Origin: Mobula hypostoma
Taxonomy: Eukaryota
Reading direction: 5' to 3'
Length of the DNA: 64,000 nucleotides
Assembly (NCBI RefSeq): GCF_963921235.1
Contig: NC_086097.1
Coordinates: 50,346,001-50,410,000 of the forward strand
This document shows positions 1 through 64,000 of this stretch, piece after piece. The first letter of the stretch is position 1. Each line of letters starts with the position of its first letter. The notes under the pieces were generated by a model. The model was not told where the DNA came from and did no database searches. It worked only from the letters and a program-made list of their open reading frames with translations. A program made the translations under genes and the position numbers.

Positions 1-56
1 TGTATAGAACATTGAACTCTACAGCCCAGTGCGGTCCTTTTGCCCACAATAGTGAT

Positions 57-285
57 GACACAGTAGCGTAGTGGTTAGCACCATGCCTTACAGTTTGTAC
101 GTTCTCCCCGCGACTGCGTGGGTTTCCTTTGGGTTCTCTGGCTTCCTCCCACTGTCCAGGGACATACCGGTCGGTGGGCGTGGTTGGTCACTGTAGCTTG
201 TCCTGTGATTAGGCTAAGATTGGGTCCGAGGTTGCTGGGTGATGCAGCTGGAGGGGCCTATTTCACACTGTATCTCAGAAAAAAC
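57..285 (+). mobile_element. tRNA-derived V-SINE (HE1-like), internally deleted
   Basis: A-box-like start (TAGCGTAGTGGTTAGCA), V-domain text (TTTGTACGTTCTCCCCGCGACTGCGTGGGTTTCC...GGCTTCCTCCCAC), CR1-like tail (GGGCCTATTTCACACTGTATCTC) and an A run. Confidence 0.75.
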
Positions 286-466
286 AATTGTACTGATCTT
301 TTAACCTACTCTGAGATCTAAATCTCCCTTTGCTGCCCACTTTTATTTTGTTGCTGCTTGTGTTCTGTACTGTCCTGCCAAGCATTACGGGCATCCTATG
401 TTGGTGCCGGAAGGAGTGGCGACACTTGCGAGGAAAATTGGCTGTTAACACAAACTCTTTGTGAAT

Positions 467-1425
467 TTTTATAAATGACCTGGATGAGGAAGTGGAGAGA
501 TGGGTTAGTAAGTTTGCTGATGACACAAAGGTTGGAGGTGTTGTGGATAGTGTGGAGGGCTGTCAGAGGTTACAGCGGGACATTGATAGGATGCAAAACT
601 GGGCTGAGAAGTGGCAGATGGAGTTCCACCCAGATAAGTGTGAGGTGGCTCATTTTGGTAGGTCAAATATGATGGCAGAATATAGTATTAATGGTAAGAC
701 TCTTGGCAGTGTGGAGGATCAGAGGGATCTTGGGGTCCGAGTCCATAGGACACTCAAAGCTGCTGCACAGGTTGACTCTGTGGTTAAGAAGGCATACGGT
801 GCATTGGCCTTCATCAATCGTGGGATTGAGTTTAGGAGCCGAGAGGTAATGTTGCAGCTATATAGGACCCTGATCAGACCCCACTTGGAGTACTGTGCTC
901 AGTTCTGGTTGCCTCACTACAGGAAGGACGTGGAAACCATAGAAAGTGTGTAGAGGAGATTTACAAGGATGTTGCCTGGATTAGGGAGCATGCCTTATGA
1001 TAATAGGTCGAGTGAACTCAGCCTTTTCTCCTTGGAGCAATGGAGGATGAGAGGTGACTTGATAGAGATGTACAAGATAATGAGAGGCATTGATTGTATG
1101 GATAGTCAGAGGCTTTTTCCCAGGGCTGAAATGGCTAGTATGAGCAGGCATAGTTTTAAGGTGCTTGGAAGTAGGTGCAGAGGAAATGTCAGGGGTAAGT
1201 TTTTTTACACAGAGAGTGATGAGTGCGTGGAATGGGCTGCCAGCGGCAGCAGTGGAGGTGGAAATGATAGGGTCTTTTAAGAGACTCCTGGATGGATACA
1301 TGGAGCTTAGAAAAATAGAGGGCTATGGGTAAGCCTAGGTAATTCTAAGGTAAGGACATATTCGGCATGGCTTTGTGGTCCAAAGGGCCTGTATTGTGCT
1401 GTAGGTTTTCTGTATTTCTATGTAA
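467..1425 (+). mobile_element. 5'-truncated CR1 LINE (RT C-terminus and 3' UTR), pseudogenised
   Basis: ORFs 492-953 (SKFADDTK...RPHLEYCAQFW) and 969-1280. Ends in the CR1 tail GGGCCTGTATTGTGCTGTAGGTTTTCTGTATTTCTATGT. Confidence 0.92.
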
Positions 1426-2829
1426 ATAACTTTAGTGTGTTGTACACGTCACATAATGTAGCCAGAGGATGCAAGCAGTGAAGGGAATAATTGCCCAGGA
1501 TATGGATGAGGTGACAATCAAGTGATTGCTTTGTTTTGGAATGTTGCTGAGCTCTTCTGAGTGTTGTTGGAACTGTACTTATCTTGACAACTGGAGCATC
1601 TGTTATCATGCTCCTGCTTTGTAAATGGTGGAAAGTGAATGGCAGGAGTTTAAATCACTTGCAGGATACCTGGTTCTTGACTTCCTGCTTTTACCAGAAT
1701 ATTTGTGGCTGGTCCAGCTGAGGGTGTGATTAACTTCCTGCATGTTGATGGTGGGAAGGTTGTGATGACACTGCCATTGAAGATGTGTTTGAATGTCATG
1801 AGGGTCTTGGATGCTTCATTTTCTGAGGAAGTGCAAAAGCAAATGTATCACTCCAGATGATATGTTTAATAACAGTACTGTTGACAAGGCTGCAGAGTTT
1901 AACCTCCACTGTAGTGGAATTGCTTTGCTCTGACTGTTGTTGTTTGGTGCTATGCTAGGTTATTTCCATTGCAGACTGACACCTCATTTGTTTAGACACA
2001 CCTGCAGGTGCTTTTGACATGTCATTGTGTACTCCTCTTAGATCTACAGTTGATCTGCTCCCTTGATGGTGATGGATATTCTAGGTAAAGAGGTGGTATT
2101 AACAGCTGGTGCAGTATTAAGCAATTGTGATGTGTAGTAGGAACATCCTCTCAGACAAAAGGATGGATTTCAACATTAAATTGTTTTATCAAAGTGTATA
2201 TATACACATATGTCACCAGAAACCACCCTGAGATTCATTTTCTCGTGGGCATACTCAGCAAATCTTATAGAATATTAGCTATTAACAGGGTCAATGAAAG
2301 ATCAACCAGAGTGCAGAAGACAACAAACTATTTGATCACTAGATTAAAAACTGTGTCAAGGGCTGGAGATGATAGTTGTACTCCTACTATTTAGTTGAAG
2401 GAAATTTATTTTCATCCAGTTTTCTACTAAACAAGCAAATTGGTAAATGAACCAGGGTTGGGAGAAAGCTCAGGTATAGTTTGCCTTGTACATACATGTA
2501 TAACCTGGCATATTCAAATATGACCAATGCACAAATGAAAAAATATGAAATTGCAAATACTGTCAATTTGTAAGAATATACATTGGACATTCAATGCCCA
2601 TCTGAGTAAGTGTATTGGAGTGATTAGATAGGGTAAAAAAACAACTAGGGCTGGTCAGGATTCATGGGCACCTAAAGAGTACCAATTGTGAAGTTCAGAT
2701 GGTAAAACTTAATTATAGACCTGTTCAGGATTTGTTCTAACAAACAAATTAAACATGTCTTTCACACTTTCTACTCAAGGGTAATATCTACGCTCATAAC
2801 GTAATTGAGAACTGTGTGTGGACTTGCAG

Positions 2830-2988
2830 TTAAGCAAGCAGTGTGAGCTGGCTCCAAAACTTACCTGGAGCTTTCAGCAACTATTACGGCACAGCCAGCC
2901 TGACAAGGCTTTTAAGGAATACACATCAACCTTATGGTATGATACAGCACAAGGTCATCTCACAAAAGCAAGCTGCAAGAGCCGCTGA
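2830..2988 (+). CDS. Possible terminal coding exon of a convergent neighbouring gene (unidentified)
   Basis: TTGCAG acceptor at 2824-2829, then 52 open codons (LSKQCELAPKLTWSFQQLLRHSQPDKAFKEYTSTLWYDTAQGHLTKASCKSR*) in non-repeat DNA, with AATAAA at 3401-3406. The polypyrimidine tract is weak and no homology was recognised. Confidence 0.25.
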   Translation, partial: LSKQCELAPKLTWSFQQLLRHSQPDKAFKEYTSTLWYDTAQGHLTKASCKSR

Positions 2989-3390
2989 GCCTTTCAGACA
3001 GGATTCTGCATGTCCCAAATAAGGCAGCTTTGAAACAATTTGTCTGAGCAAAACATAGCTAGTCTAGATCTCACCCTTCTGTGGTAATCATATCTATTAA
3101 TACTGGTTTACTCAGTCCCCACTGTTGTATGTTTGCCAGAGTAGGCATTTGTTTCTTTTCACAGGGCAGTTTAGCAATGCATGATCTCGATCTATGTCCA
3201 GTGTCTAACTCATTGTTCACTCTTTAGTCTGTGACTGTGCTGTACAGTCATTTCATTGCAAGTGTGGGCTTGTTTGTGGATATTTGTACTGGGCCCGAGG
3301 AAATGGATTTCGTGAACTCACTATTGCATTCAGAACTGGATGTTGCTCCTTAACTAAATGTGTAAAATGTTGGTGAGTTAAACTTCATCC

Positions 3391-6300
3391 TTTATTTTTC
3401 AATAAACATACAACTACTATTTAATGATTTACCGGAACTTTATTTTCAACATGGAAAGAAAATGTAAATGTTTAAATATAACCCACTTGTTACAAACATA
3501 CTGCAATAGTAGTAAATAGAGACATCACTTTGAAATTTCTAAATCATTCAAAATTACTTATTTTAAAAATAGAAATAGAATACTAAGTATACTATGCATG
3601 TTTGAGAAAATAAATTCTATTATACCATGGTTAATCTCAGTGCTGAAATGAGTATTAACCAACTAAAATAATACCAACTGAAATTCAAGTTGCATTAGTT
3701 ATAGAATTGGCCTTGTCCTTTTAATTTCAAGATTTGTTATGAAATATAGTATCTTTAATAGTGAAAATATAAATAGCAAATTTGTCTCCTTCATAGATAA
3801 CTTGACAGATGCTGTTAATTTAATCAAACCATTACTGATAATATTTCACCAAAACAATGGTTTGAACTAATCTGGAACTTTCTGTTGAACATGCACAAAA
3901 TCAGAGGGAGATAGTACCATACAAGGTCAGTTGTGGAGGTTGTTTCAAGTACCTCAGGAAACTGAAAGTTGTCACTTCCTGAGGATGTATTGTCATAACT
4001 CCTACAGACTTCCTTTCAATAGAAAATTCATTAATGGATTATAACTGTCACAGGTTAGATAGCTGAGCATTCATCAGTTTCCTTTTTCCAAAAGTTTAAT
4101 TTGTTAAAACTTTACTTCTGGGAAAAAAATTATTTAAATGCTGCTGTGCAGTAAAACATTGATCAAAATCTAAGTTAGTAAGGGACCAAAAAGTGACTGT
4201 TCCCTAAACTCACTAAAAGTAGATCTTAATGGTTTCACAATCTAAAACAAACTAATATTTTTCACAGGTCTTAAATTTAAATATTTGGGATTAAGTGTTG
4301 AAACCAACTATAGAATGGGTAACTAATGAAAATAGAATAATTCCAAAAATCAAATACAATGCAACCTAACATACACTTAGTATCAAAGTGCATTACTAAA
4401 ATATACATGTCTAGAAACTTGAAACCAAATGAACCATATAGGAACCACATTTCGTTTAACATTATACAAGAAATTAAACAATTTATTGCACACCCAAATA
4501 TTCTAGAAGTGGAGATTTCATAATGCACTTGGCATGAATAGGCCACTGAAGTTTTGGCCTACATATTAATAAGGGATTTGTGCACAATTTCACAACTTTC
4601 ACAAACTCAAGTTCTAAATTTCTAGTCCAGCCCCATAAAGATCAATTGTAACAAAGTGGAACTGGGGATAGGAAGGGGGCGGGGGGGGGGGAGCAAAAAA
4701 AGTCTTTCTCGATTAAATTACAAACTTTGTAAATTACATTAAGGAACTGTATATATACACTGTACAAGATCACATGTCCTTAATACCGAAAGGAACAAAT
4801 CTGCATCTAAATGAAATGAAAAATTGAGACAGGTACTTAACAGCCAAATGTACAATTTAATGGACTAGCAATTTTCTGTAGGAAAATTAACAAAAAAAAC
4901 AGGCTACACTAAATAGTTTTTAGGAGAAGATTGAAATAAAATGTTTAACAATTCCAATTGCAGGTGATCATCTAAACCTCATGCAGGAAGGGTTGACTTA
5001 CAACCTAGTCTGACATGCCAGTGCAAGATCACAATTGCCTTCCACTAAATGTTCTTGCACAAATGACATTTCTGATTATCTAAACATCAAACTGCTTATC
5101 AGCCACTTATCACATAACATAATGCAACTCAAATGTTATCAGCAATATGCCACTCATTTCATATAGAACTTTAGAAAGCACCTGTGGCATTGAAACATAG
5201 CACTTCCCATCTTGCCTAAATTCACTATTGCTCTCATTCCATTAACAGTGCAAGAGAAGGTTATCCAGAATGCATGAGATAGGACATACTAACAAAATTG
5301 CAAAATTATAGTACTGTATTGAAAGAATAATAGAATCACATGTCAAATACTCTCCTTGAGAAAGAAGTCCCCAATTTCTCAGCAACTAAGAAACTTGAAT
5401 TTATAGAGTGCCTTTCTCACAAACTTGAAGCATATATTTTAAAATGTAGGGTAGTTTTGCATTAGTAATCGTACAAAAGAGACATAGCACAGCTGATTTA
5501 TGCTGAGCAAGAGATGAGCAAGTTTTTAAAAAATAATTTGGGTCTAAAGATATGGCAGTCAGAATACTAGCATAACTGTCCTGTCAGCCTTTGGAGAGGA
5601 TCAAGTTGACTGAAAAGGGCAGATAAGGTGAAGAACAGACAAAGTGAAAAACAACGGTATTTTAGTATTCAATGGAAAACACTACTTTCATTGAATTAGT
5701 TTGAGAAATGCACGCACAGTCATATACAAATTATGTTTTGCATAATTCAGTAGTTTTGTGCTTTGCACTGTACCTCAGTCCATGTGGCAAGAATAAACCA
5801 ATTCCAATCCATTTGTTTATGTTGCTTAACAAAAGATAACAATAAGACTGACATTTTGTCCAAATGCTACATGCTGTTCATAGCCTAGATTTACATCTTA
5901 CCCGAAAAACAGAAACTGCCAATGAAGCTGTCTCTCCATTAGAACAGCAAACAGTAAACCTAGATTGTGCTCAACTCTGTAGAAGTTTGGATTTTTCCAC
6001 AATATATTAAATTATAAGGCCACTACTTCCAACTTATACATATTATTACTAAGCAATGCAATGTAAATGTGGTAACATTTTCTGGAAATGTTTAGTTGCT
6101 TAAGGGTATGAATAACTTGATACATTTCAAACTTTATTTTACATTAACTATCATCTTCTTCCCATTTGGAGCATGGCAGTGAGTCCAAGTCATAAATATG
6201 TTCATATCAATGGTACAAATCATTAGAAGGCATTAGTTTAAAAGCAGATACAAGATTAGCAAATATTCAACATGATCATTTATGTAGTTGCATTGCTCTG

Positions 6301-7126
6301 GATAAATTAAAAAAAAAGCTTTTCTCACAAACATTTTAAAATTAAAAATCCAAAAGGTCTATCTGCTCATGTACAGCATATTTATCTTTAACAAAGCTTT
6401 ATTGTTAGATCTTGGAAGAGGTAGTGTAAACCAAATCCAACAGCAAAGCATGTCAGACTCGAAATAAAGACCAAACAAGACACACGAACACTGATATTTA
6501 GAGTATAAAATTCTAAAAAAATAAATAGCTTAGATGTCATATAAAACATTCCTGTAACCTTTTGATAAAGGTGCCTTTGTTGGTATAGTAATACCCTATT
6601 TAAAAACCCTTCGGGGAAGTAACAAGTTATGTGCTCCAGTTGAATAAATACGCTCATCAAAATGATTTCAGAGTAGTAGTTCCTCCCACACTTTGGATAT
6701 AGACAGTAAACTGTCAATAGGTGGGCAGAAACAAAACATTTGTCCCCATTTAAAACTTATTGAATTAATATTCTGTCTTATGGAAATACATTAATTTCAT
6801 AAAAACAATCTTATTCCTTTAAAAAATAACCCAAGTGGTTAAGTTATGGCCACATTTCTGGATTGCAAATCAGAAGTTGTCAACAGTAGCATACATTTCA
6901 CCTTCTGAAGTTCCATATGCTAATTGCTTAGGTGTTCCCTGTAGTCTTTTGATTACAAGGTTTTTATGTTAAAGTAATTGAAGTTTGTACTATTTACACT
7001 TTAAGATGAAAAGACTGAATTGTAGTTTGCTAAAATGGTGGCTTTTTCCATTAATATTGATGCAGATAAAGCCATTTTAAATAATAAGGAAGACAAGCAC
7101 CCAAAATTCTGAAGCATTCCTATAAG
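3391..7126 (-). other. Probable long 3' UTR of the SERTA-domain gene
   Basis: About 3.7 kb of AT-rich DNA with no recognisable TE, directly downstream of the stop codon. Minus-strand AATAAA at 4482-4487, 3439-3444 and 3391-3396. The true 3' end cannot be determined from sequence alone. Confidence 0.55.
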
Positions 7127-7963
7127 TTAAGATCCTACAAGAATCTCCATGATGTGGTCCAGATCACTTAAGTCTACTCGACAAATCTGAATGGTATTCA
7201 CTGATGTTGAATTGCATAACTGAAAGGGTTTTGGAACATCATCCACAATAGCTGGTGGCGATCTAACGGACGTTGATGGAAGCAAACACAAATCAGAGTC
7301 ATACATGGATGTGTCAATGTCTTCAAATATGTCATCAAAAGCAAGGTCTGTTAGATAACTCGTTGAATTGCTGATTTCAAAAGAGCCAAATACAGTTTCC
7401 ACAGGCCGAGTTTCTTGAGTACGGTCTTCAAAAGGCAAATGTACATATGCATCACTCTCATCTTCAGGTATTGGACAAGGAGACGGACTGATGTCTTCCA
7501 TGAAATCCAAGTCTTTGAGGATTGATGAAATGGCAGATGACATGTCATTATCTGAAACCAACACTAAAGAATTCTCTAACTGGCTCTCTGAAAAATCTGA
7601 AGAACCATTCAAATCTGGAGAGGTATTGAGTACAGATGATCCAGTTAATTCAATACCTCCTTGACATGGTATGTTTGTGTCTGGAATTGGATTTGGTCCA
7701 TTGCAACTGCTAGAGCTTTCATGACTACCCTCTTGTCTCATTTCCTCCTGAATTTGTCGTACAGTATTTGCTATGAGAACAGAACGATGCAAATTTGGTT
7801 CCACCAGCATTCTACAGCTCTGCAATTTGATGAGGCACATGTTAAGTACTAGCTGTCTCTGCAAGGTATACGGCAGCCCTGGATTAGAATCAAAGGCACC
7901 AGGAAGACCAGCCATGTTCTCTTCGTAATCACTAAGTTTGCGCTTCAGTCCTTTAGCCAACAT
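7127..7963 (-). CDS. SERTA domain-containing protein, CDCA4/SERTAD2 (TRIP-Br) family; SERTAD2-like paralogue, 278 aa
   Basis: N-terminal MLAKGLKRK motif, SERTA domain (YTLQRQLVLNMCLIKL...EPNLHRSVLIANTVRQIQEEM), acidic DDIFEDIDTSMYD motif and C-terminal DLSDLDHIMEILVGS. Single coding exon, as in this family. Orthology (CDCA4, SERTAD2 or a third paralogue) was not resolved by eye. Confidence 0.95.
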   Translation of the reverse strand: MLAKGLKRKLSDYEENMAGLPGAFDSNPGLPYTLQRQLVLNMCLIKLQSCRMLVEPNLHRSVLIANTVRQIQEEMRQEGSHESSSSCNGPNPIPDTNIPCQGGIELTGSSVLNTSPDLNGSSDFSESQLENSLVLVSDNDMSSAISSILKDLDFMEDISPSPCPIPEDESDAYVHLPFEDRTQETRPVETVFGSFEISNSTSYLTDLAFDDIFEDIDTSMYDSDLCLLPSTSVRSPPAIVDDVPKPFQLCNSTSVNTIQICRVDLSDLDHIMEILVGS

Positions 7964-7967
7964 GAAT

Positions 7968-8000
7968 CTGGAATAAAGAGGAAAAAGGAAAAATTGAATA
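7968..8000 (-). other. 3' splice acceptor of the coding exon
   Basis: Minus strand reads ...TTTTTCCTTTTTCCTCTTTATTCCAG|ATTCATG: strong polypyrimidine tract, CAG at 7970-7968, exon starting 4 nt before the ATG. Confidence 0.9.
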
Positions 8001-8089
8001 TTTTAATAATTTTTGGCTATTTTACAGCTCTGAAAGAAAACCATTACCAATATTGAACACATTTGATGTTTAAAAACTGAAACAATGAA

Positions 8090-10680
8090 GCTCAAGCTGG
8101 ATACAGACTCAGATTCACCTACCTTCCTTTAATTCATAACCCTTAATTCACCTAGTATGCAAAATCTATCTGCGTCTTAAAAGTACTTAATGAGGTAGTC
8201 TCCATTGCTTCCCTCGGAAGAGAATTCCACAGATTTATTGCCCTCAGGAAAAAGCAGCTTATCCTCATTTATGTCCTAGATCTAGTCCCCTGAATCTTAA
8301 GGCTATATGCCCTTGTTCTAGTCTCACTCACCAGTGGACACAACTTTCCTGCCTCATCTTTCTATCCCTTTCACAAGTTTATATGTTTCTAGAAGTTCCC
8401 CTCTCATTGTTCAGAATTCTAGTGTGTATAGTCTCAGATCACTCATTCTTTCCTCGCAAGTTAACCTCCTCAAATCTAGATTCAACCTGGTGACTCTTCT
8501 GTACTTTCTCCAAAAACAGGTTTTCTTCCTCAAGTAAGGAGATCAAAACTGCACACAGTACTCCAGGTGCAGCCTCACCAGTACCTTGTACAATTGCAGC
8601 ATAACCTCCCTGCTCTAAAATTCAAAACCTTTAGCAATTAATGCCAACATTTAATTTACCTTCTTGATGACTGTTGGACCTGCAAATCCTATTTGCCCAT
8701 GTACCTCTCTACTTTCTTGTAACCAAGTATCTCCCAAACATTTTCTAAACATTGTAGTTGTATCTGCTTCCACCATCTTCCTTGGAAACTTATTCCAGAT
8801 ATCCATCACCCCATGTGTGGGGGAAAAAATGCCCCTGACATTTATTCCAATCTCTTCCCATCTCATCTTAAACCTATGCCCTCTAGGTGTAAACGGCCCT
8901 ACTCCAGGAAAACAATTCTGACCATCAGAGCCCCTCAATTTTTTAAACTTCGTTAAGACAGAAGGTAGTGGTTGAAAGGTTTTATTTGAGCTAGAAGACT
9001 GCAATTAGTGGTATTCCTCAGGGGTCTGTGCTGGGAGCTCTGCTGTTTGTAGTGTATATGAATGACCTGGATGAATGTAAAATAGGTGGGTTAAGTAAGT
9101 TTATGGATGACACCAAGACTGACGAAGCTGTGGACAGTGTAGAAGATTGGCAAAGAATACAGTGCGATATAGATCAGTTGCAGATGGAGTTTAACCCAGA
9201 TAAATGTGAGGTATTGCACCTCAGTAGGGCAAATGCAAGGAGACAGTATACTGTTATGGGAAAGATCCTCAGTGTTGCTGAGCAGATACTATTAGATAGT
9301 TCCTTGTTCATAGCTCATTGAAGGTGGCTACACAGATCAATAAGGTGATTAAGAAGGCTTATGGAATGCTTGATTTTATTAGTTGAGGTATTGAGTTCAA
9401 AAGTCAAGAGGTTATGTTGCAACTTTATAAAACTCTGGTTAGGCCATATCTGGAGTACTGCATACAGTTCAGGTCGCTCCACTATAGGAAAGATGTTGAG
9501 GCTTTGCAGAGGCTGCAGAAAAGGTTTACCAGGATATTGTCAGGTTTAGAGGGCATGTGTTATCATGAGAGGCTGGATAAACTTAGGTCATTTTCTCTGA
9601 GTAGTGGAGGACAAGGGGAGATCTGATGGAGGTTTATAAGATTAGGAGAGGCATAGATAGAGTGACAGAGAGTATCTGTTTCCCAGAGTAGAAATGTCAA
9701 TACTAGAGGGCAAGCATTAGAGGTGGGGGAGTTCAAGGTGGATGTGAGGGGTGAGTGGTGGATGCCTGGAATGCACTGCCTGGTATGGTGGTAGACACAA
9801 ACACATCAGAGGTTTTTAAGAGATATTTGAATAGACACATGGATTCAAGGAAGACGGAGGGATAGTAGGTCGGAGGGATTAGTGTCTGGGTGTTTTTGAT
9901 TTGCTGTTTAGCTGGTTCAGCACAACACTGTGGGCCAAACAGCCTGTTCTTGTGCTGTACTGTTCCATAGTCCAAGTCATTCCACAGCCTCTGCTGTTCC
10001 AATGAGAAACAAATCCAGCTTATTTAAATCACTTATGACAACAGCCTTCCATTCCTAGCAACATCCTGGTTAATCTCTTCTGTATTCTGACTATTGCTTC
10101 CACTGTACTACATGTGTAGTGACTAGAACTATACATAATACTCTAAGAATGGTCCAACTAATGTTTTGTACAGCTGCAACATTATGTCCCAATTCAGTTA
10201 CATAGTGCCTTGCTCTATGAAAGCAAGTCCTCATTGCTCATCATCCTATCTTGCCATTTTCCATGCCCTTTGAATTTGCACCCCAAGATCCCTCTCCAAA
10301 TCAATGCTCCCAAGGTACCAGCCATTTACTCTGTCCTCTAAACCTGACAATATCCCTGTAAACCTTTTCTGCAGCCTCTCCAAAGCCTCAACATCTTTCC
10401 TACAGAGAGGCGACCAGAACTGTATGCAATACTCCAGGTGTGGCCTAACCAGAGATTGATAAATTTCAACATAACCTCTTAACTTTTGAACTCAATGCCT
10501 CAGAATTTGACCTCCCAATGTTTATTGCCTCACACTCATCTGGATTTAATTCAATCTTCATCACTCTGCAAAACATTGCTGTGTTGTATCCTTGGACAAC
10601 ACTCCTTGCTATCCAAGACTCCTGCAATTTTCATATCATCTATAAACAACTAATCCTTCTCATCCTAGCCATTTCTATAA
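8090..10680. mobile_element. Cluster of degenerate CR1 LINE fragments (minus ~8090-8950, plus ~8955-9970, minus ~9980-10680)
   Basis: ORF remnants YMNDLDE...SKFMDDTK, MLQLYKTLVRPYLEYCIQF and RGHRFKMR, plus CR1 3' tails. Confidence 0.85.
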
Positions 10681-12389
10681 TATGATAATATTCTGTAATA
10701 TGACTGATCCCAAATAGATGCTACAAACAAACTTTTCAAATGAGATTGTATCAACCAAATGTTTCACTAGTGAAACAGAGGCACAGGCAATAAATTAACC
10801 TATTGCATTGATCAATGATCAATTTGTGATAAGTCTGTTTTATATACAAAAACTGTATTTGTTGAATGATCCAAAAATTCTTAATTGGATAAGATTTCAC
10901 ACTTGCTTAGGTGGCAGTTCAAGAAAGAAAAAGTGTTCTAACCAAGGTGAGCCACAGCTAGCTGAAACAATTTACAATCAAGATGAAAAATGCACTCAAA
11001 ATGGAGTTAGCCCCTCAGAAGTGAAACTTAAGGTCAATTTTCCATTTAACTGAATTTCCATGTTACTAAATGCAAATCATTTCTAAGCCAATTTTCATCA
11101 CAGAACATATTTTTATCATTAATTATGTAGCATCACAGATTTTTTTTGCATTGGAGATATTACTTTAGAGTAGGAACCTAATAAAAGTTTTATTCACATT
11201 AGTTATCACAAATAAAGTTGTTTAAATCAACAAATAATCCCCATGTACACAAAATTTTAAAGTGCACTATCCATCTGCCTGCTGGATTCATAATGTCTAG
11301 ACCAATCAATTTCACAGAAACTTGAAGGAAGATTTAAATGGTGTCTATTAGCACCTTATGTGCATGTATATATTATATATATTTATTTTTATTTATTTTA
11401 TTAAATGATTTGAGGTCCATAAATGGGTACAGTTAACTGAGGCTCACCATGGTGATTAATTTGCTCTAGGGACCTGGCCAGTTCTGTGAACCAAGCTAGC
11501 TTTCAGCCTGATGATTTTGTTTTATAAAATCAATTTGCACTGGGTGCAATTTGCACTTAAATTATTCAAATCATTTACATTAGTTTGGCTGCCTTTGAGT
11601 CGATGGTGTTAGAGGAAAATTAGCAGAAAGCCTGGGAATGAGAGCCTAATATTAATGGCACACTTTAAAAAAGAGAAAGAATGATGACATTATTTCAACC
11701 CCCTGTCAATATAGCATTTGAAACACAGCTGAATCTAAAAGATTACTAGATGGATTCTAAACTGAACGTTGGTATTGGTTCTGGACAGTACAAAGGTGCA
11801 CCCAGCTCCTCGAAGACCCACTCAGAGTCACCCATACAAAATCCTCCTAAATGGGGATTTTGATCATTTAGGAAAGCCATCCCAGAATTCAGGAAATCCT
11901 ACATTTCATGTAATGTCCCAGGCTGCACCATGCTGATCCTTCCAGCAGCAGGGTAGACTGCCAGAGGCAGATGCACTACAGTACAGTTGGGAGAGAATGC
12001 AGAGGTACCTAGGTAGGTTATATCCCAAAGCAGAAACAAATCCAACGTACCACTTAGCACTGTATCAATCCATTCTCAGATTTCTGCTGAGTAATGCAAG
12101 ATCATTGACAGTGCTAGGCATTTACTTGAACAATAACCTCAGCAATTTCATTTCTCCTAAAACACTGTATTCCAGTCCTTACCGTGACCATTGAAAAAAA
12201 AAGACTAATTTCCTCAGAAGTGATTTAACAGCCTTAGCATTTAACCAAATATGGCCTGAAGGAAACCTCAAATTGTATAATTATGATTGTTAATCCCATT
12301 CAGGCCAGACCTAGGACACATACAAAATGCTGTATGCATAGCCATCCTTGGCTGAATCAAGGACCTTCTGTCTGAGAATGAGAAATGGG

Positions 12390-12892
12390 TAAATGAGTCC
12401 CTATTGGAGAGGGTGCAGAGGAGATTCCTGAGAATGATTCTGTCAATGAAAGGGTTAACATATGAGGAGTGTTTAATAGCTAGACTCACTGGAGCTTAGA
12501 AGAAAGAGCGGAGATCTCATTGAAACCTTTGGAATATTGAAAGATCTAGATACAGTGGATGTAGGAGGGATGTTTCCTACAGTGGGTGAGTCTTTGACCA
12601 GAAGGGGCAGCCTCAGAATAAAGGGACGTCCATTTAGAACAGAGATAAGGGGTTTCTTTAGCCAAAAGGTGGTGCATCTGTGGAATTCATTGCCACAGAC
12701 AGCTGTGGAAGCCATCATTGTGTATATTTAAAATGTAGGTTGGTAAGATTTTATTTACTCAGAGCAAAGGTTACAGGGAAATGGCCAGAGAATGAGGTTG
12801 AGAGGACTAATAAATCAGCCATGATGGAATGGTGGAGCAGGCTCAATGGGCCGAATGGTTTGAGTGCGCTCCTATGTCTTATGGTGTCATGG
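12390..12892 (+). mobile_element. CR1 3' fragment
   Basis: ORF 12537-12731 (RGSLRIKGRPFRTE...VHLWNSLPQ) and tail GGGCCGAATGG...CTCCTATGTCTTATGGT. Confidence 0.85.
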
Positions 12893-14306
12893 TCCTGTAT
12901 TCACTGACGACACTTAAATGAAACAGTTTGTATCAGCAAGCAGCACAACTCTAACATTCAGACTTGAGCTGGTGCACAATTTAGATACGTTATTTGCTGT
13001 AGAAATGTCAGACACTGACCATTTCCAGTAACAGACTACCATTATTCCTTGACATCAATCGCATAACTAACACTGGATGCTCCATCATTAACTTCCGAGC
13101 GTCAGTGCTGACAAGAAACTTGTCCAGAGTCAACCATGTTAAGGGCTCAATTCTTCCCCCGCAACAAATGAGTTACATTTGTACTCACAAATCTACATTC
13201 TGATATGTAAAGGCAAATTTTCAACTAGCTAGGATCAGTGCAACTCCAACATCAATCAAGAACTTCAACATTCTCCGTGCCAAATATGTCTACTAAACAG
13301 AATCCTCATCTGTCAATTCAACAAATAGCACACTTCTACCATATTACAGGGCAATTAGTGATCTCCAAAATAAATCGATCATACCAACAATTTCCAGATC
13401 CAATGAAATAATGAAAAAAAAATCTCAAACTCTAAATAAAATGTACTCCTTTACCACCTACAAGAAAAAATGTGTAAATGTTGTGCAATCAAACCAATAA
13501 ATAGTTGTCCTGGATTTAAAGATGGCTTGGCAAAATAAGACAGGGCAGCGGTGGAATGGGATTATTTTGACTGGAGGACTGTAACATCTGGTGTTCTGCA
13601 TGGATAGTGCCTGGACTTCTGTCAATTTTTGTCATCTGCAAGCTTACCAATCAGTTGTGGTCCAAACATTAGAGTTATGGATAGTGAGGAAGTCTCTCAA
13701 AGATACAATATTACACAGATGAGTGGAAAAATGGGCAGAAAAATGGCAGATGGAGTTGGAGGGTTATAGACCAACCATATGCCGGCAGATGGGGTTAATT
13801 TAAATTGGCATCAGAGTCCACACAGACATTACCGGCCAAAGTCCTGTTCCTGTACCGTCCTATGATCTATTTTCAAATGCTTCTCTTTGAGATAATACAC
13901 TGATGATTTTAGCAATATTCCTATACTAATAACCACCCTGCAAGTTGATAAAATTGACTTCAGACCCAATAACATAAATAGTACATGCAACTCTTCCCAA
14001 TGATGCTGCATCAATCTATCTGGTCTATTTGATTGTGGACTCTGATTAATGGTTCACGTCGGGCCCAGTTAAGCGTCTGCCCTAATTAGTCAAAATTTCA
14101 TGGAAGCAGTTAAAATGCAGTTTGTCTTTTTTAAAAAAATACCTCTTTAACTGAGTAACAAATTATGTATTTAAGATGAAATTCAGAACAAATCTGAACA
14201 CCATCAATACTATTACAGTACTAGAAAACACCATTAATTCCCAATAGTTATCAACAGAAGATTTGCACTGCATGCTCTTTCAGCTGTAAATGAACAAAAT
14301 CACACC

Positions 14307-14487
14307 TGGACACGAGGAAGTCTGCAGATGCTGGAATTTCAAGCAACACACATAAAAATTGCTGGTGAACACAGCTGGCCAGGCAGCATCTATAGGAAGA
14401 GGTACAGTCGACTAAGTTAGTCCTGACGAAGGGTCTGGGCCCGAAACGTCGACTGTACCTCTTCCTAGAGATGCTGCCTGGCCTTCT
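14307..14487 (+). mobile_element. Short palindromic Penelope-derived retroposon with hammerhead motif; 11-bp TSD
   Basis: Inverted arms GGCCAGGCAGCATCTATAGGAAGAGGTACAGTCGAC / GTCGACTGTACCTCTTCCTAGAGATGCTGCCTGGCC. TSD AAAATCACACC at 14296-14306 and 14488-14498. Confidence 0.8.
14419..14454 (+). ncRNA. Minimal type I hammerhead ribozyme motif
   Basis: AGUC-CUGACGA-A-GGGUCUGGGCCC-GAAA-CGUC-GACU. Both core boxes are intact, stem I is AGUC/GACU, stem II is GGGU/GCCC, stem III is the loopless palindrome ACGU. Predicted cleavage after GUC at 14450. Confidence 0.7.
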
Positions 14488-17400
14488 AAAATCACACCCA
14501 GTGTAGATAATGGACTGCCTTCATACAATTTTCAACATTGCATCCTCCAAATCTTAATTTTCATTGTAACATTTAAGATGATTATCAATACCTTCAAATT
14601 CTTTGTAGTTCCTAACTTGTTGAAGTAGTGAAATCATTTCATTTTCACTCACAGCTGTTTCTGGCATCTCCAAGCCTGAACACTTGAACCTGCACTGAGC
14701 AAAACTTTCTCCTTATTTCTCATCAACTATCAGTGACAAAAATCACTGCTTTTTGCACACTAATACATGCAACTTGCTATTTAAAAACTGTTCACTCTAA
14801 GCACAGTGTAGTGTCTAACGGCCACACAAGTGCACGCTAGTTAGAAACTTCTGCAAGTCTCCTGTCCCAACTTAGTGGCATAGTGTCTCAAATAAATGAA
14901 GGAAATCCCGTCCATTTTCTCAATTAGTTTTTGTCCCATTTTTGTTGTCAGTATGAGACTGCCCAATTAACTGATGGCCTAATTAACCGGAATCCACCGT
15001 ATACATTTCACACTTCAGTGTTAAATCTATATTGATTAGTAGAGTCTCTGAATTTAAAATTTTTTAACTTGCTGGGAAAATGAGTAAGTGAAGTAGAAAT
15101 TTAAAATTTCATTCTCTTTATTGCAAGTATTGCAACTTGGACAAAGCACCTGAACAAGCGTGGCTGCTGGACTTTCTGAACACAACCTCAGAATATTTTC
15201 ACAACATTTCTGTGCATCTTTTAAGTTAATTCCAATTCAAAATTAGTAACTTCTAACTTCATAGGTACTAATTACACAAATTATTTGTTCTGTATATAAA
15301 AATCGAGGCAGACACTTGTTAGACAACTTGATATTATTTCATCAGTATCAGAGGTTACTTTTTTGCCTTTCTAAATTTACAAATGTCATTTTATTCAAGT
15401 CAATACAGCTTCTTCCTCAAAAGCTCCCGCTTCTTGTGTTTATCACGTCGTTTTGTAATATCCAAGCAGGACAATTGCTACTCAGATTACTGTATGCCAT
15501 CACATCCACAGAGAATACAGTAAACAAAGAGGTCTGCCTGACTGAGCCCTTTTTAAAAGGTAAACCAGAATTTGCATTAATCTTGCTTTCACTGCTCTCT
15601 CCTTTTGGGTCGCTTCACTCTGTTTTTGCACAAAGTAGCAATACAACAAAAGGAAGTTTTTATTTTGCCATTAAAAATGTTACACAATAAAAGCTTACCT
15701 TGTTTCCAAAGTACCACAATTTCTATTTTCAAATCTGTGGAGTTAGGAGGACAGTACATTCTGAGCATTTCAGATGTAAATGGATTAGTCCTTAGTTGGT
15801 TTTTAAGATCAGTTTTTGTCTGCGAGCTAGGATTCTCACTTGCACAAACTGCCATGCAGCTGTCCTGGTTTTTTCAGACAGCTGACAAACAGCAACTGCA
15901 CAAGCACAATGACGCAGAACACTAAGCTGCCGTGGAAAGGAGTGGAGCTTGAAAAAAGTGGGTGGAGCTTTGTGGCTTGCAGTAGTGTCCATCCCCAGCT
16001 TGGCGAGCAGTCAAAGAACTGCCCAACAAGCTCACGGGGCCCCAACTGTGCTATTCCAGAAATGCTGACTGTGCCTCTACCATGTCCGCTTACGGCAGTT
16101 TGTTGAAGCATTATACAAGGCAACCCAATTGAATACTGTAAAAATATCACTAAAATAAAAGCACGAGTCAAAGCTACAGGGATTTAACAACTTATTTTGC
16201 AAGTGCTTCCCATTAAGGATGTTTCCATATTGGTTGAAAGCTTGAAGGCCTTTAAATATAGAGGGGGAGAAATTGGATAGTGCATTAAAAATTCTGCAGC
16301 ATTCATACTATACAATTAATCCATGCTTGTTTGATTCAATACACAAGAATCTGTGCCCCAACCTCATAGCCATGATAGCAAAATTCAGTCAACGTCTGTC
16401 ACACAGCTTATTGCATTAGCACTTATTCACAGACAGCAAATCTAGAAGTAACCCCAAGTTGCAGCTAGATCATGCAGAATGAGGCCATTCTGTCCATCGA
16501 AAGAGTGGGTGTGCATTGAAAATAGTTTCAAGTGTGTTCAGCTTCAGGAAGACTGCTGCAGGCCATAATCGCAGTACAACAAAAGTGTAGGTACACAATT
16601 TTTCAGCTGAAGCTTTAGCACCTCGATAGATGAGGAAGGCAGATTGCTCTTTCAGTTAGGACCAAGAGTGAAGCTCCCAGAATAGGGATATACTAGAAAA
16701 ATGTTTTAAATGACCTCACACATAGTTTAGAACAGTAAAGGCATCAATAAATCCCAGTTCTTTACAATCATAACTAATCTCAAAGCTGTTCCAATCAGTG
16801 GCCATGGAGCAGTGCATGAGATTAGAGATAGTTTGTAATTAAGCCCTCTCACCCAACAATCTCCACCATTAAATCATGCCTTCATTCATACTCCATCATA
16901 CCCTTAGATACATATATTCCACCCCCCCATCTCACACAACATTCAGAAAGGACAAAGATATAATTCAGAATATTGTAATGTACAATACTCACAAATTCAT
17001 AGCACTTCCTGAATGATCAGGTAGTATTCACTGACAGCATCGGTTAATGGCTAGTAGTCAATTCCACATCCATCAGTTCTAACTGATGGAGAAATGGTCA
17101 TCACTGAAGCAGCCACCCTGAAGTTAGTGATAGCCCAAACATCACAGAGGATGATTAAAGGGCTATTTCCAATCCATCTTTTTGATCCATTTCTTTTCTG
17201 TTTTATGACATTCAAATGGCATGAGAACACATCCTTTAGTGTCTCGTCTCATCTCATCGAGACCCTCCAGCACTGCCGTTCATATTTTACATAGTCCAGA
17301 ACTCCCAGCTCCCCATTTGCTGGTTACTGAGTCACAAGATAGTCAAACAACGAATTTAATCTCCAAAAATCTTATTGCTTTAAGAGGTGGGATCTGCAGT

Positions 17401-20247
17401 GAGGAACTGCTACAGGTAGACTGCAGCCAGAATAGGAAACCATAATCCAGTTCATCACTGAGAAGACGGAATGGAGAAGTCTAACAGCTTTCTTACACTG
17501 AGTTTGACAAACCCATCCTTTCCACCAGAAATGCTAACTTGCTATCCTCCATGAAATGGCACCAGTTGGCTGATGTTCCAAATCCCACTACAGCATGCTC
17601 AGTGCCTCGGTAATGAACACTCAGGCGGCCAAGATTATAGATCTGAATGCTAGTCTTCAAGTCAGTTTTCATGATGTTGCTCAGCAGAAGCTGAAACTCC
17701 GATGAAATCTATCTGAATTTTGACTGTCTAGGCCCAGAGTTATTATCTGCTCTTCACGTCAATCTGCCATAACCTCCAGTGCATGGCGAGCACTATCTCA
17801 GTGCAATAGGGCAAACAAAGACATCGTGGAAGGCGGCACCAAGGGCATACAGAAGAGTGACTGGAATAAAACCAGCAGATCCTGAAAAACTAAAACCAAA
17901 GAGAATCCTGGAAGCACTCAGAAGGTCAAGGAAGGTAAACAGAACCTATACCAGTTTTTCTGCAAACCCCATTCCTTCCACCTTCTGAAACATAAGCTTA
18001 CTACTTTTCTCACTTCGCCCATTCTGATGAAGGGCCCTAGACCTGAACTCCAGATATATAACCAAAGCCATTTGCTACACTGACTACTACTGTCCATCCA
18101 AGAGGAAGACAATGAATATCTCTCCCCCAGAGTAAAGTGCTGGCAATCAAACAAGAGGGCATACCCAACACCTCCTACAGCTGCCTGAAAGGAAACAAAG
18201 GTCAAGTAGTGGAGGCCCACTTTGACCTTTATTGCCACAACCTGAACAATCCTGGCATAACTATAGCTAAAGCTGTCGGCATTGTTGGAAAGGACTTGCA
18301 TCACCAGCCGCCTGCTCTCCATGCCAGGCCGTGGCTTGCAATGGAATTTTGTACTATATAATTTGCTGAGGAACACAAGTTTCCCTATAAATATGCACTC
18401 AAATCCACAAAGAGATCATCTGCAGAGCTGAAAAAGAAAATATCTCAACCCAATAAATCTCACCATATGCACTGCTTGACATATCAAAAAGCAAGTGAAT
18501 CACAAAGAATTAAGTAAAACACTGATTTTACACCATCACTTTCAGGGATCTTGCCTCTCATTCAACAGTCACTTATTGATCTATTGGGATTTTACATACT
18601 ACCTCTTCAAATCCAATAAATGAGCTGAACCAATTTGTACAGTCAGAAACAAGAGTAATTCAATATCAACCACATCTATCAATCGAAACACTAACTGATA
18701 CATGTATGCTTACCTATAGAAAACAGAGCTCAGAAAATCGACCAAGCCAACATCAGGTGTTGCCGTTTGCATGTGCTGTGCACGTTACATGCATTTTGAA
18801 TTATATTTTATTAACTTATTTGTGATAAATATTTATTTTATGTGCTGTGTGCGATACATGTATTGTGGGTGCACCGTGGTCCGGAGGAATATTGTTTCAT
18901 TTAGTCGTACATGAACAGTCAGATGACAATAAACTTAACTTATAAAACGTAAGTAATATAAAATAGTAACAAAAGGGTATTAACAGTTTTATTAATTATT
19001 TAGGAACACTCACTTGAAACTAAACTTCTAAATGCATTTAGAAAGATTTGCGGATACCTCAAAGCTAATCAAATATTTTCTGCTGCCTCATAGAAGATTT
19101 TTGAACTGATAATGGAGTTTTACATTTCTACAAATATATCTTTGAAGAAATTATGATAAAGTTCACACAACTAAAGGCATTTTACTACAGTTATCCTGGA
19201 CTAAAGGGACTTCTAGCCATACTTGCCTGGAATAGTAATGTAGCTTTGCAGGTCACCTGAGGTAAATTACTACTCCAGACAGAAAATGACAAAATATTCT
19301 TTTGTCATCCTATTGATTTCACCTTTTGTCCCGTTTGGCAAATATACATCTGAAAACTACCTAACCAATTTGAAATATATTCTCTCAATGCTCCAACCAT
19401 TTCTAAAATTAGCAATGTTTGCAATTACCAAAACATACATACTTAGAAATACAATTGTAATAGCATGGCTATAATTTCCAACACAAAATATTAACCAGGG
19501 CTGCCATAGCAGATAATGAAACTTTTGATCATGCAGAAAGCATACAGAGCGCACAGCTGACATCTATCCACATATGACACCCAACTTGTGGCTAGTTTGT
19601 GAAATCAAATACAGTGGATTCTGATTAATTAGGCTATCAGGGCAGCCACTTATTTGGGACAATACTTAAGGAACAAAAACTAATGGAGAAAATAGTTGGG
19701 ATTTGCTTAATTTGTTTGGGACACTATGCCACTTAATTGGGACAGAAGACTATTGCCAAACATTTTCTAACCAGCATCAGTTGCGTGCCCTCACTGTGCT
19801 TAAAGTGAACAGGTTCAGTAGTGGGTGCTCTTGTTCAATGAGCAGTGAATTTTGTCACTGATAGTTGGAGAGAAACATCAGCAAGACAATACAGAACTAC
19901 TTCCCCTCACTTCTGCTCCAACTATTCAGGCTCAGAGATGCCAAACATGGCTGTCAGTGAAAAATGAAACAATTTTGCTACTTCAACAAGTTAGGTACTA
20001 TGAAGAATAAAGGTTTCAACAATCATCTTGAATATTAAAATGACATGAAGATTTGAAGGATGCAATCATTGAAAGCATTGTACTAAGGCAGTCCATTATC
20101 TCCACTAGACGTCTGCACTGATTTTGTTCCTTTCAAAGAAGGGAACACGGTAGCACACACTGGATGAATTCCTCCGTCAATAACTAATACAGTTTTATAG
20201 TACTGCAACAGCATTAGTAGTGTTCTAATTTGTATTGGATTTCATTT

Positions 20248-20441
20248 GGGGTGTATGGGGTGTCAGGGAGCGGTAGCACCTCTGGTGGGGTAACATGTCG
20301 CGTCCTTTTCAAGGTGGTTAGTCCACCTTTGGTCCCCACCTGGCACTCAGCTCTCACCTGTGGCTCCCCGTAGCTGTTTGCATGTGACAGCGGACACACC
20401 CCAGGCAACGGCTTCGACAAGCCAGCTAAACCAGGTGAGGG
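20248..20441 (+). ncRNA. HDV-like (nested double pseudoknot) self-cleaving ribozyme; this copy carries two core substitutions
   Basis: P1 GGGGUGU(20248-54)/ACACCCC(20396-402); P2 CUCUCACCUG(20351-60)/CAGGUGAGGG(20432-41); P3 GGC(20362-64)/GAC(20393-95, mismatch); L3 starts UCC; AG-GCAA where GG-GCAA is expected; P4 GGCUU/AAGCC; J4/2 GCUAAA with candidate catalytic C20426. Confidence 0.75.
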
Positions 20442-20809
20442 TAGCCAACGGGTCTCAAACCCTTAGTGAGATAGGGAGTTGTCTATCCCAGCATGTGAAG
20501 ACAGACTCCAGCAGATTGAACGGACAAGACCAATGGAAGGTCCAGCAGTCAAGAAGGTGGTCTCTGCAAGCGTTGTGGAACATGTCGAGCAGGACAAGAC
20601 CCAGAGGTCGTCCTGGTCATCCACTGTGCCTAGTCCCATCTCCAGCCGTCTTGACTTTGTCTTGCCACTGGATCCAGATGGGAATTGGGAATAGAGAATG
20701 AGGCTGACGCTGCGCAACTCTCCCTCACTTAAATCCAAATCATACGCTAGTCTCGACACCATCATAATGGTGTCGAGATCCTCATCGACGTCGACGACGG
20801 ACAAACACT
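20248..20809 (+). mobile_element. Short non-coding RTE-derived retroposon (5' UTR joined to 3' end)
   Basis: GC-rich ~560-bp insert flanked by ATTTCATTT (20239-20247 and 20810-20818). RTE-type 3' end GAGGCTGACGCTGCGCAACTCTCCCTCACTTAAATCCAA with a 12-bp hairpin. No RT ORF. Confidence 0.8.
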
Positions 20810-22489
20810 ATTTCATTTAAATGCATAATTTGTTACTCAGTTAAACAGAAGTTTGTCTTTTTGTACCTTTTTGACCATTTCCATGAAACTTTGGTTAATT
20901 AGGGCAGCTGCTTAATTGGGCCAAATTGTATTGGTGTCAATGTGTCCCAATTAACCGGAATCCACCTGATGGATTTTTAATTTTTTTTTCCAGGAAGCCA
21001 GTTACTAATAGTTTTCTGAACAAAGTTCATGTGGGGGTGGAGTTCTAAAGCTACGATTTAAAATGCGTCACTGATTATGGGCACAGAATTGGAGCAAAGC
21101 TCAAATTTATTGGGGCTGAAGATCTTCCTTCAGAATTTTGCCAAGGAATTAGCACATGGTAGACTTTGCTTGCTGTCTAGATATGAATGTTTTAATACTT
21201 CAACCCACTGGGTCAGTGGTGGGTGTACTAGTAGAGGAATTGGGGCGGGGGGCAGGGAGGCAGAGACAGATCATCAGATGAAAGTAAATGGGGTACTACA
21301 TGAGGTATCATAGGTTCATCCTTAATGTGTGTGTATACCATGCCATACATTTAGATGATGAGGGCTTATGGTGTTACCTCTGTTTTTATCCCCCCAACAT
21401 CTAGTACCTGTATCAGAGAGTCACAGCAGGTTGCTTGTCCAATGAGATTCAGTAACCAAGTAACATCGGTAACCAACTTGCAATTATGAAGTTCCATACT
21501 CATCCAGCAAAGGCTGGCTTGATCAAAGAGCTCTTAGAGACCCTGGAGAAACTACATGACAGACATTGACTGAAGGCTCAGAGCAAGAATGGTAGGGCAC
21601 AGAAATGCACTTTTTGGCCTGCCATGCCCATGTAATCCTCTCTATCTGCACTGATCTCATTTGCCAGCAATAGGGCAGTATTCTTCTCTCCATCGAAGTG
21701 AAGTTCAGGTGGAGGTAGTGTACCAACCAGTAGAGCACATGAGAACAGTAAGGCCTATTCTCCAAACATTTAACTTAAATTCCCAGCTGAAATACTGCTA
21801 CATGTGACAACAAACAATTCATCCCTTTCCCTCATTATCTGTAGAGTGTACAATTCAGAAATCATAGCCTGTAAAGAAAGATCGTTTAGCCAGTCTCTCC
21901 CTACAGCACGTAAAGCTACTTTCTGAAGTACAGAAGTATGCAAAAACTTTATCCAGCCCCATCTGAACATGGAAGCGAGAATTGGCCCTCCTCTCTTGCT
22001 AGCAATGGTGTGGTGCTCACAGATGACAAATCTATTATTTTAGCCTCCATAAGGAAATGTATCACTGGGAGGCTGTACAGAGAAGATTCACTAGGTCAAT
22101 TCCCAGAAAGAATTAATTGTCATGTTAAGAAAGATTAATATGTTTGGTCATATACTCATTGCAAAATTCAAAACTAATCTTATTCAAAGATACAGGATTC
22201 TAAGGGAATTGGCAGGATGAACGATGACTTAATGGTTTCCCCCTAGTACAATTATCTAGATTTAGAGGACAAGCTTCAAAATAAGGGGTCACCTTACAGT
22301 AGAGATGTGGAGAAATCTCATCTGAGGTTTGTGGGAATTTCCTGTCCAAAGGGCTCTGGAGATAGGATCATTAAATATATTCAAGAGGTGGGCAGGCAAA
22401 GAGTGGATAAAGTAATGTTGAGGCCCAGACTGAAACATCCATAATCTTATCAAGAAAAAGAGCATACTTGGATAACTTGGACCCACTTC

Positions 22490-23620
22490 AAGATCTGCAT
22501 ACCACCACAACTGGTGAACAGCAGATGCCATTTCTCTGGCTCTTCACTCTGTTCTGAACCATCTGAACAACAGGAACTTGTACAACAGGTTGCTGTTCAT
22601 CAACTCCAACGTGGCATTCAACACAATCATTCCACACAAATTCATCATCCAGCTTCAAGGCTTCCTCATCAGCAGAGCTCAATGAGGATGGGTAACATCT
22701 CCTCCTCACAGGTACACCTGAAGGGTATGTGCTTAGCCCTCTGCACTACTCTCTATACATACAACTGTGTAGCTATATACAGCTCAAGATCCCATACACA
22801 AATTCATGGACTACACCACTATTCGTGGACGAATTACAAATAGTGATGAGTCAGCATACCGGGGCGAGATAGTACACTCAGTCAAGTAGTGCCACCACAG
22901 CAACAATTAATTGTTGACTTCAAGAAGCAGGAGGACGGCAAACATGCATCAGTCTATATTGGGAAATTGGCAGTGGAGAGTCAACAGCTTTAAACCCCCT
23001 GGGTATTAATATATTGGATGACCTGTCTTGGGCACAGCACATAGACACAACCACAAGGAAGGCACCCCAGGGTCTGCTTAAGAACATTTGCTTGTCACCA
23101 AACACTAAACAATGTATAGAATTACCATTGAAATGTTTTAGTACAGTCATTCAAATCTGTAGGAATTCAAGAAGCTAGAGTATTGGCTTAACTCAACACA
23201 TCATGGGCACATCCCTCACCACCATTGTTAGTATCTACAGGAGGAACTCCCTTAAGAAAGAAACACCCAAAGATTCCCAACATTTGGGCCATGCCATTTT
23301 CCCGCAGCTAATATCAGGCAGGAGGTAAAGAAGCCTAAAGTTCCACACCACCAGATTTTAAGAACGGTTACTTCCCTTCAGCCATTTGATTCTTGAAGCA
23401 ACCAGCACAGGCCTAATCTCTAGAGTTTAGCAACATTATGACTGCTCTAATATTTGTACTAAAATGTCCTTTTGTTCCAACTGTATTATTTCTTGTAAAA
23501 ACTAAACAAATCGAACACACTTGCGAAAGTTGCTTATAATGTGCTATGACAATGATGCAAGAAAGATTGTCATTACACTTGTTCATGTATGTACTGATAC
23601 ATATCATAATAAACTCTAAC
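22490..23620 (+). mobile_element. Degenerate Rex1/Babar-type LINE 3' portion
   Basis: Remnants of ISLALHSVL.HL, AFNTIIP, VERVNSFK.LG and DDLSW..H..TT.KA motifs, ending in an AATAAACTCTAACTC tail. Confidence 0.65.
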
Positions 23621-23676
23621 TCCAAAGGGCCAACTGCTACTAATATGCTGTGCCTCGTCTTTTTCCTCTCACAGCA

Positions 23677-23904
23677 TGCAACACACACAAAATGCTGGAG
23701 GAACTCAGCAGGCCAGGCAGCATCAATGGAAAAGAGTACAGTCAATGTTTCGGGCCAAGACCCTTCGGAAGAACTTCAAAGGGTCTCAGCCCAAAACGTC
23801 AACTGCACACTTTTCCATAGATGCTGCCTGGCCTGCTGAGATCCCCCACCATTTTGTGTGTGTTGCTTAGATTTCCAACATCTGCAGATTTTCACTTGTT
23901 TGTG
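23677..23904 (-). mobile_element. Palindromic Penelope-derived retroposon (degenerate hammerhead cores)
   Basis: About 95-bp inverted arms GCAACACACACAAAATGCTGGAGGAACTCAGCAGGCCAGGCAGCATC.../...GATGCTGCCTGGCCTGCTGAG...TTTTGTGTGTGTTGC, plus the asymmetric CATCTGCAGATTTTC extension. Confidence 0.8.
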
Positions 23905-24439
23905 ATTGAATTTCCAATCAGACCATGCCTTGCTTCTTTGTAAAGTACTTCAGGCAGAAGCAGCAAAGTAGTTTCCCAGCATGGAACAGCTGAAGCCATT
24001 TTATGACTTCCTTTCTATCAAACTTTTGTTTCATGACAGAGAAGATGTAGGAATAAAATACTCACTGAAATCTGATGGCTGTGAAGGCCAGATTTAAAAT
24101 TGAAAATTGTCAGAAATAAGGAGTCTTATAGATGTCCTTGGCAATCCCTGATGGAACCCTGTGCAAACAAGCTATTACAGCTGGAGTCTGAATGTCTAAC
24201 TGTAACTCTTGTTACTAGTGTCAGCAACAACACAAGTATACCACAAAGCACAAAAGGCTGCTTTTAAAAATAATTAGCACAGAATAAATTATGCAAAATC
24301 CCAATTATTTCAGGGCAGATTAGGGCAGATTATCTTCTCCAAACATCCACACTGCAATGAATAGTAACATGTGTAAGAAAGTGCACCAAAACTTTAGGCT
24401 TCATATATGGAAATCTCAGAAAATAAAAGGGCTGCATTT

Positions 24440-24840
24440 TGTAGTGTAATCAATATTTAAGTAATATGTAAATATAAAGTTTGATTTAGCATTCTTTGTT
24501 GATTACATAATTTATTATGGGGTTATATGTGAAAGTACGTGAATGGCCAATGCTATTTCTTCACCACATCATGTGTGAGCGCCTCACTAAAGAAAAAGTA
24601 GAGCAGAGCATCAACCCGGCTTCTGTGTTTTTCTTTTGTTTAATTCCTGGAGTTACAAAACAGTACTGAGTAAGTTTTAAAACGAACCTGAGACGACTAC
24701 CTACCTGTAGCACAGCATGCGGTTCCTCAGAAGGGGAGAGAGACGGTTGAGTTTAAAAAAGAAAGACAGAAATTGGACAGAAGCTGAAGACCAGGTTGCC
24801 CTGGCTCTCAATGTTACCAGCATGACATGATTGTTAACAG
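24440..24840 (+). mobile_element. Possible LTR remnant with adjacent internal leader
   Basis: TGTAGTG...GTTACAAAACA (TG..CA, about 220 bp) followed by leader-like sequence. No partner LTR or clean PBS. Confidence 0.35.
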
Positions 24841-25169
24841 TAAGGAAGACAAGAAGCATCCCAAAATCTCAAGACTGGAAGATTATAGGCTATGGCCTCT
24901 AGTTCTTGTCTCACCCAACCTGAGGAAGAAAAAAAACCTGCATTCACCCATCTATACCCATCATCCTATCATTATCCCTCATAAAAGCATATACCCGGTA
25001 AGATCTCCCTCCTTCTCCTGCACTCCAGAGAATAAAGTTCTAACCTATTCAACATGTCCCTATAACTCAGGTAGTCAAGCCCCAGCAACATCACTCTAAT
25101 TTAAAGCTAATTGATGTCCTTCCTGTAAGTAGTGACCAGACTGCACAAAAAAACTCCGAATTCCACCTT

Positions 25170-25260
25170 ACCAACATCAACTGTTTATTCTCTTCGACAG
25201 ATGCTGCCTGACTTGCCAAGTTCCCTCTTGTGTGTTGCTCAAGATTTCCAGCATCAGCAG
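25170..25260 (-). mobile_element. Partial Penelope-derived palindromic element, target of the young CR1
   Basis: CAGATGCTGCCTGACTTGC...TGTGTGTTGCTCAAGATTTCCAGCATCAGCAG. The sequence resumes after the CR1 at 28537 (GCAGAACCTCCTGC). Confidence 0.65.
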
Positions 25261-25361
25261 AACATAGAAACATAGAAACATAGAAAATAGGTGCAGGAGT
25301 AGGCCATTCGGCCCTTCGAGCCTGCACCGCCATTTATTATGATCATGGCTGATCATCCAAC

Positions 25362-27455
25362 TCAGAACCCAGCCTTCCCTCCATACCCCCTGACCCCTGT
25401 AGCCACAAGGGCCATATCTAACTTCCTTTTAAACATAGCTAATGAACTGGCCTCAACAGTTTGCTGTGGCAGAGAATTCCACAGATTCACCACTCTCTGT
25501 GTGAAGAAGTTTTTCCTAACCTCGGTCCTAAAAGGCTTCCCCTCTATCCTCAAACTGTGACCCCTCGTTCTAGACCTCCCCAACATCGGGAACAATCTTC
25601 CCGCATCTAGCCTGTCCAATCCCTTTAGGATCTTATACGTTTCAATCAGATCCCCCCTCAATCTTCTAAATTCCAATGAGTACAAGCCCAGTTCATCCAG
25701 TCTTTCTTCATATGAAAGACCTGCCATCCCAGGAATCAATCTGGTGAACCTTCTTTGTACTCCCTCTATGGCAAAGATGTCTTTCCTCAGATTAGGGGAC
25801 CAAAACTGCACACAATACTCCAGGTGTGGTCTCACCAAGGCCTTGTACAACTGCAGTAGTACCTCCCTGCTCCTGTACTCGAATCCTCTCGCTATAAATG
25901 CCAGCATACCGTTCGCCTTTTTCACCGCCTGCTGTACCTGCATGCCCACTTTCAATGACTGGTGTATAATGACACCCAGGTCTCGTTGCACCTCCCCTTT
26001 TCCTAATCGGCCACCATTCAGATAATAATCTGTTTTCCTATTTTTGCCACCAAAGCGGATAACTTCACATTTATCCACATTAAATTGCATCTGCCATGAG
26101 TTTGCCCACTCACCCAACCTATCCAAGTCACCCTGCATCCTCTTAGCATCCTCCTCACTGCTAACACTGCCACCCAGCTTTGTGTCATCCGCAAACTTGG
26201 AGATGCTGCATTTAATTCCCTCATCCAAGTCATTAATATATATTGTAAACAACTGGGGTCCCAGCACTGAGCCTTGCGGTACCCCACTAGTCACCGCCTG
26301 CCATTCTGAATAGGTCCCATTTATTCCCACTCTTTGCTTCCTGTCTGCTAACCAATTCTCCACCCACACCAATACCTTACCCCCAATACCGTGTGCTTTA
26401 AGTTTGCACACTAATCTCCTGTGTGGGACCTTGTCAAAAGCCTTTTGAAAATCCAAATATACCACATCCACTGGTTCTCCCCTATCCACTCTACTAGTTA
26501 CATCCTCAAAAAATTCTATGAGATTCGTCAGACATGATTTTCCTTTCACAAATCCATGCTGACTTTGTCCGATCATTTCACCGCTTTCCAAATGTGCTGT
26601 TATCACATCCTTGATAACTGACTCTAGCAGTTTCCCCACCACTGACGTTAGGCTAACCGGCCTATAATTCCCCGGTTTCTCTCTCCCTCCTTTTTTAAAA
26701 AGTGGGGTTACATTAGCCACCCTCCAATCCTCAGGAACTAGTCCAGAATCTAACGAGTTTTGAAAAATTATCACTAATGCATCCACTATTTCTTGGGCCA
26801 CTTCCTTAAGCACTCTGGGATGCAGACCATCTGGCCCTGGGGATTTATCTGCCTTCAATCCCTTCAATTTACCTAACACCACTTCCCTACTAACATGTAT
26901 TTCGCTCAGTTCCTCCATCTCACTGGACCCTCTGTCCCTTACTATTTCTGGAAGATTATTTATGTCCTCCTTAGTGAAGACAGAACCAAAGTAATTATTC
27001 AATTGGTCTGCCATGTCCTTGCTCCCCATAATCAATTCACCTGTTTCTGTTTGCAGGGGACCTACATTTGTCTTTATCAGTCTTTTCCTTTTTACATATC
27101 TATAAAAGCTTTTACAGTCCGTTTTTATGTTCTCTGCCAGTTTTCTCTCATAATCTTTTTTCCCCTTCCTAATTAAGCCCTTTGTCCTCCTCTGCTGAAC
27201 TCTGAATTTCTCCCAGTCCTCAGGTGAGCCACTTTCTCTGGCTAATTTGTATGCTACTTCTTTGGAATTGATACTATCCCTAATTTCTCTTGTCAGCCAC
27301 GGGTGCACTACCTTCCTTGATTTATTCTTTTGCCAAACTGGGATGAACAATTGTTGTAGTTCATCCATGCAACCTTTAAATGCCTGCCATTGCATATCCA
27401 CCGTCAATCCTTGAAGTGTCATTTGCCAGTCTATCTTAGCTAATTCACGTCTCAT
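25362..27455 (-). CDS. CR1 ORF2 reverse transcriptase part (697 aa)
   Basis: KSPGPDG, NYRPVSLTS, QHGF, YLDFQKAFDKV, GVPQGSVLGP and FADD motifs. Confidence 0.9.
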   Translation of the reverse strand: MRRELAKIDWQMTLQGLTVDMQWQAFKGCMDELQQLFIPVWQKNKSRKVVHPWLTREIRDSINSKEVAYKLARESGSPEDWEKFRVQQRRTKGLIRKGKKDYERKLAENIKTDCKSFYRYVKRKRLIKTNVGPLQTETGELIMGSKDMADQLNNYFGSVFTKEDINNLPEIVRDRGSSEMEELSEIHVSREVVLGKLKGLKADKSPGPDGLHPRVLKEVAQEIVDALVIIFQNSLDSGLVPEDWRVANVTPLFKKGGREKPGNYRPVSLTSVVGKLLESVIKDVITAHLESGEMIGQSQHGFVKGKSCLTNLIEFFEDVTSRVDRGEPVDVVYLDFQKAFDKVPHRRLVCKLKAHGIGGKVLVWVENWLADRKQRVGINGTYSEWQAVTSGVPQGSVLGPQLFTIYINDLDEGIKCSISKFADDTKLGGSVSSEEDAKRMQGDLDRLGEWANSWQMQFNVDKCEVIRFGGKNRKTDYYLNGGRLGKGEVQRDLGVIIHQSLKVGMQVQQAVKKANGMLAFIARGFEYRSREVLLQLYKALVRPHLEYCVQFWSPNLRKDIFAIEGVQRRFTRLIPGMAGLSYEERLDELGLYSLEFRRLRGDLIETYKILKGLDRLDAGRLFPMLGRSRTRGHSLRIEGKPFRTEVRKNFFTQRVVNLWNSLPQQTVEASSLAMFKRKLDMALVATGVRGYGGKAGF

Positions 27456-27465
27456 ACCTTCAAAG

Positions 27466-28362
27466 TTACCCCTCTTTTAAGTTCAGAACCTTTGTTTCTG
27501 AATTAACTACGTCACTCTCCATGTTAATGAAGAATTCCACCATATTATGGTCACTCTTACCCAAGGGGCCTCTCACGACAAGATCGCTAATTAACCCTTC
27601 CTCATTGCTCAAAACCCAGTCCAGAATAGCCTGCTCTCTAGTCGGTTCCTCGACATGTTGGTTCAAAAAACCATCCCGCATACATTCCAAGAAATCCTCT
27701 TCCTCAGCACCTTTACCAATTTGGTTCACCCAGTCTACATGTAGATTGAAGTCACCCATTATAACTGCTGTTCCTTTATTGCACACATTTCTAATTTCCT
27801 GTTTAATACCATCTCCGACCTCACTACTACTGTTAGGTGGCCTGTACACAACTCCCACCAGCGTCTTCTGCCCCTTAGTGTTACGCAGCTCTACCCATAT
27901 CGATTCCACATCTTCCCGGCTTATGTCCTTCCTTTCTATTGCGTTAATCTCTTTTTTAACCAGCAACGCCACCCCACCTCCCCTTCCTTCATGTCTATCC
28001 CTCCTGAATATTGAATATCCCTGAACGGTGAGCTCCCATCCCTGGTCACCCTGGAGCCATGTCTCTGTGATCCCAACTATATCATAATCATTAATAACAA
28101 TCTGCATTTTCAATTCATCCACCTTATTACGAATGCTCCTTGCATTGACACATAAAGCCTTCAGGCGCTCTTTTACAACTCTCTTAGCCCTTTTTAATGC
28201 TTGCCCTGGATTTGTCGGCCTGCCACTTTTACTTTTCCCCTTTGTACTTTTTGCTTCTACGCTCACTTTACACCCCTCTGTCTCTCTGCACTGGTTCCCA
28301 TCCCTCTGTTGTGAACTAACCTCCTCACACCTAGCCGCTTTAATTTGATTCCCACCCCCCAA
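27466..28362 (-). CDS. CR1 ORF2 apurinic-like endonuclease part (frameshifted from the RT part)
   Basis: NARS, ITETW, GGGVAL, VYRPP, GDFN, LDWVL and SDH motifs. One extra T in CCTCTTTTAA (~27475-78) relative to copy 2. Confidence 0.88.
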   Translation of the reverse strand: MGGGNQIKAARCEEVSSQQRDGNQCRETEGCKVSVEAKSTKGKSKSGRPTNPGQALKRAKRVVKERLKALCVNARSIRNKVDELKMQIVINDYDIVGITETWLQGDQGWELTVQGYSIFRRDRHEGRGGGVALLVKKEINAIERKDISREDVESIWVELRNTKGQKTLVGVVYRPPNSSSEVGDGIKQEIRNVCNKGTAVIMGDFNLHVDWVNQIGKGAEEEDFLECMRDGFLNQHVEEPTREQAILDWVLSNEEGLISDLVVRGPLGKSDHNMVEFFINMESDVVNSETKVLNLKEG

Positions 28363-29567
28363 CCATTCTAGTTTAAAGTCACCTCAGTAGCCCCCGCTAA
28401 TCTCCCTGCCAGGATATTGGTCCCCCTAGGATTTAAGTGTAACCCGTCCTTTTTGTACAGGTCACACCTGCGCCAAAAGAGGTCCCAATGATCCAAAAAC
28501 TTGAATCCCTGCCCCCTGCTCCAATCCCTCAGCCATGCAGAACCTCCTGCATTTCTGAATTTAGTTACTCTTCACTGTCAAATATACTTCTAACTTCAAA
28601 GGCATAGTGCTTTGTCCTTTCAAGATATTTGCCTGAGGTTTCGGTCTTCTACACAAATATCCCATTATATACTTTGGTATCAAACCTTGTTGTTAATAAG
28701 CACACAGTTAATAACTAGTCCCTGAAGAACCTTGGATATGTTTTACATTAAAATACTACACAAATTCAAATTGCTATTTTATTGTAAAGATATACTCAAA
28801 TTATGCTATCTGCTTTGTCAAATTTTTCACAAGCGTCTAACATACTGTACTGAAAAACTTGGTCTTAATTCCCCACAACTAATAACTTGGCAGATAACTA
28901 ATAATCTAATAATCCTACTAATAATCCTACATCATTACTTTTTATTCTTCATTTAAAGTTATTATACCACATCAGTATGCAGCTGACAATATGCAATGAC
29001 TGCTCAAAACAGTAAGATTAAAACTTTTAATTTGCAATATTAAAAAGTTCTGAAGATGGAAAATTACTTGATCCATATAAAATTTCCAACTACTTAGAAA
29101 ATACATGTCTGGTCAGAGTTTGAGGCAGAGACCGCTAGAATCGGCGAGTACCAAGTAGCAACTGATGTTTTCGAGTTTAGTTGCTTTTAATACCCAGTTA
29201 CACGCAAATAGTTAATTAACAAAATTTGTTTAATACCGAACAATGTAAAAGAACAACTCTTCAAATTAGATGTTTCTAATGGCATCTCAGTTTTTCAGTT
29301 ACATATAGAAGAAGTGTAAAACACCAGACTGACTTTACCAACTTGAATAGTAAAGAGTATCAAGTTATGGGCTAGGGAGTTTCATTTGTGCAGAGGTGTC
29401 ATAGTAAAACAAGGATAATCTAAAAATTAATGCATGGTTTCCTATTCTCCCTCTTGCAGCTGAGATTTTTGCTTTTCTGGTCATTAATATCCAAGTGTCA
29501 TTTTACAACAAGCTATAGTTAGTCAATTTATTAAACAGGATAAACCTTATAGACCTTTATCTTAGAA

Positions 29568-32500
29568 GCCCATAAGATACAGGAGCAGAATTAGGCCATT
29601 TGGCCCATCAAGTCTACCCCACCATTTCATCATGACTGATCCAATTTTCCTCTCAGCCCCAATCCCCTGTCTTTATCCCGTATCCCTTCATGCCCTGACC
29701 AATCAAGAATCTATCAACCTCTACCTTAAATGTACATAAAGACTAGGTCTACACAGCTGCCCATGGCAAAGAATTCCACCAATTCACCATCTGGCTAAAG
29801 AAATTCCTTCTCATCTCTGTTCTAAAAGGACGCCCCTCTATTCTGAGGCTGTGTCCTCTGGTCTAAGACTCTCCCACCATAGCAAACATCCTCTCCACAT
29901 CCACTCTATCAAGGCCTTTCAATATTTGATAGGTTTCAATTAGGTCACCCCTCATTCTTCTGAATTCCAGTGAATACAGACCCAGAGCCATCAAATGCTC
30001 TTCATATAACAAGCTATTCAATCCCAGAATCATTTTCTTGAATCTCCTTTGAACCCTCTCCAGTTCCAGCTCATCCTTTCCAAGATAAGGGGCCCAAAAC
30101 TGCTCACAGTACTCTAAGTGAGGCCTCACCAGTGCTTTATAAAGCCTCAACATTACATCTTTGCTTTTATACTCTATTCCTTTCAAAATGAATGCTAATA
30201 TCGCATTTGCCTTCCTCACCACAGACTCAACCTGCAAGTTAACCTTTAGGGAACCCTGCACATGTATTCCCAAGTCCCTTTGCACCTCAGTTATTTTTGT
30301 ATTTTCTCTCCATTTAGAAAATAGTCAACCCTTTCATTTCTTCTACCAAAGCACATGATCATACTCTTCCCGACACTATATTCCATCAACTATTTCTTTG
30401 CCCATTCTTCTAATCTAAGTCTTTCTGTCACCTCCCCACTTCCTCAAAACTACCAGCCCCTCCACTTATCTTCATATTGTCTGCAAACTTTGTAACAAAG
30501 CCATCAATTCCATCATCTAAATCACTGTCATAAAATGTAAAAAGAATCAGTCCCAACACAGAGCTCTGTGGAAAACCACTAGTCATCAGCAGCCAGTCAG
30601 AAAAGGCTCACTTTATTCCCACTCTTTGCCTCCTGCCAATCAGCCACTGCTTTATCCATGATAGGATCTTTCCTATACTGTAATACCAAGGGCTCATAGC
30701 TTGTTAAGCAGCTTCATGTATGGCACCTTGTCAAAGGCTTTCTGAAAATCCAAGTACACAACTTCAACTGATTCTCCTTTGTCTATTCTGCTTGATATTT
30801 TTTCAAAGGATTCCAACAGATTTGTCAGGCAAGACCTTCCTTTAAGGAAACCATACTGTCTACGGCCTAGCACTTGCCTCCAAGTACCAAGACTTTATCC
30901 TTAATAATTGTCTCCAACATCTTCCCACCTACTAAGGTCAGACTAACTGGCCTATAGTTTCCTTTCTTCTGCCTCTCCCCCTCCTTGAAGAGTGGAGTGA
31001 CGTTTGCAACTTTCCACTCTTCCAGAACCATTCCAGAATCCATTGATTCTTGCAAGATCATTACTAACGCCTCCATGATCTTTTCAGCTACATCTTTCAG
31101 AGGTGTACACCATCTGGTTCAGGTGACATCTACCTTCAGATCTTTCAGGTTCCCCAAGAACCTTCTCTCTAGTTATGGTAACTTCACACACTTCATGCCC
31201 CCCGACACCTGGAACTTCCACCATACTGCTCATGTCTTTCACAGCGAAGAATGATGCAAAGTAGTTATTCAGTTCAGTTCAGCTGCTATTTTGTTGTCCC
31301 CATTACTACCACTCCAGCATCATTTTCCAGCGGTCTGATATCCATTCTCACCTCTTTTACACTTTATGTATCTGAAGAAACGTTTGGTATCCTCTTTAAT
31401 ATTATTGGCTAGCTTACTTTTGTATTCTATCTTTACCTTCATAATGACTTTTTTTAGTTGCCTTCTGTTGGTTTTTAAAAGCTTCCCACTATTTGCTCTA
31501 TTATATACTCTCTCTTTGGCTTTTATGTTGGCTTTGACTTCGTTAGTCATGGTTGTGTCATCTTGCCTTTAGAATACTTCTTCCTCTTTGGGATGTATAT
31601 ATCCTGTGCATTCAAATTGCTTCCAGAAATTCCAGCCTTTGCTGCTCTGCTGCCATCCCTGCCAGTGTTCTTTTCCAATCAGTTCTGACCAACTTCTCTC
31701 TCATACCTCTGTCCTTCCCTTTAGTCCACTGTAATACTGATACATCTGACATTAGCTTCTCCTTCTCAAATTTCAGGGTGAATTTTATCATTTATGATCA
31801 CTTGCCCCCAAGGGTTCTTTGACCTGAAGTTCTCTCATCAATTCTGGTTCATTGCACAACACCCATTCCAGAATAGTGGATCCTCTAGTGGGCTCAACCA
31901 CTAGCGGCTCTAAAAAGCCATCTCATAGGCACTCTAGAAATTCCCCTTCCTGTAATCCAGCACCATCCTGATTTTCCCCAATCTACCTGCATACTGAAGT
32001 CCCCCGTAACTACTGTAACACTGTCCTTTTGGCATCCATTTTCTATCTCCCATTGTAATTTGGCCACATCCTTACTACTGTTTGGGGACCTGTATAAAAC
32101 TCCCATTAGGGTCTTTTTACCCTTGCATTTCCTTAGCTTTGTCCACAGTGATTCAACATCTTCTGACCCTGTGCCACCTCTAATGATTTTATTTCGTTTT
32201 TTAACCAACAGAGCAATGCCCCCCCCCCCGCTTTTCTGCCTATCCTTTCAATACAATGTGTATCCTTGGACATTAAGCTCCCAGATATTATCCTTCAGCC
32301 ATGATTCAGTGATGCCTATAACATCATACCTGCCAATATGCAACCGTGCTGCAAGTTCATCTACCTTATTCCGTACACAGTGCACATTCAGATTCAACAC
32401 CTTCAGTCCTGTATTCATCCTTTTCGATTTTGTCTGCGTTTTACGTTACAACTCATCCTGTTGGCTACAGTTTTGCCCTATCAACAGCCTCTCCTAACTA

Positions 32501-33375
32501 CACATTGCCTCTTTTTGTACAGCTACTTCATCTTCAACACTATTATCTGCTTTTCCTATGCTACTTCTTGCATTGAAATATGCATAGCTCAGGACATTAG
32601 TCGCACCATGCTCAACCTTTTGATTCCTAACTTTGTCTGAGATCTTACCAAGATCTGCCTCCACAACCTCTCCACTATCTGTTCTGGCATTCTGGTTCCC
32701 ATCCCCCTGCAACTCTAGTTTAAACCCCACCATTAACAAGACTTTCCGGTAGAAAATTAGTCCCCCTCCAGTTTGGGTGCAAACCATCCCTTCTGTACAG
32801 ATCCCACCTTCCCTGAAGATGCCCAATGATCCAAAAATCTTATGCCCTCTCTCCTAAACCAACTCCTTAGCCATGTACAAACTGTACAATCTTCCTAGTT
32901 CTAGCCTCACTAAACGTGGCATGGGTAGCAATCCTGAAAACACAACACTGGAGGTCCTGCCCTTTAACGTAGCACCTAACTCCCTGAATTCCCTCTGCAG
33001 AACCTCGTCACTCATCCAACCAATGTCATTAGTACCTACATGGACCATGACTTCTGGCTGTTCACCCTCCCACTTAAGAATGCTATGGACTCAGTTTGAG
33101 ATATCCTGGACCCTTGCACCCAGGAATCTCATTCTCGCCCAGAGCCTGCTGTCCATTCCCCTGACTAACAAATCCCCTATCGCCATAGTGTGCCTCATCT
33201 CCCCACTTCCCTCTGAGTCACAGAGGCAGACTCCTTGCCAGAGACCCGACCACTGTAACTTTCCTCTGTTAGGTTATTCTCTCTCTGACAGTATCCAAAG
33301 TGATACAGTTGTTGTTGAGTGGGATAGCCACAGGGGTACTCTGTCCTGGCTCTTTAACTACTTTACCCTTCCTGT
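29568..33375 (-). mobile_element. Older near-full-length CR1 LINE, pseudogenised, with ORF1 SGNH-esterase remnant
   Basis: Broken RT/APE ORFs (29863-30285, 30867-31076, 31894-32208) and ORF1 VHVGTNDIG...FSGLLP (32854-33048). Confidence 0.9.
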
Positions 33376-33735
33376 CACCTCACAGAGGTACATAAAACCA
33401 TGATGGCATAGGGTGAATGCGTGCTCACTTTCTCCCAGGGAAAGGGAATCAAAGCCAAGCGGGCATAGGTTTAAGGCGAGAGAAGGAAGATTTAAAAGAA
33501 CCCAAGGGGGCAACTGCTTCAAGCAGAGGCTGATGCCAGTTTGGAATGAGCTGCTGGAGGAAGTGGTTGAGGCAGGTACAGTAACATTTAAAAGACACTT
33601 GGACAGACACATGGATAGGAAGGCTTAGAGAGATATGGGCTAAACACAGGTAAAGGGGTTAGCTTAGATGACATTTTGGTTGGGTTTTACAAGTTAGGCT
33701 AAAGGCTTGGTTCTGTGCTGTAATTTTCTAGGACT
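33376..33735 (+). mobile_element. CR1 3' fragment
   Basis: GHRFKAREGRFKR...WNELLEEVVEAG..FKRHLDRHM. Confidence 0.8.
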
Positions 33736-34359
33736 CCGGAAAGCTGATCCCATCCTCACTGAGAACACACATGCACTTTTACTAGAAAAGACGGTCACAC
33801 AAAAAGTGATCAGGAATAGAAAATCCGAATACTTTTTTTAAAAAACCTTTTAAAGCAGAAAACAGAAATCACTGTCCTAATAATTCAGTAAAGAACCTTG
33901 TATTCATTGATCATTATTGCTGACAAATTTTTCCAAACTATCAGGAAAGCTGCATCAATGTTGCAAATTTGAATTTCCACATGCAGACTTATCACATAAA
34001 CTACAGAGCTCAGTTGGGAGTCTTTGAATGGTACCCAAAGATAAATTTAGCCTTTTAAAAATGATCAATTTAGAATGTTGTTCAAATCACTGAGCATAGT
34101 TACATTCAATAAAAATTATCCACAAAGATATGTATAATCTACTTCCAATTATTATTTACCCCCTAAATTTAGTATATCTGCAGTACTCTTAAAAAATATA
34201 TTGTTAGTGGCTTTGACTGGCAAATTTTAAGATAAAAATTTCTCCAGCTTTTTTAAAGAAAAATTAAAATTCAGCATCAAGGTTTCCTGTTGTGCATTAA
34301 TTACAACAACTTTATTAACATTTTGCTAGTTTAGTTCAGTTACTGAGCATGAAAAGTTG

Positions 34360-34740
34360 TTAGTCGTGACTCAGTAGAAGCAAGGAGTAGGCGTTTAGCA
34401 GTCTGACTCCCACACATTACACACAAGACAGGAACACGAGTTGCTTCTCACTAGCTGCAGTCTGACAAAGAAGTGAACCAATGGCAGGAGACAAATAAGA
34501 GATGGCTGATGACAACAGCCATATAGAAAGATTGAGTGGGCTGCACTTCACACCAGACCAATCACCAGGCACCTTCCTCATTAGGACTATTTCACCATTA
34601 AAGGATAGCCATGAGCTGAAAGACATTGCTGTACATAATCAGTAGGTGAAACAGCTGCCTATTATGACTCAACTGCAAATATCACCATGTTAGTCACCAG
34701 TTTCAAATTCTTTTGTAGTAGAAAAAATTATGACTCAACC
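34360..34740. promoter_or_regulatory. Candidate intronic enhancer (AP-1/CCAAT cluster)
   Basis: TGACTCA at 34367, 34665 and 34731; CCAAT at 34478 and 34558; non-repeat context. Motif evidence only. Confidence 0.35.
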
Positions 34741-36024
34741 ACACACTTTATAGAACTCAGCACTGTAGTTTAATTTGTTTTCTGGTAGCACAAGTGCCAC
34801 TAAGTTATTTACATAAGCATTACTTTGTTCATGCTTTCTTAGAAAAGGTATACACAAAATCACAATTCTAAGTATGGTCCTACCTGTTCTTATTTATAAT
34901 ACTTAGCAAAACTAATCCTAACCCAAGATGCCTGTTCTCATCCCATATCCCTTCAACTACCTAACTTCCAATCCCGTTTCATTATCAATTCCAGTGATGC
35001 ATTGAATAGTTGCTTAACTTTCTATGAAAATGACTTGATCATCTACTGTGTAATAAATGCTCTGTTGAGAAAGTTTTTCATAAATATCTGCTTCAATTTC
35101 TAATAATCTGCATGGTGAGAATACTCCTTCCTCAGGGATCCTTTACTGATGATCATTTCCTATTGCCTGCTTGTCACCCTCAGGAAGAGCAGAAGACTGG
35201 CTAGGGTTCAAGAAGCTGAACATGAAACTAATGATCCCACAAAGCAACATAGAATTTAAAAAAGACATTATGCAGGTTGGAGAGCCTGTAGTGCCCCACC
35301 ACCATTCCCAAAAGCATAAAGTATGTGTGAGGTTCATAATCAACAAAAAGGTGTACACAGAGCAAAATGAGGCAGTGGGAAGTGTGACATCTCCAGGAAA
35401 GCCTGCAAAATCATGGTGCAGTTGACATTGGCGGATATTGAGAAGGTGCTCCAAGTTAAAAGTCAGAAACCTAGTTTTCTGAGTAGTTTCCATTCATCCT
35501 CCAAGATCTTCATCCAATCTGGAACCCATTCCTTGCAACGGGATGTGGCTTTTTCCTGCTTTCAGTTCTTCTACCCAAAATTTCACTCAGAGACTCCTGA
35601 TCATTAACGTTAAAGGAAGAAGATAGCTCAGCAAAATCCTGACAGCCTCAAATATTACAGAACTGCAAATCCTAAACACCAGGCTATATGGTTTGAATTT
35701 CTTGTCTGCTATTTGGGAGGTTTCAGGTGACAACAAACAGGATGGTCTGGACTACCCCTTAAAATTGGGCAGTCTGACATAGCTCACCTGCTCATGACAA
35801 GTACAATTTCCAGAAGTGGTGGCTCAGTATCTGAAGTACTAGGTCAGTCCAGAGCTGTGGGAAGTGCAGAGCATCATTCATCCACTTGGCAGCACATCAG
35901 AATCCATCCTAGTTGACATTATCATCAAAAAGAAATGCAGAAAGACATCAAAATTTGGCAATGCACTTCACTGTTTATTGTCAAAAGATTTGGTCCACGG
36001 TCTTTGCCAATTAAGCCAAGCTTA

Positions 36025-37200
36025 TTCTAGCCTGGTGGGTCACACTCAGCAGGAGAAATTTTTACCTCTTTGCATGACTCAAGGGTACGATCACCCATGT
36101 GTAGGGAGGACTGGGCTTTGCTGGTAATGAGTAGGGCCCTTGTGCTGGAGCCTTCATGAACTGCCAGACTTGCAGCATTTCCAAAACCAGACTTTGACGT
36201 GGCTGCAATGAGCTTCACCTATCTACCTGTTAAAAGTGTGTTTGCCAAGAAGGGTCTTTCTGGAGGTGCACAACAACAACCCTATGGGCTGTTTCCAGGG
36301 ACTCGTACTGAGGAAAACACCCAGGCCTTGCAGAAGGATTATCAAGTACAAGATGCCCTCAGGTCTGATCAGAACTTACTGGTCTCCTATTGCAAGAGCT
36401 ATGCAAAGAATCTAAGGAAAAGATACCCACAGGGGTGCCCGAGAGGGGTGGGGGAGGATGAGCACCCCAGTCGGATGGACACAACGACATCAGACCCAGG
36501 CAATGAACAAACAACAATGAGGAAGCAGTGTGCATGTGGCAAAATCTGCAAGAACGATCGCGGCTTGAAGATCCACCAAGCGAGGATGGGAGCAGGAGCA
36601 GCACAACGCGCAGGTGTTCAACCTGGTGAGATGAAGGAGGGGCCAGGCCCGGAGCCACCCCATAGTGCCCGGAACCTCCAAGTGTTGCAAACTAATCCTC
36701 GAACATGAAGTCTAACAGGAGGCGGATCAAATGGCCTGCAGCTAACATGACTTCACTGTGGAAGCAGTTTGATGATGATGTTAACCAAATTCTGGAGGCA
36801 ACGGCGAAGGAATTTGATAGGAAGCTGCACGCCATAACACAGCAACTGTCAGCAGGCTGGATGGAGAGCGAGGTGTCTCCCAGTGGAGGTTGGTTGTAGG
36901 GGATTTGTAGCCCATTCTTTAGTTAGAGCCTTCAGCATTTTGGGCATCGAGGGAGAGAGGAAGAGGAGAGCCATCCGCAGTACCACTGATGCGGCAGAGA
37001 GGGCCTCAAGATGGCTGTGGCTCAAAAGAGGGGAGCCATGGAGTCATAAGTAGCTAGCCATCTGGACACAAGCTGGGGTCTGATCAGCCCCGGCTGGGTC
37101 ACCTGGAGGAGGTTGTATGATGTTGAAAGACCCGAAACACCCGATGATTCCAGGAACATCACTGAAGATGTGTCCAGAAGCATCAATAGATGCATGTATA
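36025..37200 (+). mobile_element. Internally deleted HERO/R2-superfamily (REL-endonuclease) non-LTR element
   Basis: N-terminal zinc finger CACGKICKNDRGLKIH and RRIKWP, joined near 36840 to the REL C-terminus GWRARCLPVEVGCRGF...AERASRWLWLKR (stop 37051-53). RT absent. Structured 3' UTR. The 5' boundary is approximate. Confidence 0.82.
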
Positions 37201-38073
37201 CAGCTTTCGACCCAGACTGTGTGGAAAGATCTACACTGAAACTTGGTGCAGCCATTTCAATAAGATGAGATCCACCATTCCACAGTGAAGTCCCAGAAAA
37301 CCTCTCAGACCCATACATTTCATGTGAAAGGAAAATGTTTGTGCTAATATATCACAAATCTTGTCAGCCAATAAAATAATAAATGTACTGCAAACCTTGA
37401 CATACAACTGTATAAATATTTGCATGTTTTACAAAGTATATTTTTGGGGAGAAAATCCTTCCTCTGAAAGATCCCACTTTACAGCCATTCCCTTCCAACA
37501 AAATAATGTTATTTTGGATGATGTTCATTTTTTAAAAATATTTCTTTAGCTTTCTTAGCCATATCTTAATGTTTTATTTTTCAAATTCCTTAACATGCTT
37601 TATTATTCTTATAGTCCTTAAAATCCACATCTTCAATTCTTATTTCTAAGGGACTCTAAAATTGCTTTCTAAATCTAATACATTTGTTCTGCATCTCTGC
37701 GATCTCTTTTAAAGTAAAGTAATGCTATCTTGGTTCCATATTACTTTTCCTTTTACTTTACTTCAGTTAGCTCATTCATCTTCCTAACATCTACCTAATC
37801 CAATCTGATGTCCTAGTTTTGTTTTCAATTTCACCCCACCCGCCCCCCCCCACCCCGGCCATTTACTGTTGGGTTTTAAACCTCTTCATATTAGTGTCAC
37901 CCCTCTGAACATGTTCATTCACGTTTAACTGATCCACTCTATCAGTTTTATTATTTGTTCTCTAAGTGTCTACAGTACATCCTCATAGACCTATGGGGAT
38001 ACCTTTCACAAAAGGATTAATGGTGCAAGTGTTGGGAATTTCACTTCAGATGAAAGAATCTTCAGTGTTCATA

Positions 38074-39275
38074 CAGAGCCTTGAAAAAAAAATACTCAGC
38101 CCCCACAACTATTTTAACATTTTACTCTCATTTTCTAAATTTAAAATATTGAAGTAGGATTTTTGAGCTAACCTACACTTTGTGCATCATGTCAAATCAA
38201 AAGAAAAATTCCAAAACCTGTCAACAATTTATTAAAAATTAAAAACCAAAATTGTGAGGCTAGAAAAAAGTATTCTTCCCCTCAGTAATTACTACATTAA
38301 TTTTATTCAGGTACAGTACTGTATATTACCTTACCAACTCACCCAAATTATTAGTGTAGAAAATTGGAAGATCACCTGTTTTCAATGAATTCATAAGAAT
38401 AAATACCCCCTCTCTGTAGGGTTCAACAGTATAGTAGATTTTCAACAGACCAAACTAAAATAAAGACAGAAGAGTGTTCAAGATAAGTCAGGGAAACAAT
38501 AATAGAGAAGCACAAATCTGGGGAAGGGCACAAGACCATCTCAAATGCACTGAGCATACCTCGAAGCACAATGTAGTCCGTTGTGAGTGGAAAAAACTTG
38601 AAACCACGGCCACACTGTCTAGGTTACACCACCCCTCTAAACTTAGTCACCAAAGAATAACACTTGTAAGAGAAGCCTCTTTGACACTGAGTGAGCAAAA
38701 GTCAGTGGCTACAACTGGAGACGAAGTTTATGGCTCTGCAATCTCCAAAGCCTTGCACAAAATGGGTATTTATGGAAGATTGGCAAGAAAGCCCTGGCTA
38801 AGAAAAAGCATATGCTTGCACATAAAGACTTTGCAAAGCTTCACTTAGAAGATACTATAAAGATGTGGAAGAAGGTCTTGCAGTCAGATGAGACTGAAGT
38901 GGAACTTTTTGGCCTCAACAGTAAGTAATGCATGTGGTGTAAATCTAATACTATGCATCAGTCAGGTAAAACCCTATCCCTACTGTAAAGTACAATGGAG
39001 GTAGCATCATGCTATGTGAATGCTTTTTCGCAGCGGGGATGGAAATCTGGTTAGGATTGATGGGAAGATGAATACTGTTAAATACAAAGATCCTGGATAT
39101 AAAACCTGCTAGCCTCTGCCAGAAAGCTTAAATTGGGAAGAAGTTTGTCTTTCAGCAGGACAACTACCCAAGACACACTGCCAGAGTGCAGAGTGCAGAG
39201 TGGCTTCTAATGAAGAAAACTGAAGTCTTTGAGTGGCCCAGTCAAAGTCCTGACCTTAACCTGATTGAACATCAG
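38074..39275 (+). mobile_element. Degenerate Tc1-family transposon, 3'-truncated
   Basis: TA|CAGAGCCTTGAAAA...ACTCAGCCCC left TIR. Transposase remnants GIYGRLARKP, WKKVL.SDET, GGSIML, FQQDN and [14 protein letters not shown]. Confidence 0.88.
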
Positions 39276-39369
39276 CTGGTTGAGCGGTGTTGCAAAAACA
39301 ATTTCACAGTGTCAGCAGAATCAAAGAATTTTTATGGGTTTCAGGAAGGCGGGGGGGGGGGGAAGAGTT

Positions 39370-39955
39370 GGGAGACCATGCACCAGTCATCATAGAGGGG
39401 TCAGCAGTGAAAACATGAGGCTCTTCAAGTCCCTGGGTGGCAACATCTCTGAGGATCTGTCCCCGTCCCAACGCATAGAGGCAATCACAAACAAGGCATG
39501 CCAGCTGCTCTACTTCATTAGGAGTCTGAGGAGGTCTGGTAAATTTCTACAAATGTACAGCGGAGAGCATTCTGATTGCTGCATCACACTCAGTATGGAG
39601 GCTCTGATGCTCAGACTCGGCACAGCCGGCTCCATCACCAAGGACATCATCCAGAGGTGGTGCCTCAAGAGGTCTGTGTCCAATAGTAAGGACCCTCAGC
39701 ATGCAGGACATTCCCTCCGATCACCACTATTAGGGAGGAGCTACGAGAACCTGAAGACCCACACTCAATCATTTAGAAGCAGCTTTTCCCCTCCATTGTC
39801 AGATTTATGAATGGTCCATGAACATTACCTCATTATTCTTTCTCTTTACATTATTTTGTAACTTACAATAATTTTGTCTTTACATTTTACTGCTTCTGCA
39901 AGACAAACTAATCTCATGTTATATAACATTGATAATAAACCCAATTCTAACCTTT
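39370..39955 (+). mobile_element. Rex1/Babar LINE 3' fragment
   Basis: FKSLGGNISEDLS...KACQLLYFIRSLRR...LLGRSY..LKTHT..FRSSF. Confidence 0.75.
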
Positions 39956-40409
39956 ATGTTTTCAATAAACTACATACAATAACTAATGTATCCAAACTCA
40001 CTTTAAAAATAAAAGGGGCAATCACCTCTCTTTGGTGGCTTTACTGCAGCATTTAGTTACCAATCTAAAATTTTCATTCTCATTTACAAATTCTACAACC
40101 TCTTCCCTTTCATCTCCAACTCCCTCTGGTCTTTTTCCTTCTGCAAGATTTGCTTTCCTCTGTTTCTGGCCTTCTGCAAACTCCCAGCAATCACCCAGTT
40201 GAGGTTTCCATTGATTTAAAATGTCTCAATAAAGTTGCCTCTCACTCTTCTGAACTCTAGAAAATAAAGGCCTAGAATAACTAAACAGGAACCACCCTTC
40301 AGACTCTTCATTACACTCCCACTACAGCGCGTATACATATATTCTGCATCAGATAACGAGGCAAAATTGTATGCAATACCAGTGGAATTATGTAATTAAA
40401 CTAGAGCGA

Positions 40410-41193
40410 TTACTGAGAATATTTACAGAGATGTTACTAGGATTGCCAGGATTGAGATTAAGACTAGATCGGAAAGGCTGGAATTGTTTGCCCTGAAGTG
40501 AAGGACTCTGTGGAGTGCACTTCAGGAAGTTTATAAAATCATGAGGGGCATAAATAACATGGATGGTTGCACTCTTTTTCTTCCTCCAAAATAGGGAAAT
40601 CTAAAACTTGATAATTTTAGGGTGAGAGGAGTTAGATTTAAAGGGGAACCAAGGGGTAAACTTCTCCACATATAGCTTGGTGACAGTGGAACGAGCTGCC
40701 AGATAAACTGTCATTGTATTGGCTTTTCTACAAATGTTCAAAAGATATTTACAGGTCCACAGATGAGAAAGATTGAAGGATGTGAGTCAAATACAGACAA
40801 ATGGGATTAGTTTGGAAAGGCACTGTTGCATGGACAACTTGAGCCAAAGGAACTATTTTAGAGCCATAGAGCACTAGAGCACAGAAATAGGCCTGTTAGC
40901 CGATCTAGACCATGCTGAACTGTTACTCTGCCAAGTCATATCAACCCACACCTGGCCCACAGCCCTCCATACCCCTTCAGTCCATGTACCTATTCAAACT
41001 TCTCTTAAATGTTCCAATCAAACCTGCATTCACCACTTTTCTTGGCAGCTTGTTCCACACTTGCACTACTCTCTAAGTGAAGAAATTCCACCTCAGGTTT
41101 CCCTTAAATATTTCACCTTTCACCTGCAACCTATGACCTCTAGTTCTAGTCTCACCCAAACAGTGGAAAAATCCTACTAACACTTACCCTATC
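40410..41193. mobile_element. Two tail-to-tail CR1 3' fragments; the minus one is the LTR-element host and continues at 43259-43700
   Basis: CR1 3' UTR text on plus (~40410-40870) and minus (~40865-41193). Host text CACTTACCCTATC|TATGTCCC is split by the LTR element. Confidence 0.75.
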
Positions 41194-41384
41194 TGTTGTG
41201 TTCTTTAGACATACCGTGGGTTACTAAGAACAAACCATATTCTGGAAGGATTAAAACCAGAACTTTTATTTACAACAGCAAACAGCTACCATGTTTAACA
41301 TACAGCCATGCTTTCTAGATCATTCTGTCATTTCTGCGCATACTCCGAACTCTGTCCAATCACCTTTTTACACGTGACATCACA
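41194..41384 (-). repeat. 3' LTR
   Basis: Direct repeat of 43066-43258. Confidence 0.9.
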
Positions 41385-41442
41385 TCTTCCTTTCCTTAAA
41401 AAGAAAAACAATTAGCAACATTAACCAAAACAAATGCATAAT

Positions 41443-42284
41443 TTAACATGTCTCTATCAGTCTCTCTGGGGGCTGATATACATGAGTATATCTTCTAAGT
41501 GGTTCACACAGTTCTTGTGTTTCATTGTCATTTTCATGTGTTGTCTGGTCTGCATCAGTTAACTGACACTCTGAAGTTGGCTCTTTCTTGAGGTCTTTGA
41601 GAAGAAATTGCAATTCATTCATTAACTGTGTAATCCCTTTATTATGCTGAGACTTCATCATTTCAATAAAACTTCTCAATTCCTTCACTTGTTCTTTCAC
41701 TTCTTCAATTGGATCCTGATTCTTGTCACTCTTTGGCTTCAGATCCGTATTGTACTGTACCGGCAAGTTTGGTCTCTGTATGACTTCATACTCTTTCATC
41801 AAGTCACTGTATTCTGACTCTGTGTCACTGTCCAGGACTAAGAATCTTTTCACCAAATTCAGTCTCCCACAGGCAGATAAACCCAATATTGACTGTACAT
41901 ATTTTGGCACTACCACAAATGAAAGTATATGCTCAATATTTTTGTGTGATACTTTTGCCACACATGTTCCTTTAACTGGAAGGTCTGCACCTGAATACCC
42001 AGTCACTTTTATATTTGTCTGATGTAACTTTGGTCTTGGCTTTAATGCATTAAGCTCAGATTCTGCAAGAACATTTACCTGTGCTCCAGAATATTGTTTT
42101 GGTTCACTTGCAATGGAATAGTCCAGTCATCCTTACTTTGTTTGTTTTCACAAAGCACATGTATATAAAACTCCTCACATTCATTTTCAAGCACTGCATT
42201 TACATGTTTTATTTCCTTTCTACTTCTGCAACAGCGTAAAAAATGATTACTCTTACCACAGTTTTTGCACATTTTCTGATACAC
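41443..42284 (-). pseudogene. Gag zinc knuckle, aspartic protease remnant, foreign coiled-coil segment and pol C-terminal tail
   Basis: CKNCGKSNHFLRCC knuckle; GAQVNVL and ILGLSACGRLNL protease remnants; LRRYT...PPERL tail; RT, RNase H and integrase core missing. Confidence 0.8.
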
Positions 42285-42321
42285 TGGACACTTTTTATGT
42301 TGGTGCTCCCGCCCACAGAGA

Positions 42322-42972
42322 TCACAAAGTTTTTTTTCCTGCAGATAACGTCTTGTTCTCTGTCAGTTTCGTTGCCGTTTTATTACTTTTTCTAATATGT
42401 TCACGCACAGCGTGTACGTTGCAGTTCTCAATAGAAAGCTCTTTAGCCTGTGACGTCACGGTCTCAGAAGCTTTGCAGAGTGCAACAGCTTTTTCCAAAT
42501 TCAAATCTTGTTCTACCAGTCTTTCTCTCAGACCATTATCCAGAATGCTGCAATTAATTCTGTCTTTAATGAAAGAGTCTGTAAACTCGCATCTTTTACT
42601 GTGGTTTCTCGACTCCGTAATAAATTGATCAATCATTTGACCAGGTCTCTGCCGACATTTGAAAAAAATGTACCGTTCATATGTCACATTGCACTTCTGT
42701 ATACAAAATGCTTCAAATTTGTCGATTATCTCTGTTAGATTCAAATTATCTCCATTTTCAAAAGTAAAATGGTTATATACCCCAACTGCGTCATCCCCTA
42801 TTATGTGGAGTAGGATCGCTGCTTTCGTCTTTTCCATTTTATTTTCTGCTCCTATCGTCGATACATAAATTTCAAAACGCTGCTTAAATCTTTTCCAGTT
42901 TTCAGCTACGTTTCCAGTCAGCTGAAGCATTGATGGGGGTTGCAAAACTTCCATTTTTAAAGTTGTTAGCAA
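42322..42972 (-). CDS. Gypsy gag (capsid) ORF, 216 aa
   Basis: GNVAENWKRFKQRFEIY...LLHIIG...NVTYERYIFFKCRQRPGQ.IDQF...IKDRI...L.LEKA. Confidence 0.85.
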   Translation of the reverse strand: MLTTLKMEVLQPPSMLQLTGNVAENWKRFKQRFEIYVSTIGAENKMEKTKAAILLHIIGDDAVGVYNHFTFENGDNLNLTEIIDKFEAFCIQKCNVTYERYIFFKCRQRPGQMIDQFITESRNHSKRCEFTDSFIKDRINCSILDNGLRERLVEQDLNLEKAVALCKASETVTSQAKELSIENCNVHAVREHIRKSNKTATKLTENKTLSAGKKTL

Positions 42973-43065
42973 ACAACGAAAAAGTTTGTGCTTATTTTCT
43001 CTATTGTCTTCGCTTCTCCCGTGTTAGCGAGACAAATTATTCTTCCAGATCGACTTCTGACACCA

Positions 43066-43258
43066 TGTTGTGTCCTTTCGTGGGTTACCAAGAACAAACC
43101 ATATTCTGGAAGAATTAAAACTAGAACTTTTACTTACAACATCAAACAGCAACCACATTTAACATACAGCCATGCTTTCTAAATCATTCTGTCATTTCTG
43201 CGCATGCTCCGAACTCTGTCCAATCATGTTCTCACACGTGACACGTGATATCAGCACA
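43066..43258 (-). repeat. 5' LTR
   Basis: Direct repeat of 41194-41384, abutting the PBS. Confidence 0.9.
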
Positions 43259-43734
43259 CTATCTATGTCCCTTAATTTTTTTAAATACCCCCATCAAAAC
43301 TGCCCTCATTCTCCTACACACCAGGGAACAACATTCTAGCTTGTTCAACATTTCTCTGTAACACCAACCTTGTAAATTTTCTCTGTACTCTTTCAATCTT
43401 ATTAATGCCTTTCCTGTACGTAGGTGACCAGAACTGCACACAGTTTTGGTCTCAGTCTTATACCATTTCATCAAAACTTTTGTCTTCATAAATCAGAGTA
43501 TTAAGGACTCACTGCTTTGATTTTTGAAAGTTAATGTGCCAAAAACTCTTTCAATGAGCCTATCTATATGTGATGCCACTTTTAATGAATTATGGATCTG
43601 TATTCCCAATCCCTCTGTTCTACCCCACTTCTCAGTGCATTACTGTTCTCTGCACAAGTCCTACCCTGGTTTGTCCTTGCAAAGTGCAACAGCTCACACT
43701 TTCTTGGTCACCTCCTCAGAAAGCTATAATATTA

Positions 43735-46010
43735 ATTAGACATCACCTACTGGGATCAGATTTGATATCACTGGCATATATCATGAAATTTGTTGTTATG
43801 CGGCAGCAGTATATTTAATACACAATAAAAACTGTAAAATAAAGTACATGCATATTAAATTAACTGTAAATTACAATATATATTTTAAAAACTTAAATAA
43901 GTAGTGCAAAAAGAAAAAAAAGGTATTAATGTTCATGGGTTCAATGTCCATTCAGAAATCTGATGGCAGAGGGGAAGCAGCTGTTCCTGAAACATTGAGC
44001 GTGTGTCTTCAGGCTCCTATACCTTCTCCCTGATGGTAGCAATAAGAAAAGGGCATGTCCTGAGTGATGGGGGTCCTTAATGATAGATGCCACCTTTTTG
44101 AGGCATCATGTCCTGGGTGCTGGAGAGGCTAGTGTCCATGGTGGAGTGGACTAAGCTCACAACTTTCTGCAGCTTACTTTGATCCTGTGCAATACCCCAT
44201 CACACACTCCATCCCCATACCAGTGATGCAGCCAGTTAGAATGCTCTCCACAGTACAGCTGTAGAAACTTGCAAGCATCTTTGGTGACATACCAATTCTC
44301 TTCAAACTCCTAATGGTTGAGCCTTCTTTGCAACTACATTGATATGTTGGGCCCAGGATAGATCCTCAGACATGTTGACACCCAGGAACTTGAAACTGCT
44401 CACTCTTTCCACTTCAGATCCCTCGATGAGGACTGGTGTGTTTCCTTATCTAACCCTTTCTGAAGTCTACAATCAATCCTCCCGGGAGGGGGGAGAAGAT
44501 GGCGGCGCGACGACAGCATGCGCGGCCACTTCGGTGATGAATATCTGTTACTTGTCAAGTAGGGGACCGTGCATAATCCTGATTTGATGGAGACAGACGT
44601 GAGAGCACAGCGGAATATCTGGAAAACTTCTGAAATGACTGCTTTACTGTGGCTGCTACTGTGTGGTAACCAGAATCTCCGGAGCTGAAGGCCCCAAAAT
44701 CCTCGGCTTTGTGTGTTTCAGCGGCCGGGGAGGTCGAAGGCGCTCGGGAGGCTGTATCGGAGAGGCTGCTCTGAAGCTTGGAGTTTTCGAACGGATGGAC
44801 TCAGTGTCGGCTGTGGTTGGCTGCTTCCAAGGTATCGACAAGTTGACGGTGCCTGGAGGTTTATGGCAGGGAGTTTCTCCCTTTTGCAGCCTGCTATCGG
44901 GGACTCAGGAGTCGATTGACTCGCAACTTTGAGAACTTTTTTTTTTACTGTGCCTATGGTCTGTTCTTTATCAAATTATGGTACAGTATTGCTTTGCACT
45001 GCTGTGACTATATGTTATAATTATGTGGCTTTGTCAGTGTTAGTCTTTGGTCTGTCTTGTTTTCTGTGATATCACTCCGGAGAAACATTGTATCATTTCT
45101 TAATGCATGTATGCATTTCTAAATGACAATAAAAGAGGACTGAGTGTTCTCATAATCTAAAAAAAATTCTTTTGTTTTTTTTTTAAGTTGAGTGCAAGGT
45201 TGTTGCTTCAACACCACTCAACCAGCTGAGCTACCTCACTTCTGTACGCCTTATCATCCAAAATTCTGCCTGCAATAGTTGTGACATCAGCAAATTTACA
45301 GATGGCATTTGAGCTGTGCCTGGCCACACAGTCATGGGTGTAGAAAGAGTAGAGCAGTGGGATAAGCACACATCCTTAAGGTACATCAGTACTGATGATC
45401 AGTGAGGTGGAGATGTTATTTCCAATCCGCACAGACTGTGGTTGTCTGGTTAGGAAGTCAAGGATCCAGTTGCAGAGGGAGGTACAGAGGCCCAGGTTCT
45501 GGAACTTTTCGATCAGAACTGTGGGAATGATTGCGTTAAACTCTGAACTGTAGTCAATACACAGTAACCTGAGGCAAGTATGAGTATCGTCCAGGTGATC
45601 CAAGGCAGTGTGAAGAGCCAATGAGATCACAGCTGCTGCGGACCTATTGTGGCGAATGGCAAATTGCAGTGGATACAGGTACTTGCTTAGGCAGGAGTTG
45701 GTTGTAAATCATGACCAACCTCTCAAAGCACTTCATCACTGCAAATGTGAGTGTTACTGGGCAATCGTCATTAAGACAGCTCATACTGATCTTCTTGGGC
45801 ACTGGTACAATTGTTCCCTTTTGAAGTAGGTGGGAAGTTTTGAATCTAACAATGAGATTGAAAATACACCCGCCAGTTGGCTGGCACAGGTATTCAGAGA
45901 CCTACAAGGGACACCATCAGGTTGCCCTGCCAGGGTTCACCCCCTTGAAAGACATTCTGATGTCAGCCTCTGAGACAGAGATCACAGGTTCACCAGATGC
46001 TGTATAACAG
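43735..46010 (-). mobile_element. Degenerate Rex1/Babar LINE (RT and 3' end), interrupted at 44481-45166
   Basis: ISLALHTALDHLD...RLLCIDYSSEFNAIIP...LCNWILDFLT (45376-45630); VERVSSFKFLGVN.SEDLSW on the minus strand near 44350-44420. Confidence 0.85.
44481..45166 (+). mobile_element. Short non-coding retroposon with YY1-like 5' end and A tail
   Basis: Starts CCCGGGAGGGGGGAGAAGATGGCGGCG, CpG-rich head, ends GACAATAAAAGAGGACTGAGTGTTCTCATAATCTAAAAAAAA. Inserted antisense into the Rex1/Babar copy. Confidence 0.7.
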
Positions 46011-46056
46011 GCACATCACGTTGATTACCCCTAATAATGTCCTGCCTATCCAAATA

Positions 46057-46861
46057 CAGTGCATTCTGGTTAATTGGGACACATCGGGACCAGAACATTT
46101 TGGCCCAATTAAGTGGCTGCCTCATTTGTCAAAGTTTCATGGAAAATAAAAAAGATGTTAAAAAGGCAAACTATGGTTTAACTGAGGAACAACTTATGAA
46201 ATGAAATACAGAACAATTCAGTACACTATCAATACTACCATAGTACTATAAAACTGTAATAGTTATTGATGGACAAATTACACTGTCATGCTCTTTTGAT
46301 TGCAAATAAACAAAATCAGCAGATAACTAATGTAGATAATGGACTGACTTCATACAATGCTTTTGATGATTGCATCCTCCAAAGCTTCATTTACATTGTA
46401 ACATTCAAGATTATTGTTGATATCTTTGAACTCTTTGTAGTTTCTAACTTAGTGAAGTAGTGAAAATCATTTCATTTTGCACTCACGGCCATTTCTGGCA
46501 TCTCCAAGCCTGAATGCTTGAAACTGCAGTGAGGAAAACAGTTCTGAATTGTCTTACTACTTATTTCTCACCAACTATCAGTGACAAAAACCACTGCTTT
46601 TTGAACACAAACACATGCAACTGATGCTATTTAAAAACTGATTGCTCTAAACACAGCATAGAGCCTAACCACCACACAAGTGCGTACAACTGACAGTAAT
46701 TAGAAACCGTTCAGCAACAGTCTCCAGCCCCAATCAGCATAGCAGCCCAAATGAATGAAGGGAATCCCAACCATTTTCTTGATTTAGTTTTCATTCTTTA
46801 AGCACTGTTCCAAATAAACGGCTGCCCGGTTAACCAAACGCCTAAAAACCAGAACCCACCG
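46057..46861. mobile_element. Non-autonomous Tigger/pogo-like DNA transposon (copy 3)
   Basis: TA|CAGTGCATTCTGGTT ... AACCAGAACCCACCG|TA. Confidence 0.8.
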
Positions 46862-49039
46862 TACATATATATCTTGTCCCTTAGAATACCTTCAAATAAT
46901 TTACCCACTACTGATGTCAGGCTAAGGGTGTTTTAAATACGTCTGTCAGGGCACTTCAATTTCTACGCTAGCCTCCCACGAGGTCTGAGGGGACACGTTG
47001 CCATGCCCTGGAAACCAATCCACACTAATTATCCTCAAGACAGCAAGAATTTCCTCTTCTGCAATCCAGATATGATTCATGACCTCACTACTGTTTTACC
47101 CTAGTTTCATAGTCCCTGCATCTATCTCCTGAGTTAATACAGATGCAAAGAATCCATTTAAGGTCGCCCCCATCTCTTTTAGCTCCATGTATTGATGACT
47201 GCGCTGAACGTCAAGTAGACTAATTTTGTCTCTTGCTATCCTTAATATATCTGTAGAAGTCCTTAAGATTCTCCTTCATCTTTTCTGCCAGAACAACCTC
47301 AAGCTTTCTTTTAGCCTTCTTGATTTCCATCTCAAGTGTTCTCTTGCATTACTTAAACTCAAGTGCCTCATTTGTTCCTTACAGTTTACATCTGCCATGC
47401 ACCTCCTCCTTCTTAAACAGGGCCTCAATATCCTTGGGAACCAAGGTTCCCCAAGCCTGCTAGCATTGCCTTTTATTCTAAAAGGAATATAAGAAGTCTG
47501 TTCACTCAATATTCCACTTTTGAGGGCCTCCCATTTACCAAGCATCCTTTTGCTGGAAAACAACCCATCCCACAAGACATAGGAGCAGAATTAGGCCACG
47601 AGGCCCATAGAATCTGCTCCGCCATTCAATCATTGCCTATTTATTAACCCTCTCAACCTCATTTTCCTGCCTTTCCTGGTAACCTTTGACTCCCTGACTA
47701 ACCAAGAACCTATCAGCAACAGAATCAGAATCAAGTTTAGCATCACCGGCATATGTCATGAAATTTGTTAACTTTACAGCAGCAGTACAATGATAAATAA
47801 ATATAGAGAAAAAAATTTGGAGTTACATTATACAAGCGCAGTTTGACTAATACTTTGTAAAGCCTCCACATTATATCCTTGCTGTTATATTCTAGTCCTC
47901 TCAAAATAAATGCTAACATTGCAGTTGCTTTCCTTACTCCAAATCAAGTTAACCTTTACAGAATCTTGCACAAGGACTCCCAAGTCCCTTTACAACTCTG
48001 ATTTTTGAATTTTCTCCTTGTTTAGAAAATAGCCCATGACTTGGTTTCTTCTACCAAAGTGCAAGACTACATAATTCCCTATACTACATTCTATCTGCCC
48101 ATTCTACCAAATTGTCTAGGTCCTTCTGCAGACTCCCTGCTTCCTCAACATTATCTGGAACTCTACCGATCTTCATATCATCTGCAAACTTAGCCACAAG
48201 CCATCAATTCCATCATCTAAATCACTGACATGTAACGTGGGGGGAAAAAAAGCAGTCCCAATACCCACCCCTGCAGAACACCACTTGTCACCAGCAGCCA
48301 ACCAGAAAAGGCCCCCTTTATTCCCAATCTCTAAGCAGCCCCACGTGCGGCACCTTGTCTAAGACCTTTTGTAGATCCAAGTAAATAACATCCACTGACT
48401 CTCCTTTGTCTATTCTACCTGTTATTTCCTCGAAGAATTCCAACAGATTTGTCAGGCAAGGTTTTCCCTTCAGGAAACCATGCTGACTTTAGCATAACTT
48501 ATCATGCACCTCCACATACCTTGAAATCTCATCCTTCATAATGGATTCCAATATCTTCCAAACCATTGAAGACAGGCTAACTGGACTAAAATTTCCTTTC
48601 TTTTGTTTCCTTCCCTTCATATTTCATCTTCTCTCTCCTTACGGTTTTAGTTCTCCTGCTAGTTTTTAAAAAAGGTTTCACAATCTTCTAAATTCCCACT
48701 AATTTTTGCTAAAATAAATGCCCCCTCTTTTGCTTTTATGCTGTCTTTGACTTCCCTCGTCAATCACAGTTGCCTCATCCTATCTTTAGAATACTACTTC
48801 ATCTTTGGGATGTATCTATCCTGTGCCTTCTGAACTGCCCCCAGGAACTCCAGCCAGTGCTGTTCCATCATTAACCCTGCTAGTGTCACCTTCTACCTTC
48901 CACTGTGTATGGAAGGAAAGGTACCATTAAGCCAACCTCAGCGCATCAGCTCGGTTTAGGAAACATTATGAGAATATACAGGGAAGACACTGAAATGTGT
49001 GCTCTCAGCACAATGACACCAAAACGACAAGGCAACGTT

Positions 49040-49044
49040 CGCGC

Positions 49045-49090
<46 letters not shown>

Positions 49091-49106
49091 ATGCGCACAC
49101 ATGTGC
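49040..49106. repeat. (GT)n microsatellite within an alternating purine-pyrimidine tract
   Basis: CGCGCGC(GT)~20GCGCATGCGCACACATGTGC. Confidence 0.95.
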
Positions 49107-49393
49107 CAGGAGTGCATATACCAAGTGCTCTCTGTCATACCTCTCTTTTACACTTCATATATCTGAAGAACCCTTTGGTATTCTCTTCATTATTATTGGC
49201 TAGCTTACATTCGTATTTCAGCCTTTCCTTCTTTATGACTTTTTTTAGTTACCTTCTGTTGGTTTTTAAAAGTTTCCCAATCCTCAAACTTCCCACTAAC
49301 TTCTGCTCTATAATATGCTCTTTTTGAGTTTTATAATGGCTTTGACTTCTCTTGTCGACCACGGTTGTGTCATCTTGCCTTTAGAATACTTCA

Positions 49394-49526
49394 AAAACAC
49401 GAGAAAATCTGCAGATGCTGGAAATCTAAGCAAGACACACAAAATGCTGGAGGAACTCAGCAGGCCAGGCAGCATCTATGGAAAAAAGTAAACAGTCGAC
49501 GATTCGGACTGATACCCTTCATCAGA
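49394..49526 (+). mobile_element. Single arm of the Penelope-derived element; minus-strand hammerhead with GAAA changed to GAAU
   Basis: Minus strand reads CUGAUGA-A-GGGUAUCAGUCC-GAAU-CGUC-GACUG. Confidence 0.7.
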
Positions 49527-52500
49527 TGGGGACTGTTCCCTCAGATCAATAGTTCCACCATGCTCAACTTTTTGGTTCTTGTCTTTGTATATAGGCTTAA
49601 CATCTACTTCCATCATAACTACTCCATTAGCTGCATTGCAAGGGAAGCAGAGTGTCAGGGCATGTAGTGGATTTCCTTTCTGTATAACTGACTCCAAGGA
49701 TGGTCTCACCAACACCCTATATAGTTATATTAAACAGCTTTGCTCCTTAACATGTTTACTTACACTACAGACTAAAAATACCATTTGCCTTTCTAATTGC
49801 CTGCTTCTCCTGCATATTAGCTTTCAGTGACTTGTATACAAGGACACTTATAACATCGACATTTCCAAATCTTTTATCATTTCAAAAAGTCCCAGCTTTT
49901 CTTCTCAACTGAAAGAGACCCTTTTGCATTTTTCCTCCCAGACTATTGCCCATTCACTAAGCTTGTCTACCTTGTCTTGAAACCTTTTTGACCTCACTCA
50001 CATGCTCACTTAGTTTTGTGGTATCAGCTAACATAGAACATTTGGTCCACGCAGTGAAATTATTGATATAAATTGTGAATAGTTTGAACTTTGTTGTTCT
50101 GTATGGCAGGTGTTTTTTTCTTTTTACACTTCTGATGAAGTGTGGCCCAGGAGGGGCAGACACAAGTCTGTCGATTTGGGAGCCGGGGGAACTCTATCAC
50201 AAACCACCAGTCACAGCTTTCTAACCCAAGAGGGACCCTTTTCTTTCTACTCTTATTTAATACAAGTTAACTAGTTCTTAATTAACAGCAATATGCTAGC
50301 TACAATATTTTTTGCTTTTCTTAACTAAGTGGACATATCAGATAACTTATATCAGGCATTATATTTCTCAGAATATTTTAAGACACCTTATATCAAATGT
50401 AGTACCTTAAAGCACAGCGATTGCATTTGTGAATGAAATACTGGAATGCTGTAGGAAATGCCTTCAAACGGCTACAGTATGCTCTGTGCTCTTACGTTCC
50501 CTCCACAAATCTCTGACTCTTCATACTTCCCTGAGATTCGCTTAACAACCAGCCTTTTACCAAGATTTTAGTCAACAATTATCTTTTTTTCGGTTTGGAG
50601 TCAATTTCTGACAATATACCTTTCAGGAATTTGGGGATTTTTTTGCTACATAAGCAATACTTATAGAGTAAATAGATTAAACTTTATATGGTACTTGATT
50701 ACCAGACACTTAAAGTATTGTGCATCTTAATTCATTGACTCAGAAATTCTAAATGCCACAGCATATATCACGTTTTAAACAAAGAATCAGAGGATAAACT
50801 GAAAAGATGTGGTCATGCCTACTTGAGTTGTTTAAAAAAGGATATCATATTACCACCATGCAATTTGGTATTTATGAATCCAAATTGTAAAACTATTGTT
50901 TCAACCAGATTTTGACCCAGTGCAAATAGCAGTGTGGATACATGTTGTATAAAAGACTGCTGGAACATGTAGGCTAAACTAGCCTCTAAAATGTCTGAAT
51001 ATTAAATGTGATATCAAAAGGTGTTCTTAAAAAACTTCCAAACTTTCAAAGATTTCTCACATGAACTCTGACTCCAAGTTATTGCTTTTTGTATTGTCAC
51101 TTGATTCATCATTATAATGCTCTTCAAAACTAAAAGACGAGAAATACTGAAAGCCCTTATCTGCAGAGAAAGAGCTCAAAAGATTAATATTTTCAGGACG
51201 ACCCTTCATCAGAATACATTCCTGCAAACCACAGAAAATATCCCAAGCATTTCTAGTTTTTATTTTGGATTTTCAACATCCATACATAACTTCAATCTTA
51301 TCAAAATAATTGATTAAAGAAAAGCAAAAAATAACATTTGGCTTAAAGCAATGACATTAACCATGAAGCTCATAGTTATCACTTTGTCCCTAGTGTAACA
51401 TCCATTGCAATGAACCAATTACATGACTTTCTGCAAAAAAACATGTTAACAGACACCAAAAAGACAATACGAAATTAATTTGATTTTCATTCATTGCCAT
51501 TACTAAATGTTATTATGAGAAAAGAAAAGGTGTTTAATGGGGTGTTTTTGATTCCCCCCCCCCACCAAGGCTGTTTCTTGATTTCCCCCTTCCTACTTTC
51601 CAAATCCCTCCCAATCCTCTGTTGAACCAATGGCACTAAATGAATTCTGGCTCCCAAGCCAGTCTCCCCCCCACAAGGAATCTGTCAGCCTCCTTGTTCA
51701 GATAGAGCTTCTGTCATCTTCAGTGAAGGAGTCGTCCCACTAGCAATAAGTGTGAGCAATCACTGGAACGCCGAGTGATCTGTCATTGGCTTCAGGTCAC
51801 AGATTCTGAAAACTAATTAATATTTATACATTCCCCAAAGAACATCTTACACACTAAGTTTTCCTTCTCCACGTTCCCTGGGACACGACAGACATCCGAG
51901 TAGAAAGTTTCAGTATCACTCTATTTGCACAGAACAGGGATCTTAAAAGATGATAGGATCATTGTCGATACAAATGGTCATGTGATTCATAAGATTCTTC
52001 AGAAACCATCGATCCTTTTCAATTTATTTTAATAATCTGTCGGGAAAATCTCACGAATCCACCCCTTCCCAGTCCTTTATCTGCTCTTTAATTGGGTGCA
52101 AAATTACATTCTTTTAATTGGGACATTATCTGCCAAAGCGTCGATCTGGCGAAGTCGTCTGACAGACCAAGCGTTAACAACCAGTTCTCCCAAAGTACCT
52201 GGAAGTCGAATGGGCTGGAAGAGTAACATACTAAAACGTACCAGACTGTAACTAAAGAAATCCTGTAAACCAAATATTATAAACTGTAGGCGTTTTTTTA
52301 CACTCGCCTTTCAAATGCAAGAATTCTGTTAAACAGATGCCTATTAAAACCCCTTTGCCTATACAAAATCCCTTTACACATTTAAAACATATCGGGCACT
52401 TTTTCCACATACTAGATAGCACTGAAGATTCTACAAAATCAGCTTTCTCAATAAACTCTTCACGACAACCATTACGGTCCTGGAGCTTCAAAAGGCAGTC

Positions 52501-52699
52501 CTGGTTATTCAATGGCTTGTATATTACAAATACGACGTTGATTGTATAAGAAGATTTTTACTTTGCTCTGCCATAATTGTGTAAAATGCTTATCTACCAC
52601 AAAATAAACCGAATGTCTAATACGCCTCCAACACCCACCTTAATGCAGAGGGGACTTTTGTAACTTCCTTCTGTCGACTAGCAAAGGGCACAGTAGGGT

Positions 52700-53150
52700 A
52701 ACAGATTAATCAGTAATGTTAGTGGAAAGGCAGTCTCTCAGAGACATTTACGCCAATATATCTTGGATCTACTTCGCAGGTCGTTTCCAAAGCCGGTACA
52801 TTTCCCACAGAGGCGACGTTCCAAAATCTTTCACTCACGTCGCTTGCTCAAAAGCGACTCTAAACCTCAGACCGTCGAAACTACGCGAAAGATACTCGGT
52901 GATTGACAGTTCGTCAGGTGCGCGCTCCGTCATTGGAGGAAGGCATCGTCCAGGCCACCAAGGGCGATTTGTTATTGGCTTATGTCTTGCCTCACTCGTT
53001 ACGGCCGCCCTAATTTTGACCAATCAAGGCTGTGTGGGTGCGCGCGCGCTCGTGTGTATGTATCGTAGCTGAGCGGGTGCCCGCACAGCGAGCGGAAACG
53101 TGGGATGTGCTTTAACCCGCGAGAGAGCGCACTATTTATTAATTATGTGT
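52700..53150 (-). promoter_or_regulatory. CpG island; probable promoter and non-coding first exon of the SERTA gene
   Basis: The most CpG-dense non-repeat stretch in the window. Minus-strand donor GAC|GTGAGT at 52838; three CCAAT boxes (~52932, ~52974, ~53020); E2F-like TTTCGCG (~52884-90); TGATTGACAG at 52900-52909. Confidence 0.65.
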
Positions 53151-54059
53151 CTGTAACAGAGGTATGGCGTTAAAAGTGCATATCTTCACTAGCTTCTTAT
53201 ACAGTAACGAGTCAGTGGTGAATTTGCAGTAACCTAATTCTCGATTTTGAGCATGGTTAAACACGTTCAAGGCATGGAATAGTTAAATCCCCAGCAGTCA
53301 GTGGTGACGGAGTTAAAGTGTGCTGGAGGCAGCTTTTACTAGAGCTCCTTGGCGTTAGCAGAGGTGCGATATTTCTGTTGAGCAACCACTGGCTAATCTT
53401 TGACGGACCATTTATCGTCGTTGCGTGAACAGTACCGAAACATAGTTCCTTACAAATCAATTATTTCTATTGAAAATATTCCCTGTTGTTTTCGATTAAT
53501 CTGCACTTTGCTGGAATTCGTCCGCGTAGCTAATCCGTTTATTGGCATTTGTTTTGCGGCCGGAGAAGACCCACTTTTAACTTCTCTGTCATATACTTGG
53601 GTAACATGACGACAGCAATGATTGTAACTGCGTCTTAATGTAATCGTGAGATAGATATTATCTGGGGGTGAATTGTAGGCTAGACAGAAAAAAAAGTTAA
53701 GAATAGAATACTGGCAAACTGAAGAAAATGTTTGTAAAGAGTTTAGCACAAAGTTGCAAATGCAGAAAAAAAGTTAAAATTAATATGTTATTGGATAGCG
53801 AAGTATTGCTCCTTAAAGGTTACTATTTTTCCAGACATTTCCTGTCGCACAGCACTTGTAAATGGTAGGTTGCACAAAGGAGACCGAATAAGAATATTGT
53901 GCGAAGTTTTGGTAGGATTTACAAATTGGGTTAAGAAACGCCTGAAAAAGAGGAGGAGTTGAATGTCTTCCTTTTCTGAAAACGCCCCGTGAATGTAATT
54001 GTTTTGATTGAAAGGATCATTGACTTGGCCAAACCATTTAACAAACTTCTGCTTTCATC

Positions 54060-54610
54060 TTCTCTCTCTTCCCACAATCATATTAGGATTAATATTTCCC
54101 TTCATCTTTCAGCCCACCGTTTTTCACGTGCCGTTGGCAGTGTTTTGCCTCCGTTCCTACACCTCCCATTTCAGCCTTCTGATGGTACCATTCTCTGCAC
54201 AACACAGGTCCACTACTCCGTTATTATAAGTTTCATCCAGAGCTACAACACCCTTCCGACCACAGGATAAAGAGTTCTGCCTTTATACCTCCTCCTTCCT
54301 TCTCACATTCTAATACCACAGCGCTCCTTCCAGATAAAACAGTAAGTTAGTTGTACTTTCAATTTAATATACTGTTTCCATTACTCTTAATGCAATTGGA
54401 AAATCAAAAGGCAGTTTGGTGGCCATTGTGCAGAACATCATTCATTCTGCAAACTTGTGTTACTTTAATTCTCAACCTATTCCCATGTAGTTCTTTCTGC
54501 TCTGGTCTCCCAGTATTCCAATGAAGCTTGAGGAATGGAAGTCCACTTTTTGATTGGGAACTTCACTATTTTCCAAGTTAACTACTGAGTTCAGGAACAT
54601 CAAATCATAA
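54060..54610 (+). mobile_element. Highly degenerate Penelope-like element, GIY-YIG endonuclease end
   Basis: Broken frames retain SFQIKQ...CT..NLIYC...IG..KR...AEH...FNS...LEE...F.LGT...EF.N, matching the PLE C-terminus pattern. Confidence 0.55.
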
Positions 54611-54779
54611 CCACTGCCCCACTGTGTCATAGAGCATATGTACAGTATAAGGGTGCTAGTATTCCCATTTATATTTCCTACAGATCAATCTCTTCATTGA
54701 GTCCTGTGCAGGTATAGCATGGAAATAATGGCCCCTTAGGCTCACAGAATCCAGGTCTAACCATGAAGAACCCATTTGT

Positions 54780-55275
54780 ATCCTAATCCATTTTATTCTG
54801 CCATATTCCCATCAACACTCTCCAGCCTAGCTTCTACCACTCATCTGCACGCTAGAGACAGTTTACAGAGACCACGGAAACCTACATAATCACAGGGAGA
54901 AGATGCAAATTCTGCATGGATTGCACCAAAGCTATCCAGGTTGTAGGAACTGGACAGCAGCACTGCTGGGTATGGTGGCACAACTAGGTATCTGCCAGAG
55001 CACAGCAGTTTGTGTAATGCTTTACAGTGCTAGCAATCCGGGTTCATTTTGCCGCTGTCTGTAAGAGTTTTGTACATTCTCTCGGCGACAGTTTGGGCTT
55101 CCTCTCACATTCTAAAGACATAAAATCTTTATGTAAGTTATGGGCATTGAACGTTGGTGCCAGAAGCATGGTGAAACTTGTGGGTTACACCAGCACATCA
55201 ACGGATTGTGTTGGTCGTTGACACAAAGAACAATTTCAATGTGTGGTTCAATGTAAATTGACAAATAAAGCTAAT
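54780..55275. mobile_element. Two degenerate head-to-head V-SINE fragments
   Basis: CACAGGGAGAAGATGCAAATTC (minus V-domain) and GAGTTTTGTACATTCTCTC...TTCCTCTCACATTCTAAAGAC...ACAAATAAAGCTAAT (plus). Confidence 0.55.
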
Positions 55276-55675
55276 TTTTGTCATTAGATATATCCCAGTG
55301 TTATGATGCTTATTATTTTCATTCTATTTTGCCTTGTACAATGGTAATTTATCTTAATCCCTTTCTTTTCATCTACTGCAGCATTTTATATTCTCTCCCC
55401 CAAGCTGTTCCTCATTCCTGCAATTCAAAAGTATTTTGTTGGCTATCAAACATTTTAACCCGTAATCTTCATTCTTGTTGTAAAATAACTGCAGTGTATC
55501 GATAATATACATGCAAAAATGACCCAGTCTCTGTAATAACGCTAAGGAGATAGAGGGGAAGTGTTTTCCCATTGAAATGAAGGGTTGAAATATACATAGG
55601 CAATTTCTGAAAATTCCTCTTTTTAACTTTTGATTTCTATAGGCAATTTTAATTGCCTTATAAACTAAAAGTATA

Positions 55676-56236
55676 CAGTGTCTTGAAAAAGTATTCAGCC
55701 CCCAAACCTTTGTTCACATAAATGAGTATTACAACCAGGGATTTTGATTAATTTAACTGAGAACTTTTATTTGTGAATAACATGGTTCTTTTTTCATTGT
55801 AGAGCCCAAAAAGTAGAGACAATGGTAAAGCACAAAAAACTAAAAATTCAAAACCTGAAATGTCGGCAGTTTAAAAGTACTCATCCTCGTTTGATCAGTA
55901 CTTAGTTGAACCACCTCTCACAGCTATTGCAGCCAGTTGTCTTTTTGGATAAGTCTCTATTAGCTTTGTACAATGTGATGGAGTGAGATTTGCCCATTCC
56001 CCCTGCAAAATTGCTCAAACTGTGCCAGGTGAGTTGGGGAGTGGCAGTGGACAGCAAACTTGAGGTCTTGCCGGAGGTGTTCGATTCGGTTAAGGTCAGG
56101 ACTCTGACTGGGCCACTCAAGGACATCATTGTCTACATTTGAAGCCACTTCATGGTTGCTCCAGTCGTGTGCTTTGGGTTGTTGCCCTGCTGAAATATGA
56201 ACTCCCTCCCCAGCGTAAGCTTTCTGGCAGATACTG
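55676..56236 (-). mobile_element. Tc1 3' arm (TIR and transposase C-terminus)
   Basis: TA|CAGTGTCTTGAAAAAGTATTCAGCCCC; minus-strand [22 protein letters not shown]. Confidence 0.85.
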
Positions 56237-56458
56237 TAGCCATTAGTAAGACATGATTGCAGGAGGGGCAGGACTGGCAGCTCAGTGTTCCAGGGTTCCA
56301 TTATTTTACATGCAACAGAGCGAAAGGGATTAAAGAGGGAGAGGTGGCGTGACTAGCCTGGGAAAATGTCATGGCAGTGCTCAGTCAGGACAGACTGGAG
56401 AACTCATCTAGTGAGGCTTTATGGGTAGAAATGAGGAATAAGAAAGGCATGACCATGT

Positions 56459-58310
56459 ATCACTAGAGAGGTAGTGCTGAGCAAACTTGTGGGCCTGAAG
56501 TTATATGAGTCCCTTGGTCCTGATGGAATGTATCCCAGGGTACTAAACAAAATGGCAAACGTTACAGTAGAGGTTTTAGTGATAACTTAGCAAAATTCGC
56601 TGGACTCTGGGAAGGTTCTGACGGATTGGAAGATGGCAAAGGTCACACCACTGTTCAAAAAATGATGTAGGCAAAAGGCAGGTAACTACATGCCAGTTAG
56701 TTTAACATCTGTAGTTGGGAAAATGCTTGAGGCTATCATTAAAGAAGAAATCTGGAAAGAAATAGATCCATCAGGCAGATGCAGCATTGATTCAGCAAAG
56801 GCACGTCCTGTTTGACAAACTTACTGGAGTTCTTTGAGGATATAAAGAACGCAGTGGATAGAGGGGAACAGATGGATGTTATTTACTTGGATTTCCAGAA
56901 GGCGTACAATAAGGTGCCATGTAAAGGACTTATCCATAAGATAAGGATGCAGAGTTGGGGTTGATATATTAGCACGGATAGAGGATTGGTTAACAAATAG
57001 AAAGCAGAGAGTTGGGATACACGGGTGTTACTCTGGTTGGCAATCAGTGGTGAGTGGTGTGCCACAGGGTGCTAGTTCCACAACTGTTCGTGATATACAT
57101 TAACAATCTGGAAGAGGGGACCAAATGTAGTGTTTCTAAGTTTGCTGATGATTCTAAATTGAGTGGAAAAGCAAATTGTGCAGAATATATGGAGAGTCTA
57201 CAGAGAGATGTAGATAGGTTAAGTGAATGGGCAAGGGTCTGGCAGATGGAGTACAATGTTGGTAAATGCAAGGTCATCCACTTTGGAAAGAAAAATGGAA
57301 GAGCAGATTATTATTTAAATGATAAAAAATTGTGGCATGCTGCTGTGCTGATGGACTTGGGAGTACTTGTGCATGAAGCATAAAAAGTTGGTTTGCAGGT
57401 TCAGAGGCTATCAAGAAAGCAAATGAAATGTTGGCCATCACTAGAGGGATTAAATTTAAGAGCAGGGAGGTTATGCTGCAACTCTATAGGGTACTGATGA
57501 AGCCATACTTGGAGTACTGCATGCAGTTCTGGTCTCCTTACTTGAAGAAGGATACGCAAACACGAGGAAATCTGCAGATGATGGAATTTCAAGCAACACA
57601 CATAAAAGTTGCTGGTGAATGCAGAAGGCCAGGCAGCATCTCTAGGAAGAGGTACAGTTGATGTTTCAGGCCGAGACCCTTCGTCAGGACTAGATGAAGG
57701 GTCTCGGCCCGAAACATCGACTGTGCCTCTTTCTATCGATGCTGCCTGGCCCACTGCGTTCACCAGCAACTTTTATGTGTGTTGCTTGAAGAAGGATATA
57801 TTGGGTTTGGAGGTGGTGCAGAGGAGGTTCACCAGGTTGATTCCAGAGATGAGGGGGTTTGTCTATGAGGAGAGATTGAGTCACCTGGGACTGTACTTGC
57901 TGGAATTCATGAGAATGAGAGGAGATCTTATAGAGACATATAAAATTATGAAAGGGATAGATAAGGTAGAGGCAAGAAAGTTGTTTCCACTGGTAGGTGA
58001 GCCTAGAACTGGGGGACATAGCCTCAAGATTCAGGGGAGTAGGTTTAGGATGGAGATGAGGAGGAACTGCTTTTCTCAGAGTAGTGAATCTATGGAAATC
58101 TCTGCCCAATGAAGCAGTGGAGGCTAGCTCAGTAAATATATTTAAGACAAGGTTGGATATATTTTAGCATAGTAGGAGAATTAAGGGTTATGGGGAAAAG
58201 GCAAGTAGATGGAGATGAGTCCATAGCCAGATCAGCCATGATCTTATTGAATGGCGGAGCAGGCTCAATGGGCCAGATGGACTACCCCTGATCCTATTTC
58301 TTCTGTTCTT
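56459..58310 (+). mobile_element. 5'-truncated CR1 inserted in the host CR1
   Basis: RT remnants (SKFADDSK, KPYLEYCMQFWSPYLKKD) and tail CCTATTTCTTCTGTTCTTATGT, flanked by ATGT. Confidence 0.88.
57555..57784 (+). mobile_element. Palindromic Penelope-derived retroposon with 14-bp TSD and back-to-back hammerhead motifs
   Basis: TSD CTTGAAGAAGGATA at 57541-54 and 57785-98; about 100-bp inverted arms centred near 57691. Confidence 0.88.
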
Positions 58311-58632
58311 ATGTTAATGGGGCTATATTATAAACCACCCAGCAATCAGTGGGATTTAGAGGAATAAATTTGTAGAGAGGTTGTAGACTGTCACAAGAAA
58401 CATGAGGTTGTGATAGTAGATGATTTTAACTTTTCACCCATCGACTGTAGCTACCATGCTGTAAAAGGGCTGGATGGTAAAGAATTTGTCAAGTGTATTC
58501 AGGAAAGTTTTCTTCATCAGTACACAGAAGTCCCAATGAGAGAGTCTGTGATACTTGATCTCCTATCAGGGAATGAGACAGGGCAGGTGACAGAAGTTTG
58601 TGTAGGGCAACACTTTGCATCTAGTGATCATA

Positions 58633-61418
58633 ATAGAAAATAGGTGCAGGAGTAGGCCATTCGGCCCTTCGAGCCTGCACCACCATTTATTATGATCATG
58701 GCTGATCATCCAACTCAGAACCCCGCCCCAGCCTTCCCTCCATACCCCCTGACCCCTGTAGCCACAAGGGCCATATCTAACTCCCTCTTAAACATAGCCA
58801 ATGAACTGGCCTCAACAGTTTGCTGTGGCAGAGAATTCCACAGATTCACCACTCTCTGTGTGAAGAAGTTTTTCCTAATCTCGGTCCTAAAAGGCTTCCC
58901 CTCTATCCTCAAACTGTGACCCCTCGTTCTGGACTTCCCCAACATCGGGAACAATCTTCCTGCATCTAGCCTGTCCAATCCCTTTAGGATCTTATACGTT
59001 TCAATCAGATCCCCCCTCAATCTTCTAAATTCCAACGAGTACAAGCCCAGTTCATCCAGTCTTTCTTCATATGAAAGTCCTGCCATCCCAGGAATCAATC
59101 TGGTGAACCTTCTTTGTACTCCTTCTATGGCAAAGATGTCTTTCCTCAGATTAGGGGACCAAAACTGCACACAATACTCCAGGTGTGGTCTCACCAAGGC
59201 CTTGTACAACTGCAGTAGTACCTCCCTGCTCCTGTACTCAAATCCTCTCGCTATAAATGCCAGCATACCATTCGCCTTTTTTACCGCCTGCTGTATCTGC
59301 ATGCCCACTTTCAATGACTGGTGTATAATGACACCCAGGTCTCGTTGCACCTCCCCTTTTCCTAATCGGCCACCATTCAGATAATAATCTGTTTTCCTAT
59401 TTTTGCCACCAAAGTGGATAACTTCACATTTATCCACATTAAATTGCATCTGCCATGAGTTTGCCCACTCACCCAACCTATCCAAGTCACCCTGCATCCT
59501 CTTAGCATCCTCCTCACTGCTAACACTGCCACCCAGCTTCGTGTCATCCGCAAACTTGGAGATGCTGCATTTAATTCCCTCATCCAAGTCATTAATATAT
59601 ATTGTAAACAACTGGGGTCCCAGCACTGAGCCTTGCGGTACCCCACTAGTCACCGCCTGCCATTCTGAAAAGGTCCCGTTTATTCCCACTCTTTGCTTCC
59701 TGTCTGCTAACCAATTCTCCACCCACACCAATACCTTACCCCCAATACCGTGTACTTTAAGTTTCCACACTAATCTCCTGTGTGGGACCTTGTCAAAAGC
59801 CTTTTGAAAATCCAAATATACCACATCCACTGGTTCTCCCCTATCCACTCTACTAGTTACATCCTCAAAAAATTCTATGAGATTCGTCAGACATGATTTT
59901 CCTTTCACAAATCCATGCTGACTTTGTCCGATCATTTCTCCGCTTTCCAAATGTGCTGTTATCACATCCTTGATAACTGACTCCAGCAGTTTCCCCACCA
60001 CCGACGTTAGGCTAACCAGTCTATAATTCCCCGGTTTCTCTCTCCCTCCTTTTTTAAAAATTGGGGTTACATTAGCCACCCTCCAATCCTCAGGAACTAG
60101 TCCAGAATCTAACGAGTTTTGAAAAATTATCACTAATGCATCCACTATTTCTTGGGCTACTTCCTTAAGCACTCTAGGATGCAGACCATCTGGCCCTGGG
60201 GATTTATCTGCCTTCAATCCCTTCAATTTACCTAACACCACTTCCCTACTAACATGTATTTCACTCAGTTCCTCCATCTCACTGGACCCTCTGTCCCTTA
60301 CTATTTCTGGAAGATTATTTATGTCCTCCTTAGTGAAGACAAAACCAAAGTAATTATTCAATTGGTCTGCCATGTCCTTGCTCCCCATAATCAATTCACC
60401 TGTTTCTGTCTGCAGGGGACCTACATTTGTCTTTACCAGTATTTTCCTTTTTACATATCTATAAAAACTTCTACAGTCCGTTTTTATGTTCTCTGCCAGT
60501 TTTCTCTCATAATCTTTTTTCCCCTTCCTAATTAAGCCCTTTGTCCTCCTCTGCTGAACTCTGAATTTCTCCCAGTCCTCAGGTGAGCCACTTTCTCTGG
60601 CTAATTTGTATGCTACTTCTTTGGAATTGATACTATCCCTAATTTCTCTTGTCAGCCACGGGTGCACTACCTTCCTTGATTTATTCTTTTGCCAAACTGG
60701 GATGAACAATTGTTGTAGTTCATCCATGCAACCTTTAAATGCTTGCCATTGCATATCCACCGTCAATCTTTTAAGTGTCATTTGCCAGTCTATCTTAGCT
60801 AATTCACGTCTCATACCTTCAAAGTTACCCCTCTTTAAGTTCAGAACCTTTGTTTCTGAATTAACTATGTCACTCTCCATATTAATGAAGAATTCCACCA
60901 TATTATGGTCACTCTTACCCAAGGGGCCTCTCACGACAAGATCGCTAATTAACCCTTCCTCATTGCTCAAAACCCAGTCCAGAATAGCCTGCTCTCTAGT
61001 TGGTTCCTCGACATGTTGGTTCAAAAAACCATCCCGCATACAGTCCAAGAAATCCTCTTCCTCAGCACCTTTACCAATTTGGTTCACCCAGTCTACATGT
61101 AGATTGAAGTCACCCATTATAACTGCTGTTCCTTTATTGCACACATTTCTAATTTCCTGTTTAATACCATCTCCGACCTCACTACTACTGTTAGGTGGCC
61201 TGTACACAACTCCCACCAGCGTCTTCTGCCCCTTAGTGTTACACAGCTCTACCCATATCGATTCCACATCTTCCCGGCTTATGTCCTTCCTTTCTATTGC
61301 GTTAATCTCTTCTTTAACCAGCAACGCCACCCCACCTCCCCTTCCTTCATGTCTATACCTCCTGAATATTGAATATCCCTGAACGTTGAGCTCCCATCCC
61401 TGGTCACCCTGGAGCCAT
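58633..61418 (-). mobile_element. Young CR1 LINE copy 2, 5'-truncated within the endonuclease
   Basis: Near-identical to 25264-28060; inserted antisense into the host CR1. Confidence 0.95.
58715..61330 (-). CDS. CR1 ORF2 (partial APE endonuclease plus reverse transcriptase), uninterrupted 871 aa
   Basis: VYRPP, GDFN, SDH, YLDFQKAFD, GVPQGSVLGP and FADD motifs in one frame; N-terminus lost by truncation. Confidence 0.9.
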   Translation of the reverse strand: MALLVKEEINAIERKDISREDVESIWVELCNTKGQKTLVGVVYRPPNSSSEVGDGIKQEIRNVCNKGTAVIMGDFNLHVDWVNQIGKGAEEEDFLDCMRDGFLNQHVEEPTREQAILDWVLSNEEGLISDLVVRGPLGKSDHNMVEFFINMESDIVNSETKVLNLKRGNFEGMRRELAKIDWQMTLKRLTVDMQWQAFKGCMDELQQLFIPVWQKNKSRKVVHPWLTREIRDSINSKEVAYKLARESGSPEDWEKFRVQQRRTKGLIRKGKKDYERKLAENIKTDCRSFYRYVKRKILVKTNVGPLQTETGELIMGSKDMADQLNNYFGFVFTKEDINNLPEIVRDRGSSEMEELSEIHVSREVVLGKLKGLKADKSPGPDGLHPRVLKEVAQEIVDALVIIFQNSLDSGLVPEDWRVANVTPIFKKGGREKPGNYRLVSLTSVVGKLLESVIKDVITAHLESGEMIGQSQHGFVKGKSCLTNLIEFFEDVTSRVDRGEPVDVVYLDFQKAFDKVPHRRLVWKLKVHGIGGKVLVWVENWLADRKQRVGINGTFSEWQAVTSGVPQGSVLGPQLFTIYINDLDEGIKCSISKFADDTKLGGSVSSEEDAKRMQGDLDRLGEWANSWQMQFNVDKCEVIHFGGKNRKTDYYLNGGRLGKGEVQRDLGVIIHQSLKVGMQIQQAVKKANGMLAFIARGFEYRSREVLLQLYKALVRPHLEYCVQFWSPNLRKDIFAIEGVQRRFTRLIPGMAGLSYEERLDELGLYSLEFRRLRGDLIETYKILKGLDRLDAGRLFPMLGKSRTRGHSLRIEGKPFRTEIRKNFFTQRVVNLWNSLPQQTVEASSLAMFKRELDMALVATGVRGYGGKAGAGF

Positions 61419-63389
61419 TGGTTTCAAAGTAAATATAAAAAAGGTATGTGAGGTCTATGGGTTGAGATTCTAAATTGGAGAAAGGCCAGTTTTGGTGGTG
61501 TCAGAAACAATGTGGCAAGTGTGGATTGTGTCAGACTGTTTTCCAGCAAAGATGTACAGTACTTGTAAGTGGGAGGCCTTCAAAAGTGAAATTTTGAGAG
61601 TTCAATATTTATATGTGCCTGTCAGAATAAAAGGTAAAGATAATAGGTGTAGGGAAACTTGGTTTTCAAGAGATCTTGAGGCCATAGTTAAGAAAAGAAG
61701 GAGGTGCATCGCAGGTATAGGCAGGTAGGAACAAGTGAGGCTCTTGAGTATAAGAAATGTAAGAGGACACTTAAGAAAGAAATCAGGAGGGCTAAAAGAA
61801 GGCATAAGATTTCCCTAGCAGACAAGGTGAAGGAGAATCCTCAGGGATTCCACAGATATGTTAAGAGCAAAAGGATAGCAAGGGACAAAATTGGTCCTCT
61901 GGAAGATCAGAATGGTAATCCATACGTGAAGATAAAAAAGTTGGGGGAGATCTTAAATGAATTTTTTGCATCCATATTAATGGACACAGAGCCTATAGAA
62001 GTAAGGCAAAGTAGCAGTGAGATACAGAAGGATGGGATAAAAACTAATGTTGTTCTGCTGTTTAAGAAAGGCTTTAAGAACAAACCAGGAAATTATAGGC
62101 CAGTGAGCCTGACATTGGTATTGGGAAAGTTATTGGAAGGTATTCTAAGGGACGGGATATATGAGTATTTGGATAGACAGGGACTGATTATGGGTAGTTC
62201 GCATGACTTTGTGTATGGCAGGTCTTGTCTAACCAGTCTTCTAGAGCTTTTCGGGGAAGTAACCGGGAAAATGGATGCAGTGGATGTTGTCTACATGGAC
62301 TTTAGCAAGGGATTTGACAAGATCCCACATGGGAGGTTGATCAAGAAGGTTCAGTCACTCGGCATTCAAGATGAGGTAGTAAATTTGATTACATGTTGAC
62401 TTTGTAGAAGCCAGAGAGTGGTAATAGATGGCTGCCTCTCTGATTGGAGGCATAGTGGAGTGCCAAGGGGATCAGTGCTTGGTCTGTTGTTGTTTGTCAT
62501 CTATACCAACAATCTGGATGATAATGTGGTTAACAGGATCAGCAAGTGTGCAGATGACACCAAGATTGGGGGGTGTAGTGGACAGCGAAGATGACTATCA
62601 GAGCTTGCAGCAGGATCTGTATCAGCTGGAAAAATGGCAGGTGGAATTTAACACAGACAAGTGTGAGGTTTTGCACTTCAGTCGGACCAACCAGACTAGG
62701 TCTTACACAGAGTGGTAGGGCACTGAGGATTGCGGTAGAACAAAGGATCTGGGAATAGAGTTCCATAATTCATTGGAAGTGGCGGCACAGGTAGATAGGG
62801 TTGGAAAGAAAGCTTTTGGCACATTGGCCTTCATAAATCAATGTGTTGAATACAGGAGATGGGATGTTATATTGAAGTTTGGTTACCTACCTACAGCAAA
62901 GATGTAAATAAGATTGAAAAAGTATACAGAGGAAATTTACGAGGATGTTGCCAGGACTGGAGGACCTGAGTTATAAGATTGATTAAGTTACAACTTTATC
63001 CCTTGGAACGTAGAAGATTGAGGGGAGGGAAATTTGATAGAAGTATACAAAATTGTGAGGGATTTTGATAGGATAAATGCAAGCAGGCTTTTTCCACTAA
63101 TTGGGTGTGACTACAGTTAGAGATCATGAGTTGAGGGTGAAAGGTGAAATATTTAAGGGGAACATGAGGGGAAACTTCTTCACTCAGAGGGCTGTGAGAG
63201 TGTGGAACAAGCTGCCAGCATAAGTGGGGCATGTGAGCTCGATTTCAACAGTTAAGATAAGTTTGGATAGATACACAGATGGGAGGGGTATGGAGGACAA
63301 TGGTTTTTATTAGACAGTTTACATAGTTCAGCATGGACTAGATGGGCCAAAGGGCCTGTCTCGATGCTGTACTTTCCTATCACTCTATT

Positions 63390-64000
63390 AGAAGAAGGTC
63401 TTGTTGTTGGTTGAGACTGAAGTGTAAATTCAATACTAAGCAGTATGTGTGGCGTAAATCTAATACAGCACATCATCCAGATCACACCATCCCTACTATA
63501 AGGTATGCTGCATGCAGCATCACGCTATGAGGATGCTTTTCAGCAGCAACGACTGGAAATCTGGCCATGATCGATGGGCAGATAAACACTGCTAAATAAA
63601 GATCCTGGATAAAAACCTGCTTTCCTCTGCCAGAAAGTTGCAACTGGGAGGAAGTTCATCTTTCAGTGGGACAAAGACCCATAGCACACTGTCCTTAAGT
63701 GGTCCAGTCAGAGTCCTGACCTTAACCTGATTGAACATCTCTCGCAGGGCTTAGATTGCTGTGCACTGCCTCTCCCCAACTACCCTGCACAGTTTGAGCA
63801 ATTCTGCAAGAAGAAATGGGCAAATCTTGCTCCAAAACATTGTGTCAAGCTGATAGAGACTTATCCGAAAATACTCGCTATAATAGCTGCAAGAGGAGGT
63901 TGAACCAAGTACTGAGGAAAGGGGGATGAATACTTTTGAACTGCTGGCATTTCAGTTTTTTGAATTTTTAGTTTTTCATACCTTTCAATTTTCCCTGCCT
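63390..64000 (+). mobile_element. Tc1 3' arm, degenerate, running off the window
   Basis: KKVL...ET, HTIPTIR, GCFSAA and [13 protein letters not shown] remnants. 63900-63990 is the reverse complement of ~55820-55915. Confidence 0.85.

Follow-up and report, generated by a model that had tools for sequence, protein, structure and literature searches.

Head-to-head truncated ends of a probable Penelope-like element carrying a minimal hammerhead motif in a ray genome

Introduction

Metazoan Penelope-like elements (PLEs) harbor minimal type I hammerhead ribozymes in their pseudo-LTRs (pLTRs), as described by Cervera and De la Pena in 2014 (PMC4209133). In the portion of that study covered here, these ribozymes share with the ray motif analyzed below the absence of helix III, a palindromic 15.2-16.2 segment, an extra base at 9/10.1, a G10.1-C11.1 pair, and a helix I of 4-5 bp. 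They are mostly found as single motifs in truncated copies, with some close opposite-strand pairs, and the ray copy is likewise of this kind. Helix II differs, since it comprises 4 bp and a 4-nt loop in the ray motif versus 7-8 bp in the Schistosoma families. Neither the covered text of PMC4209133 nor the two supplementary files that were searched names a cartilaginous fish.

Inverted pLTR insertions have also been reported. In the sections covered (PMC3846280, PMC8557442), they combine a head-to-head arrangement, a palindromic junction, a tail on one arm, and microhomology-mediated deletions, as do the ray copies. Their target site duplications (TSDs) are also of similar size, 8-10 bp versus 11-14 bp in the ray. 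They differ from the ray copy in that both arms of the latter are truncated to the hammerhead, leaving no ORF, and in that its deletion takes out precisely the ribozyme core in one of the two arms. An optional tail of 30-40 bp at one end is typical of PLEs in the parts of these two studies and of PMC11167929 that were covered. The latter study, on the Poseidon element PAc of Anolis carolinensis (Frangieh et al. 2024), describes in its covered text two 3' ends located one tail length apart downstream of the hammerhead, as in the ray. According to the same text, the PAc hammerhead cuts only with the protein of the element and is dispensable for insertion in vitro; its stem II begins with an ATG, which the ray motif lacks.

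Animal non-LTR retrozymes, as presented in the covered parts of PMC7229834 and bioRxiv 10.64898/2026.07.22.740005, resemble the ray copy in being non-coding, in carrying a type I hammerhead, in being related to PLE pLTRs, and in generating TSDs longer than 4 bp. They are head-to-tail tandem repeats yielding circular RNA, whereas the ray copy comprises only one inverted pair, whose sole minimal hammerhead cannot release a monomer. PLE minimal hammerheads and inverted truncated PLE copies are kinds of sequence that have already been published, and the insertion described here matters little by itself, as one more truncated PLE end of a kind described in 2014.

Results

Structure of the insertion

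The segment 14296..14498 of the window, by which we mean the whole 64-kb stretch of DNA analyzed, comprises two 5'-truncated 3' ends joined head to head, which belong to a family of very high copy number, very probably a PLE. It interrupts an older high-copy host repeat (14062..15012), for which contig depth reached about 1.5e5 over 14515-14760. The 11-bp TSD announced in the preliminary description was recovered as two perfect copies of AAAATCACACC, at 14296..14306 and 14488..14498. Two further copies of the host repeat (46102-46868 and 20245-19598) provided empty paralogous sites, aligning unbroken through the insertion point. Joints corresponding to the empty site also occur among contigs of organism A, indicating that they derive from other copies of the host repeat. 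Among the contigs listed for the related organisms B and C, none spans the insertion site. Three bases, TGG (14307..14309), separate the left TSD copy from the element and represent either filler or the decayed remainder of a TSD that was once 14 bp long; family alignments and contig loose ends both begin at 14310.

The long arm (14310..14415, minus strand) is a PLE-type 3' end minus the 28-nt hammerhead core. It extends over 100 nt between the equivalent of the cut site and its end, stops ~6 nt short of the family end as set from contig loose ends, and is identical at 91 of 100 positions to the long arm of a sister copy at 57554-57790. The optional tail occupies 14310..14343 (minus strand), a segment missing from the short arms of two sister copies, and contig joints and one loose end fall at its boundary (14341-14342). 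The arms meet at the fold-back turn GACTAA-G-TTAGTC (14410..14422, centered on 14416). The short arm (14416..14487, plus strand) represents the same 3' end once more, again truncated on its 5' side; it contains the intact hammerhead and matches the 57554 copy at 65 of 69 positions. It stops 37 nt past the cut site, leaving an asymmetry of 63 nt between the two ends; in contigs, the family sequence runs on past 14484. Relative to the right arm, the left arm is missing exactly 28 nt, corresponding to the hammerhead core. Because a GTC repeat flanks the core, this gap has four equivalent placements, from 14420-47 through 14423-50.

Sister copies in the window

The window contained five fragments of the family, including four besides the insertion at 14296..14498, and their turning points differed. 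The copy at 57554..57790, inserted in a CR1-type LINE, is a near-complete head-to-head palindrome with a TSD of 14 bp (57541/57785). A decayed head-to-head palindrome of a second subfamily was found at 23675..23905, a single arm beginning at C3 of a decayed core at 49395..49525 (minus strand), and a short decayed fragment at 25177..25261 (plus strand). TSDs were not detected for two of the four copies tested (23675..23905 and 49395..49525). Head-to-head pairs accounted for three of the five fragments, with turn points and end points that varied among all three. In two of these hairpin copies, at 57554..57790 and 23675..23905, the tail (34-40 nt and 38 nt, respectively) is confined to one of the arms. 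The ends of the sister copies lie 66-72 nt or 104-106 nt past the cut site. At the opposite extremity, all four core-bearing insertions start within about 8 nt of C3, a clustering tighter than predicted for random truncation according to a rough estimate. Features that run against an origin from PLE ends include the short arm of the 14296..14498 copy, which ends 37 nt past the cut and is thus shorter than both common family ends, and the clustering at C3, which this origin does not fully explain.

The hammerhead motif

Inspection of positions 14419-14454 (plus strand) confirmed the complete minimal type I core claimed in the preliminary description, including the extra A and the palindromic ACGT. 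The 5' strand of stem I, AGTC (14419-22), is followed by CTGACGA (14423-29), the extra A (14430), stem II (GGGT, 14431-34, paired to GCCC, 14439-42, with the loop CTGG), GAA (14443-45), and the palindrome ACGT (14446-49), which provides A15.1, C15.2, G16.2, and U16.1. The motif ends with C17 (14450), after which cleavage is predicted, and the 3' strand of stem I, GACT (14451-54). The CUGANGA and GAAA-UH core elements and helices I and II are therefore present and helix III is absent. The assignment to the PLE type was also borne out, as all four traits listed for PLE minimal hammerheads in the covered text of PMC4209133 are present so far as one copy shows, among them the extra base after position 9 (A14430), G10.1-C11.1 (G14431-C14442), and the palindromic 15.2-16.2 segment (ACGT, 14446-49). 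Position 14437 of loop II is a G in this copy versus a C in most contigs of the family.

Scanning with a minimal-hammerhead descriptor located this site alone in the 64-kb window, and each of the 200 dinucleotide shuffles was devoid of hits. Covariance models, proposed earlier as a check, did not detect the motif: the six Rfam matches obtained up to E = 10 included no hammerhead and consisted only of hairpin-driven miRNA and IRES models below the gathering score. Such hairpins may be mistaken for miRNA precursors or for miniature inverted-repeat transposable elements (MITEs). No compensatory change in the helices was detected among the eight arms present in the window. For the isolated motif, nearest-neighbor energies, which exclude tertiary terms, were -17.9 kcal/mol for the active double hammerhead versus -28.2 kcal/mol for two misfolded monomers. 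By analogy with other PLEs, the hammerhead of the full-length parent was probably a weak ribozyme assisted by dimerization or by a protein.

Pairing of the ribozyme and orientation in the host gene

The arms 14377-412 and 14448-83 are complementary at 35 of 36 positions and form a 36-bp inverted repeat with a 35-nt spacer (14377..14483), for which a folding energy of -81 kcal/mol was calculated (z -12.4). The preliminary description considered that the deletion in the left arm left the core unsequestered. This holds for CUGACGA, stem II, and GAAAC, which are located in the hairpin loop, but not for G16.2, U16.1, C17, and the entire 3' strand of stem I, which are located in the long helix. The predicted pairing partners of 14448-14454 sit in the left arm with probabilities of 0.991-1.0, and the probability of stem I was 0.0 for any plus-strand RNA starting at or before 14400. 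According to this model, the left arm would hold the 3' strand of stem I, together with the cleavage triplet, in the 36-bp helix, thereby blocking the ribozyme fold.

Based on the annotation of a relative, the insertion is located in an intron (7968..41362, minus strand) of a CDCA4-like (SERTA-domain) gene. The Mobula birostris isoform P0004 aligns with the minus strand at 41555-41363 and again from 7969 on, and the intron has GT and AG ends. The intact hammerhead, on the plus strand, is antisense to the CDCA4-like pre-mRNA, and the core-less strand is the transcribed sense strand. The notion that the deletion frees the ribozyme was abandoned, since the scissile bond still lies in the 36-bp duplex; in addition, the host pre-mRNA corresponds to the other strand. 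Because the core is trapped in a helix and antisense to the intron, the hammerhead of this copy is most likely inert. Run X11, taken by guess to be RNA, covers the repeat but not its unique flanks, and is thus uninformative about expression of the locus.

Relationship to public loci with the same core

The same core was present in 123 public loci, 42 of which contain a PLE-like (RT/GIY-YIG-like) ORF upstream on the same strand. No such ORF was found downstream on the same strand (0 of 123), and two loci had one on the opposite strand only. Pfam analysis of 17 of these ORFs revealed GIY-YIG in six, of which three reached or exceeded the curated cut-off; RVT_1 was matched in two, weakly. Covariation was observed in stem I, the first three pairs being formed in 26 of 44 distinct combinations versus a mean of 6.9 and a maximum of 14 in the shuffle control. 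The public loci belong to families other than that of the ray: blastn revealed no similarity between them and the ray arms outside the searched core, and the link is consequently limited to the type of motif.

No RT or GIY-YIG ORF tied to the ray family was found in the window or by tblastn and three peptide searches. Specifically, GIY-YIG had no match in 123 window ORFs, two PLE ORFs had no tblastn match in the window, and scanning the window for PLE amino-acid motifs revealed nothing convincing. The first peptide search, for a fusion to a PLE ORF, had no match at E ≤ 0.01 among two candidates. The second gave four matches, comprising two host-gene fusions and two repetitive chance matches, and the third gave one, a CBFA2T1 isoform from Hemitrygon whose end is derived from the element. 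The exact ray-core pattern had no match in metagenome, viral, or prokaryote collections, nor had a relaxed pattern in viral contigs. No PLE pLTR matching the ray family was found in the supplementary files searched, and no paper describing this family was found, although repeat databases or preprint supplements may already contain it.

Origin of the insertion and alternative explanations

The insertion is very probably a dead-on-arrival product of an endonuclease-bearing PLE, consisting of head-to-head truncated ends in which the hammerhead is trapped. In the proposed scenario, the GIY-YIG nuclease of the element would make an 11-nt staggered cut in the target, and reverse transcription would begin close to the RNA's 3' end and halt a few bases beyond the hammerhead. 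The new strand would fold back at the GACTAA-G-TTAGTC hairpin and be copied into an inverted arm. Slippage between the GTC/GAC words flanking the core would remove 28 nt from one arm, either during this copying or later, as repair of an unstable perfect palindrome. In this scenario, the hammerhead is intact because the copy is young rather than because of selection.

A different origin of the deletion would involve ribozyme activity, the short-core arm being the cDNA of the 3' cleavage product joined to the cDNA of uncut RNA, with reverse transcription running off an RNA whose 5' end is the cut site. This is unlikely. One of the four gap placements, 14423-14450, ends exactly at C17, and in vitro the Anolis PLE protein is able to cleave and to extend each of the two target strands (covered text of PMC11167929). 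However, the GTC repeat on either side of the core follows from the symmetry of stem I itself, so that the coincidence is built in, and this scheme still requires the GACTAA-G-TTAGTC fold-back and a blunt join. The other three core-bearing insertions of the window begin close to C3, which lies 28 nt upstream of the cut, and the contigs listed displayed neither a pile-up of ends nor a loose end at 14409 or 14451. In the Anolis study, no RNA-seq reads were found to terminate at the cut site (covered text of PMC11167929).

The preliminary description favored a non-autonomous, retrozyme-like family mobilized by a PLE RT. Such a separate family, retrozyme- or SINE-like, some 140-200 nt in length and both transcribed and mobilized as a unit, is improbable, and the preliminary description is not followed on this point. 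The 5' ends do cluster at the 5' edge of the hammerhead, as a defined short transcript would give, none of the five short window fragments extends upstream of the hammerhead region, the corresponding family sequence being absent from the window, no ORF was linked to the family by the searches described above, and PLE-derived retrozymes are known in a chondrichthyan (covered part of bioRxiv 10.64898/2026.07.22.740005). Against this possibility, the window contains one intact motif and neither tandem same-strand hammerheads nor a tandem array, whereas animal retrozymes are tandem repeats with mostly canonical hammerheads (covered text of PMC7229834). Turns and ends also vary from copy to copy, contig joints are varied, and hundreds of contigs extend upstream with a common sequence. 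In run X1, loose ends were present before 14415 in 134 contigs and before 14419 in 393, indicating that copies continue 5' of the turn; this upstream DNA was seen only as 30-nt loose ends. Other family copies retain the core where the left arm has lost it (89 contigs behind 14412).

Deletion of the core by selection, the core-less arm being sense to the host pre-mRNA, was also considered, but slippage in the palindrome accounts for this one deletion without selection. Finally, a MITE or other DNA transposon with the arms as terminal inverted repeats is barely credible despite the strong hairpin and the location in an older high-copy repeat, since the arms form an internal inverted repeat, the two ends differ in length (100 versus 37 nt from the cut site), the TSD length varies (11 and 14 bp), and single-arm copies exist. 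The TSD and the empty paralogous sites uphold the earlier view that the insertion was retroposed.

Abundance of the family and possible imprint of the ribozyme

Summed contig depth, which is not a copy number, was 2.1-6.6 million on the element versus about 8 on the unique flanks (run X1), and 1.1-6.0 million on the element in two related organisms. As a young family whose copies number in the range of 10^5, the ray family could matter more than the single copy: it would allow insertion ends at the cut site to be counted and compared with ends at other short repeats, and could thereby bear on what PLE hammerheads do in vivo.

Conceivably, the hammerhead shapes the insertions of the family, cuts in the germ line and a 3' splice site, placed at the 5' edge of helix I, setting the ends and fold-backs of reverse transcription. 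We regard this as a doubtful proposal. If the proposal were true, the short ray copies, in their hundreds of thousands, would form a countable fossil record of in vivo cleavage by PLE ribozymes, the short-core arm of 14296..14498 being one such record. Hints in its favor are that the 28-nt gap can be placed so as to end exactly at C17, that the turn falls on the boundary between a pyrimidine tract and CAG (14415-14417), which is present in both subfamilies, and that a predicted host protein, P0006, enters the frame of the element at the CAG boundary.

Structure of the hammerhead-bearing insertion

The element consists of one sequence present twice, head to head, with its 3' ends outward. Of the two arms, the long one (14310-14415) is in minus sense and ends 100 nt past the cut-site equivalent; the short one (14416-14487) carries the hammerhead and ends 37 nt past the cut. 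The fold-back turns within a short hairpin (GACTAA-G-TTAGTC) that has its centre at 14416. Exactly 28 nt are missing from the long arm. Because GTC is present at either end of the core, this gap has four possible placements, one of which extends from C3 to C17, the cut site.

The motif (14419-14454, plus strand) comprises stem I (AGTC at 14419-14422 with GACT at 14451-14454), CTGACGA (14423-14429), an extra A (14430), stem II (14431-14434 with 14439-14442), GAA followed by the palindrome ACGT (14446-14449), and C17 (14450). Every landmark was found where the preliminary description had placed it, and the motif was the sole match to a minimal-hammerhead descriptor in the window, with none in 200/200 shuffles. 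An Rfam scan gave no match of any hammerhead model to the element, its six matches being hairpin artefacts below the gathering score. The minus strand of the element is devoid of CUGANGA. Between the arms, 35 of 36 positions are identical, and the motif retains four CpGs versus two or three in a sister copy. Judged from these sequence features, the intactness of the core needs no selection to be explained.

The 11-bp target-site duplication (TSD; 14296-14306 and 14488-14498) claimed previously is a perfect duplication on both sides of the insertion. The target was an older high-copy host repeat (14062-15012), possibly a non-autonomous Tc1/mariner-type DNA element. Two further copies in the window (19598-20245 and 46102-46868) align through the insertion site, with the element absent. 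Relative to these paralogues, a short deletion is common to both TSD copies. Thus, the TSD is younger than the decay of the host repeat.

Link to Penelope-like elements

A relaxed core pattern, from which stem I was left out, retrieved at least 123 public loci, 41 with short flanks only. An ORF resembling those of Penelope-like elements (PLEs) was located upstream on the motif's strand in 42 of the 123 listed loci (including the loci of both tblastn queries used below), mostly 67-180 nt before C3. Such an ORF was located downstream on this strand in 0/123 and on the opposite strand only in 2/123. Pfam searches of 17 selected ORFs detected GIY-YIG in six (three scoring no lower than the curated cut-off) and a weak RVT_1 in two; one of the 17 was an unrelated ferredoxin-like chance locus. 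Among the 44 distinct flank combinations from the listed loci, stem I was paired in 26, versus 6.9 after shuffling. Head-to-head pairs were present in 7/123 listed loci; three turn 12-16 nt upstream of C3, although two of these look like one insertion. In the available text, Cervera and De la Pena set out the traits of PLE minimal hammerheads and mention that truncated copies carry single motifs and that pairs occur close together on opposite strands (PMC4209133).

GIY-YIG was found in none of 123 window ORFs, two PLE ORFs gave no tblastn match to the window, and peptide searches for an ORF of the ray family returned only host-gene fusions or nothing. The ray arms had no blastn match to the listed public loci outside the core, so the comparison gives the motif type, not the family. 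Public loci with the same core appear to tie the ray element to PLEs, by evidence that is indirect but strong.

At one public locus (L003:1005-3663), a PLE-like insertion contains an RT/GIY-YIG frame of 595 residues, followed 132 nt downstream by a hammerhead; 130 nt of its 3' end recur in inverted orientation on the 5' side, which makes it a long form of the window arrangement. Three others (L121, L122, and L123) harbor the animal PLE-type core on contigs filed under bacterial genome assemblies, with a GIY-YIG ORF upstream of the core in L122 and L123; they are probably contaminating host DNA.

Sister copies and abundance

Four further family fragments were found within the window. One is a near-complete palindrome (57554-57790) that lies in a CR1-type LINE and has a 14-bp TSD; another (23675-23905), of a second subfamily, is a palindrome too, but decayed. 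The other two are a single arm at 49395-49525 and a scrap at 25177-25261. TSDs could not be found around the 23675-23905 and 49395-49525 insertions. In the two sister palindromes, arms end 66-72 nt versus 104-106 nt past the cut site. This difference of 34-40 nt matches the optional 30-40-bp tail of PLEs mentioned in the accessible parts of PMC8557442, PMC3846280, and PMC11167929. Both arms of the 23675-23905 palindrome start with non-consensus CTTC(C) ahead of GAAGGG, forming a nested small palindrome (23755-23795), which suggests from sequence that one arm served as the template for the other. A decayed hammerhead-like core at about 51190-51225 (minus strand) apparently belongs to another, older family.

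Contigs of sequencing run X1 gave a summed depth of 2.1-6.6 million on the element versus about 8 on unique flanks, and two related organisms gave 1.1-6.0 million; summed depth is not copy number, but points to one of the order of 10^5. Among the best-supported X1 contigs with loose ends, 134 share a pyrimidine-rich sequence before 14415 and 393 share another sequence before 14419, indicating that many copies run on 5' without folding back. Among the best-supported contigs, 89 retain the core where the long arm lacks it, and the arm-to-arm joints listed fall at many differing positions. A literature search, which did not reach repeat databases, one PMC4209133 supplement, or preprint supplements, retrieved no paper on the ray family.

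Origin of the insertion

The structure, TSD, abundance, and variable turns of the element were established directly. Target-primed reverse transcription would have begun near the RNA 3' end, halted just beyond the hammerhead, and continued by fold-back copying at the small hairpin; slippage between GTC words, at insertion or afterwards, would have dropped the core from one arm. In the text available, Arkhipova and colleagues interpret palindromes found where PLEs are joined in inverted orientation as signs of self-priming, and they also describe deletions at microhomologies. Alternatively, the long arm might be a copy of ribozyme-cut RNA, as the coincidence of gap and cut site could imply; this is improbable because the coincidence is inherent in the symmetry of stem I.

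Under fold-back copying, the hammerhead's own stems may favour snap-back near C3. All four core-bearing insertions of the window start at most about 8 nt from C3, a clustering unlikely under a uniform model (rough estimate, n = 4). In both subfamilies, a pyrimidine tract and CAG resembling a 3' splice site directly precede helix I (14415-14417; loose ends), and the turn of the 14307-14487 copy falls on the tract/CAG boundary. This arrangement recalls the Drosophila virilis Penelope, whose intron ends at helix I according to the available text of PMC4209133.

Predicted state of the ribozyme

The left-arm deletion had been proposed to leave the core unsequestered. Folding of the whole plus-strand RNA contradicts this proposal: 14448-14454 paired with the left arm (P 0.991-1.0), and the probability of stem I was 0.0, rising to just 0.13-0.21 even for RNA starting past the left arm. 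The isolated motif favoured a rod in which core GACG pairs with CGUC. By nearest-neighbour energies, the active double hammerhead lies about 10 kcal/mol above two rod monomers. This penalty agrees with the low activity of PLE minimal hammerhead dimers (PMC4209133) and with the finding that the Anolis hammerhead depends on protein (PMC11167929), as far as the accessible text of both goes. No tandem hammerhead partner was found near the element. The initial reading holds in part: for a PLE-type hammerhead, the same core occurring downstream of PLE-like ORFs, but not for a freed ribozyme. The element adds a new member to an already known kind and, on these models, is most likely inert.

Host gene and neighbouring sequences

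The 90% cluster of a SERTA-domain protein encoded in the window includes named Mobula birostris CDCA4-like proteins, which places the host among rays near Mobula. One named isoform has its N-terminus at 41555-41363 (minus strand), joined to a coding exon at 7967 (minus strand) with GT/AG ends. By this relative's annotation, the insertion is located in a CDCA4-like intron, with its intact hammerhead in antisense orientation relative to the host transcript. The upstream coding exons (41555-41493 and 41395-41363, minus strand) lie inside and just beside a frame (41443-43023) without Pfam match, which by its look we take to be a decayed LTR-retrotransposon gag/protease region; they are possibly an exonised mobile element. 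A CpG-island-like region (52001-54000; CpG observed/expected 0.97-1.07) is a candidate promoter of the gene.

Translated pieces of the element were present in three predicted host proteins: a MENTAL-domain protein, an unnamed protein, and a Hemitrygon akajei CBFA2T1 isoform (P0005, P0006, and P0010). The unnamed protein, P0006, enters the element at the CAG boundary that corresponds to 14416/14417. Exonisation or mis-annotation may thus be frequent in the ray family.

Two short frames (38459-38848 and 55960-56352), without Pfam match, resemble Tc1-like transposase pieces. Two LINE copies, which we take to be CR1-type (25280-28060 and 58633-61418), are 98% identical; in the latter, a frame of 902 residues is open and includes endonuclease and RT domains.

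Follow-up and report, generated by a model that had tools for sequence, protein, structure and literature searches.

A predicted HDV-like ribozyme with a hairpin in loop L3 at the head of a short RTE-derived retroposon in Mobula hypostoma

RTE and other non-LTR retrotransposons are known to carry HDV-like ribozymes at their 5′ ends (Ruminski et al. 2011 and Webb et al. 2009, as reported in PMC6765202 and PMC5786205), and the general mechanism, with ribozyme-headed RTEs and their short derivatives, is already established. The element described here resembles these RTE ribozymes, as those sources present them, in fold, in its place at the first base, in RTE context, and in the proposed release from host transcripts. 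It differs in carrying a 21-nt hairpin in L3 and in being a non-coding derivative with at least 1,564 copies in a large vertebrate genome; the L3 hairpin is a variant feature of the known system. Short non-autonomous elements that combine an HDV-like ribozyme with a LINE 3′ end are also represented by R2 SIDEs (PMC3414825) and by NARTc and SIDER of trypanosomatids (PMC4035085), and several of their ribozymes have been shown to cleave (same sources). They belong, however, to the R2 and Ingi clades rather than to RTE, R2 SIDEs are site-specific, and the available text of these reports mentions no L3 hairpin. RTESINE1/2, WALLSI3, and MAR4_MD (PMC5786205) likewise consist of an RTE 5′ UTR and 3′ tip; a retained 5′ ribozyme is only suggested for bipartite RTEs in the accessible part of that paper, with no fold given, whereas a fold is given here.

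Regarding architecture, the closest likeness is to drz-Agam-2-1 of Anopheles gambiae (PMC4908430), which also has a large structured J1/2 closed by P1.2, short linkers, and a long P2 (12 bp there, 10 bp here). The likeness is one of described architecture, and the accessible text of that report mentions no L3 addition. Perere-3 twister variants of Schistosoma mansoni (PMC8501958) are a further case of a self-cleaving RNA that sets a non-LTR 5′ end, though of another ribozyme class. In the literature covered, neither an L3 hairpin nor this family is reported; Ruminski et al. 2011 and Webb et al. 2009 with their supplements, the likeliest precedents, lie outside that coverage. Judged by its sequence, the element would work like the known ribozyme-headed LINE derivatives and agrees with the testable features of the HDV class apart from L3 length, though less clearly in J4/2.

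The window, i.e., the whole 64,000-nt stretch analysed (GCF_963921235.1, NC_086097.1, positions 50,346,001 to 50,410,000, forward strand), contains on its plus strand a bipartite non-coding RTE-type retroposon (20248–20809, family A) of ~560 nt, ~94% identical to the family consensus, with the ribozyme part in its first 194 bases. It is enclosed by a 9-bp target-site duplication (TSD), ATTTCATTT, at 20239–20247 and again at 20810–20818. The 5′ copy abuts G20248, which agrees with the statement in the preliminary description that G1 is the first base after the TSD. Both flanks are joined without the element in another copy of an older host repeat (46059–46838), and joints across the empty site are also found in contigs of other organisms; the element is therefore an insertion. 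The host repeat itself occupies 19600–20247 and 20810–20965, and a further copy lies at 14062–15012. As the T-rich base preceding G1 is part of the TSD, it was left out of the ribozyme evidence.

According to a DNA search of the 3.48-Gb genome, in which 40 of 4,910 candidates were scored, the other 39 copies are full length and 93% identical. Exact patterns matched the core 1,458 times (control 0) and a 5′ motif 1,564 times. TSD-like repeats flank 36 of 46 copies, compared with 14 of 300 mismatched controls; they are 7–13 bp long, and 22 of the 36 end at G1 or one base into it. Family members are scattered over the genome, have TSDs and a short tandem tail, encode no protein, and lack a small-RNA head: the longest ATG-started frame has 110 codons, ARAGORN reports no tRNA, and there is neither an A box nor a tRNA head. 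The promoter-less character supposed in the preliminary description was checked as far as the tRNA head goes, and in L1Tc a single stretch acts as promoter and ribozyme alike (PMC4035085). The window copy is among the most decayed of the sampled family A copies, with 31 differences from the consensus in the first 545 nt, 17 of them at CpG sites.

The HDV-like fold at the head of the element, proposed earlier from the letters alone, is confirmed, and P1, P2, P3, L3, P1.1, J1.1/4, P4, and J4/2 all occupy the order and places given for them. The 5′ strand of P1 (20248–20254) pairs with 20396–20402 in 7 of 7 positions, and cleavage is predicted directly 5′ of G20248 (G1). The pairing of G1 with a pyrimidine (C20402) is what the HDV descriptor of PMC6326823 requires. 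J1/2 (20255–20350, 96 nt) forms one long irregular hairpin closed by the 10-bp stem P1.2 (20258–20267 with 20339–20348). The P2 5′ strand (20351–20360) makes 10 pairs with 20432–20441, 2 of them G-U, so the perfect 7-bp P1 and 10-bp P2 of the preliminary description both stand. P3 begins at 20362–20364 and leads into the conserved start of L3 (the two together 20362–20370), with U20365 equivalent to U20, C20366–C20367 forming P1.1, and G20370 equivalent to G25. L3 extends over 28 nt (20365–20392) and begins with UCC; its 21-nt addition (20371–20391) contains a 6-bp hairpin (20373–20378 with 20386–20391), in this copy with five Watson-Crick pairs and one G-U. The segment 20393–20408 holds P3′ (20393–20395), P1′ (20396–20402), P1.1′ (20403–20404), and J1.1/4, GCAA (20405–20408). 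It is followed by the P4 hairpin (20409–20424) and by 20425–20441, comprising J4/2 with C20426, the C75 equivalent, and the P2 3′ strand. All of these features lie on the plus strand.

The length of J1/2, earlier put at ~95 nt and called unusual, is real but not unusual: the structured J1/2 domain of drz-Agam-2-1 speeds that ribozyme (PMC4908430), and loops of R2 ribozymes reach 498 nt (PMC3774820). Rfam gave no match over 20248–20809 at E-values up to 10, and its 4 weak hits (E 0.74–8.8) all lie elsewhere in the window; with a J1/2 of 96 nt and an L3 of 28 nt, a missing match is expected. Folding energy is ordinary, with z equal to −0.55 for the window copy and −0.48 for a near-consensus copy.

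As for the integrity of this copy, one pair each is broken in P3 (A20394), P1.1 (A20403), and at the base of P4 (C20409-A20424), and G20271C is found in J1/2. The first two breaks, GCC to GAC in P3′ and GG to AG in P1.1, had led to the earlier view that the copy is impaired, which holds; the third had been missed. Because of this third break the copy fails the strict HDV descriptor even with two mismatches permitted, and as a ribozyme it is probably slow or dead. The family consensus, built from 29 other copies, restores all three pairs, with C at 20394 in 29/29, G at 20403 in 26/29, and G at 20424 in 23/29. The predicted GCC at 20393–20395 and GG at 20403–20404 are thereby borne out, and the same letters prevail in four sequencing runs from other organisms. 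In the consensus the five helices P1, P2, P3, P1.1, and P4 follow the nested double-pseudoknot order. With the lengths of J1/2 and L3 left free, the consensus passes the strict descriptor, and 0 of 2,000 dinucleotide shuffles do so. The whole 64-kb window contains 0 strict hits and, outside the element, 2 relaxed ones (33098 and 6613, minus strand), which are probably chance. The complete core (P1, P3, P1.1, U20, G25, and C75) is kept in only 19 of the 46 copies with a 5′ end.

Since variation within family A reflects decay after insertion, the fold was tested on two sister families, and pairs were counted per family by script because the MAFFT alignment of family C was wrong at the L3 gap. 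Family B, with 34 exact genome matches and 16 copies fetched, is older than A and keeps the L3 hairpin. It is identical to A at 171 of 199 ribozyme positions and differs at 59 of 207 body positions (29%). Family C came from a search for a short L3, in which 57 of 63 matches belong to it by eye, and 14 copies were fetched. From its P1′, AUACCCC, a start of GGGGUAU was predicted ahead of retrieving the 5′ ends. In accordance with this, P1 pair 6 is G-C in 39/46 A copies and A-U in 13/14 C copies. At P2 pair 8, families A and B have C-G where 14/14 C copies have G-C; at P4 pair 2, A has G-C where B and C have C-G; and two inner pairs of J1/2 switch from G-C to A-U, its topology being the same in B and C. 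The sixth P4 pair is U-U in family C; with that pair excluded, equal numbers of changes placed at random would keep all pairs with a chance of roughly 2e-5.

The remaining core is conserved rather than covarying. U20 and G25 are kept in 44/46 A, 16/16 B, and 14/14 C copies, the second P1.1 pair is C-G in 40/46, 16/16, and 14/14, and the C75 equivalent is C in 45/46, 13/16, and 14/14. Thus, the covariation check proposed earlier succeeded for P1, P2, P4, and J1/2, with one two-sided change each in P1 and P2, whereas P3, P1.1, and U20/G25 are invariant among the three families and speak for conservation only. P1 pair 6 is left as an uncompensated A-C in 6/46 A and 6/16 B copies, and in ~12 of the first 100 copies listed. 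The A-C in B is also the reason why the majority consensus of family B passes the descriptor only via a second GGGGUGU. This G-to-A change (equivalents of window position 20253) is scattered over several sub-lineages, and G-to-A at positions 2–3 is frequent too; the change at position 6 may be a subfamily trait or may date from insertion.

J4/2 is CUAA in all three families, compared with CRRA in the published descriptor (PMC6326823), and its C is kept in 72/76 copies. In HDV the base right after the catalytic C is flipped out. In a near-consensus copy, the structure of lowest computed energy pairs the 5′ strand of P3 with J4/2 and hides the catalytic C. This nested structure raises the possibility that the conserved parts serve as hairpins, with P2 extended over J4/2 plus P4, in a protein-binding or translation element, and that the pseudoknot is coincidental; the nested fold is open to family C too. 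It leaves unexplained, however, why P1 matches the exact first seven bases and changes on both sides in C, and why U20, CC, G25, GG, and C75 are kept. We consider this explanation extremely unlikely.

In family C, L3 has 7 nt, and in A and B 28 nt, which departs from the usual 7–8 nt. The 21-nt addition sits 3′ of G25, leaving U20, the P1.1 cytidines, and G25 at HDV spacing. Judging from crystal structures, positions after G25 would face solvent. The stem-loop reported earlier in L3 is present in the window copy and family-wide; by eye, the addition has its full length in 99 of the 100 family A matches listed. The consensus sequences of A and B show 0 differences in its 21 positions, compared with 59/207 in the body and 19/96 in J1/2, which suggests selection on the insert; a recent exchange of the core between the two families would leave the same pattern. 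Since the loops of HDV and CPEB3 also have 7–8 nt, it is simpler to suppose that the A/B ancestor gained the hairpin, and the feature appears to be lineage-specific. A search for other families with an L3 hairpin and a different P1′ returned 7 matches, of which 6 are decayed members of A or B and 1 is due to chance.

A loop of this size could also mean that the ribozyme was inherited but is disabled or slowed by the hairpin, and that an internal promoter starting at a fixed base produces the G1 end. Such a promoter has a precedent in Pr77 of L1Tc, which is promoter and ribozyme at once (PMC4035085); a fixed transcription start would likewise produce a fixed 5′ end, the natural HDV-type L3 loops in the literature covered have 7–8 nt, and the P1 A-C mismatch is tolerated in a sizeable share of copies. 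The comparison of A and B, however, goes against it. Over the first ~195 nt the two differ at 28 positions, distributed over J1/2 (19), J1.1/4 and P4 (6), unpaired L3 (2), and P1 position 6 (1), with none in P3′, P1′, P1.1′, J4/2, P2′, or the L3 insert. A core that stays unchanged while its unpaired neighbours change suggests that the fold was under selection once the hairpin had arisen. Moreover, G25, which is required for activity (PMC13635239), stays in register, and P4 shows a two-sided change between A and B, which both bear the hairpin. A disabled ribozyme is accordingly rated as improbable.

Family-wide 5′ ends were counted by eye in the first 100 of the 1,564 matches to a pattern anchored on positions 10–29, a copy being taken to begin at G1 with at most one mismatch in positions 1–9. 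By this count 78 copies begin at G1, 12 at positions 2–4, 7 at 5–8, and 3 at 9–10. Among 19 copies picked by their 3′ end (from 40 hits, 20 fetched, with L080 left out), 11 begin at G1, 5 at positions 2–7, 0 at position 10, and 3 are truncated in the body. The 78 of 100 unselected copies agree with the expected start of genomic copies at GGGGTGT, and G1 is the family 5′ end.

The second GGGGUGU at 20257–20263 exists as described, and it had been offered as an alternative P1 and cut site. Two competing P1 registers would have some basis: both pass the descriptor, tandem P1 copies are both usable in R2 (PMC3774820), and the second run forms the better pairing of the two wherever position 6 is A. 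Starts at positions 9–10, however, amount to 3/100 unselected copies, no more than at neighbouring positions, and none of the 19 copies picked by their 3′ end begins at the second run. This run mostly forms the 5′ arm of P1.2, and using it as P1 would open P1.2, at a cost of ~12 kcal/mol for the consensus and 9 for the window copy. Family C, finally, has no such repeat and yet the same J1/2 stem. A second cut site is therefore very unlikely, and that part of the earlier proposal is not supported.

The reading we consider highly probable is that an HDV-type ribozyme with an L3 hairpin heads a deleted RTE, cuts at G1, and is copied in trans by an RTE protein. A copy would be transcribed inside a longer RNA, and its first 194 nt would fold into the HDV-type double pseudoknot, with P1 and P2 drawn close by the J1/2 hairpin. 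By known HDV chemistry, the RNA would then be cut just 5′ of G1 with the use of C20426. An RTE protein acting in trans would bind the 3′ tip and copy the RNA to a new site by target-primed reverse transcription. The expected outcome, 7–13-bp TSDs and copies starting at G1, is observed on both counts. The 21-nt hairpin, being 3′ of G25 and outside the U20-G25 pair and P1.1, would be tolerated or selected in a presumably active ribozyme. Since then the window copy has lost single pairs in P3, P1.1, and P4.

According to alignments in the supplement of PMC5786205, compared by eye, 20615–20760 is colinear with RTE-3_AMi 147–292 and with the RTE part of WALLSI1/1A/2, and 20765–20809 with RTE-3_AMi 3854–3893. 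The element downstream of the ribozyme thus divides into the remaining RTE 5′ UTR (20442–20763, plus strand) and an RTE 3′ tip with a short AC-rich tail (20764–20809, plus strand), the latter also present in a tRNA-headed SINE from the same genome. These ends, and the RTE-type LINE that sister family C caps, bear out the earlier assignment to an RTE-derived retroposon. In its sequence, the element has the makeup of an internally deleted RTE LINE, with the 5′ UTR joined to the last ~45 nt and no protein. Just 3′ of P2, 20445–20475 forms a hairpin whose loop is, by eye, complementary to the five bases after the stem in A and B, which makes a further pseudoknot possible.

In family C, 3 of 14 copies continue into an endonuclease frame. 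L114, capped by the family C ribozyme, is a 3.3-kb LINE with endonuclease and RVT_1 in one broken reading frame; the 462-nt short C element consists of the first 394 and last 59 nt of L114 at 96% identity, and the L114 ribozyme core is 78% identical to family A (E 3e-6). Its endonuclease part is 28–33% like that of the DUF6451-bearing L061, and its nearest Atlas cluster carries RVT_1 at 100% and DUF6451 at 12%. By domain content and similarity, L114 would be classed as RTE-type. As for a partner LINE of family A, the element has no DNA in common with 30 DUF6451 loci and three longer stretches, and none was found among the 100 of 111 and 100 of 218 matches listed. Patterns excluding the short form gave, among the matches listed, only loop variants, truncations, and a fusion with the tRNA-headed SINE, and a metagenome scan with the conserved RTE 5′ UTR motif gave 0 matches. 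L061 (G000:C36:131596500-131605500, minus strand), an intact RTE whose open frame has 1,018 codons and whose tail is GAA, was rejected as partner for its different tail and 5′ UTR. That 5′ UTR is not HDV-fold-like and has a short motif in common with the J1/2 loop of family A.

The fusion form (L116–L120 and L124; e.g., G000:C1:217634260, plus strand) consists of the family A 5′ part up to the exact junction, followed by the whole tRNA-headed SINE, which carries the same RTE 3′ tip as family A. It accounts for ~17 of the 100 matches listed (by eye) and was confirmed in 6 of 10 fetched stretches. One fusion match lies 0.5 kb downstream of a listed family A 5′ end, so at least that copy has the ribozyme before the SINE.

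The junction between the 5′ and 3′ parts is spanned by an 11-bp hairpin (20752–20777, plus strand) with a loop whose length varies among copies. In L114 the corresponding breakpoints are complementary (381–404 with 3270–3290), near the start and stop of the reading frame and 2.9 kb apart. With a 24-nt window before the 5′ breakpoint, which takes in the outer helix, the pairing reaches −19.7 kcal/mol, rank 1 of 73 sites (next −16.3); with 20-nt windows it is not significant (56 of 576 windows as good), and the result hangs on this choice. In L061 the test is marginal, the best site lying in the 5′ UTR at −17.8 compared with −17.5 internally. The RTE-3_AMi segments 147–292 and 3854–3893 also have complementary letters at their breakpoint ends, in a different sequence, as far as the PMC5786205 alignments go. 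These two or three cases, one of them marginal, suggest that RTE RNAs may pair the start and end of the reading frame and that deletions follow this stem. The main text of PMC5786205 mentions no stem or hairpin and gives the reason for the RTE clade bias among bipartite elements as not known.

The wider window holds several further features. The element lies on the strand opposite to a single-exon SERTA-domain ORF 12 kb away (7127–8002, minus strand), which we take to be CDCA4-like; the antisense position given earlier agrees with this as regards strand. A splice acceptor just before its ATG implies an upstream exon, and no clear CpG island marks a first exon in the window. Two young LINE copies, presumably CR1-like, lie on the minus strand at 25280–28060 and 58633–61418; they are 98% identical, and one has a 902-codon open frame. 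At 36160–36708 (plus strand) a frame without a Pfam hit contains a CxC-x2-C...H zinc-finger-like stretch and, in our view, resembles the start of an R2-type element. Broken gag/protease-like frames at 41443–43023 (minus strand) are enclosed by 165-bp direct repeats (41215–41379 and 43079–43243), and the whole is probably a short LTR element.

The fullest version of the proposal, in which a natural HDV-like ribozyme is active and has an extra helix under selection in its catalytic L3 loop, where peripheral domains are not known to occur, and in which RTE start/end pairing marks where short elements are cut out, is advanced tentatively, as somewhat short of probable. If true, it would widen the HDV fold by an L3 able to carry a whole helix, a third site of module attachment after J1/2 and P4, and descriptor or Rfam searches with a short L3 would miss such ribozymes. 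The genome offers a natural pair with and without the L3 hairpin and many intact copies. For RTEs in general, the findings support the suggestion, made in PMC5786205 as far as its available text goes, that bipartite elements survive by keeping the 5′ ribozyme. The junction hairpin supplies a testable reason for the clade bias left open there, and start/end pairing, if true, would help explain why RTEs so frequently give rise to bipartite derivatives.

Follow-up and report, generated by a model that had tools for sequence, protein, structure and literature searches.

How a piece of a host endocytic adaptor came to lie inside a transposable element, and why it stayed in frame there, is the question raised by the minus strand of this 64,000-nucleotide stretch of the Mobula hypostoma genome (hereafter the window). 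An SH3KBP1 (CIN85)-like peptide had been read at positions 41611-41784 from the letters alone, and it is present as quoted; the host segment is indeed there, with its true extent being 41612-41779. The enclosing ORF, given as 41443-42006, is the GTG-started portion of a stop-to-stop frame at 41443-42126 (minus strand), and the gag-pro frame upstream of it is broken twice.

The segment belongs to a 2065-bp Gypsy element (41194-43258, minus strand throughout), in which two LTRs, a primer site, a polypurine tract (PPT) and a 5-bp target-site duplication (TSD) were all found. The upstream copy of the TSD, GATAG (43259-43263), is followed by a 193-bp 5' LTR bounded by TG...CA (43066-43258), which differs from the 3' LTR by a K2P distance of 0.095 over 183 sites. 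Over 13 nt, the adjacent primer-binding site (43053-43065) pairs with CCA and the 3' terminus of a host tRNA that contains an intron. This tRNA matches at three genomic places and was found by ARAGORN with intron search, having been missed without it; ARAGORN labels it Thr(cgt), and we read it as Leu-CAA from the anticodon position and the long variable arm. The gag region with its zinc knuckle (42090-42954), matching the full-length, single-ORF Gypsy polyprotein P0019 at 55% and 51%, has its frame broken near 42333, and the aspartic protease remnant (41788-42090), 61% identical to P0019, has lost its start through a private 16-nt deletion near 42090 that breaks the frame a second time. Next come an 8-nt remnant of the region of the RT N-terminus (41780-41787) and the captured spliced SH3KBP1 cDNA (41612-41779), which meet at the microhomology ACAGA (41779-41775). 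At the 3' junction, 12 nt from the integrase tail of the element stand in inverted orientation (41600-41611), a mark common to the window-type subfamily; they lead into the integrase C-terminal tail with the natural pol stop (41443-41599), 59 nt before the 3' LTR. The polypurine tract (41385-41397), the 191-bp 3' LTR (41194-41384) and the downstream GATAG (41189-41193) complete the element.

The element lacks RT, RNase H and the core of the integrase and retains the integrase tail, in agreement with the original prediction of a non-autonomous element with intact ends in which these enzymes had been replaced. We take the element to be of the single-ORF, "K02A2.6-like" Gypsy type in the Mag clade, an assumed label that rests on similarity rather than on a tree; it shares the gag, the protease and the same C-terminal tail with that type and differs from it in lacking the RT, RNase H and integrase core. 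The window copy itself is a dead, broken and shortened derivative of the longer-cargo forms described below. At this locus, the only one assessed for domestication (a fixed locus, an intact frame and purifying selection), the copy is frameshifted and does not qualify as a functional retrogene.

Comparison of 41612-41779 with spliced host SH3KBP1 revealed a gap-free alignment with 163 of 168 nt identical, and this alignment runs over the exon B/C boundary (41642|41641) with the intron gone, just as a host match over an exon-exon junction had been foreseen. The cargo encodes residues 592-647 of the 671-residue ray protein and is devoid of the last 24 residues of CIN85. The host gene lies at G000:C18:80649802-80909871; its last four exons are bounded by AG/GT, and the exon translation is that of Mobula SH3KBP1, identical over residues 554-637. 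Five differences separate the cargo from the host, two of them synonymous and subfamily-wide and three of them private amino-acid changes. A large protein search matched 16 of 23 candidates, with ray SH3KBP1 proteins at the top (95% over 56 residues), and the two best-scoring PDB entries, 5abs and 2n64 (E about 1e-5), are structures of the coiled coil of human CIN85; a Pfam search with the insert by itself gave nothing above the cut-off. A generic coiled-coil resemblance is ruled out by the 97% DNA match over the splice junction. Moreover, the segment is missing in the two pol-bearing relatives fetched from the ray genome, and likewise in two Gypsy polyproteins of full length that come from other species.

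Multiple LTR-flanked copies with the same insert, also anticipated, were found across the genome. A 31-nt pattern over the spliced SH3KBP1 junction gave 321 genomic matches with at most three mismatches against none for the reversed control, and a DNA search with the insert returned 426 candidates, 40 of which were scored, all at 94% or more; these copy counts, like those of the subfamilies, are sample-based lower bounds. The B/C junction is crossed by 30 of the 30 loci fetched from the DNA search, and all three junctions appear in one alignment in 12 of them. Two longer forms of the cargo were recognized, type I with host residues of about 540-667 and type II with 524-667 (430 nt, three introns removed); both have an identical 3' end, four codons ahead of the host stop. 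The window type combines a shorter cargo, the ACAGA join and the 12-nt tail inversion at the 3' join, in 12 of the 13 loci examined. The notion that the element spreads an oligomerisation domain stands for DNA copies only, the domain being known here from DNA rather than from protein or function.

The LTR pairs of the family, measurable in 21 of 52 loci, have K2P distances of 0.045-0.164 with a median of 0.088, in a set with roughly aligned ends that includes one helper and a near-identical triplet. A permissive search found a perfect 5-bp TSD in 10 of 21 loci, each locus with a different one. The median cargo-to-host distance is 0.03-0.06 depending on the subfamily, biased low where sets were chosen by similarity. 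A protease tree of 52 rows (six loci without a match and two short ones excluded) is star-like, with strong support only for the mosaic subfamily, and the order of captures is not resolvable from it. Three near-identical copies within 150 kb (L012-L014, G000:C18:182.54-182.69 Mb) are probably a segmental duplication rather than separate insertions.

The RefSeq proteins of Hemitrygon akajei and Hypanus sabinus carry the same joins; therefore, barring transfer, the captures predate the split of these species from the Mobula lineage. Three RefSeq stingray protein models (P0005, P0018 and P0099) copy chimeric elements, one under the label "rab GTPase-binding effector protein 1-like", which is a warning for annotation, as chimeric copies already bear the names of host genes in stingray proteomes. 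Among contigs from four sequencing runs, of a type guessed as RNA, that were compared with the copy L007, some span the join of cargo and tail, and two runs contain the 3' join of the window type; they indicate presence in related organisms, not transcription. A literature search that covered few subscription papers and no supplements found no published account of SH3KBP1 or RABEP1 capture in rays, nor of this family.

The two pol-bearing relatives in the same genome (L059 and L060), both decayed, are 82-97% identical across the shared parts. L059 has LTRs 84-86% like those of the window element together with remnants of RT, RNase H and integrase, and thus represents the matching helper type. 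In L059 (1254-4361), gag has been deleted right after the 5' LTR, a mirror image of the cargo elements. The cargo takes the place of a pol segment rather than interrupting pol, and the LTR-element sequence is discontinuous on both of its flanks. The 3' switch point falls on the microhomology AGAAAGC, the 5' switch point on AAGAG in type II and on GTCATA(C/A)AGAAA in type I, and a join from RABEP1, a second cargo, to pol on AGAGCT; against the two pol-bearing relatives these microhomologies are exact over 5-7 nt or agree at 11 of 12 nt. The proposed template switching onto a host mRNA is supported by the spliced cargo and these microhomologies, from which we infer the switch itself. The junctions of the window copy are secondary, a longer capture having been trimmed later.

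CIN85 is not the only cargo of this backbone. A search with a Rabaptin segment (PF03528) gave 150 scored matches among 260 candidates. The 20 RABEP1 loci fetched (L039-L058; e.g. L039 and L047:1497-1835) carry the spliced N-terminal coiled coil of RABEP1 (Rabaptin-5), alone in two loci, with the CIN85 coil nested within it in 17, and through a different RABEP1-CIN85 join in one. Comparison with the host was made on one exon (C71:53174545-53174343), the adjacent host exon having not been located; it is 95-97% identical to three copies and ends in GT where the copies continue. A protease-less subfamily has the order gag, RABEP1, CIN85, a lysine-rich third insert and tail. This third insert, of about 180 nt, gave 94 matches among 116 candidates (L068-L071 and L073-L092; e.g. 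L070:1331-1510). Searches for its source yielded no Pfam family, no representative protein with an E of 0.001 or less, atlas matches all under 0.8 (NKAPD1-like and KRCC1-like) and no cargo-free host locus among the 20 fetched, the anchor search having missed one. In L084, the third insert directly follows the 5' leader, with gag and the other cargos deleted. The locus L072 (G000:C1:5233500-5237300) has a separate Gypsy backbone: it does not match the window element at the DNA level, and its amino-acid identity to P0019 is 26%. The cargos are purine-rich like the element, with an A content of 0.33-0.44 versus 0.34.

Measurement of the joins revealed a frame rule. The modal distance between codon-phased anchors is a multiple of 3 in 13 of 13 junction-containing intervals common to at least two copies. 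When pol is compared with the cargos, or either of them with itself, exact 3-8 nt matches fall in frame at a rate of 0.33-0.53, which puts the probability of 13 of 13 between 3e-5 (at 0.45) and 1e-4 (0.5^13). The loci were chosen by cargo sequence and not by frame over the joins; the junction classes were set after looking, on 77 cargo-bearing loci from several hundred. The RABEP1-only 3' join, of 201 and 218 nt in its two copies, was left out of the 13, and some out-of-frame distances recur, in two copies. Frameshifts within the cargo are nearly all private, except for a 1-nt deletion in three copies and two deletions common to one pair. Of the 20 copies of the three-cargo subfamily, only 7 keep the frame within RABEP1; as the indels are scattered and, with the exception of one pair, private, we attribute them to decay after insertion. 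In addition, a 10-nt microhomology beside the type II 5' junction would yield an out-of-frame product and a stop, and the amplified form uses the in-frame 5-nt join. Since all 13 junction types keep the gag-to-tail frame, there was probably selection for translation across the cargo during the active period of the family.

The variants within the cargo speak to the protein itself. Singletons decay neutrally, with 97 nonsynonymous (N) to 25 synonymous (S) changes against an expected 2.81 in 28 DNA-picked copies. In a first test on 50 copies the shared variants numbered 9 N:4 S (p = 0.39), and after removal of two suspect synonymous changes the comparison stood at 5:5 (p = 0.08). A pooled test on 75 copies and both cargos, with CpG sites removed, a threshold picked after earlier looks, one site counted twice and one subfamily-wide amino-acid change lost by trimming at the alignment end, gave 12 N:11 S for variants in at least four copies versus 207:55 for singletons (one-sided Fisher p = 0.006; transitions alone p = 0.08, transversions alone p = 0.04). 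Stops are found in none of the 23 variants in at least four copies and in 16 of the 278 singletons. The shared variants are richer in synonymous changes than the singletons, which weakens the view of the cargo as pure filler, and a mild protein constraint is possible. This lean could also stem from host alleles imported through recombination with host mRNA. The shared protease variants (31 N:31 S) carry a purifying signal that was set aside because it may predate the capture.

Altogether, the account that we consider somewhat probable is that of a gag-pro Gypsy element with a captured CIN85 cDNA, copied in trans, trimmed and mixed, in which the frame was kept for an RNA-level reason and the cargo is mostly filler. 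We propose that a single-ORF ray Gypsy element co-packaged SH3KBP1 mRNA, and that reverse transcriptase would have switched template twice at the short microhomologies now seen at the joins, with the spliced host cDNA replacing RT, RNase H and most of the integrase. The chimera, endowed with LTRs, primer site, PPT and gag-pro, would then have been mobilised in trans by pol-bearing relatives to give the copies observed. In its simplest form, the history may comprise a single capture (type II) and, after it, deletions and template switches to helper RNA packaged alongside; later switches between co-packaged RNAs would have trimmed the cargo to the window type and mixed in an independently captured RABEP1 piece and the third insert. 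The statistics of the joins indicate that subfamilies arose only from products with one frame from gag to the natural stop beside the 3' LTR. This frame would be kept mainly at the RNA level, where an early stop might create a long 3' UTR and lead to nonsense-mediated decay, or might uncouple the RNA from Gag translation; premature stops and long 3' UTRs are described as a decay signal for retroviral RNA in the accessible text of PMC2925335. The CIN85 piece would for the most part fill the frame, with a constraint on the protein that is mild at most, and we favour this RNA-level reason over a role of the coiled coil.

A protein role of the coiled coils is a tentative alternative, possible though not likely, in which a Gag-(protease)-coiled-coil fusion would aid the entry of element RNA into helper particles, either by oligomerising or by docking on endosomal membranes. 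It would account for the in-frame junctions and for the synonymous lean of the shared variants, the latter countered by the first test on 50 copies and by the possible import of host alleles. It is also attractive in that the two cargos identified come from the coiled coils of adaptors that work in endocytosis or on endosomes (CIN85 and Rabaptin-5), and the C-terminal coiled coil of CIN85 trimerises, as far as stated in the accessible part of PMC10786037; however, the purine-rich composition of the cargos alone favours capture. The CIN85 coil has undergone radical changes at the subfamily level, including F>C, F>I, K>T and I>T, the window-type subfamily has lost its last 24 residues, and one subfamily has lost the protease, all of which argue against such a role. 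A broader picture, in which a vertebrate Gypsy lineage acted as an in-frame domain shuffler that repeatedly captured endocytic-adaptor coiled coils (CIN85, Rabaptin-5), fused them behind Gag and built two- and three-gene mosaics selected for element propagation, seems to us unlikely.

Selection for the frame could be dispensed with altogether if a codon-phase bias of the microhomologies and a lucky few founder copies produced the rule, with the cargo being inert DNA. Microhomology matches do fall in frame above one time in three (up to 0.53), the subfamilies are nested and the classes were set after looking; nevertheless, 13 of 13 intervals are in frame at the probabilities given above under that very bias, in loci not chosen on frame, and type II bypasses the adjacent out-of-frame 10-nt microhomology, making this explanation quite improbable. 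An origin of the insert from a LINE-made processed pseudogene or DNA-level capture, rather than from template switching in a Gypsy particle, is largely refuted and very improbable, for although intron loss by itself names no enzyme and LINE remnants are frequent in the window, the cargo has no poly(A), L1 hallmarks, host stop codon, host 3' UTR or inner TSD, and it replaces pol with both ends on pol microhomologies, the signature in the accessible text of Tan et al. 2016 (PMC5131818).

Preferred here, template switching followed by mobilisation in trans would be a variant of a known process. According to the accessible text of Tan et al. 2016 (PMC5131818), LTR-mediated retroposition had already been described, including secondary retroposition and multi-gene chimeras; their retrocopies likewise have partial spliced mRNA in place of part of an internal ORF, microsimilarity at the switch points and both LTRs retained. 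The scale reported in that text is 18 insertion sites for nine fly retrocopies, and five of seven zebrafish and four of ten chicken retrocopies. Compared to these few loci, one cargo here has at least 321 copies, and cargos were shuffled between subfamilies. The 14 of 17 in-frame cases given there refer to the frame of the parental gene in young copies, whereas here it is the frame of the element itself, from gag to tail, that is kept at every shared junction. Maize Bs1, in the account of the same text, is also an LTR element with exonic pieces from three host genes, re-transposed with fixed switch points; its copy number is 1-5, and one of the three pieces does not keep the frame. By contrast, the ray family numbers hundreds of copies in a vertebrate genome; the two cargos identified lie in frame, and the third insert leaves the frame unbroken. 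Plant TR-GAG elements, as presented in the accessible text of PMC8704663, similarly have two LTRs and a single Gag-encoding ORF and are mobilised without their own RT or integrase; that part of the text does not mention host cargo, whereas in the ray family gag(-pro) continues into host coiled coils and an integrase tail.

The mechanism is thus known, and what is new is the scale, the serial in-frame mosaics and the frame rule. Gene capture by LTR elements is known mainly as low-copy cases, and the ray family amounts to a natural experiment on a large scale, in a vertebrate genome that evolves slowly. Its copies number in the hundreds and can be dated, captures occurred independently several times and were followed by recombination, and the host genes and helper elements are still there to compare. 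It makes testable what decides which captured chimeras amplify, be it an open frame, RNA composition or protein function.

Elsewhere in the window, positions 38459-39395 (plus strand) hold a putative decayed transposase remnant, which we presume from its motifs to be Tc1/mariner-like. Two further regions, 30235-31613 and 47945-49390, about 17.7 kb apart, are diverged copies (73-90%) of one repeat and are probably LINE remnants.
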